NCBI GenBank assembly: GCA_013202935.1
Contig: JABMRG010000093.1
Location: 1 to 35,609 of the forward strand
Length of the DNA: 35,609 nt
Source of the DNA: Candidatus Omnitrophota bacterium
Lineage (GTDB): Bacteria; Omnitrophota; Gorgyraeia; JABMRG01
Direction: 5' to 3'
The translations under genes and the position numbers were made by a program. Within the stretch, counting starts at the first letter, position 1; each line of letters begins with the position of its first letter. The notes beneath the pieces were generated by a model that saw only the letters and a program-made list of their open reading frames with translations, was not told where the DNA came from and ran no database searches. This document shows positions 1-35,609 of this stretch, piece by piece.

Positions 1-126
1 AAGTAAACTGTCCCCAGACTTGTTGGTAAGTGAAGTGTCCCCATGCTTGTAGCAAAAGTGTAATGGTCAACTACATAACATAATACTGTATAATAGGTTA
101 TGAGCGAGTGAAACGTTCCCTTTTTT
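1..126 (+). repeat. Modular intergenic repeat, copy 1: extra head box 3-16, head box 30-43 GTGAAGTGTCCCCA, box2 54-63 AAAAGTGTAA, tail box 96-120 GGTTATGAGCGAGTGAAACGTTCCC, T-run 121-126. May continue beyond the window edge.
   Basis: Hand alignment with 19676-19771 (+) and the reverse complement of 19561-19650. The same three boxes recur in the same order with conserved spacing while the spacers diverge. The tail box is 25/25 identical to the reverse complement of 19561-19585. Confidence 0.8.
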
Positions 127-140
127 GTTCCTTTTTTTGC

Positions 141-169
141 TTGATTATATTTGGTAATTATGTTATATA
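141..169 (+). promoter_or_regulatory. Candidate sigma70-type promoter for the GH94 gene (TTGATT-N17-TATATA)
   Basis: TTGATT 141-146, 17-nt spacer, TATATA 164-169, about 40 nt upstream of the ATG at 209. The AT-rich background makes chance matches likely. Confidence 0.3.
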
Positions 170-208
170 TTTAGTCTAATACTATTGAAAGGAGAATCTG
201 CAACGGCA

Positions 209-2641
209 ATGAATCTAAAAAGATACGGACACTTTTCAAAAGACGGCACTGAATTTATTATTACAAACCCAAACACGCCCCGCCCATGGATAAACTATCT
301 TACTAACGAAGATTATTGTTCTATTATCTCGCACAATGCAGGCGGATATAGCTTCTATAAAGACTGCCGCACTGATAGGATATTGCGCTGGGCTCCTGAA
401 AACTGGCATTTTGACAGGCCGGGCCGCTATATGTATGTAAGGGATAAGCAGACAAAGAAGTGCTGGTCAGCATCATACCAGCCTATGCGTGTAAAACCCC
501 AGTTTTATGAGGCCCGCCATGGATTAGGATATACCATTACCAACACAACCTACAATGGTATAAATATAAAGATTACCTTCTTTGTTCCAGAGCATGATAC
601 CTGCGAGATATGGCTGGTAACCGCCACTAACAAAACAGGTAAAAAGAGAAATTTAGAACTCTTCCCATATGTAGAGTGGCTTATGGGTGATTACCACCAG
701 GAATTGCGTTACCGTAATATCATGAACCTCTATAACCGCATCTGTTATAACAAGCCTAATAAGGCTATCTTTGCAAAAAAGACCGCTTTCTGGGGTGATA
801 TGCATATAAAGCCATTCCCATATATAGATTTTCTGGCTTCAAGCCTTGCTGTTTCAGGCTATGCTACGCAGAAGGACGAATTTTTAGGAAGGGGCAATAC
901 TGAAGAAGCTCCCGAGTCTGTTATAAGTGGCAATTTCAAGAATTTTGAATTTGCCTCCGGCGAAGATGGGATCGCCTGCTTAAAACACAACCTTACCCTT
1001 TTGCCTAAATCATCAAAAGAGTTTACAGTTATACTCGGCCAGACTGATAAGGACGATCACCTTTCAGAGCTTCTTAAAAAATACCGCAACACTAAAAGAG
1101 CAAAGCAGGAGCTTGAGAAGGTAAAGGCCTTATGGCGCAGCAGGGTCCTTGATAATATAGAGATTGAGACCCCTGATAAGGATTTTAATCTTATGATGAA
1201 TATCTGGGTGAAGTATCAGGTCTATATCTGTAACTTCTGGTCACGTTCACCGAGTTATTATCATGAGGGCGCAGGCGGACGGGGTTATCGCGACTCCTGT
1301 CAGGATGCGGAAAGTATTATGTCTATAGACTTAGCTCATGCAAAGAAAAAGATAAAGCAGCTGGTCTCTCTTATAAGGCGGGATGGAACATGCGCACCAG
1401 GATTTTCAGATACGACCGGCCCTGCAAAACACCGCCCCAATAAAGACCACCCTGCATGGCTTACGTATACAGTAGCCTCATATATAAAAGAGACAGGCGA
1501 CAAGGATATACTAAAAGAGTATGCGCCCTACTTAAAAGATAAGTGGATAAACGGTTGGGATGTCGATCCAGATTTTAAAGGCGGAAGCTGTATTGATGGA
1601 GAAGGTACTATATTTGAACATCTTGAAAAGAACCTAAACTATACCTTTAATGACGTCGGGCCCAAAGGCCTGCCTCTGATAGGCCATGCTGACTGGAATG
1701 ATGCCATAGATGCAGCAGGCATAAAGCTTAAAGGCGAAAGTGTCTGGCTCGCCATGGCATTGGTAAGAAGCCTGAAGATGCTTGCAGAACTTGCTCTCTT
1801 AGTCGGAAAAAGCCAAAAAGCAGATGAGCTCTTAAATAAGGCGAAAACAATGTCTAGCAGGATAAACGATATAGCCTGGGATGGCGCATGGTATAAACGT
1901 GGTTTTACTGATGATGGCACACCATATGGCTCACGTAAGGATAAAGAAGGAAAGATATATATAAATGCGCAATCCTGGTCTATCCTCTCCGGAGTGATCA
2001 GTAAGGAGAGACAAAAGAAGGTGCTTGCATCTGTTGATAAATACTTAGATGGGCCTCACGGCATAGCGCTCTTTTCACCCGCATACTCAAAGTGGGATCC
2101 TAAGCTTGGCAGGATAAGCATGTTTTCAGAAGGCACTAAGGAGAACGCCGCTATCTTTTGCCATGCTGTAACGTTCCAGGTAGTAGCGGAATGTATTGCA
2201 GGCAGAGGCACAAAGGCATATCAGTCTATGAAAAAGATAATGCCAAGCTGCCAAAAAAACTATGATCTTTACAAGACAGAGCCTTATGTATATGCTGAAT
2301 ATCTGGTAGGGCCAGAACACCCTTACTTATATGGCGAAGGTGCCTTTACCTGGATAACTGGAAATGCTGGTTGGAATTTCCTGGCTGCTACTGAATGGCT
2401 GCTTGGTGCAAAGAGGGATTATGAAGGTTTAAGAATAGACCCCTGTATACCCAAATCCTGGAAAAAGTGCAAGATTACCAGGCCATTTAGAGGTGCTACC
2501 TACGAAATCACCATTAAAAACCCTAAATCTAAGGAAAAGGGCGTGAAAAGAGTTCTTGTCGATGGAGAAGAGATAAACGGCACATTAATATATCCCCACA
2601 AGGACAAAAAGGTGCATAAGATAGAAGTTCTTATGGGATAA
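209..2641 (+). CDS. GH94-family glycan phosphorylase (cellobiose/chitobiose phosphorylase-like), cytoplasmic
   Basis: Long ORF. I prefer the ATG at 209 (GGAG at 191-194) over the TTG at 185. The translation matches remembered cellobiose phosphorylase sequences end to end: N-terminal TPRPWINYL..AGGYSFY, GRGYRDSCQD, catalytic-loop GHADWNDA, EGTKENAAIFCHA, C-terminal RPFRGATYEITIKNP...HKIEVLMG. No signal peptide. Substrate specificity cannot be read from the sequence. Confidence 0.9.
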   Translation: MNLKRYGHFSKDGTEFIITNPNTPRPWINYLTNEDYCSIISHNAGGYSFYKDCRTDRILRWAPENWHFDRPGRYMYVRDKQTKKCWSASYQPMRVKPQFYEARHGLGYTITNTTYNGINIKITFFVPEHDTCEIWLVTATNKTGKKRNLELFPYVEWLMGDYHQELRYRNIMNLYNRICYNKPNKAIFAKKTAFWGDMHIKPFPYIDFLASSLAVSGYATQKDEFLGRGNTEEAPESVISGNFKNFEFASGEDGIACLKHNLTLLPKSSKEFTVILGQTDKDDHLSELLKKYRNTKRAKQELEKVKALWRSRVLDNIEIETPDKDFNLMMNIWVKYQVYICNFWSRSPSYYHEGAGGRGYRDSCQDAESIMSIDLAHAKKKIKQLVSLIRRDGTCAPGFSDTTGPAKHRPNKDHPAWLTYTVASYIKETGDKDILKEYAPYLKDKWINGWDVDPDFKGGSCIDGEGTIFEHLEKNLNYTFNDVGPKGLPLIGHADWNDAIDAAGIKLKGESVWLAMALVRSLKMLAELALLVGKSQKADELLNKAKTMSSRINDIAWDGAWYKRGFTDDGTPYGSRKDKEGKIYINAQSWSILSGVISKERQKKVLASVDKYLDGPHGIALFSPAYSKWDPKLGRISMFSEGTKENAAIFCHAVTFQVVAECIAGRGTKAYQSMKKIMPSCQKNYDLYKTEPYVYAEYLVGPEHPYLYGEGAFTWITGNAGWNFLAATEWLLGAKRDYEGLRIDPCIPKSWKKCKITRPFRGATYEITIKNPKSKEKGVKRVLVDGEEINGTLIYPHKDKKVHKIEVLMG

Positions 2642-2653
2642 GGCTTATTTTTC

Positions 2654-2681
2654 TTGACTTTTTTCTTATCTATAGTATAAT
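2654..2681 (+). promoter_or_regulatory. Promoter-like TTGACT-N16-TATAAT immediately after the GH94 stop (function uncertain)
   Basis: TTGACT 2654-2659, TATAAT 2676-2681. It is followed by a weak 5-bp hairpin (GCCTC 2688-2692 / GAGGC 2700-2704) and a T-rich run, so it may simply lie in the GH94 3' end or terminator region. Confidence 0.25.
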
Positions 2682-2790
2682 ATAAGAGCCTCCCAAAAAG
2701 AGGCCTTTTCTCTTTAAAACTCAATAAAATATTTCGGTGGGATGAAAATCAGTGGGTTTTTTTAAATATTTAAAAAATATTTAAAAAAGG

Positions 2791-2819
2791 TTGACAAAAG
2801 TAGGTTTTTATGGTATACT
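2791..2819 (+). promoter_or_regulatory. Strong sigma70-type promoter of the surface locus (TTGACA-N17-TATACT with TG extended -10)
   Basis: TTGACA 2791-2796, 17-nt spacer, TGG-TATACT 2811-2819, A-rich upstream tract. 24/30 nt identical to the promoter at 15120-15149. Confidence 0.6.
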
Positions 2820-3127
2820 TATTACACAGTAGGGAATATATTAACTCTAATAGTAGTATAGAGTTATGGAAAATACTAGGAACGGTTAACATGTCAAACC
2901 TAGGGGGCTAGCTATATACGCATATACTATAATATCAATCCAATTATAATTAATCAACATCTTATATTAAGGAGGTGGTTTATCTACTTATAATTATGTT
3001 AGTAAAAGTGGAAATAATCAAAAACGTATAACAAATAACCAATGAATGAAAATAGGAAAAGGAGGAAAGAAAGATGAAATTTCCTAAATTATTCGAAAAA
3101 AATCTAATACGAAAGGAGGTGGAAAAG

Positions 3128-3970
3128 ATGAAGAAGTTGTTATCACTTTTAGTGGCTATCGTGATGGTAGCCTCCACAAGCGGTACGGCATTGGCAGCTT
3201 TTACGTCTGACGGTACTGAGGCATTTACAGCAAGTAGTGGTAGTGTTGGCGGAACTGCTGGTATAAGTGAGCCATTTAGCGCAACATTGAAAAACCTTAG
3301 TGACGATGCAACAGCAACTGATGTTGCCTGGACAGGTGTTGATGCTGGCGATGGTTGGGAAACAGCTGATCAGTATATCGAAGTTACTGGTTTTGCGACA
3401 TACAGCAATTGGGGTATTCAGACATATACAGACAACGAGGATGTTTCAGCAAGCCCGCAGTATACAGGAACAAATAATCCAGCTGGTCTTGTAAGGACAG
3501 ACAGCACAATCTACAACCTACCTGTGTGCTGGAGAACCAAGGCAGGATACTATGATCCAGTTGCAGCAACCTATAGCGATCCTGGTTCTGCTGCTGCTAG
3601 CTCAGAAGAGTTGGAGATAATCCAAGGAAGAGATGGTAACTACACCGTGCTCTATGATGGAGTAACAGGCCATGCGCCAGGTGGAACAGACCCTTATTTT
3701 CCATGGTTCTTTATACTGGATAAGGGTACTGACGATGTAGATGTTACAACTACCGGAGATCAGGCATTTGACGACTATCAGGTAGATGCTACATTTATCG
3801 GATCAGCAGGTTATCACCATGCACCGGGTGCTAGTGAACCACTCAACTTTGCTACACCAAACCACCCGCAGGATAAGTACTATATTTACCTTGGTGCTAA
3901 CTTTACTCTGGCTATACCGGCAAAAACGTATACTACTAACATGTTAACTGTGGAGATGTACCATCTTTAA
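3128..3970 (+). CDS. Protein A: secreted protein of unknown family (candidate major structural subunit of the locus)
   Basis: ATG at 3128 is preceded by AGGAGG (3114-3119). Classic signal peptide MKKLLSLLVAIVMVASTSGTALA|AF. An alternative in-frame ATG at 3074 (GGAGG 3061-3065) would add 18 charged residues. The protein is G/T/S/D/A-rich with no Cys-pair or pilin motif. It is paralogous to residues ~44-311 of the next ORF. Confidence 0.7.
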   Translation: MKKLLSLLVAIVMVASTSGTALAAFTSDGTEAFTASSGSVGGTAGISEPFSATLKNLSDDATATDVAWTGVDAGDGWETADQYIEVTGFATYSNWGIQTYTDNEDVSASPQYTGTNNPAGLVRTDSTIYNLPVCWRTKAGYYDPVAATYSDPGSAAASSEELEIIQGRDGNYTVLYDGVTGHAPGGTDPYFPWFFILDKGTDDVDVTTTGDQAFDDYQVDATFIGSAGYHHAPGASEPLNFATPNHPQDKYYIYLGANFTLAIPAKTYTTNMLTVEMYHL

Positions 3971-3990
3971 TATATAAGATTTTATCCTGG

Positions 3991-4021
3991 TCCTGCCTGA
4001 TGCCTTTTTGGTCAGGCAGGA
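3991..4021 (+). promoter_or_regulatory. Intercistronic GC-rich stem-loop between A and B (10-bp perfect stem, no U-tract)
   Basis: TCCTGCCTGA 3991-4000 pairs with TCAGGCAGGA 4012-4021, with an 11-nt loop. It is part of a larger set of GGCAGGAC / GTCCTGCC repeats spanning 3972-4098. Confidence 0.6.
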
Positions 4022-4139
4022 ATAAGAGGATACATCTTGTGGATCGGGCAGGACTATAGCAGTATAACTGCCGGTAGGCAGGACCGGGAATCTTATATAT
4101 TATTGATGTGTATAGTTATTTAAAGACAAGGAGTAAAAA

Positions 4140-6941
4140 ATGTACTCTATTTATAAGAGTACTACAATTCGGATATGTATACTGATAGGCTGCCTGCTTC
4201 TTTTAGGGTCTGATAAGGTTGAGGCAGCAGGCAAGGCTGCAGCTCGTGTTATAAACACATCAGGCGGGCAGGTTAATGTCGCAGTTAAGAATATAAGCGA
4301 TGATCAACCTGCTGCCGGAGGGCTTATAACCTGGAGCAATATAGAAGCAGGCTTGACTGGCTGGAAAGCCGCTGACCAGTATTTAGAGATATCCCATTCA
4401 GACCTTTCTACTGGCTGGGGCATACAATTTTATACTGACAACGAAGATGGCTCAGCCAATCCAAAATATACCGGAAGTGCAAACCCGGCAGGGCTTATAA
4501 AGACAGGCAATACCTCGATCGTGCTACCTATGGCATGGCGCATGACCGATTCTCTTCTATCGACAGCAGACCTGGAAGATATACAGTTACGTCTTGGTGG
4601 GGAAGGCTTTACTGATTACATGTGGCGCTTCCTAAAGGATAAAAATACCCCGGATGAAAGTCTAATTGGCACAGATGTACGAATAACCGGGTTTAGCCTC
4701 GACCCCATAGTTATTACATTTAATAACGTAACCGGTGTCTTAAGCTATGATATTGAGAGGTGTACGGATTTAATGTCTGGTATATGGGAGCTTGTAGAAA
4801 GTGATTATCCTGCGCAAAGTGGTACGCAGACAGAATGGACAGATCCAGATTCTCTCCCCATCGCTTTTTACAGAGTAAAGGTTGCGGATGCTGTGAGCCT
4901 TATTGATGGAGAGGATTATATCACACTGTGGAACCAGTCAGGTATAGCATGGCATGAATTAGCAAGGGGCCATAATCCTGAAAAAGCGTATGTATATCTG
5001 ACCGCAAAGTTTGATGTAGCTTTAGTGGGTGCGACATATCAGACATCGACCTTAACAGTAGAGTCGTATCATGGAATTTCACAATTTCCGTTTTATGTAT
5101 ATCAGGAAGGCGCACCTGCCATGCAGATGGCGTATGAGCATATAAATGAAAAGATGGACCAGTATTTTCAAACAGGCGAGAAGCGCCTTATAGAAAGTTA
5201 TTCTGATCCATATCCGCCCGGCCCATCGGGTTCTTTAGAAGGTGTTGCGTTTACATATGACAATGCCCTTGCTATATGTGCCTACATGGCAAGACCTACT
5301 GAAGAGAATCTCTCCCGAGCAAGGCTTCTGATAACAAGCCTTATCTGGGCGCAGAATAATGATAGCTTTGCAGACGGAAGATTAAGAGATGCATATGATG
5401 CTACGCAGGAATTTACAGGTTCAGTACCACCTTTAACAGGTACTATGTTTGATAGGTCATACACAGGAAATATTGCCTGGGCTATAAACGCGTTATGCCA
5501 GTATTACAAGAATGCGCCAAATGCCGGTGTAACAGATACAGCCTTTTTAGCAGAGGTACTTCAGGCTGCAGAGGATGCGGGTGATTTTATTCACGCAAAC
5601 TTCTATGATAGCTCGCAGTCCGGTTACTATCTTGGCTTTAACTCAGATGGCACTACCCTAGATGAGTCTAAGTCGACAGAGCATAATATAGCAACCTATG
5701 TTGCATTTTCGCATCTTTATGATATTACAGGTACCGGCAAATGGCTTACAAGGGCCAACAGGGCAAAAGATTTTGTACAGACTATAGCATGGGTTGCTGC
5801 TGACGATAGATATATTTGTGGCTTAAACTCAGATGGTAGCGAGAATACAGATAGTCTTGTTGCAGATGTAAACCTTCTTGCAGTCTTAGCTCTAGGTGAT
5901 GCGCAAAGAGCTGATAATGATATCTCAGAGACAATAGAGTATGTTAAAGAGACCTTTGAGACTGAAGAGGGAGTTGCAGACTCAATATCAATAGAAGGTA
6001 TAGATTTCGGATATAATATATATAATAGCCCAATAGAGCCTGATGGCATCTGGTTTGAAGGAACCGCGCAGCTTGCGCAGGCATATAAGGTAGCTGGCAA
6101 CTATGGTCTTACCGATAATTCTGACACCTATCTTGAGTCTATAAAACTAGCACAATATCATGATTTCTGGACTGAAGACTACAACGAAAATTTAACCTCA
6201 AATTATAAAGGTATTCCAGCAGCATCAAAACCAGTAGCAGAAAATGGAACAGATGGCGGCATAACAACAGGGCTTGACTACTCTTATTTTGCAAGCGCCC
6301 ATATAGCACCTACAGCATGGTTTGTGGCTACGACACTAGACTATAATATGCTCTGGGGCAGCGCATTAGATGCTGATGTTCCTTCTCCAGGAGACAATAT
6401 AAACTTTACAGCAGACCCAGCTACTCTAATTAATGATAATACATATTTAGAGAACCGCTATATGCCATCCGGATGGATGAATGTTTCAGATAATATGTAT
6501 ACAGACCCAAGAAGCACTGATACAGACTATGGAGATACCTGTTTCAAGATACATTTTACCGGTACCGCAGGAAGCAATGATCAGTACTGGTGTGGCCTGG
6601 TATGGCAGGAACCGGAAGGCGAATGGAATGGGGGAGTTAATAAGGGCTATGACCTGACAGGCGCTACGGAAATGAAATTTAGGGCAAAGGCAAGCGAGGA
6701 TACTCTCGTAAGATTCTATTTAGGATATGCGGGCGATTCATGCAGCATTATACCAATAAATGCTATCGAACAATTTAGGAGCCTTAATACCAGCTGGCAA
6801 GATATAACATTGAGTTTGGAAGACCCCGAGCAGCCAGGCGTTATGCTTGATATGTCGCATGTATCTAATGGCTTTACTATTGTCGCAGGCTCAGAAGAAG
6901 TAGATGTATATATAGATGATATAAGGTATACTTCTGACTAA
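4140..6941 (+). CDS. Protein B: exported 933-aa multidomain protein with an A-like N-terminal domain, a helical-repeat (alpha/alpha-toroid-like, glycosidase-like) region and a C-terminal CBM-like beta-sandwich
   Basis: AAGGAG at 4128-4133 lies 6 nt before the ATG. Hydrophobic N-terminus with a possible lipobox (ILIGC) or cleavage after VEA. Residues 78-134 are 32/57 identical (ungapped) to protein A residues 80-136. The centre has repeated helix-pair motifs (AFTYDNALAICAY, NIAWAINALCQYY, STEHNIATYVAFSHLY, VNLLAVLALGD). The C-terminus (...CFKIHFTG..YWCGLVWQ..MKFRAK..VYIDDIRYT) looks like a galactose-binding-like/CBM fold. Confidence 0.6.
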   Translation: MYSIYKSTTIRICILIGCLLLLGSDKVEAAGKAAARVINTSGGQVNVAVKNISDDQPAAGGLITWSNIEAGLTGWKAADQYLEISHSDLSTGWGIQFYTDNEDGSANPKYTGSANPAGLIKTGNTSIVLPMAWRMTDSLLSTADLEDIQLRLGGEGFTDYMWRFLKDKNTPDESLIGTDVRITGFSLDPIVITFNNVTGVLSYDIERCTDLMSGIWELVESDYPAQSGTQTEWTDPDSLPIAFYRVKVADAVSLIDGEDYITLWNQSGIAWHELARGHNPEKAYVYLTAKFDVALVGATYQTSTLTVESYHGISQFPFYVYQEGAPAMQMAYEHINEKMDQYFQTGEKRLIESYSDPYPPGPSGSLEGVAFTYDNALAICAYMARPTEENLSRARLLITSLIWAQNNDSFADGRLRDAYDATQEFTGSVPPLTGTMFDRSYTGNIAWAINALCQYYKNAPNAGVTDTAFLAEVLQAAEDAGDFIHANFYDSSQSGYYLGFNSDGTTLDESKSTEHNIATYVAFSHLYDITGTGKWLTRANRAKDFVQTIAWVAADDRYICGLNSDGSENTDSLVADVNLLAVLALGDAQRADNDISETIEYVKETFETEEGVADSISIEGIDFGYNIYNSPIEPDGIWFEGTAQLAQAYKVAGNYGLTDNSDTYLESIKLAQYHDFWTEDYNENLTSNYKGIPAASKPVAENGTDGGITTGLDYSYFASAHIAPTAWFVATTLDYNMLWGSALDADVPSPGDNINFTADPATLINDNTYLENRYMPSGWMNVSDNMYTDPRSTDTDYGDTCFKIHFTGTAGSNDQYWCGLVWQEPEGEWNGGVNKGYDLTGATEMKFRAKASEDTLVRFYLGYAGDSCSIIPINAIEQFRSLNTSWQDITLSLEDPEQPGVMLDMSHVSNGFTIVAGSEEVDVYIDDIRYTSD

Positions 6942-6958
6942 AATATGAGGAAGGCAAG

Positions 6959-7735
6959 ATGAGAGTCTTTAATATACTGTTTATAGCAATGATGATTATG
7001 GCAACAGCAGCAGCTAATGCTGAGGCAGGGGTATTAGTTACCCCTGATAGGCATATTCTGGAACTTTCACCTGGTGAAGAAAAAGCAGTCGAATATCAGA
7101 TATATAATTCTGGCCCCGACGATCTACACATAACAGTAGACCCTAAAGCGTGGGCAGGCACAAAGGATACAAGATTCTGGATATCCTTAAAAGAAGACAT
7201 GATTGAATTAAAGGCAAACGACACAAAACCACTTAAGGTTACTGTCACTGCCCCGGCAGATGTTAAAGGGGAGATGCTGGCAATGCTGTTTCTCTGTTAT
7301 AAGGAATCAGAAGACTCTGCCTTAAATATAAGGAACGGCATTCCGCTTTATCTTATTATAGAGGGCACAAAAGAGTATGGAGCAGAGATAAAAGATGTAG
7401 GCCTTATATATAAGAAAGAAGCAAAAAAGAAAGATCTAAACCTTGATATCGAGGTTCAAAATACAGGCAATGTGCATATAGTTCCTGATATCAAAGTATC
7501 TATAACGGATGAGAAAGACAAAGAGGTAAAGAGGTTCGTTTTAGAAGAGGCAAAGACCCTACTCCGAGGGCAAGACCATACGTTTTCGCTTATCTGGAGA
7601 TATCCAGGCCTCTCGAATGGGGATTATAAAGTAGTAGCGGAGATAGTATATGGTGATAAGTTGGAGAAGATACGACATATATCAGCATTTAGTTTTAAAG
7701 ATGGAGATATAAAGGTAATAAAGGATGGAGCTTGA
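6959..7735 (+). CDS. Protein C: periplasmic two-domain Ig-like protein, PapD-like chaperone candidate
   Basis: GAGGAAGG lies before the ATG. Signal peptide ...TAAANAEA|GV. The size (258 aa) and N-terminal pattern [29 protein letters not shown] resemble PapD-type fimbrial chaperones (remembered PapD: SLDRTRAVFDGSEKSMTLDISN). The second half ([23 protein letters not shown]) looks like a second beta-sandwich. A plain CARDB/NEW3-type domain pair is an alternative. Confidence 0.4.
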
Positions 7736-7746
7736 GGGATAATATT

Positions 7747-10281
7747 ATGTATACCGCAGCGGAAGTAAAGAGAAGAGGTAAGGCGATCATAGTAAGATGC
7801 ACAAGCATCTTACTAGTCGTAGCAGTATGCCTTATTAATGTGCCTCTGTCTTTTGCTGCGTTTGGTTCAGACGCAAAGGCTACATTTACAGCATCGGTTA
7901 CTATTGGAGGAGGTAGCGACTTTGATTACGATGGTATGCCGGATAATTGGGAGAGTACTTATGGACTAGATTCCTCTGATCCTGATGATGCCCATTATGA
8001 TGGTGATGATGATGGCATAACCAACCGCGAAGAATACCGCATGGGAACAGACCCTACTGTTTCTAATAGCAGTATAGCAGCAACACTCTCAGCCTCATCT
8101 TCAAGTGGCCTACAGCCTATGGATGTTACTCTTACCGCAGGCCCAACAGGTGCTTCAATAGTTAAATATGAGTGGGACTTCGACGGAAACGGCACATATG
8201 ACCACTGGACTTATGCATCTGAAGGAAATACTGCTGCCTATAAATATACCGCAAGTGGAAGCTTTAACCCAAAGGTACGTGTTACAGATACAACAGGCAA
8301 TGCTGGCATAGCAGTTACTACTGTAAACATAACAAGGAATACCGCACTCTCACCTCCAACAGCAACTACTGTTTTGAGCCTTGCAAGCATTACCATTCCT
8401 ACTATACTGGAGCTTGATGGTTCAGGTTCTGATGATGTAGGTGTAGTAAATTACCAGTGGGATACAACAGGAAATGGTGAGTATGACTCATTTTCCAGCC
8501 AGTCAGCAGATATAACCAAAACATATGATGAGACTAATCCCAGGTCATTCAATGCCTCACTAAAAGTTACAGATACAAGCGGCCTATCTGATATAGCCAC
8601 TGTAGGCATAGATATTGATGCCTCGGGCTGGTATGGTTTATATAGCAGGCCGAAGGTATTTCTTAATAGCTATATTATATATGGAACTGCTGGTTCGGCA
8701 GTCTCATTAGGGGGCTATGGCGCACCCGAAGGCGGCAATAGTTTTGGATATGCCAAAAAATTAGAATGGGATTTTGAAGGAGATGGTATATATGACTGGT
8801 CGAGCACAATTGAAAATCCCGGTTGGACAGGATATGCAGATACGTCTCATGTATATGGCGCACCGGGTATATACAGGGCTGTTCTTAAGATTCATACTGA
8901 AGCATTTGTCTCCAGTACAGATAATGTGCTGGTAATCATATCAGATTCAGCTATAACCCCTCCAAAGGCGCTTGCAACCGTTTCTTATAATAGTACTACA
9001 GGCGCTACTTCTATAGGAGGCTACCCTGTTCCTATAAAGGCTAGCTTTGACCACTCAACAGCTTATGCAAACTCAGGTAGTATAGCAAAATATGAGTGGG
9101 ATTTTGATGGAGACAAAAATATAGATTATACAACAACATCATCTGCAGATATTCCTGTGTATGATTACGAGCTATCCGGTTACTATGAAGCCATGTTAAG
9201 AGTAACAGATACAAATGGACTTACAGATACATTCTATATGCCTGTATTTGCATACTATCCTGCTAATTATCAGAGTAATGTTAGCATGCCTACTGAGAAT
9301 ACAAGCATATACGGAAATGCTGTTACGCTTGTAGCTGAAGTATATCCAGATGATGCAGGGGTAAGTAGCGTTATGTTCCAGTATAATGATGGTAGTGGCT
9401 GGATTGATATAGGGCTAGGTACAGCAGCCGCTTCCTATACCGTGGCCTGGGATACTACAGCCTTAAGCGGTTCATATCAGTTACGTGCTGTTGTAAATGG
9501 TGACTATACTGATGCATCATACGCATATAAGATTACTAATATAGAGGTTACGAGTACAAGCCCTGATATATTGGAGAATACAAGTGGTAATACTCATACA
9601 AAACAGGTTGCAGTACCTGCAGATCAGCCGACTGATATTATATTCCCCGACGGTACGCGCATCGAAATACCTGCAAATGCTATAAGCCAGGGCTCTGATG
9701 TTACTGTCACTCAGACTCTTGACGCAGGGATAGGCCAGATAAGCCTTGAGGTCACCGGTATTGATAATTTCCTAAAAGATGTTACAGTCTACTTATACTA
9801 TCCAGATGCCGATAATAACGGCATAGTAGATGGAACAAGTATAGATGAGAACACCTTAGTTGTCGCTTGGCAGAATGATCAGGGTGAATGGGAACGTCTC
9901 TATAATTCTGTAGTGCACCCTGTTGAAAACTATGTATCAGCACAGACTAACCACTTCTCAGGTATCGGATTGATAGGTCTCGGTGGTGTAGCAGCTGCAG
10001 GAGGAGCAAGTGGCGCAGCAGCAAGTTCAGGTAGCACCGCAAGTTATTGCTTTATTGCAACCGCTGCATATGGAACTGCCATGGCTGATGATGTAGTTAT
10101 ACTGAGAGAATTCAGGGACAAATACCTTATACGCAATAGCCTTGGAAGAGAGTTTGTATGGAACTATTATCGCTATAGTCCACCGGTAGCTAAGTTTATA
10201 AGTAGAAGGCCGGTTCTTAGAAAGATTGCAAGAATATTACTTAAACCGCTTGTTAGACTTGCCAGAAGGATGGTGAGGTAA
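7747..10281 (+). CDS. Protein D: large exported adhesin-like protein with a calcium-binding TSP3-like motif, 4 PKD domains, an Ig-like region, a Gly/Ala/Ser linker and a CFIATAAYG-type C-terminal domain
   Basis: I prefer the ATG at 7747 (GAGGG 7735-7739) over the TTG at 7732. Signal peptide ends ...PLSFA|[14 protein letters not shown]...[19 protein letters not shown] at 7918-8055. Four W-D-F/T-D/x-G-D/N-G repeats ([48 protein letters not shown]) typical of PKD domains. C-terminal [27 protein letters not shown]... at 10048-10278. Confidence 0.7.
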
Positions 10282-10282
10282 G

Positions 10283-10987
10283 ATGAGACGACTATATATT
10301 ATTTTACTTGTTATTGCATTAAGCTTGCCGGTCTCTATATCTATGTCTGAGGCGACTCAAGAAAGAAGCTCAGATACATTGAGGCCTTCTGCATCTATGT
10401 CCCATCTTAAGTTAAAAGGCACGCTCTTTACGAGAAGCTTAAAACCTTTAGTAGTCTTGGAAGATACAAGAAACGGCAGAGCCACTATGTATGAGATAGG
10501 CGATACAATAGAAGGCGTTTTAAAGATCGCATATATAACAAGGGGAGAGGTAACATTTGCCTCATCAGATGGCGAGTATAAACTCTCTTTACCTACAGGT
10601 GGGGTATGGCAGCCACAGGGCCTTCAGTCTGAAGATGAAAAATGGTATAGGATAAAGAAAGAAGGTAATACGTTCTTGGTTGATGAATCTACTGTAAAAG
10701 GTGCAATCCAGAGGACAGCAGATATAATGCGCAATATAAAGATAAGCCCGTATCTCAAGGATGGCAAAAAAATTGGAATTATGGTAACCAAGCTTACAGA
10801 AATAGGCATACTAAAAGAGGCAGGAGTAAAAGAGGGCGACATTGTTAAGAGTATAAACGGGCTTAACCTAAACAGCCCTCACCAGATCTTTACAGCATAT
10901 AAGAAGCTAAGAAATCAGAAGGAGATAGAGGTAGATATTATAAGGAAGGATAAACCCATTATTCTTACCTATCGTATCCAGCAGTAG
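10283..10987 (+). CDS. Protein E: GspC/PilP-like adaptor (N-terminal anchor + HR-type beta domain + PDZ domain)
   Basis: Starts 1 nt after the D stop. N-terminal hydrophobic segment. LKLKGTLFTRSLKPLVVLEDTRNGRATMYEIGDTIEGVLKIAYITRGEVTFASSDGEYKLSL follows the T2SS GspC HR-domain pattern. C-terminal GIMVTKL..GILKEAGVKEGDIVKSINGLNLNSPHQ is a PDZ pattern. Confidence 0.6.
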   Translation: MRRLYIILLVIALSLPVSISMSEATQERSSDTLRPSASMSHLKLKGTLFTRSLKPLVVLEDTRNGRATMYEIGDTIEGVLKIAYITRGEVTFASSDGEYKLSLPTGGVWQPQGLQSEDEKWYRIKKEGNTFLVDESTVKGAIQRTADIMRNIKISPYLKDGKKIGIMVTKLTEIGILKEAGVKEGDIVKSINGLNLNSPHQIFTAYKKLRNQKEIEVDIIRKDKPIILTYRIQQ

Positions 10988-11152
10988 AAAATGTTCCCGT
11001 CTCCAAAAAAAGTCCTAAATTTAGTAAATAATTATTGATAGGACTTTATCTTTATGTTATTCTTAGTATAGTAAATATATACTCGGTGGAATCGGTGGAT
11101 GAACAAGGGGAGAGCCTTCGAGTATGCTCCCTTTTTGTTTTGTGGATAATTT

Positions 11153-14100
11153 ATGAGAAATAGAAGAAAATTAATAGCATTAACAACCCTAACTATCCTT
11201 GTGCTTATTGCCGTATCTTCTAATGCAGAGGCAAAGGAAAATAGCCATTTTACCCCATGTCAGTATAAAGCATCTTATAGGTACTATATGGAGAAGGGCG
11301 AGGGTTATCTTAAGGATAACCAGCTTGAATCAGCGCTTCTTTCCTATGAGAGGGCTCTTATAATACAACCCAATTCTGAAGAAGCTCAATTAAAGATAAT
11401 ATCTGTAAAGGAGATGATAGGCGGTAAGAAACCAGCGCATGTGATGCAGGAGCGCACAAAGGCTCTTAGGCGTGCTATTGCATTTGCGGAGGAAGTACCG
11501 GAGGAAGAAAGGCCAAGTAGACAGGTTGTATCAAGCGTATCAGAAGAAGTTTATAAACCGAGACCAAAAAGAGTCTATAAACCAGCACCGGAACATAAAC
11601 TTACGCCAGAGCCAAGCACCAAAGAGGAGCTGTCACAGCCGCAGCAATATCCTAAAAGAGCCGCCACAAAAGAGGCTGTTAAGCAATACCCAAGACCAGA
11701 AACAGTAGAAAAAAAACCTGCTAAAGTAGAACGTTCTGCACCAAAACCGGATCCATCCAAAAAGTACCCAGCTTCTATAGAAGAATGCGGCGAACCAGAA
11801 CCAGAGATAGATCTAGCCCAGAAATATCCTTCCGCAGCGCCATGTGAGCCTTGCGTAGAAGAGGCTGGGCCTTGTGAAGTACCTTACTTTGACGCTTTTT
11901 CAGACGGCATAAATTCAAAGATACAACAGTGGGGAGATAGCGCAAACAGCGCCATTGCTCCGTCGAGAATAAGGGGAAAATACCGCATAGCTTTTGGAGC
12001 CACTGAGGATGATTTTGAATGGAAGAATGCAAACGCTGATTACCATAGCTTTTCTGATGATACAAGCTGGAGATATGTATTTGGCCGCAACAGGCATAAC
12101 AGTTATGACCCGGAGATATATTCACGCCTTCAGGTAGAGATTGATAATCCTATAACAGATAGCCTAAGCACTTATAATGAGATAGTTATAGATCCATGGA
12201 CATTTGTAGGAAGAAAGAGGATGTTTGTAACCGGCTCAAACGGTGACAATGTTGAGATGGACCTTAAGTACTGGTCAAACGTAAGGCGTACTATAAATGA
12301 ATCATATAGGACTACCACAGGTGATATCTTAAATATTCAGGAAAATAAGGTTATAGATGGAAAACTCTCGTCTCAAAGTTATGGAGGAAGTGCTGGTTTT
12401 GGCTCGAATCGTTTTCAGGTAGCTGACCATGAGATAGACAGGATGTATGTTCCTTTACGTAAATCCTGGATAGAATATGATAAAGAGCCTTATCGAGCAA
12501 AACTATTTTTTATGTCAAACCAGGATGAGGCCTTAACATCCGACGATCCTATGGGCCTATCCAACCGCAGGGTTTATTGGGAACAGAGCCCCTGGCTTGA
12601 CAGATATGACCAAAGCCGCGTATTTGAACGAAACGGTACTTCTGCCCCTGCAGGTTTTGACAGGACAACGGAGCCTACTAAGAAAGGCCAATGGCTAAGT
12701 AGCCAGTCATTTATGGCCAGAGACAGCGAAGCAGAACGGCTGACATTCCTAAGAGGCGCATCATTTAATGCAGAGTTTGAAAATGGTGCTTCAGTACAGG
12801 CTGTTGCAGCTACACCAAGGAACCTCTGGGATACATACGACCAGGCGACAAGTCTTCCTGCTGCTATAAGGGCAAAAGCCCCTCTGACTGATAAGCTTGA
12901 TATAGGAGGACTATATACATTAAAGATGGGTTTCAGGCACAATTCAGCTGAAGCGTTCAATAATCTATTTGCTATTGATGCCTCTTACGAGCTATTTCCA
13001 CGTACAGACTTGATTGCAGAAGGGGCTGTAAGCCATATGAGTGTAGAAGAGGCTATAGGATACAAAAATGAATATACAGGCTATGGCGCGATGCTGGGAA
13101 TCAGAAATCAAGGCCCTATGAAAATAATGGGTCCGCTGGACAGATATGAACTTGAGGCAAAGTTTACACATATGGATGATAAATTCTTTCCCGCCCTTTC
13201 CAACTATAGGCTGACGAGGAAAGAGTTTGATTATTCCAAGCATATCTATTTTGGTGACCTAACAGGTGAAGATGAGGCCCTAAAGGTAGGCGATGGTGTT
13301 GATGTAGGAAGAAATGCCTTTGGGATTACACTAAAGACATTCTTTCCTGATGCAAACAGTGAGGCAAGGTTTGATGCCAGGACTGTTCACGAAGATGGAG
13401 GGGCATTTATAGAGAATGTCTTCAGGGGAGAGACAACGCATATTCTTACTCCGAAACTTACAGCAAAGCTTCTCGGATATTACCAGCATCTTGGGAAGAC
13501 AGAAAGGCATGTTGACCCGTTTATAAACGCCAAGAGCGCATACAGCGCGTTTACAGACTATTTTTCATACGAGGATACATGGCTTGAAAACACTATAATA
13601 CAAGCAGGCGAAGACCCTTCAATCGGATCGTTCTCCGGTGGGCTGCAGTATGATTTTACAGATTATTTTACAGGTATGGGCATATACGAGTCTACAAATG
13701 ACCCGAAGGATATGCCAAGAGGCCTCTTAAATGATACGTATATTACAGATGAGTATAGAGACGGTGTTATATGGGATAAACTAGTTCCGTTTTTATATGA
13801 TCAGGGTTTCTTTGATCTACCTCCATACGACTACTATAATGTATTCAAGACGAGATTTGCCTATAAGCCGTTTGATCCTGTAACAGTTGCTCTTAAATAT
13901 GTCTGGAATGACAATAAGTATGCTATGGCAATAGATGATTTTGCTACAAGCCATGGCATCGAACTGGGATATGAACCATGTACCAATATAAAATTAGGGC
14001 TTCTATATCAATATACAAGGCAGAGGGATCTTCATAAGGATCTTGATGCAAGTGATCATGGATACCACTTTGATGGCCACCATAATATATTTGCAGCAAT

Positions 14101-15073
14101 GGATTATGAACTGAATGAAGATCAGCATCTTAGGATTATGTATGGGGATTATGTTGGTTATGGTAACCCATATCCTAATGGGTATGATGACATGGCAGCA
14201 CTTGACACCCGTCATATTGTCAGAGTAGTCTACACAGGTGATTGGGGAGGTGCTGATAAATCAAGCAGAGATTCGAGTCTTATGCCTACCAGAAATGAAC
14301 TCGGCCCGCTAAGACCTGATATACCAGGAGCTAAATTTGTAACAAGCCTCTATGCAGGAGGCGTGCAATATCAGGCGAGGGGCAAGGCTGCTGATATAGA
14401 GTCAGATTGGGATAGCTATATTGGCAAAATAGAATTTGGGCTTGATGCCTATGATAAAGAAGCTATAGAGGGTTCTTTAAGGGTCGGCCTATTTACCACA
14501 ATGGAAGATACAGAGAAATGGAGCCTTAGTGGCGCGGAAGAATATCAGGCTAATGATATGGACCTTAGAGGGGCAGATGTTAATTTGAATGTTGGCTGGG
14601 CTATAAATGACCCCGGCAAATATATATCGTTTACACCACTTGTTAATGCTGGGTACAGAAGGATAGAGTTTGAGAGGGCGAATTCCATTGCTTTAGGAGC
14701 CTCCCCTACACAAATCGGAGAGGTTGACCAGCACTTTAATGTATCATTTGCTGGTATAGGTGGAAGGTTAGATCTTGCATTTGCTGAGCCACTCAATTTC
14801 TACGGAAGCGGTTATTGGGCACCTCTTGTATATGCTCATATTAACAATGATGAATTAGGAAGATTTGATTGCAATAAGGGCGTTGTATGGCATGCTGAAG
14901 GCGGCTGTGAATACAATGTTTCTGATAGATTTGATATAAGCTTAGGCGGATTCTGGGACCTGCAAAGCCTTGATAGGACAGAGAGGATAGATGCAGGAAT
15001 ATTGAGCTCAGAAATCCCGGATAATAAGCTTCAGACATATGGTGTAAAATTAGGCGGTTTTTATAAGTTTTAG
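11153..15073 (+). CDS. Protein F: 1306-aa outer-membrane beta-barrel candidate with an N-terminal TPR-like helix pair and a Pro/Lys/Glu-rich spacer
   Basis: Signal peptide ...VSSNAEA|KE. TPR-like YLKDNQLESALLSYERALIIQPNSEEAQ. Low-complexity spacer at 11489-11890 with four [KQ][KQ]YP motifs and a 4-Cys cluster. About 1050 aa rich in alternating aromatic/Gly/Asp/Asn beta-strand patterns. The C-terminus ...YGVKLGGFYKF ends in Phe, the typical OMP beta-signal. No POTRA, secretin or usher motif recognised by eye. Confidence 0.55.
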   Translation: MRNRRKLIALTTLTILVLIAVSSNAEAKENSHFTPCQYKASYRYYMEKGEGYLKDNQLESALLSYERALIIQPNSEEAQLKIISVKEMIGGKKPAHVMQERTKALRRAIAFAEEVPEEERPSRQVVSSVSEEVYKPRPKRVYKPAPEHKLTPEPSTKEELSQPQQYPKRAATKEAVKQYPRPETVEKKPAKVERSAPKPDPSKKYPASIEECGEPEPEIDLAQKYPSAAPCEPCVEEAGPCEVPYFDAFSDGINSKIQQWGDSANSAIAPSRIRGKYRIAFGATEDDFEWKNANADYHSFSDDTSWRYVFGRNRHNSYDPEIYSRLQVEIDNPITDSLSTYNEIVIDPWTFVGRKRMFVTGSNGDNVEMDLKYWSNVRRTINESYRTTTGDILNIQENKVIDGKLSSQSYGGSAGFGSNRFQVADHEIDRMYVPLRKSWIEYDKEPYRAKLFFMSNQDEALTSDDPMGLSNRRVYWEQSPWLDRYDQSRVFERNGTSAPAGFDRTTEPTKKGQWLSSQSFMARDSEAERLTFLRGASFNAEFENGASVQAVAATPRNLWDTYDQATSLPAAIRAKAPLTDKLDIGGLYTLKMGFRHNSAEAFNNLFAIDASYELFPRTDLIAEGAVSHMSVEEAIGYKNEYTGYGAMLGIRNQGPMKIMGPLDRYELEAKFTHMDDKFFPALSNYRLTRKEFDYSKHIYFGDLTGEDEALKVGDGVDVGRNAFGITLKTFFPDANSEARFDARTVHEDGGAFIENVFRGETTHILTPKLTAKLLGYYQHLGKTERHVDPFINAKSAYSAFTDYFSYEDTWLENTIIQAGEDPSIGSFSGGLQYDFTDYFTGMGIYESTNDPKDMPRGLLNDTYITDEYRDGVIWDKLVPFLYDQGFFDLPPYDYYNVFKTRFAYKPFDPVTVALKYVWNDNKYAMAIDDFATSHGIELGYEPCTNIKLGLLYQYTRQRDLHKDLDASDHGYHFDGHHNIFAAMDYELNEDQHLRIMYGDYVGYGNPYPNGYDDMAALDTRHIVRVVYTGDWGGADKSSRDSSLMPTRNELGPLRPDIPGAKFVTSLYAGGVQYQARGKAADIESDWDSYIGKIEFGLDAYDKEAIEGSLRVGLFTTMEDTEKWSLSGAEEYQANDMDLRGADVNLNVGWAINDPGKYISFTPLVNAGYRRIEFERANSIALGASPTQIGEVDQHFNVSFAGIGGRLDLAFAEPLNFYGSGYWAPLVYAHINNDELGRFDCNKGVVWHAEGGCEYNVSDRFDISLGGFWDLQSLDRTERIDAGILSSEIPDNKLQTYGVKLGGFYKF

Positions 15074-15119
15074 CAAGATTCCTGCCTCCTATAAAAACCT
15101 AAAAAAGATGAGAAAATCC

Positions 15120-15148
15120 TTGACAAAATAGCGGTTTTCTGGTATACT
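15120..15148 (+). promoter_or_regulatory. Sigma70-type promoter of the G-H unit (TTGACA-N17-TATACT with TG extended -10)
   Basis: TTGACA 15120-15125, 17-nt spacer, TGG-TATACT 15140-15148. 24/30 identical to 2791-2820. Confidence 0.6.
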
Positions 15149-15227
15149 TCTTTTAAGGCTTTAAAAATATTAATATAAGATGAAAATATGTATGCAAAAA
15201 GTATCAAAATAGGGAAGGAAGGGTTGC

Positions 15228-16817
15228 ATGAACAGAGCATATAAATATATTATATCCTATATTACTATAGTATATATAGTATCTTCATCTATTGTTGTAC
15301 CCTCCTATTCCCAAGAGCCCATACAGACTATAGATAACCTTGCTGAGTTAGTACCTGCAACCTACGGTTCGATAAGAGATAGCTATTTTGCAGGCGGAAA
15401 TCACGGCATAATAGTACATATACAAGACCTACACTGCAATTATGATGCACAGATGTCTATATATCATATTATAGATGAGCTTATAGAGAAATACGGCCTT
15501 GACCTTGTCACAGTAGAAGGTTCAGTAGGTAAGCTTGAGAAGACAGCCCTTTCTCATTATCCTAATAAACATATAAAAGAAGAAGTTGCAAAGTATTTTA
15601 TTAAGATAGGCAGGATAAACGGCCCCGCCTATGCGCATGTGATGCGTAATGCAAATTTCAGTTTTTATGGTGCAGATAATAAGAAGCTGCATAAGGATAA
15701 TGTAGAGGCATTTAAGGCATCACTTAAATCAAAAGATACTAATATTGTTTTCCATAATAACATAAGTTCAATAATCGATGATTTTAAATCCAAGGCCTAT
15801 TCCAAGGATTTAAAGGAGCTCGATAATAAGATAAATGCGTATAAGAATGAGAATCTAGACTTTTCAGAGTATATAGGATATTTAAGAGGGCTCTTGGGTG
15901 CACACAAGATAGACAATAAAGAATACCCAAACTTTATAGGGCTCAATAAGGTTCTTGAACAAGAGGCTGCAATAGACTTCTTAGAGGTGGATAACCAACG
16001 TTCAGCATACATAGGTAAACTTAATGAGGTATTGGAGAAGAATGAGCTCTCAGAGCTTCTTGATAATAGCCTATACTTTAAGACAGGCAAATTAAGCGCC
16101 CTATCATTCTATACATATCTAAGAGCATTGTCAGAAAAAGATAATACCCCTGCTATGGACGAAGAGTTTGCCCAGCTTGCAAAATATATCGATTACCTGA
16201 CACTCTATTCTGAGATAGAAAATATCACCCTCTTCAAAGAGATTGAGCAATTAGAAAAGGCCCTTAAGGAGAAGATGTTCAGGAATCATACCGAGCGCAC
16301 GATTGACAAGATAGCCTATAATTTAGGGGTATTAAAGGATTTATTCAATCTAAAGCTTACCAAAGAGACGCTTCAACACTACAGAGACAACAGAAAAGAG
16401 TTTATGGCCTCATATTTTATTAATTTCATATCAGAGAACGCACCAAGATACAAAATAAAGTATAAACTTGATCCTGTATTCAGAAAATTAGACGCACAGC
16501 TTCCAGATTTTGAGAGATTCTATTCTTTAGCAGAGGAGAGAGACAGTGCCCTTGTATATAATACTCTGAAGAAGATGAATGAGAAAAGATCCAAGATGGC
16601 GGTATTGGTATCAGGCGGTTTCCATACAGATGGCATAACAAGGCTTTTGAAAGATAAAAAGGTTTCTTATGTAGTAATTACACCTAAGGTGGATAAACTA
16701 CAAGAAGATAATCCATATAGATCGGTCATTCTCGGTGAAAAAGACCCGCTAGATGAATTTTATGAAATGTATCTAAAAAACATAACAGAAAGCAAGCAAG
16801 GAGAAAAAAATGAATAG
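15228..16817 (+). CDS. Protein G: membrane-anchored or exported protein, TraB/GumN/ChaN (Tiki) superfamily-like, with a large helical insert
   Basis: GGAAGGAAGGG lies before the ATG. Hydrophobic N-terminus. The N-terminal motif GIIVHIQDLHCNYDAQ...GLDLVTVEG and the C-terminal motif ERDSALVYNTLKKM...MAVLVSGGFHTDGITRLL resemble the two conserved halves of TraB/GumN/ChaN-type proteins (G-x-x-H...E and RD...G-x-G-H). Assignment is by remembered motif pattern only. Confidence 0.35.
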   Translation: MNRAYKYIISYITIVYIVSSSIVVPSYSQEPIQTIDNLAELVPATYGSIRDSYFAGGNHGIIVHIQDLHCNYDAQMSIYHIIDELIEKYGLDLVTVEGSVGKLEKTALSHYPNKHIKEEVAKYFIKIGRINGPAYAHVMRNANFSFYGADNKKLHKDNVEAFKASLKSKDTNIVFHNNISSIIDDFKSKAYSKDLKELDNKINAYKNENLDFSEYIGYLRGLLGAHKIDNKEYPNFIGLNKVLEQEAAIDFLEVDNQRSAYIGKLNEVLEKNELSELLDNSLYFKTGKLSALSFYTYLRALSEKDNTPAMDEEFAQLAKYIDYLTLYSEIENITLFKEIEQLEKALKEKMFRNHTERTIDKIAYNLGVLKDLFNLKLTKETLQHYRDNRKEFMASYFINFISENAPRYKIKYKLDPVFRKLDAQLPDFERFYSLAEERDSALVYNTLKKMNEKRSKMAVLVSGGFHTDGITRLLKDKKVSYVVITPKVDKLQEDNPYRSVILGEKDPLDEFYEMYLKNITESKQGEKNE

Positions 16818-19413
16818 GACAAAAGTTATAATTGGAATACAAGCAATCTTTTTAGTGGGCGTGCTTATATTTGGAGGCGGATTAACCTATAACCATGCGG
16901 TTACTCCAGCAGAAAGCACAGGAGCTGTGAATATGCTCGGCCCGATTCTTAGAGGAGCGGAGCTAGAGACAGGTGACACAGCTCGATCTCTTATTGAAGC
17001 GCAAGAGCAGGCTCTGCTTACGTTTATCGGACAACTTGACAGTGGTACGCTACCTGCTGATGTAGAGCGCATTAACATACCTGACGGACAACAAGCTGCT
17101 AGAGTACAAGCAGGAGATCGTGAATTTGCTGTTACTACAGCACCTATAGCCATAGAGAACCTGCCTACAACAGAGGCATTAGCTGGCAGGGCAGCTCTTA
17201 TAAAGGCATCTGCTGCTGGCCAGGTGACATTTGGACAGGATCACGAGTTATTTATTGACCTTTATGGTCAGTATGAACGAGGCGTAAACGAACAGGGTGT
17301 AGTATCTTTAACTACCCAAGATGGGAATGGACGCGTTGATATTCTACCTGCTGCTCAAGCCCGAATTATGGGACTTACTACTCAAGGTGCAGAGGGCAGA
17401 AACATAGTATGGCTCGACAGAGGCCTTCTTAGGAGATTTGCTGACGGTGAAAGAGAACAACATATAAATGCTATTGGTGGTCTTTGGCGATTCTGGGTTC
17501 ATCCTGAAGGTGGGCCAAATGCCGTATTCTTCCCAGAGAACCTACCTGTAGCAGAGCAAGAATTTGAACAGTGGCAGACACCCGCTGGTATAGATAGTAT
17601 ACCATTTTCTGTGGTTCCAAATTCAGTGACATCTAATCAAGCCAGTTTTGCGAGTCGTGTTCAGATTGTCAATACAAAGGGTACCAGGTTTGATGTTCAG
17701 TTAGGCCGCACAGTTACAGTCTTAGAGCGAGATGCCATTGAAGAGATCTTAGGAGTTCAATTACCTGACACTGTTACTGCTTCAGCATTCAAGACAATTG
17801 ATGTACTTACAAATATGGGGCCTAAGATGAATAAAGAAGATGGCTTGCTTTCTATATGGGGCCTTAGCCAGTTTCCTACATCAGAAAATACATTTAATGG
17901 AATACCTATTTTAGAAGGTCCTGAGAATGAGCTTGGTCGCAGAGTAAGTACATACCCTTCTTTTGGTGCATTAGGGCCTGATCAGCTTGTGACCATAAAA
18001 GGTACAGATATTGTAACAGGTAAGGATGTTAGCGTACATGTCTTTAAAGGACATGGCCAACAGCGACGCAAGATGGGAGTTACACCAGCTCGCGCGTTAC
18101 AGGTCGCAGCTAACTGGTCTGCAGATACCGGGATCTTTAATCTTCTTAAATATAATAAGCCAAGAGCAGGTGTTGGCCACATAAACTCTGATTGGGGACC
18201 ACAGGAAAATCCATTTGATGGAGATGAGGTAAACTCCTTTAATGATGGTCCTGGAGATAAAGGTGAGCCACCTGTAGGAAGAGATAGCCCATTCACTGAA
18301 TTTGAAGCTTCTTCTGAAGCTAGAGAGCTTAATACTGGAGAATCTGTAAGCCTTCCCGCTATATCGATAACCTTAGAAGGCCCAGCAGAAGCTATTAACC
18401 CTGCAGCAAAAAGGAATATTTTTGTTAATTTAGCAGACTTAGAAAACGCACCATTTGTCAGAGCTTCTTCAGCTGGTGTAGAGCTTGATACAAGCTTACA
18501 ATTACCAGTTGTAGAAGAAGGAATCTCAGTTCCTGCTCCTTTTACTGTTACTGACGGCGGACTTGTTTTTCAGTCAGCAAACCGACCTATTGGTGCTGCA
18601 ATGGCGATAATTGAAGCAAAGGCAATGATAGATGAAGTAGTGAATGAGACTGAACTGGGTCAACTTGAGGCTATGTGGGACAGTGCAATAGCACAAAATA
18701 CTCAGATAGCAACCCCTGATGCAGAAGCAAATATTCGCGAGGCAGCTAACAGGAACATAAAGTTAGTAGAGCATACCAGAGCTGAGCTTGGAGGCCTAGT
18801 AAGATATGGTCAGCAGTTACAAGGCTTAGAAGGAGTCGCAGGTTACAATGTAACGCCTGTAGTTGCTCAATATAAAGATAAGGTTGTGCCTATCCTGTTT
18901 GATTCAGAATCGGTTTTTGGTGAGTTATATCAATCTGCAAGTTCTGCAACACGTGCGCAATTTGATGCTGAAGTATTGAGGAGACAAGGATGTAAGATAA
19001 TAGTAGTTAACGCAGATAATGATGGGGCCATAGAAGCTGCACTTAGAGCTAATGACGTAAAAACAGCAATAGGTATATCAAGCTCGCAAGAGCGTGCATT
19101 TAATCACCTAAGTGTTTATACGTTAAGTTGCCCGCTTGAAAAAGGGCAGATTACGGCACTCTCACTCCTTGTGATGCGTGCTAAAGTATTATGGTATTTA
19201 ACAGAGATGGGAACTGATGTCCCAGAGCCCATAAGAAGACTAGCTATACAAATGCTCTCTCCAGTAGTTACTGGAAATGATGGAGAAGCAGCTATAAGGC
19301 TGTTTCTAGCAAATCGTATAATATGGATAATCCCAGAAGCTACTGTATACTATGAAGAGGGTCAACTGGAACAGTACCTCATGCAGACTATATTAGCGCT
19401 CAGAGCCGCGTAA
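16810..19413 (+). CDS. Protein H: 867-aa N-terminally anchored protein of unknown family
   Basis: The ATG overlaps the G stop by 8 nt (ATGAATAG). One N-terminal TM segment (IIGIQAIFLVGVLIFGGG). Ala/Gly/Gln/Val/Glu-rich with no motif I recognise. Followed by a strong terminator. Confidence 0.6.
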   Translation: MNRTKVIIGIQAIFLVGVLIFGGGLTYNHAVTPAESTGAVNMLGPILRGAELETGDTARSLIEAQEQALLTFIGQLDSGTLPADVERINIPDGQQAARVQAGDREFAVTTAPIAIENLPTTEALAGRAALIKASAAGQVTFGQDHELFIDLYGQYERGVNEQGVVSLTTQDGNGRVDILPAAQARIMGLTTQGAEGRNIVWLDRGLLRRFADGEREQHINAIGGLWRFWVHPEGGPNAVFFPENLPVAEQEFEQWQTPAGIDSIPFSVVPNSVTSNQASFASRVQIVNTKGTRFDVQLGRTVTVLERDAIEEILGVQLPDTVTASAFKTIDVLTNMGPKMNKEDGLLSIWGLSQFPTSENTFNGIPILEGPENELGRRVSTYPSFGALGPDQLVTIKGTDIVTGKDVSVHVFKGHGQQRRKMGVTPARALQVAANWSADTGIFNLLKYNKPRAGVGHINSDWGPQENPFDGDEVNSFNDGPGDKGEPPVGRDSPFTEFEASSEARELNTGESVSLPAISITLEGPAEAINPAAKRNIFVNLADLENAPFVRASSAGVELDTSLQLPVVEEGISVPAPFTVTDGGLVFQSANRPIGAAMAIIEAKAMIDEVVNETELGQLEAMWDSAIAQNTQIATPDAEANIREAANRNIKLVEHTRAELGGLVRYGQQLQGLEGVAGYNVTPVVAQYKDKVVPILFDSESVFGELYQSASSATRAQFDAEVLRRQGCKIIVVNADNDGAIEAALRANDVKTAIGISSSQERAFNHLSVYTLSCPLEKGQITALSLLVMRAKVLWYLTEMGTDVPEPIRRLAIQMLSPVVTGNDGEAAIRLFLANRIIWIIPEATVYYEEGQLEQYLMQTILALRAA

Positions 19414-19442
19414 TATTCGCAGCTTGAGCAAGTTTTGCCAGG

Positions 19443-19480
19443 GGGGCGGTCCTTTAAGTAGGACCGCCCCTCATTCTTTT
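19443..19480 (+). terminator. Rho-independent terminator of the G-H unit
   Basis: Perfect 10-bp GC-rich stem GGGGCGGTCC 19443-19452 / GGACCGCCCC 19461-19470, 8-nt loop, then TCATTCTTTT. Confidence 0.85.
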
Positions 19481-19560
19481 GGGGACGTTTCCCTCGGCTT
19501 CGCCTCGGGGAACCAATCATGGAAGAAGTTCATAGAAGTGTTTGGTTTCACCTACTCATA

Positions 19561-19650
19561 GGGAACGTTTCACTCGCTCATAACCTCTTATGCAGTAAGT
19601 AGTTATAGAAAAATACTTTACACTTTTTCACGCATATGGGGACACTTTAC
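19561..19650 (-). repeat. Modular intergenic repeat, copy 2 (inverted): tail 19561-19585, box2 19618-19627, head 19637-19650
   Basis: The reverse complement carries GTAAAGTGTCCCCA ... AAAAGTGTAA ... GGTTATGAGCGAGTGAAACGTTCCC. The tail is 25/25 identical to 96-120. The head is 14/14 identical to 19676-19689. Confidence 0.85.
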
Positions 19651-19675
19651 AATAGCTTAATACATGATAAAGTAA

Positions 19676-19771
19676 GTAAAGTGTCCCCAGGCTTATTGTA
19701 AAATGTAATGGCCATGTCCATAATTTATTGCAGCTAAATAAGTTATGAGCGAGTGAAACGTCCCCTTTTTT
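19676..19771 (+). repeat. Modular intergenic repeat, copy 3: head 19676-19689, box2 19700-19708, tail 19741-19765, T-run 19766-19771
   Basis: Same box order and spacing as copy 1 (tail 23/25). It forms an imperfect palindrome with copy 2, centred near 19663. Confidence 0.85.
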
Positions 19772-19772
19772 G

Positions 19773-19801
19773 TTGACTAACCGACAGAGTTGGCTTACAA
19801 T
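19773..19801 (+). promoter_or_regulatory. Candidate promoter of the deacetylase-comEA-comEC unit (TTGACT-N17-TACAAT)
   Basis: TTGACT 19773-19778, 17-nt spacer, TACAAT 19796-19801. The ATG at 19809 lies 7 nt after the -10 box with no Shine-Dalgarno sequence, implying a leaderless or near-leaderless mRNA. Confidence 0.5.
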
Positions 19802-19808
19802 AGCTTCC

Positions 19809-20414
19809 ATGAAACAAGTAGCACTTACCTTTGATGATGGCCCGAACGGTGAGTATACCCTCCAAACCCTCCAAATTCTAAAAACCAACGATATAAAGGC
19901 AGCATTCTTCTTTCCTGCTAAGAACGTAGAGCGCCAGCCTGAAATAGCAAAAAGAACATTAGAAGAGGGCCATCTGATAGGGAACCATACCTATGACCAC
20001 CCCCATTTAAGCAGGCTTAAACCTGATGAGATACGATGGCAGGCAGAAAAAAGCGAAAATATATTCAAAGAGGTCTTAGGTATAAAACCGAAATTGTTCA
20101 GACCACCATATGGTGATTATAATGATGAAGCAAAAAGTATTTTAGAAGAGAAGAAGTACACAATAGTAGACTGGGATATGGACTGCTATTCAAGAGACTG
20201 GAGAGATATCTCTTCTGATGAGATAGTAGATATAGCTACTAAGAAAGCACAAGATGGGTCAATACTGCTGCTTCATGATGGACGAAATATAAGGGAAACT
20301 GGGGTACGCAAGAATGCGGTAGAGGCGCTTCCTGGGATTATACGCGTATTAAGGAAAAGAGGTTTTGATATAGTGAGATTGGATGAACTGTTATGCAGAA
20401 AGCAGAAAGAATAG
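19809..20414 (+). CDS. Polysaccharide deacetylase, CE4/NodB family
   Basis: I prefer the ATG at 19809 (MKQVALTFDDGP) over the TTG at 19770, which lies inside the predicted promoter. NodB motifs are present: TFDDGP, HTYDHPH, FRPPYG, LLLHD. No signal peptide. Confidence 0.85.
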   Translation: MKQVALTFDDGPNGEYTLQTLQILKTNDIKAAFFFPAKNVERQPEIAKRTLEEGHLIGNHTYDHPHLSRLKPDEIRWQAEKSENIFKEVLGIKPKLFRPPYGDYNDEAKSILEEKKYTIVDWDMDCYSRDWRDISSDEIVDIATKKAQDGSILLLHDGRNIRETGVRKNAVEALPGIIRVLRKRGFDIVRLDELLCRKQKE

Positions 20415-20755
20415 TTGTCTTAGGACTGCTTCTTATAACTATTGCAGGTGTCTCTGGTTCATGCTATAGCAAACAAAAAGGCAATAGTAGAGAAGTGGTA
20501 TCTTCTGATAAGGCAGAGGCCTTAGAAGATGCGCGAATAAGAATAGAAAAAGGAAAGATAGTAGATATAAATACTGCAAATAAGTTTACCCTTACCAGGC
20601 TCCCCGGCATAGGCCCCACTCTTGCACAAAGGATCATAAACTCCCGTCGAGAAATTGGCAGATTCAACTCCCCGCCTGAAATAATGAGAATAAAAGGTAT
20701 AGGCCCTAAAAAATTTGAATCCATAAAAAATAATATAATAGTAAATAATGAATAG
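20393..20755 (+). CDS. comEA: ComEA-family DNA-binding helix-hairpin-helix protein
   Basis: N-terminal anchor, then INTANKFTLTRLPGIGPTLAQRIINSRREIGRFNSPPEIMRIKGIGPKKFESIK (tandem HhH, G-I-G-P motifs). Overlaps the deacetylase 3' end and sits directly upstream of comEC. Confidence 0.8.
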   Translation: MQKAERIVVLGLLLITIAGVSGSCYSKQKGNSREVVSSDKAEALEDARIRIEKGKIVDINTANKFTLTRLPGIGPTLAQRIINSRREIGRFNSPPEIMRIKGIGPKKFESIKNNIIVNNE

Positions 20756-22292
20756 GCCGCTTCCCTTAGCATTTATCCTGCTTGTGGCAGGAATAATCTT
20801 TGCATACTATATAAAACCATTCTTTGTGCCAGCTGTCGCAGTTACAGCGCTGCTCGTCATACTACTTTTTGTTTTTAATAAAAGAAACAGGATAATCTTT
20901 TATGCCGTAAGCAGTGCGCTTGTATTTTTATTGGGGGTTTTAAGCCTTGTAAACTTCAACACTCTTCCGTCGAACCACATATCCAAACTCTTAAAAGATG
21001 ATAGGAGCCATCATTATATCGAGGCTGTTGTTGTATCATCTCCGGAATATTACTGGATGCGTTCAGGTAGAAGAAAAGCTTCCTTTTTTGCAGAGGCCTT
21101 AAGCTATAAAGATGATGAATTATGGATTGGGGCAAGGGGGAAGTCTTTGGTAAATATTTGGGATAACGAAAACGACATCTTATATGGTGAAAGGATCCTT
21201 CTCTTCGGCACACTAAAGACCCCTTACAAAAACAGAAAACCTGATGAGTTTAATTACGCAGAATATTTAAAGAGAAAAGGTATCTATACGATAATAGATG
21301 TAAGAAGAGATGATGATGTTGAGGGGATTAGGCCAAATAAAGCCGCCTCAATAAAAGGCCTTATCTTTGATGCAAGATCAAGAATAGAAAGCCTAATCAG
21401 GAGACATCTTAGATTTCCCGACGGAGCTATTGTAAATGCTATGCTTATCGGGAAACGTTCATATCTGACTAAGGAATTAAATGAACTTTTTATTAAAACA
21501 GGAACAGCGCATATAGTATCGGTAAGCGGGCTACATGTTGCGGTAATATCAGCTATACTCTTTTTTATATTGCGCATGATAGGAATACCCCGTAAGATAT
21601 CATGCGTATTGGTATTTGCCTTTTTAATTGTGTATGCTATCATCGCAGGCCAAAGGATACCTATCATAAGAGCGGTTATAATGATAAGCATATATCTGTT
21701 AAGCTATATTCTCGAAAGAGATTTTGATATATATTCTACGCTTTCATTGGCAGGGATTATTATCCTCATATATAATCCTATGCAGCTTTTTAGCGCAGGC
21801 TTTATTCTCTCCTTTGCTTGTGTGTTTTCAATATGTTATCTTACTCCTAAACTTTCTAATCCGCTATTTTCTGATCAGATTAGAAAATGGGGGATTGGGG
21901 CTTATGCCGTTAGAATCGTTCTTGTCTCAATAGCAGTCTATATAGGTATTATGCCGATAATAGCATACTTTTTTTCTATAATATCCCCCATTACAATAAT
22001 TGCAAATATATTTGTTGTGCCTTTGCTTGGTGTGATATTATTTCTTGCTATATTATTTCTTGTAACAACAGCTATATTACCAGCACTAGGTGTTCTTATT
22101 GGGCTCTGCTTGCACGGTATAATCTCAGTTTTAATAAAAGGCATAAGTCTCTTATCAGAGATACCACTTGGTTATTTTTATATAGAGAATATCCCACTTT
22201 ACCTGGTCGTAATATATTACATACTATTGTTTGCGGTAGCAAATAGAAGATACCTGTTAGGATTAAGGTTTTCTGATAGGACAAAACACTAG
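20748..22292 (+). CDS. comEC: ComEC/Rec2-family competence channel protein, short form (no C-terminal metallo-beta-lactamase domain)
   Basis: Polytopic membrane protein. N-terminal OB-like region (DUF4131-like) followed by a competence-domain pattern (GTAHIVSVSGLHVAVI...). 514 aa. Overlaps the comEA stop (ATGAATAG). Confidence 0.75.
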   Translation: MNRPLPLAFILLVAGIIFAYYIKPFFVPAVAVTALLVILLFVFNKRNRIIFYAVSSALVFLLGVLSLVNFNTLPSNHISKLLKDDRSHHYIEAVVVSSPEYYWMRSGRRKASFFAEALSYKDDELWIGARGKSLVNIWDNENDILYGERILLFGTLKTPYKNRKPDEFNYAEYLKRKGIYTIIDVRRDDDVEGIRPNKAASIKGLIFDARSRIESLIRRHLRFPDGAIVNAMLIGKRSYLTKELNELFIKTGTAHIVSVSGLHVAVISAILFFILRMIGIPRKISCVLVFAFLIVYAIIAGQRIPIIRAVIMISIYLLSYILERDFDIYSTLSLAGIIILIYNPMQLFSAGFILSFACVFSICYLTPKLSNPLFSDQIRKWGIGAYAVRIVLVSIAVYIGIMPIIAYFFSIISPITIIANIFVVPLLGVILFLAILFLVTTAILPALGVLIGLCLHGIISVLIKGISLLSEIPLGYFYIENIPLYLVVIYYILLFAVANRRYLLGLRFSDRTKH

Positions 22293-22410
22293 ATATTGTG
22301 ATGCTACTTTTCATGACTACTACATGATGTTATAGCAATAGGACCCATCACACTTTAGATACATGAAAAATAAACATTTTAAATATTTTTATAAAATCTA
22401 TAAATTTACC

Positions 22411-22440
22411 TTGACAGGTATCAATATATAGTGATATAAT
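22411..22440 (+). promoter_or_regulatory. Candidate promoter of the PilZ gene (TTGACA-N18-TATAAT)
   Basis: TTGACA 22411-22416 and TATAAT 22435-22440, 33 nt upstream of the ATG at 22474. Confidence 0.5.
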
Positions 22441-22473
22441 AAAACTGTTATTTAAAAGGGAGGAAGGCTAATA

Positions 22474-22842
22474 ATGCAGCCTTATGTCAAGGAGAGGAGG
22501 CGTTTTCCAAGAGTAAACGCACGTCTTCCGTTGCAATTTAAAGATATACAACGCCCCATCGAGGCATACACCGGTACGCTTACTAAGGATGTAAGCGAAG
22601 GAGGAGCGCGTTTTATATCGAGTGATTTTCTGTCAATCTTTACAAGAGTTCTTTTGGAAATGTCAGTTCCATCTTTCTCTCGTCCAATAAAGGCCATTTC
22701 GAAAGTTGCCTGGATACAGAAAATTCCACGCAGCAATCAATACAACGTTGGTATCCGGTTCATGGACATGACGGAAGAAGACAAGAAACACCTCGCCTCC
22801 TTTATAGCAAAATCACCCGCCCCGAAAACAGTTACCCCCTGA
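22474..22842 (+). CDS. Stand-alone PilZ-domain protein (c-di-GMP receptor candidate)
   Basis: GGGAGGAAGG lies before the ATG. PilZ signature RRRFPR (RxxxR) and DVSEGGARF (D/NxSxxG) at the expected spacing. Confidence 0.8.
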   Translation: MQPYVKERRRFPRVNARLPLQFKDIQRPIEAYTGTLTKDVSEGGARFISSDFLSIFTRVLLEMSVPSFSRPIKAISKVAWIQKIPRSNQYNVGIRFMDMTEEDKKHLASFIAKSPAPKTVTP

Positions 22843-22937
22843 TAATCTCAAACCATTAATAGGGGTAGAAATCAAAACTGTTTTTACTTACCTATTTCTC
22901 TCTCTAAGAATCCTTTAATTTTAGTATCTCTTTTCAA

Positions 22938-22966
22938 TTGACAAATAGTATCTATAATGATATATT
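22938..22966 (+). promoter_or_regulatory. Candidate promoter of the bamD-like/lptE/holA unit (TTGACA-N17-TATATT)
   Basis: TTGACA 22938-22943 and TATATT 22961-22966. An internal TATAAT at 22953-22958 is an alternative -10 with a short spacer. Confidence 0.4.
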
Positions 22967-23001
22967 AGCTACACTCATAAACCCCAACAAAGGCGGTTAA
23001 T

Positions 23002-23970
23002 ATGCGCGTTGCCCTAAAATATATAATAATTATTCTAATACTATTCCTTATAACGGAATCATCAGCCTATTCTTATTGGGTCTGGACACCGCAGACAAAG
23101 AAATGGGTAAACCCCAAGTATGCGCCAAAAGACACTCCAAAGGAACAGCTCATATATGCGATGGACTTCTTTGAGGCAGGTGACTACAAAAAAGCCTTGG
23201 CAGAGTTCAATAAGATAATAAAGTATTATAAGAAATCCGAAGCGGCATCAGAGGCACAATATTATATAGGCAGATCCTATGAAGAGCTGAGTAACCCATA
23301 CCATGCCTTTGAATCATACCAGGAGGTTGTAGATAACTATCCGTTTACACAAAGGACAGATGAGATAATAAAGAGGCAGTTTGATATAGGTGAAAAACTC
23401 TTCCAGGGTGAGAAGACGAAATTTATGGGGGTTAAGTTTAAGGCACTACCTGAGCAGATAACAGAAGTTTATAAGAAAGTAGTATCCAACGCCCCTTATA
23501 GCAAATATGCACCAACTGCACAGTTTCGGATAGGTGAACTTTTAAAGAGAGTAGAGTATTATGAAGAGGCAAGGGATGCGTTTCAGAAGATAGTCGATGA
23601 TTATCCTGATAGCGAATTGGCAGCTGAGGCAAAATTTCAGGTAGCCCTTTGCGCATCCGTAGCTTCTGGCAAGAGCGGTTATGACCAGCAGCTTGCTACG
23701 CAGGCGATGAGAGAATTTGAAGAGTTTGCCAAAGAGCATCCTGAAAGCGAATGGGTAAAAAAGGCAAAAGAGGAGAAGACCAAGCTTATTGAGAAGAGGG
23801 CAGACTCATATTTTAAGATCGCAAAATTCTATCAGCGGATAGGAAAATATGAAGCCGCCTATATATATTATAATAAGATATTGGATGAGTTCCCAACCGC
23901 ATCGTCAGCGCCGAAAGCTCTGGAGAAGCTAAAAGTTGTAGAAAAAAGGTTGGAGAGGCAGAGGAAATAA
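23002..23970 (+). CDS. TPR protein, BamD (YfiO)/YbgF-like outer-membrane assembly factor candidate
   Basis: Signal peptide without a lipobox Cys. Repeated TPR-like units with the ...YPxSxxAxxAxxxxGxxY... pattern (AQYYIGRSYEEL, VVDNYPFTQRTDE, IVDDYPDSELAAEAKFQVALC, ILDEFPTASSAPKALEKL). Located next to lptE. Confidence 0.5.
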   Translation: MRVALKYIIIILILFLITESSAYSYWVWTPQTKKWVNPKYAPKDTPKEQLIYAMDFFEAGDYKKALAEFNKIIKYYKKSEAASEAQYYIGRSYEELSNPYHAFESYQEVVDNYPFTQRTDEIIKRQFDIGEKLFQGEKTKFMGVKFKALPEQITEVYKKVVSNAPYSKYAPTAQFRIGELLKRVEYYEEARDAFQKIVDDYPDSELAAEAKFQVALCASVASGKSGYDQQLATQAMREFEEFAKEHPESEWVKKAKEEKTKLIEKRADSYFKIAKFYQRIGKYEAAYIYYNKILDEFPTASSAPKALEKLKVVEKRLERQRK

Positions 23971-23973
23971 GTT

Positions 23974-24537
23974 ATGAGAACAAGGCATAACTATATACTA
24001 TATACTATATACTATATACTCATCATATCATTTACGTGTACCACCACCGGCTGCGGTTATACCACAGGCTCACTCCTGCCCCCACATATAAAGAATATAT
24101 ATATTGGAAACTTTGCCAATAAGATATCTATCACAGGGGAGGTATCCTCTCAGCAGAGGTATAAGACATACAGGCCAAGACTTGAGATAGATATTACCGA
24201 AGCCATAAGAGATAAGTTTATCTTTGATGGTCACCTGCGCATCACCAGGGAAGAGAATGCTGATATTGTGATGACAGGTGAGTTAGTGGATTTTAGAAGA
24301 GAGGCTATACAGTATGGTTATGATGATTCAATAGAAAAGTACAGTATAGCCATAATAGTCGATATGAGGGTAAAGGACTTAAAGGCCGGCAAACTTATGT
24401 GGTCAGAGAATGGCTTTTCAGGAAGTGATGATTATTATACAACGGGCAGTGAGGCAAAGACCGAAGACCAGGCTGTAACTGCTGCGATAGATGACCTTGC
24501 AAGAAGGGTAGTGGAAAGAACTATTGAGGTCTGGTAA
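23974..24537 (+). CDS. lptE: LPS-assembly lipoprotein LptE
   Basis: Lipoprotein signal with Cys (..TTTGCGY), followed by GSLLPPHIKNIYIGNFAN typical of LptE/RlpB. The conserved lptE-holA gene order (as in E. coli leuS-lptE-holA) supports the call. Confidence 0.7.
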   Translation: MRTRHNYILYTIYYILIISFTCTTTGCGYTTGSLLPPHIKNIYIGNFANKISITGEVSSQQRYKTYRPRLEIDITEAIRDKFIFDGHLRITREENADIVMTGELVDFRREAIQYGYDDSIEKYSIAIIVDMRVKDLKAGKLMWSENGFSGSDDYYTTGSEAKTEDQAVTAAIDDLARRVVERTIEVW

Positions 24538-24586
24538 AAACGCTAACCGGATATTAGAGTTTGTATATAGTATATAGTAAAAACAG

Positions 24587-25576
24587 ATGCCACAAAAAAC
24601 CAAAACCCCCTCCAGTCCAACTCAGACAGCCTATCTCTTAACAGGCGAAGATGAATTCAGGAAGAACTTATCGCTCGATAAGCTGAAGACAAAACTATTG
24701 GGCGATAAGGCTGATCCATTCAACTACTGCCTCTATTATGGAAAGACTACAACTGCTGAAGAGGTAATCCGTTCACTGGATACATTGCCATTAACAGGCG
24801 CAAAAAAGCTCGTGGTATTAAAAGAACCCGAGCTTTTAAGTGAAGATGATAAAAGTGTGCTTCTTAATTATCTAAAGACAGCACAGGGCCCTAAAACATT
24901 CTTAATCATGCTAACCGTTTCTGGCTCATCAAAGAGCGAGAAATTCTCAAAAGATGCCTCAAAATCCGCAAGGGTATTTGACTTTCCCAAGCTTGAGTCC
25001 AATGAGGTCACATCATTAGTAATAAGGGAATTTAAATCCCATAATAAGAGAATCAACAGGCAGCATGCAGAACTTATATCCGAGGAGTCCCAGCAGGACA
25101 TTGGCAGGGCATTACCACTCATTGAGCAGATTCTGATTTTTGTCGGGAAAAGGGAGAATGTTACAGGTGAGGATATTACGCAGTTTACCCAAGGCTCATT
25201 ACAGGAGGCCTCGACATTTAAACTACTCGACCTGATCGACCAGAAAGATACAATAGGCGCTCTCCGTATTCTAAAAAGACTCTTGCGTACAGAAAGCAAT
25301 CCTTCCCAGATTATAGGCCTTATAGGCTGGCATATAGCAAGGCTCATATCTATAAAAAGGATGCTGATTAAAAAGATACCAAGAGCTGATATGCAATCCT
25401 ATATCAGGACAGGAACTTATATATTAAATAGGCTTATTTCGCAGGCAGATAACTTCACCCTCAACAGGTTAAGAAGACAACTTGACACCTTGACAGATAT
25501 CGACCTCCTGCTTAAAAGAAGCAGTATAAAGGGTGAGTTTTTGCTTGAGATGCTGGTAGTTAAGCTTTCAGCTTAA
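24587..25576 (+). CDS. holA: DNA polymerase III delta subunit
   Basis: 329 aa. N-terminal YLLTGEDEF pattern and overall delta-subunit organisation. Sits directly after lptE. Confidence 0.75.
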   Translation: MPQKTKTPSSPTQTAYLLTGEDEFRKNLSLDKLKTKLLGDKADPFNYCLYYGKTTTAEEVIRSLDTLPLTGAKKLVVLKEPELLSEDDKSVLLNYLKTAQGPKTFLIMLTVSGSSKSEKFSKDASKSARVFDFPKLESNEVTSLVIREFKSHNKRINRQHAELISEESQQDIGRALPLIEQILIFVGKRENVTGEDITQFTQGSLQEASTFKLLDLIDQKDTIGALRILKRLLRTESNPSQIIGLIGWHIARLISIKRMLIKKIPRADMQSYIRTGTYILNRLISQADNFTLNRLRRQLDTLTDIDLLLKRSSIKGEFLLEMLVVKLSA

Positions 25577-25577
25577 C
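25559..25577. terminator. Bidirectional hairpin at the convergent holA/rpsT overlap
   Basis: GTTAAGCT 25559-25566 / AGCTTAAC 25570-25577, with a 3-nt loop. Both stop codons (holA TAA 25574-25576, rpsT TAA on minus at 25560-25562) lie in the stem arms. The stem is AT-rich and no clear U-tract is present. Confidence 0.3.
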
Positions 25578-25826
25578 TATTCTTTTAGAGAGGCGGGATT
25601 TTTTGCGGGCAGCATTGTGCTTTTTGATAACGCCTTTTTTTGCTGCCTTATCGAGCTTCGACATTACACTGGAAAGCAGCTTTTTAGCTTCATCCTGTTT
25701 TTTGGTGCTGATAAGAGACTCCAGTTTTTTCAGAAGAGTCTTAAGCTCTGACTTTACAGCTTGATTACTCAGTTGCTTTTTTTTGTCTTGTCTAAGCGAT
25801 TTCTTTGCAGAACGTTTGTTTGGCAT
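25560..25826 (-). CDS. rpsT: 30S ribosomal protein S20
   Basis: MPNKRSAKKSLRQDKKKQLSNQAVKSELKTLLKK... is a typical S20 N-terminus. I prefer the ATG at 25826 (AGGAG 10 nt upstream) over the upstream in-frame ATG at 25868. Confidence 0.9.
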   Translation of the reverse strand: MPNKRSAKKSLRQDKKKQLSNQAVKSELKTLLKKLESLISTKKQDEAKKLLSSVMSKLDKAAKKGVIKKHNAARKKSRLSKRIVKLKA

Positions 25827-25893
25827 ACTATTATCACTCCTTGTAAAAAAGTAGAAAGAGTATAACATACGACGGTAACAGTGTCAAGGAAAA

Positions 25894-27453
25894 ATGTCTA
25901 CTAACAGATCGATAGCAAAATCAGCAGGTATAATTGGTGCGGGTACACTCCTGAGCCGTGTGTTCGGATTTGTCCGCGATATAATATTTGCCGCATTCTT
26001 TGGAACAGGTATATATGCCCAAGCCTTTGTTGTAGCCTTTACAATACCTAATCTCCTGCGCGACCTGATCGGCGAAGGTGCTACCAACGCTGCGGTCGTG
26101 CCTATCTTGGTCGAGGAACTCACGCAGAATGGCAAAGATGCCTTTTGGAAGCTCGCTAATATTCTCCTAAATTTGATACTCGTGGTCCTGACAGCGGTAA
26201 CTATAGCAGGTGTACTCCTAGCAAAACCGATAGTAATAGCCATGGTCCCCGGCTTCTTAGAAGACCCCTATAAGCTAGAGGTTACAGTAGCGCTTACCAG
26301 GATGATATTCCCGTATCTTATATTTATAGGCCTTGTTGCATATGCTATGGGCGTGTTAAATTCTATTAAGCATTTTGCAGCACCGGCATTTGGCCCATTC
26401 CTTCTCAATGTATCATTAATAGTATGTATGCTTATATGGAGGCAGGACCCAATGGGTCTTGGAATAGGCGTTCTTTTAGGCGGCCTTTTGCAAGTTATTA
26501 TACAGATACCACCACTTATTAAAAGAGGTATGGTTTTTGACCAGAGAAGCTTTTTACATCCTAAGATAAAGAAGATAGGCAGGCTACTTATACCACGTAT
26601 CTTCGGAAGCAGCGTCTACCTCATAAATGTGTATATTATCAGCAGGGTGTTGGCATCTATGGAGTGGATAGTAGGTAAAGGGGCTATAGCAGCTCTATAT
26701 CTTGCAAGCAGAATATGGCAATTTCCTCTGGCTATCTTTGCCATAGCTCTGGCCCAGGCAGCTCTTCCGACACTCTCAGGCCATATAGCGACAAAGAGAC
26801 CTAATGATTTTCGCAATGCTATAGGTTTTTTACTAAGAGCGGTCTGTTTTGTGCTTATACCTGCTAGCGCAGGCTTGATAGCCTTGGCAGTTCCAATAAC
26901 AAAGACACTATTTGAAAGAGGTGCATTTGGAGCCTATTCTACACAGATAACATCTTTTGTGCTTCTCTTCTACAGCTTCGGTCTTCTTTCATACGGTGTA
27001 ATAAAGATTCTGGTAAACGGTTTCTATTCAATGCAGGATACTAAGACGCCGGTAAAGATAGCTGCGGTATCATTAGTCGTAAATATTATATTGAGCGTGT
27101 TGCTTATGTTTCCTCTTAAGGTCGCAGGGCTTGCCCTTGCAAATTCTATAGCAGGCATATTTAATGCGACGATTCTTCTTATAATCTTAAGAAAAAGAAT
27201 AGGTGGTTTTGGCAAAAAGAAGCTGGTTACTTCATTTTTACGCATATTGGTTGCGTCACTACTTATGGGTATTTTTGCATTCTGGTTCAATGGCTTTCTA
27301 AACAGCACCTTTGTTCCTGTCTCAACAATATGCTCTATAATAAACCTGGCAGTTACAATTGTTGCTTCTATTCTCCTTTATATTGCAGCCTGTTATATTT
27401 TACAAGTAAAAGAACTAGAGGAGGTTAAGCAGTGGCTATCAAGGAAAAGATAG
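25894..27453 (+). CDS. murJ: Lipid II flippase MurJ
   Basis: N-terminus SIAKSAGIIGAGTLLSRVFGFVRDIIFAAFFGTG is the conserved MurJ/MviN signature. About 14 TM segments, 519 aa. Confidence 0.9.
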   Translation: MSTNRSIAKSAGIIGAGTLLSRVFGFVRDIIFAAFFGTGIYAQAFVVAFTIPNLLRDLIGEGATNAAVVPILVEELTQNGKDAFWKLANILLNLILVVLTAVTIAGVLLAKPIVIAMVPGFLEDPYKLEVTVALTRMIFPYLIFIGLVAYAMGVLNSIKHFAAPAFGPFLLNVSLIVCMLIWRQDPMGLGIGVLLGGLLQVIIQIPPLIKRGMVFDQRSFLHPKIKKIGRLLIPRIFGSSVYLINVYIISRVLASMEWIVGKGAIAALYLASRIWQFPLAIFAIALAQAALPTLSGHIATKRPNDFRNAIGFLLRAVCFVLIPASAGLIALAVPITKTLFERGAFGAYSTQITSFVLLFYSFGLLSYGVIKILVNGFYSMQDTKTPVKIAAVSLVVNIILSVLLMFPLKVAGLALANSIAGIFNATILLIILRKRIGGFGKKKLVTSFLRILVASLLMGIFAFWFNGFLNSTFVPVSTICSIINLAVTIVASILLYIAACYILQVKELEEVKQWLSRKR

Positions 27454-28871
27454 AAGCCTCGCCAAATGCTGCAGGTGTGTATCTTTTTAAAGACAAGCAG
27501 AATAGCATCTTATATATCGGCAAGGCCGCGTCTATAAGAAAGAGACTAAAGTCTCATTTCTCCAAAACACCATTACCGAAACAGAAAGCACTGATAAATA
27601 AGACTAAGGATATAGACTATATACTTACTCCTGATGAGTCGACAGCCCTTCTTTTGGAATCAGCGCTTATCAAAAGATACAATCCCCACTATAATGTAGA
27701 TCTCAAGGATGATAAATCATACCCGCGCCTAAAACTCACTGTAAACGAAGAATTTCCCCGCCTCTTTATTACAAGAAAGCTAAAAGATGATGGGGCTTTA
27801 TATTTTGGGCCTTATACGAACGCAAAACTTCTTCGTAAGGCACTTACATTTATGAGAATGACCTTTCCTCTAAGGACATGCCAGCGCATGCCAAAGAAGG
27901 AATGCCTGAATTATCATATAGGCCAGTGTCTTGCACCATGTGTTGGCAAATCGGGCAAGAAAGAATATCTTAGGGTAATTGATGAGCTGAAGCTATTTTT
28001 GGATGGAAAACGCGACGAGCTCTTGAATTTATTAAACCTCCAGATGAAGGAGGCCTCTGAGAATAAAGAGTATGAAAGAGCAGCAAAGATAAGGGATAGG
28101 ATAAGAGCGCTCTCATTGGTTATAGAGGCTAATGTCAAGAATCATACTGTCTTAGAATCTAAAAAGGTAAGATTCTATCCTGACCAACAGGTCGAGGAGT
28201 TACGTACAATACTGAAGCTTCCCAAGACACCCCATATTATTGAGGCATTCGATGTATCAAATATATTCGGCAAAGAAGCGGTCGGCTCTATGGTATCATT
28301 TAAGGAAGGAAAGCCTGATAGGGAGGAGTATCGCAGATTTAAGATAAGAACTGTAAAAGGCATAGATGACTATAGTATGATGCGTGAGATAGTATCAAGG
28401 AGATGCAGAAGGATTCTTGCGGAGGAGAAAAGCCTTCCGGATCTTATAATAATCGATGGCGGGAAAGGGCACCTTAGTGCTGTAAAGAAACAGCTGAGGC
28501 AGCTTAGGCTTTTGGACCTGCCTGTAATAAGTATAGCGAAGAGGCTTGATAAGATCTACCTGTCAGAGGATAGAGAGCCAATGCTGCTTGGTAAGTTTGA
28601 AGCAACACTTCTTTTATTACAGAGGATACGCGATGAAGCGCACCGCTTTGCCATAGGTTACCACAGGCTGCTTCGAAGGAAAGAGATAGGGCTTTCAGAA
28701 CTGGATAATATAGAAGGTGTGGGCCCAAGAAAGAAAGTGTCACTTATGAGGCATTTCGGTTCATTGAATGAGATCAAGATGGCAGATATTGAGGATTTAA
28801 TAAAGGTAGAATATGTAAATGAGAAACAGGCAAAGACGATCTATGACTACTTTCGAGGAAAAAGTATATAG
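27432..28871 (+). CDS. uvrC: Excinuclease ABC subunit C (compact, 479 aa)
   Basis: GIY-YIG motifs (GVYLFKD...ILYIGKA...YN), UVR domain (EASENKEYERAAKIRDRIRAL), endonuclease domain (IEAFDVSN..., IIIDGGKGHL) and C-terminal HhH (IEGVGPRKK). GTG start overlaps murJ by 22 nt. The linker between the UVR and endonuclease domains is shorter than in E. coli UvrC. Confidence 0.85.
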   Translation: MAIKEKIEASPNAAGVYLFKDKQNSILYIGKAASIRKRLKSHFSKTPLPKQKALINKTKDIDYILTPDESTALLLESALIKRYNPHYNVDLKDDKSYPRLKLTVNEEFPRLFITRKLKDDGALYFGPYTNAKLLRKALTFMRMTFPLRTCQRMPKKECLNYHIGQCLAPCVGKSGKKEYLRVIDELKLFLDGKRDELLNLLNLQMKEASENKEYERAAKIRDRIRALSLVIEANVKNHTVLESKKVRFYPDQQVEELRTILKLPKTPHIIEAFDVSNIFGKEAVGSMVSFKEGKPDREEYRRFKIRTVKGIDDYSMMREIVSRRCRRILAEEKSLPDLIIIDGGKGHLSAVKKQLRQLRLLDLPVISIAKRLDKIYLSEDREPMLLGKFEATLLLLQRIRDEAHRFAIGYHRLLRRKEIGLSELDNIEGVGPRKKVSLMRHFGSLNEIKMADIEDLIKVEYVNEKQAKTIYDYFRGKSI

Positions 28872-29100
28872 GGTGGTTTCACAGATCCCGCGCAGTGAGA
28901 CAAGAAGCTATAAATGGGTTGCAGAGAGAGTAGGTTCACCTTTCGCATATCGCGCAGTCGGTAATGCCCTAAACAAGAGCCCGTATATAGGTAAAGTGCC
29001 TTGTCACCGTGTAATTAAAGTAGACGGTACAATAGGTGGTTTTGCAAAAGGCCCAAAGAATAAGAGACGACTTTTAAAGAAAGAAGGAGTAAGCGTATGA
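28843..29100 (+). CDS. MGMT-family protein (methylated-DNA--protein-cysteine methyltransferase DNA-binding/active-site domain only)
   Basis: Contains the PCHRV active-site motif and the upstream YKWVAERVGSPFAYRAVGNAL helix-turn-helix pattern. Start is either ATG 28843 or ATG 28819, and both overlap the uvrC 3' end. Confidence 0.75.
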   Translation: MTTFEEKVYRVVSQIPRSETRSYKWVAERVGSPFAYRAVGNALNKSPYIGKVPCHRVIKVDGTIGGFAKGPKNKRRLLKKEGVSV

Positions 29101-29906
29101 ATACAAAAATAGCCTTTGTAGCATTTATAGTGCTTATTAATTTTATGCTGGTTAACTACTCTTTGGCTGCTTTAGATTCAGAGGCTATACTTAATGGCAT
29201 GAAGGAAAAATACGCAGATTTTTACAAGGAGGTTCAGGATATCACTATTGTGCAGGAGATAGAGGCCTCATCTCCAGGACAGGATGGTAATATGTCATCA
29301 GAAGTGACTATGTTTCAGAAGGGCGATAAGGTAAGAATGGATACAAAGATGCAGATGCCAGAGGACGCAAAGATGCCTCAAGGCATGCAACAGGTGGAGA
29401 GCACCATGATATATGATGGAGAGACAGCATGGATGATTATGCCTTTTATGGGCAAGGTAAAACTACCTGAGACAGAGGCATTTAAGCATCAGGCAAGCGT
29501 AAATTGGTGGGATAAGGTTTTAGGTAATGCGGATGTCGTAGGTGAAGAGGTTATTGACGGAATAGGCTGTTATATTTTAAAAGTGAGGAATAGAAAAACC
29601 CCGCCCTTTTTTAATAGGATATGGATAAGCAAGAAGGATTTTATTTCAGTTAAAGCTGAAATGGCTGGCCCTAACGGAACAAAAAACAAAATGGTCTTTT
29701 CTGACTTTCGAGAACTAGGCAGTAACTGGAAGTTTCCTTACCGCACAGAAACATATGTGAATGATAAGCTTATATCAAAAGTTACTATAAGGTCAGTTAG
29801 AATAAATACCGGTCTCGCAGACAGCATCTTTAACGCAGATGCTATTGCAGCAGATACATCTGATTTTGGCGACCTGATGCAGAATGTAATGAATAAGAAG
29901 CAATAG
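29097..29906 (+). CDS. LolA-like / outer-membrane lipoprotein-sorting-like periplasmic protein
   Basis: ATGA overlap with the upstream stop. Signal peptide ...NYSLA|AL. General pattern of LolA/RseB-fold proteins (..FQKGDKVRMD.., ..YDGETAWMIMP.., GEEVIDGIGCYILKV, ..WISKKDF.., ..FSDFRE..). Remembered pattern only. Confidence 0.45.
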   Translation: MNTKIAFVAFIVLINFMLVNYSLAALDSEAILNGMKEKYADFYKEVQDITIVQEIEASSPGQDGNMSSEVTMFQKGDKVRMDTKMQMPEDAKMPQGMQQVESTMIYDGETAWMIMPFMGKVKLPETEAFKHQASVNWWDKVLGNADVVGEEVIDGIGCYILKVRNRKTPPFFNRIWISKKDFISVKAEMAGPNGTKNKMVFSDFRELGSNWKFPYRTETYVNDKLISKVTIRSVRINTGLADSIFNADAIAADTSDFGDLMQNVMNKKQ

Positions 29907-29918
29907 GCTTCATTTTCC

Positions 29919-29947
29919 TTGTCAAATAATGGCAATTATGGTATTCT
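29919..29947 (+). promoter_or_regulatory. Candidate promoter of prfB-secA-lnt (TTGTCA-N17-TATTCT with TG extended -10)
   Basis: TTGTCA 29919-29924 and TGG-TATTCT 29939-29947. The ATG at 29958 is only 10 nt after the -10 box with no SD, implying a very short leader. Confidence 0.4.
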
Positions 29948-29957
29948 TTAAAACACT

Positions 29958-31050
29958 ATGCTAGAAGATATTAAGACTAAATTAAATACTATAAAGGGTA
30001 AGCTCGATCACCTAAGGGGGTATCTTTGACATTGGAAAAAGGGCTGATGAGATATCCCATATCGAAAAGACTATGTCTGAGCCAGATTTCTGGCAGAGTC
30101 CCCAGAAAGCAAACCAGATAATACCCCGCCTCAAGGCCTTAAAATCTACTGTGGAACCTTTCCGGGCCTGCCTTAAGGAGTATGATGATCTTAATGAGCT
30201 TCTATCTATGGTGGATGGAAGCGATGAGTCGAGTATATCAGATATTAATAAGGAACTGTTGGTGCTTACAAAGAAGGTAGATGCATTAGAATTTAAGAGC
30301 CTTTTGAGTGGCAAGCATGATATAAACAATGCCATTCTTAGTATAAATGCGGGCGCGGGTGGGACAGAATCATGCGACTGGGCTAGTATGCTGCTTAGGA
30401 TGTATAGCAGGTGGGCTCAAGCCAAGGGCTATGCTGTACAGGATATAGATTTCTTATCTGGTGAAGAAGCAGGAATAAAAAATGTAACCATAATCATAAA
30501 AGGCGACTGGGCCTACGGTTACTTAAAAGCAGAAAGCGGCGTACATAGGCTGGTAAGGATTTCGCCTTTTGATTCTAATAAGAGGCGTCATACATCCTTT
30601 GCGTCTGTAGATGTTATTGCTGAGGTTGCAGAGGATATAGATATGGAGCTAGGCGAAAAAGATTTACGTGTAGATGTATATCGTTCAAGTGGCCCAGGTG
30701 GCCAGGGCGTAAATACAACAGACTCTGCTGTGAGGATTACACATATTCCAACAGGCCTGGTTGTACAGTGTCAGAACGAACGTTCGCAGATTAAGAACAG
30801 GGCAACTGCGATGAAGGTGCTAAAAGCACGCATCTATGAAAAAAAGAGAAGAGAGTTACAGGAAAAGATGGAGAAAGAGTATGCCGTGAAACAGAAGATA
30901 GAGTGGGGAAGCCAGATACGCTCATATGTCTTTCATCCTTATAATATGGTAAAGGACCATAGGACGACTGAGGAGACATCAAATACACAGGCTGTCATGA
31001 ATGGCGGTATCGATAACTTCATTCAAGCCTACTTAAAGTGGAAAAAATGA
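29958..31050 (+). CDS. prfB: Peptide chain release factor 2, expressed through a programmed +1 frameshift (29958..30026 joined to 30028..31050)
   Basis: Frame 0 reads [23 protein letters not shown] then TGA at 30027-30029. The +1 frame continues [23 protein letters not shown]... for a total of 363 aa. RF2 hallmarks SPF (RISPFDS) and GGQ (SGPGGQGVN) are present. Confidence 0.95.
30012..30030 (+). other. RF2 autoregulatory +1 frameshift site
   Basis: CTA AGG GGG TAT CTT TGA C: an internal SD-like AGGGGG, 3-nt spacer, slippery CTT, and in-frame TGA followed by C. The sequence is identical to the remembered E. coli prfB site. Confidence 0.95.
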
Positions 31051-33926
31051 TAAAGTGGATCTCGAATAAGATATTTGGTTCGCAGAACGAAAAAGAGCTT
31101 AAGAAGCTTACACCTATGCTGGATAAGGTAAACAGCTTTGAACAGGCTGTTTCTGCTCTATCAGATGATCAATTGTGTGCAAAAACTTCCAGCTTTCGTA
31201 CGCATGCACAAAAGAAAGAGACTGAGCTTAAAGATCAGATAAGGGATTTAGAACAGCAAATAGATGAAGCAACTACGCAAGCTACAAAAGATAGCTTAAA
31301 GCCCAAGTTGAAACAACTATACAATCAAATCTTTGATGAGATTCTACCAGAAGCGTTTGCAGTTGTAAGAGAGGCTGCAAAGCGCAGAATAAATATGCGC
31401 CATTTTGACGTACAGATTATAGGTGGTGTTGTGCTGCATGAGGGCAGAATAGCAGAGATGGCAACTGGTGAAGGAAAGACACTTGTTGCAACGCTTCCCG
31501 TATACCTTAACGCGCTCCTAGGCAAAGGCGTTCATGTTATAACAGTAAACGATTATCTTGCAAAACGCGACCGTGAGTGGATGGGGCCTGTCTATGAGTT
31601 CTTGGGGCTATCAGTCGGCACAATACAGCATGATATGGCGCCAGAGGATAGAAAGATAGCCTATAATTGCGATATAACATACGGTACAAATAATGAGTTT
31701 GGCTTTGACTATCTGCGCGATAATATGGTTGTATCTAAGGAAGACATGGTACAGCGTGAGCCTTTCTATGCTATTGTCGATGAGGTAGACAGCATACTTA
31801 TAGATGAGGCAAGGACACCCCTTATAATATCAGGGCCTGCTGAAGAGTCTACGGATAAGTACTACAAAATAGATAAGATAATACCACGCCTTAAGAAAGG
31901 CGCTCGAGACGAACAGAGCAAGGAAGAGACAGGCGACTTTATAATAGACGAGAAGGCACGTACAGCTTATCTTACAGAGGCTGGTGAGATGAAGGCAGCA
32001 GAACTTCTAGGTATACAGGATATGCATACACTCTCGTCAATGGAATATAAGCACCATGTAAATCAGGCGCTTCGTGCACATAGCAACTTTAAACTTGATG
32101 TAGACTATATTGTAAAAGATGGCCAGGTAATAATTGTAGATGAGTTTACAGGCCGGCTTATGCCGGGACGCCGCTGGAGTGACGGGTTGCATCAGGCGAT
32201 AGAGGCAAAAGAGGGTGTTAAGATAGAGCGCGAAAACCAGACCCTTGCGACTATTACATTCCAGAACTATTTCCGCATGTATGAGAAACTTGCAGGTATG
32301 ACGGGAACAGCTGTGACGGAATCAGAGGAATTTTCAAAGATATATGGATTGGATGTTGTTGTTATACCTCCAAACCGTTATCTCCACAGGACAAATTATG
32401 CTGATGTGGTATTCCGAACAGAAAAAGAGAAATTCAACGCTATAGTATCTGAGATAGAAGAGCTTTACAAAACAAGTCAGCCTGTTTTGGTAGGTACTAT
32501 ATCGATAGATAAGTCGGAGTATCTGGGAGAGATACTTAAGCGAAAAGGCATTCCGCACAATGTACTCAATGCAAAGTATCACGGGTTCGAGGCACACATT
32601 GTCGCACAGGCCGGGGCAGCAGGCGCTGTTACAATAGCGACAAATATGGCGGGCCGTGGAACAGATATACTCCTTGGCGGAAATGCTGAATTTCGCACAA
32701 AAGATACAGTTGCACAGATAAAGGCAGAAGGCAAGGATGTATCTGAAGATGAAGGGAATGAGCTGCTTGCTAAGTATAAAGAAGAGGCAGAGAAAAACCA
32801 TAAGAGCGTAATAGAAGTAGGCGGGTTACATGTAATAGGTTCAGAGCGCCACGAGGCACGCCGTATCGATAATCAGCTCCGCGGAAGGTCAGGCCGTCAA
32901 GGTGATCCTGGCTCAAGCAGGTTCTATGTCTCATTGGAAGATGACCTTATGAGGATATTTGCATCAGACAGAGTGGCGCGCCTTATAAATTTCTTCCAGC
33001 TTGAAGAGGGGACTCCTATAGCAGAACATAAACTCGTAACAAGGTCGATAGAGACAGCTCAAAGAAGAGTAGAGTCGCATAACTTTTCCATAAGAAAGCA
33101 TGTCCTTGAGTATGACAATGTAATGAATAAACAGAGGGAAGTTATATACTCAGAGAGAAAGACAATCTTAGAAGGTGATAACTTAAAAGAGCATGTGTTT
33201 GATATGATAGAGGATACTCTCGACCCGATGCTTGATATATATGCACCTGAAAGCCAGCATCCTGAAGAATGGGATTATGAGGGGCTGATTAATTGGTTTA
33301 AGGCAAAGTTTCTTATCAGGTTTGATAAGTCAGGCATAGATAAGTTGAACCGTGAAGAAATAAAAGGTTTTCTTTTAGAGGGGGTTAAGTCAGCCTATCT
33401 TAAGAAGGAGGAATCTATAACTACTGATAAGATGCGGCATATAGAGAAATTCGTTCTGCTTCAGGCTATTGATACAAAGTGGAAAGAGCACCTTCTTAAT
33501 ATAGACCACTTAAGAGAAGGTATACACCTTAGAGGATATGGCCAAAGAGACCCGTTAGTAGAGTATCAGCGTGAGGCCTATGAGATGTTTATGGCAATGA
33601 TAGAGTCTATAAGAGAAGACTCTCTTGAATATATTTTTAAGATTCAAGTTGTTGAGACCCAAAAAGAAGAAGGTGTATTTAGAGCAACTTCCCAAACATT
33701 CATACATCCCGAAGCACAGACAATGGGTGATATCAGACAACAGAGGCCATCTCCGCCTCCTGATATGCCTCAAGGGCCGATAGATCTTGAGCAACCCGGG
33801 TCACCACCACCTATACCTGATACAGGCCCGCCAGAGCCGTTTAAGAGAGAGGCACCTAAAGTAGGAAGAAATGACCCCTGTCCATGTGCAAGCGGCAAGA
33901 AGTATAAAAAATGCTGCGGAAAATAG
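31047..33926 (+). CDS. secA: Preprotein translocase ATPase SecA
   Basis: [22 protein letters not shown]-terminus, Walker [39 protein letters not shown], and C-terminal zinc-finger [16 protein letters not shown] prefer the ATG at 31047 (ATGA overlap with the prfB stop) over the GTG at 31038. Confidence 0.95.
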
Positions 33927-35557
33927 ATATTCTGCTCGCTGTATCCTCAAGCATTCTACTATCCTTCAGTTTCTCAACCCTTAATCTTTCGTTCCTTGCA
34001 TGGATAGGACTTGTGCCTTTATTTTTCGCGCTGCAAGGCCTGCGCCCTAAGCAGGCATTTATTATTTCTTACCTATGCGGATTCTTATTCTTCCTATCAT
34101 CGATGTACTGGCTTATCCATGTTACACTTTTTGGCTGGATTATTCTTTCACTTTATCAAGCTCTATATTTCGGACTTTTTGGCTTTTTTTACTGCCTTGT
34201 CATTCCCGCGCAAGCGAGAATCCATAAAATAAAATTTACACCCTACGTTTTTCTTCCTGCCCTATGGGTTCTCCTCGAATACCTACGTGCAAATTTTTGC
34301 GGCGGCATCGGCTGGAACCTGCTTGGATATTCACAATATGAGAATATTCCTATTATACAGATAGCAGATATTACAGGTGTATACGGCATAACATTTTTAG
34401 TTGTTCTTGTAAATTTTTCAGTATTCTCTGTGATTAAGATGGCTATCAGGTGTCAGGGTGTGCACAAGCGCTTATTTGCAAGATCTCAATTTTCCCTGAA
34501 GGAAGAGATTGCACAAAACCCTTTATTTCAGACTGCGGCTGTATTTTTAGTAGTAGTGTGCGTGCTGTTATATGGCCAGAGGAGAGTAGACGCATTAGAT
34601 AAAGAGAGCGCTAGCTTAGGGGATGTAAAGATATCTGTCATACAGGGCAACATAGAGCAACCTTATAAATGGGATAAAGCGTATAAGAATTCTATCATGG
34701 AGGCTTATAAGAATCTTACGATCAAGGTTGCGCAGGAGAAACCAGGCCTTATAATATGGCCTGAAACCTCTTTGCCGGGATACCCTGATAGAGACAGAGG
34801 GTTGATGAGATATATCAAAGACCTCGCAAGAGAGGTAAATATTCCTATCCTTGTTGGCGCTCCAATGGTTGCTGTAAAAAGCGGTGAAGATGTCGGTGAT
34901 TACAACAGCGCGCTTCTGTTTTCAGGTAAAGGGAGGCTTCTCGATCAGTATAATAAGTTACATCTTGTTATGTTTGGTGAGTTTATCCCGTTGGGCAGGT
35001 ATTTTCCCTTACTGCGCAGGATCTTACCAGTAATAGGTAATTTTATTCCAGGAGATAAGTATAAGGTATTTAAACTAGCAACTAATGACTATCGACCTCA
35101 GCCAATGGCTGATCCGCCTCCGGCGGAAGCAACTAAATTCAGCACCCTGATCTGTTTTGAGGATATCTTCCCAGTTCTCTCAAGGCAATTTGTAAAAAAC
35201 GGAGCAGATTTTATAGTAAATATAACAAATGATGCCTGGTTTGGCCCAACGTCAGCAGCTTACCAACATGCTGCCAATTCAGTATTCAGGGCTGTTGAAA
35301 ACCGGCGTCCATTTATAAGGAGCGCCAATACAGGCCTCTCATGTTTTATAGATAGAATAGGCAGAATTTATTCTAAGGTCAGCAGCAACGGAAACGACCT
35401 TTTTATAAGAGGATATGATACAGCTAGCCTGGCCTTATTAACAAATTCGGCTCTTACTTTTTACACTAGATTTGGGGATATATTTGTAGTCTTATGTTTT
35501 ATACTAAGTCTTCTTTTTATAATTGACTATATACGCAGCCATAGGTATAATAATTAG
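33911..35557 (+). CDS. lnt: Apolipoprotein N-acyltransferase
   Basis: Multi-TM N-terminal half plus a C-terminal CN-hydrolase domain (IIWPE, the catalytic Glu; a conserved Lys in ..YNKLHLV..GE; ICFEDIF, the catalytic Cys). Overlaps the secA 3' end by 16 nt. Confidence 0.9.
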
Positions 35558-35563
35558 TTACTT

Positions 35564-35609
35564 CGGGGTGTAGCGCAGTTTGGTTAGCGCGCCTGCTTTG
35601 GGAGCAGGA
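35564..35609 (+). tRNA. tRNA-Pro(UGG), 5' portion truncated by the window end
   Basis: Acceptor arm CGGGGTG, TA, D-stem GCGC / loop AGTTTGGTTA / GCGC, anticodon stem CCTGC-GCAGG with loop TTTGGGA (anticodon TGG at 35599-35601). Closely resembles remembered E. coli tRNA-Pro. Confidence 0.8.

Follow-up and report, generated by a model that had tools for sequence, protein, structure and literature searches.

In type II secretion systems (T2SS), gspC precedes gspD. In Gram-positive bacteria, WxLIP proteins have been proposed to bind WxL domains via strand insertion, and the WxL domains that they bind are peptidoglycan associated (PMC10599100). [quoted passage not shown] We examined a locus in a window of 35,609 nucleotides from an Omnitrophota bacterium (coordinates below are those of this window) in which a GspC paralogue, E, precedes a barrel, F, in an order that recalls that of gspC and gspD, although F is not a secretin. 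The absence of ATPase, prepilin, and platform genes from the window, as described in the first-pass annotation, was confirmed, and usher and secretin genes were likewise not found in it. The reading that we tentatively favor, with somewhat less than even confidence, is that the locus may encode a cell envelope complex for glycan binding or processing, forming an outer-membrane-anchored appendage in which two units have been joined.

Gene layout and transcription signals

ORF analysis of the window detected six ORFs (A to F) in one direction on the + strand between positions 3128 and 15073, as first described, with F ending in ...GGFYKF. Signal-peptide-like N-terminal segments were read from the translations of all six products, in keeping with the earlier claim of a signal peptide or anchor on each. 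The start of A (3128 to 3970) was assigned to an ATG behind a perfect AAGGAGGTG Shine-Dalgarno sequence, which corrected the length of this secreted stand-alone protein from 281 to 280 aa. Intergenic gaps, reported as 1 to 18 nt, were 17 nt for B/C and 1 nt for D/E, but the C/D gap measured -4 nt.

A single promoter had been proposed for the six genes. The near-consensus site was present on the + strand at 2791 to 2819, ∼300 nt upstream of A (TTGACA-17-TGgTATACT, 11/12 consensus, extended -10); it is a consensus match only, from a scan that yielded 55 sites versus 47 ± 8 expected. The leader upstream of A matched no Rfam family. Further promoter-like sites on the same strand, before F (11035 to 11063) and, of the same type with an 11/12 match, before G (15120 to 15148), were also found, as was a terminator-like hairpin with a U-run just ahead of the F start (about 11096 to 11140, + strand). 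Of the two structured spacers reported, that between A and B was strong: a long hairpin begins at the stop codon of A (3968 to 4100, + strand; MFE, -60.1 kcal/mol; z = -5.35). The E/F spacer was weakly structured overall (z = -2.3). A comparable hairpin was present 3' of A in 10 of 11 related loci, even where the spacer sequence was unrelated, and is a candidate 3' stabilizer or attenuator. This conserved hairpin and the perfect Shine-Dalgarno sequence suggest that A is probably made in excess.

The left neighbor of the six genes encodes a cytoplasmic GH94 glycan phosphorylase (185 to 2641, + strand; Pfam Glyco_hydro_94, 1e-104; GH94 supersandwich, 1e-67) and is conserved: in related loci, it precedes A or lies immediately before F. 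The conserved block also extends past F, through two genes, G (15228 to 16817) and H (16810 to 19413), which had been omitted from the flagged region, to a strong intrinsic-terminator-like hairpin at 19441 to 19472 (13-bp stem with 10 GC pairs), all on the + strand. Elsewhere, the window encodes BamD, LptE, and LolA-like proteins and, downstream of the block, a polysaccharide deacetylase (19770 to 20414) and a PilZ protein (22474 to 22842).

The A-domain family and protein B

The A-domain is a β-sandwich of ∼230 aa whose family comprises 604 clusters. Profile and Foldseek searches gave no Pfam match and no significant PDB fold match for this domain, and a relation to the WxL, TasA, or pilin families was not detectable. 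By these comparisons, the A-domain appears to be new and the locus to be built on hitherto undescribed protein families. A-domains occur as stand-alone proteins, within B, and fused to glycoside hydrolases (GH) and carbohydrate-binding modules (CBM), being located at the C or N terminus of proteins with GH2_C/GH72-like TIM barrels or CBM11/30, SusE-like, or SGBP-B-like domains. These fusions strengthened the earlier idea of a glycan-binding surface appendage.

Protein B (4140 to 6941, + strand) consists of an A-domain (residues ∼24 to 311), an (α/α)6-like region (∼330 to 750), and a CBM-like domain (∼750 to 933). The A-like domain previously described in B was borne out by its paralogy to A (E = 1e-25); the glycosidase-like and CBM-like assignments received weak support. 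The middle region gave weak AGE and mannose-isomerase matches and resembles a GH76/GH88-like protein of another F-containing locus (L001). The C-terminal domain gave weak CBM30 and CBM4_9 signals and is homologous to stand-alone proteins that adjoin F in 47 of 82 loci.

An AF2 model of A (pLDDT, 93; pTM, 0.88) had an unstructured mature N terminus of 22 residues preceding a complete β-sandwich. Such a segment could serve donor-strand exchange, and a fibre may be envisaged, as a sharper form of the earlier proposal, in which A polymerizes via its N-terminal strand, B forms the tip, D the terminator or anchor, and C a periplasmic chaperone, with F (together with E) as the assembly or translocation pore. 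The leading Foldseek matches of A (CanA, TasA, CfaB, and FaeG) are all subunits of strand exchange fibres; in addition, several loci have A in duplicate, and the high-expression signals described above are associated with A. These matches were insignificant, however (E of at least 0.012; TM-scores of 0.25 to 0.37), and no match to TasA/Peptidase_M73, a SipW-class signal, pilin, or PapD was obtained. Moreover, the monomer on its own was modelled confidently as a whole fold from which no strand is evidently lacking, and an N-terminal donor strand is unavailable to A-domains located at the C termini of large enzymes. We regard this fibre as unlikely.

Protein C is a remote relative of WxLIP

The first-pass annotation had described C (6959 to 7735, + strand) as PapD-chaperone-like. 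This identification was rejected: the PapD match was absent, and WxLIP was matched instead. In PDB comparisons, C matched EfmWxLIP1 with both domains in order (E = 7.8e-6), and among 30 members of the C family, Pfam WxLIP_PGBD was detected in 8 (best E, 1.3e-7) and WxLIP_HBD in 2. C thus appears, by profile comparison, to be a secreted remote homologue of WxLIP (DUF916 plus DUF3324) lacking the C-terminal TM helix. A soluble two-Ig protein of this kind would also suit the donor-strand fibre. An A-domain gene followed by C was found in 24 of 37 long A loci, indicating that this gene pair is the conserved core.

The N terminus of D resembles A and its C-terminal anchor type varies with the neighboring barrel

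Protein D (7732 to 10281, + strand) had been described as a PKD adhesin-like protein, and three to four PKD domains were found (PKD_4, 4e-19). A signal peptide and an A-like N-terminal segment are followed by a stalk of TSP3, three to four PKD, and Ig-like domains, a Gly/Ala/Ser linker, and a CFI-box-CTERM domain (NF041770, 98 to 102 bits; cutoff, 40).

The mature N termini of A and D were found to co-vary. The same-locus score was 32.4 versus a cross-locus score of 22.0 (standard deviation, 7.3); none of 100,000 permutations reached the observed value (P ∼ 1e-5), and restriction to 11 distant loci gave the same result. D was not retrieved significantly by an HMM of the N termini of A, and the definition of the regex motif common to the two proteins was post hoc. 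As the N-terminal segment of D is of the same kind as that of A, both would be expected to fit one acceptor site. The shared, co-varying segments are compatible with the donor-strand fibre and also add to the case for a glycan-binding appendage.

The C terminus of D was CFI-box-CTERM in all 12 F-linked loci, including L085. In all nine loci with a small PorP/SprF/UPF0164-like barrel, the D-like protein ended in a type IX secretion system (T9SS) type-B CTD (CHU_C, TIGR04131), and CFI-box was present in none of the nine. Hence, the anchor type of D partitions perfectly with the type of the neighboring barrel, which likewise favored the appendage. The small barrel is no homologue of F (hhalign probabilities of 0.3% and 2.2%), and an equivalent role for the two is therefore an analogy only.

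Proteins E and F

The earlier assignment of E (10283 to 10987, + strand) as a GspC-type HR domain plus PDZ behind an N-terminal anchor was upheld by NCBIfam matches (NF041515 GspC_delta, E = 6.6e-30 and 105 bits, under the cutoff of 150; TIGR01713, E = 1.7e-16) and PDB matches (GspC HR domain 7oio, E = 1e-3; GspC PDZ 2i4s, E = 2e-6). Where present, E was always located at position -1 relative to F. A distant relative of E is a canonical gspC ahead of gspD-gspE-gspF.

F (11153 to 15073, + strand) appears to be a giant outer membrane protein with a signal peptide, a TPR (residues ∼40 to 85; ∼1 to 2 repeats), a Pro/Lys/Glu-rich linker (∼90 to 240), a giant core barrel (∼245 to 1030), and a second, small barrel (∼1060 to 1306) with a β-signal-like end, KLGGFYKF. 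The AF2 model (pLDDT, 80; pTM, 0.69) was essentially all β, and Pfam gave TPR only, with no usher, secretin, BcsC, PgaA, or AlgE match; F is thus a predicted β-barrel that is neither usher nor secretin, as had been suggested. The extra C-terminal barrel does not follow A to E: L007 has this barrel without A to E, and L014, L015, and L084 have A to E without it.

Foldseek searches with F retrieved SlpA and TonB-dependent receptors and, with its C-terminal part, Pla/OmpT/OpcA. The best matches were Deinococcus radiodurans SlpA structures (8ae1 and 7zgx; E = 3e-12), and the previously noted likeness to SlpA stood to that extent. An N-terminal periplasmic head, a long linker, and a ∼30-strand barrel would be compatible with an SlpA/OmpM-like tether between outer membrane and wall, upon which A, probably abundant, would form an S-layer-like coat. 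We consider this very unlikely: the TM-scores were 0.23 to 0.25 with an rmsd of ∼26 Å, F has a TPR head instead of the SLH domain of SlpA, the BamD, LptE, and LolA-like proteins are typical of classical diderm envelopes, and fusion of A-domains to GH and CBM domains does not fit a lattice-type family. The order of TPR and barrel, the nearby GH genes, and the deacetylase and PilZ genes downstream could also suggest synthase-dependent exopolysaccharide export of the BcsC/PgaA/PelB type. This is extremely improbable, as a glycosyltransferase synthase was absent from the window and the syntenic loci, F has few TPRs, a far larger barrel, and none of the corresponding Pfam matches, and the neighboring genes serve catabolism (GH94 phosphorylase, sugar ABC importer, and ROK).

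Co-occurrence of the two units and proposed organization

A total of 142 F relatives, mostly labeled Omnitrophota, were detected in species-representative genomes. A to E were found with F in 11 of 80 species loci and additionally in L091 to L096, L100, L101, and L153, so that the predicted co-occurrence in related genomes was observed. Nevertheless, a view of the six genes as one indivisible system did not hold: most F loci lacked A to E, and A to C occurred without F within 10 kb in L123, L124, L128, L148, L151, and L152. In other lineages, A to C had no F or E in cis and were partnered by the small PorP/SprF/UPF0164-like barrel. F was usually located among sugar-uptake genes: of 82 loci, 47 encoded CBM-like proteins (in many cases lipoproteins) next to F, 31 GH-TIM proteins, 26 ROK, and ∼20 sugar ABC importers; in Velamenicoccus (L055), F adjoins regulators and RND efflux genes. 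A to D therefore appear, from gene context, to be a separate, more widespread module within a composite unit larger than the six genes flagged.

Since most F loci lack A to E, and most A-to-C loci lack F in cis, the two may be coupled in a lineage-specific or merely positional way. If positional, F would be the general major porin or envelope tether of Omnitrophota, A to D would form a periplasmic, peptidoglycan-associated glycan-processing scaffold like Gram-positive WxL/WxLIP, and E would serve a T2SS elsewhere. The separate occurrences, the setting of F in Velamenicoccus, and the promoter-like and terminator-like signals between E and F are in keeping with this, as is the peptidoglycan association of the WxL domains bound by WxLIP, C's only known relatives (PMC10599100). 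We judge it fairly unlikely, since A to D adjoin F in two arrangements (preceding it or, in L076 and L085, following it), the CFI-box distribution follows F, E was seen solely in the position immediately ahead of F, G is linked to both units, and passengers such as PKD, CBM, SusE-like, and SGBP-like domains are those typically found in surface proteins.

In the favored reading, that of a glycan-binding envelope complex, unit 1 (A to D) and unit 2 (E, F, G, and H) would have come together in a single lineage of Omnitrophota. Unit 1 would be a modular assembly at the cell surface, whether polymer or complex, with A as a small subunit in excess, B as the functional subunit, C as an assembly partner or adaptor for A-domains, and D as the base, the CFI-box domain at the end of its PKD stalk docking on F. 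The TPR head and Pro/Lys-rich linker of F would extend into the periplasm, and E may connect F with the inner membrane, much as GspC is coupled to a secretin. F would anchor unit 1 and probably also serve as its passage. In addition, F is a candidate for the pore through which released oligosaccharides enter; these would then be handled by ABC importers and by the GH94 phosphorylase in the cytoplasm. We infer the roles of C and E, any role of G, and the direction of transport from sequence comparisons.

Proteins G and H

G is an anchored protein of 529 aa in which the HIQDLHCNYDAQ and GGFHT motifs are invariant; it gave no Pfam or PDB match. Its gene follows F in 12 loci, one of them (L001) without A to E, and in loci that lack F it lies ∼3 kb beyond C on the downstream side (E = 1e-30 to 1e-77); G is thus linked to F and to A-to-C modules alike. 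H, a TM-anchored protein of 867 aa, matched PF20583 (DUF6786; E = 3e-75) in this window, and members of its family are conserved at both ends but vary in between. The genes located after G share similar N-terminal TM segments and a similar C-terminal region.

Gene organization and expression signals of the envelope cluster

The window was a chromosomal fragment with a GC content of ∼41% in which the + strand carried almost all of the genes. Translations confirmed the six envelope ORFs reported in the first-pass annotation, together with the signal-peptide-like N-terminal segments that it had read in all of them. These ORFs encode a small secreted protein, A (3128 to 3970); a larger protein with an A-like domain, B (4140 to 6941); a two-Ig protein, C (6959 to 7735); a PKD-stalk protein, D (7732 to 10281); a GspC relative, E (10283 to 10987); and a giant TPR-linker-barrel protein, F (11153 to 15073). 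Protein A was found to have 280 rather than 281 residues when its start was taken as the ATG that follows a perfect AAGGAGGTG ribosome-binding site.

Upstream of A, at 2791 to 2819, a promoter-like site was detected that is close to the consensus and has an extended −10 element. The description of this site as a strong promoter held for the match to the consensus but not for its statistical weight, since a promoter scan detected 55 sites compared to 47 ± 8 in shuffled sequences, and the site is hence to be read as a consensus match only. A near-identical site (TTGACAAAA...TGGTATACT) was present before the downstream gene G, at 15120 to 15148, and this pair of sites suggests that two units are transcribed coordinately. 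The E/F spacer contained a terminator-like hairpin and a further promoter-like site, which was weaker. An Rfam search of the 300-nt leader before A gave no match to a riboswitch or other known RNA.

A long hairpin (3968 to 4100; z = −5.4) began exactly at the stop codon of A. Of 11 related loci, 10 had a comparable hairpin 3′ of A, some of them despite an unrelated spacer sequence, with z scores of −4.3 to −8.6 in L003, L006, L010, L012, L014, L015, L033, L076, and L085. This hairpin may act as an mRNA 3′ stabilizer or as an attenuator that sets A in excess over B to F. In combination with the perfect ribosome-binding site and the frequent duplication of A, it fits a subunit that is needed in excess.

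The other genes of the window had ordinary housekeeping or envelope functions. GH94, deacetylase, ComEA, ComEC, PilZ, BamD, LptE, HolA, MurJ, UvrC, and LolA-like proteins were detected by Pfam scanning of the ORFs, and PrfB, SecA, and Lnt were identified by reading the translations. Both approaches bore out the earlier statement that the 35.6-kb window lacks ATPase, prepilin, and platform genes, with the GspE ATPase, the GspF platform protein, and prepilins or pseudopilins all being absent. At the end of the window (35564 to 35609), no complete tRNA was found by ARAGORN, and Rfam model RF00005 (29.2 bits) matched a truncated tRNA gene, of which the window contains the 5′ part.

Structure and distribution of the F barrel

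Searches of Pfam and NCBIfam with F detected weak, subthreshold TPR matches alone (E ≤ 0.1), and a PDB profile search returned TPR chains only, which were matched strongly by the family profile. F had been described as neither an usher nor a secretin. In agreement with this, usher model PF00577 gave no match to F in Pfam and NCBIfam at E ≤ 0.1 or in the PDB profile search, and the secretin (PF00263) and N0 models matched neither F nor the other scanned ORFs of the window. Pairwise alignments divided F into a TPR head with one TPR region, a Pro/Lys/Glu-rich linker (residues ∼90 to 240), a conserved core of ∼780 residues that forms the barrel region (∼245 to 1030), and an optional second barrel (∼1030 to 1306) with a beta-signal-like C-terminal end, KLGGFYKF.

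An AlphaFold2 model of residues 245 to 1306, based on 55 homologues (pLDDT, 80; pTM, 0.69), consisted essentially entirely of beta-hairpins, with a strand count of ∼30 as estimated from the DSSP list only. Foldseek matched this model to outer-membrane barrels, with the SlpA protein of Deinococcus radiodurans at the top (E = 2.8 × 10−12) and TonB-dependent receptors ranking after it. The resemblance to SlpA in outline that had been noted earlier was borne out by the layout and the top match but not by the TM-score, which was 0.23 to 0.25, or by SLH domains, for which F had no Pfam or NCBIfam match. The last ∼250 residues resembled 10-strand barrels (Pla and OmpT, TM-score of 0.6 to 0.7; OpcA, 0.81; target-normalized Foldseek values). 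The segment from residue ∼1030 to 1306 (window positions 14243 to 15070) comprised a disordered link and then a 10- to 12-strand barrel like Pla, OmpT, and OpcA. Judged from the model, F appears to be composed of two beta-barrels in one polypeptide; tandem barrels within a single outer-membrane protein chain are unusual. The second barrel was present in some lineages only and independently of A to E. A role as an adaptor specific to A to E was rejected, as the barrel occurs without A to E in L007 and A to E occur without the barrel in L014, L015, and L084.

F occurred in three length classes. Scanning of one genome per species identified 142 relatives of F. Nearly all were labeled Omnitrophota, and a minority had automated labels, such as “uncultured Planctomycetia.” Loci were analyzed for the best 80 of these 142 relatives and for six further cases obtained by exact look-up, and neighboring families were counted over 82 nonredundant F loci. 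Genes A to E or A to D were found beside F in just 11 of the 80 species-representative loci, of which 6 were complete, 3 were cut by contig ends, and 2 (L076 and L085) were reordered, a sugar ABC transporter being followed there by a short-class F gene and this in turn by A, a B-like gene, C, and D. The exact look-up detected the window-type gene order in metagenome contigs L003 to L006 also. The flanks of F contained stand-alone homologues of the B C-terminal domain (47/82 loci), many with lipoprotein signal peptides, as well as GH2_C/GH72-like TIM-barrel hydrolases (31/82), ROK proteins (26/82), sugar ABC components (about 20/82), and RND efflux genes (15 to 19/82). In a complete 1.14-Mb genome, a GH94 gene was followed directly by F and then by G homologues and a deacetylase gene, and A to E were missing. 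This distribution, mostly without A to E, indicated that F is an independent phylum-level component that is usually found in glycan-uptake contexts.

The proposal that the six genes form one system was consequently sustained in part, by the 11 loci in which F is joined to A to E or A to D, but not by the occurrence of F elsewhere without them. The loci without A to E would also be expected if F were a general porin whose adjacency to A to E is positional. We regard this explanation as improbable. If it were correct, the A-domain, the F barrel, and G would still deserve family definitions as three large unannotated families. Proteomic evidence for the homologue of F in Velamenicoccus (L055) was sought, and none was found. 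In a related MAG, the F locus adjoined the end of a 21,048-residue giant ORF (L002:1-1923); giant proteins are typical of Omnitrophota.

Neighbors of F

Protein E aligned end to end with GspC models of NCBIfam. It matched NF041515 over residues 24 to 233 (E = 6.6 × 10−30; 105 bits versus a cutoff of 150), which is a homologue-level and not an equivalog match, and it also matched TIGR01713 (1.7 × 10−16). Its PDB matches were 7oio (HR) and 2i4s (PDZ), both of them GspC structures. The assignment of E as a GspC-type protein with HR and PDZ domains was therefore upheld.

The locus limits of the first-pass annotation, which ended with F, cut through a conserved F-G-H trio. G (15228 to 16817) encodes an anchored protein of 529 residues with invariant HIQDLHCNYDAQ, EG, and GGFHT motifs. 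These motifs suggest a metal site, possibly of the Tiki/TraB/ChaN-like type; searches of Pfam, NCBIfam, and the PDB with G gave no match. G was linked to F, even where A to E were missing, and to A-C loci without F. In some loci (e.g., L123), it formed the N terminus of a giant protein of 1,900 residues or more. The proteins at the position of H (16810 to 19413) in the window, L003, L007, L010, L014, L084, and L163 kept an N-terminal TM segment (MKxxKxIIxLQVxFLxG) and a common C-terminal region around very variable middles, with lengths of 537 to 1,444 residues. DUF6786 was seen in H of the window only, and the precomputed Pfam columns of several counterparts did not contain it.

A widespread A-domain and a WxLIP-like protein

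The model of A (pLDDT, 93) showed a very confident, complete beta-sandwich behind a 22-residue N-terminal extension. Foldseek detected no significant structural neighbor. The best matches, all insignificant, were CanA, TasA, CfaB, and FaeG, with E values of 0.04 to 0.3 only for CfaB and FaeG; those to 8aur and 9hdi had an E value of 0.012 and a TM-score of about 0.25 to 0.3. The A-domain profile matched 604 clusters (50% identity) among 1.84 billion representatives, 413 of them at E ≤ 1 × 10−10. The domain was found alone, at the N terminus of B-like proteins, or at the C terminus of proteins of 400 to 1,500 residues, whose passengers included GH2_C/GH72-like TIM barrels, CBM11/30, SusE-like, SGBP-B-like, fn3, and Ig domains. 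None of 87 members of the A-domain family matched any Pfam family. WxL identity was not supported for the A-domain, as 0 of the 87 matched PF13731 and neither the PDB profile search nor Foldseek retrieved a WxL chain. Labels of the members included Omnitrophota, a Caldisericota MAG, and an Elusimicrobia MAG.

A search based on A yielded 75 metagenome loci, and components were counted in the 37 of them that were 6 kb or longer. C was present in 24 of the 37 and was usually the gene directly after A. CBM-like domains were present in 17 and D-like proteins in 13. G was detected in six (E = 1 × 10−30 to 1 × 10−77), E in four, and F in three, with E and F being confined to window-type arrangements.

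The N terminus of B was an A-like domain (E = 1 × 10−25), as had been proposed, and the glycosidase-like and CBM-like regions proposed with it were present as weak signals, the middle being weakly (alpha/alpha)6-like and the C-terminal domain weakly CBM-like. Assignment of the latter to a defined CBM family was rejected, the CBM30 and CBM4_9 signals being weak only.

Protein C had been considered PapD-chaperone-like, and this was overturned. Neither C by itself nor any of 30 family members matched PF00345 or PF02753, and no PapD or FimC chain was retrieved from the PDB with profiles of 12 (E ≤ 10) or 30 (E ≤ 1) sequences. Instead, the only meaningful match of the 30-member profile in the PDB was WxLIP1 of Enterococcus faecium (EfmWxLIP1; E = 7.8 × 10−6), with both Ig domains aligned in order. 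In Pfam, WxLIP_PGBD matched 8 and WxLIP_HBD matched 2 of the 30 members. The sequence of C has no C-terminal TM helix.

Co-variation of the N termini of A and D

The mature N termini of A and D were alike, that of A in the window reading AFTSDGTEAFTAS, and they changed together from locus to locus: FQSQSISTFTAQA and FNSLSISTIVAEA in L127, FNTMGISTMAASVS and FTSIAVSTLSAGVS in L146, and TEANTASADLSG and KKPFTASIDLSG in L130. The mean local alignment score was 32.4 for pairs from the same locus versus 22.0 (standard deviation, 7.3) for pairs from different loci. Signal peptides were removed by hand for this analysis, and the co-variation was also seen with untrimmed sequences. None of 100,000 permutations reached the observed sum, and the result persisted when the comparison was confined to 11 loci that are distant from one another. 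Two weaker tests yielded less: an HMM of the A N termini did not significantly retrieve D, and the regular-expression motif that A and D alone share was a post hoc definition. The co-variation points to one common partner for both N termini, the candidates being an acceptor groove, C, and a processing enzyme.

A sharper version of the model in which the cluster forms an appendage is that A builds a true donor-strand fiber. The N-terminal extension of A and the shared, co-varying N termini would suit such a fiber, and the complete beta-sandwich of A and the lack of PapD-family matches argue against it; we consider it distinctly unlikely. The N termini, which we took to resemble a TasA/SipW-class motif, were rejected as members of that class and retained as a lead only, given the lack of an NCBIfam match and the failure of the A N-terminal HMM to detect D significantly; the evidence that can be used here is the co-variation within loci. 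No Pfam or NCBIfam match for TasA/Peptidase_M73 or a SipW-class signal was obtained with A, even with N-terminal fragments at E ≤ 10.

Possible pairing of D anchors with outer-membrane barrels

Protein D contained TSP3 and PKD repeats, the latter as annotated originally, and a strong CFI-box-CTERM domain. In divergent A-C loci, the gene order was A, C, a B-like gene, a D-like gene, and a gene for a barrel of ∼320 residues. This small barrel was found in at least 22 loci; in Pfam, it passed the UPF0164 and TraF_2 thresholds and matched PorP/SprF and FadL weakly. At their C-terminal end, the D-like proteins of these loci carried a T9SS type-B sorting domain (CHU_C; TIGR04131). [quoted passage not shown] A pairing rule is possible, in which CFI-box anchors go with F and type-B CTDs go with PorP-like barrels.

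This partition is the best available argument for docking of the D CFI-box on F. Homology between the small barrel and F was rejected by HMM and hhalign comparisons (probability of 2.2% for the F core and 0.3% for the C-terminal extension), and the small-barrel HMM had no match in the window or in F loci. As the two barrels are nonhomologous, the argument is one of analogous position and not of descent. The pairs of CHU_C proteins and PorP/SprF/UPF0164-like barrels within A-C modules were located in L106 to L158 (e.g., L127:2684-5044 and L123:11775-14306). One of these metagenome loci was labeled Caldisericota, and most were unlabeled. Going by these labels, T9SS-type anchoring pairs may occur beyond the Bacteroidota-type T9SS.

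Comparison with known systems

The layout matched in logic the WxL/Csc clusters of Firmicutes (small WxL, large WxL, and WxLIP, i.e., DUF916-DUF3324), which likewise combine a single-domain small protein (as A), a large protein in which that domain is joined to binding domains (as B), a two-Ig WxLIP-type partner (of which C is a remote homologue), and a proposed role in carbohydrate capture. However, the A-domain is not WxL, the TM helix at the C terminus is missing from C, the cluster belongs to a diderm host, an LPXTG protein is absent, and D, E, and F have no counterpart.

T9SS type-B CTD proteins have a cognate PorP/SprF-like outer-membrane barrel (PMC9143113). The sister A-C loci follow this pattern, with a type-B CTD D-like protein and then a PorP/SprF/UPF0164-like barrel, and D of the window similarly has a C-terminal anchor domain and a barrel gene nearby. 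In contrast, the window anchor is CFI-box-CTERM and not CHU_C, T9SS core genes are absent, F has ∼1,300 residues and no homology to PorP, and a GspC-like protein is added.

As with GspC-GspD of the T2SS, the GspC-family protein E (HR plus PDZ) is encoded directly upstream of an outer-membrane component, and the locus of a distant E homologue was a canonical gspC-gspD-gspE-gspF. Unlike in the T2SS, F is not a secretin, lacking N0 and Secretin domains, and E scored below the NCBIfam equivalog cutoff. Chaperone-usher pili share with the cluster a small secreted subunit that is extended at its N terminus, a soluble protein with two Ig domains, a large barrel in the outer membrane, and a subunit carrying extra binding domains, but F greatly exceeds ushers in size and carries a TPR head, and C is WxLIP-like; no PapD_N, PapD_C, usher, or fimbrial Pfam matches were obtained. 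Giant barrels of the SlpA/OmpM type have a comparable periplasmic head, long spacer, and very large barrel, but F has no SLH domain and a low TM-score, and its genomic surroundings relate to glycan uptake, not to wall tethering.

As in Sus-like PULs and cellulosomes, surface glycan-binding proteins (some of them lipoproteins), glycoside hydrolases, an outer-membrane barrel, importers, and a cytoplasmic phosphorylase are encoded together, and the A-domain as a common docking domain on many enzymes recalls dockerin logic; SusC (a TonB-dependent transporter), SusD, cohesin, and dockerin are, however, absent, and the key components all belong to unannotated families. F also differs from exopolysaccharide (EPS) exporters of the BcsC/PgaA/PelB type in lacking a multirepeat TPR region and a 16- to 18-strand porin, and no GT2 synthase was found in the window or in syntenic loci. 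The defining features of chaperone-usher, T2SS, T4P, T9SS, SlpA-type, and EPS export systems exclude the cluster from each of these classes. By analogy, it would work most like a hybrid of a Firmicute WxL/Csc cluster, a type-B-CTD/PorP pair, and a PUL. No description of the A-domain, F, or G families, of CFI-box-CTERM, or of Omnitrophota outer-membrane proteins was found in the searchable literature.

A model for the cluster

Overall, we class the cluster as a putative envelope-anchored glycan-capture machinery built from the unannotated A-domain, F barrel, and G families. The most economical model, which we put forward tentatively and which could well prove wrong, is an outer-membrane-anchored appendage that binds and degrades glycans. 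D would be its base, with the C-terminal domain docked on the barrel; A and B would be attached through contacts of the A-domain and the N-terminal segments, with C helping; and E would couple F to the inner membrane. F is in addition a candidate channel for protein export, oligosaccharide uptake, or both, and imported beta-linked disaccharides or dextrins would be processed by GH94.

A broader reading is that A, C, and D with a dedicated outer-membrane barrel represent a type of surface filament or complex that has gone unrecognized and that occurs in several phyla of uncultured bacteria. Its subunits would be connected by an N-terminal strand that they have in common and that co-evolves, and a WxLIP-like protein would take part in their assembly. 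In the Omnitrophota version, a GspC paralogue would feed the giant nonsecretin barrel F, which would both translocate and anchor. We consider this reading doubtful. If correct, it would amount to a new route of protein export and assembly across the outer membrane, and a genuinely new assembly or export route is in itself somewhat unlikely. A GspC paralogue working with a nonsecretin barrel would, if real, widen the repertoire of trans-envelope coupling.

Omnitrophota are abundant, ultra-small, and probably host dependent. To our knowledge, there are no isolates, and we know of no explanation for how these bacteria attach to partners or substrates or how large enzymes transit their outer membrane. 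Candidates for testing that emerge from the locus are a giant barrel specific to the phylum, a new domain for docking or assembly that is borne by hundreds of glycoside hydrolase and CBM proteins, and a possible anchor-barrel rule, which could yield the first functional hypothesis for the uncharacterized CFI-box-CTERM.

A possible regulatory input was also noted. The window encodes a stand-alone PilZ protein of 122 residues (22474 to 22842) that was 88.5% identical to its L003 counterpart, far above the 46 to 74% of its neighbors. In an F locus of the type without A to E, a fusion of PilZ, a coiled coil, and an (alpha/alpha)6 domain was encoded beside a CBM-like gene (L001:5430-7367). The conservation of PilZ and this fusion hint at control by c-di-GMP.
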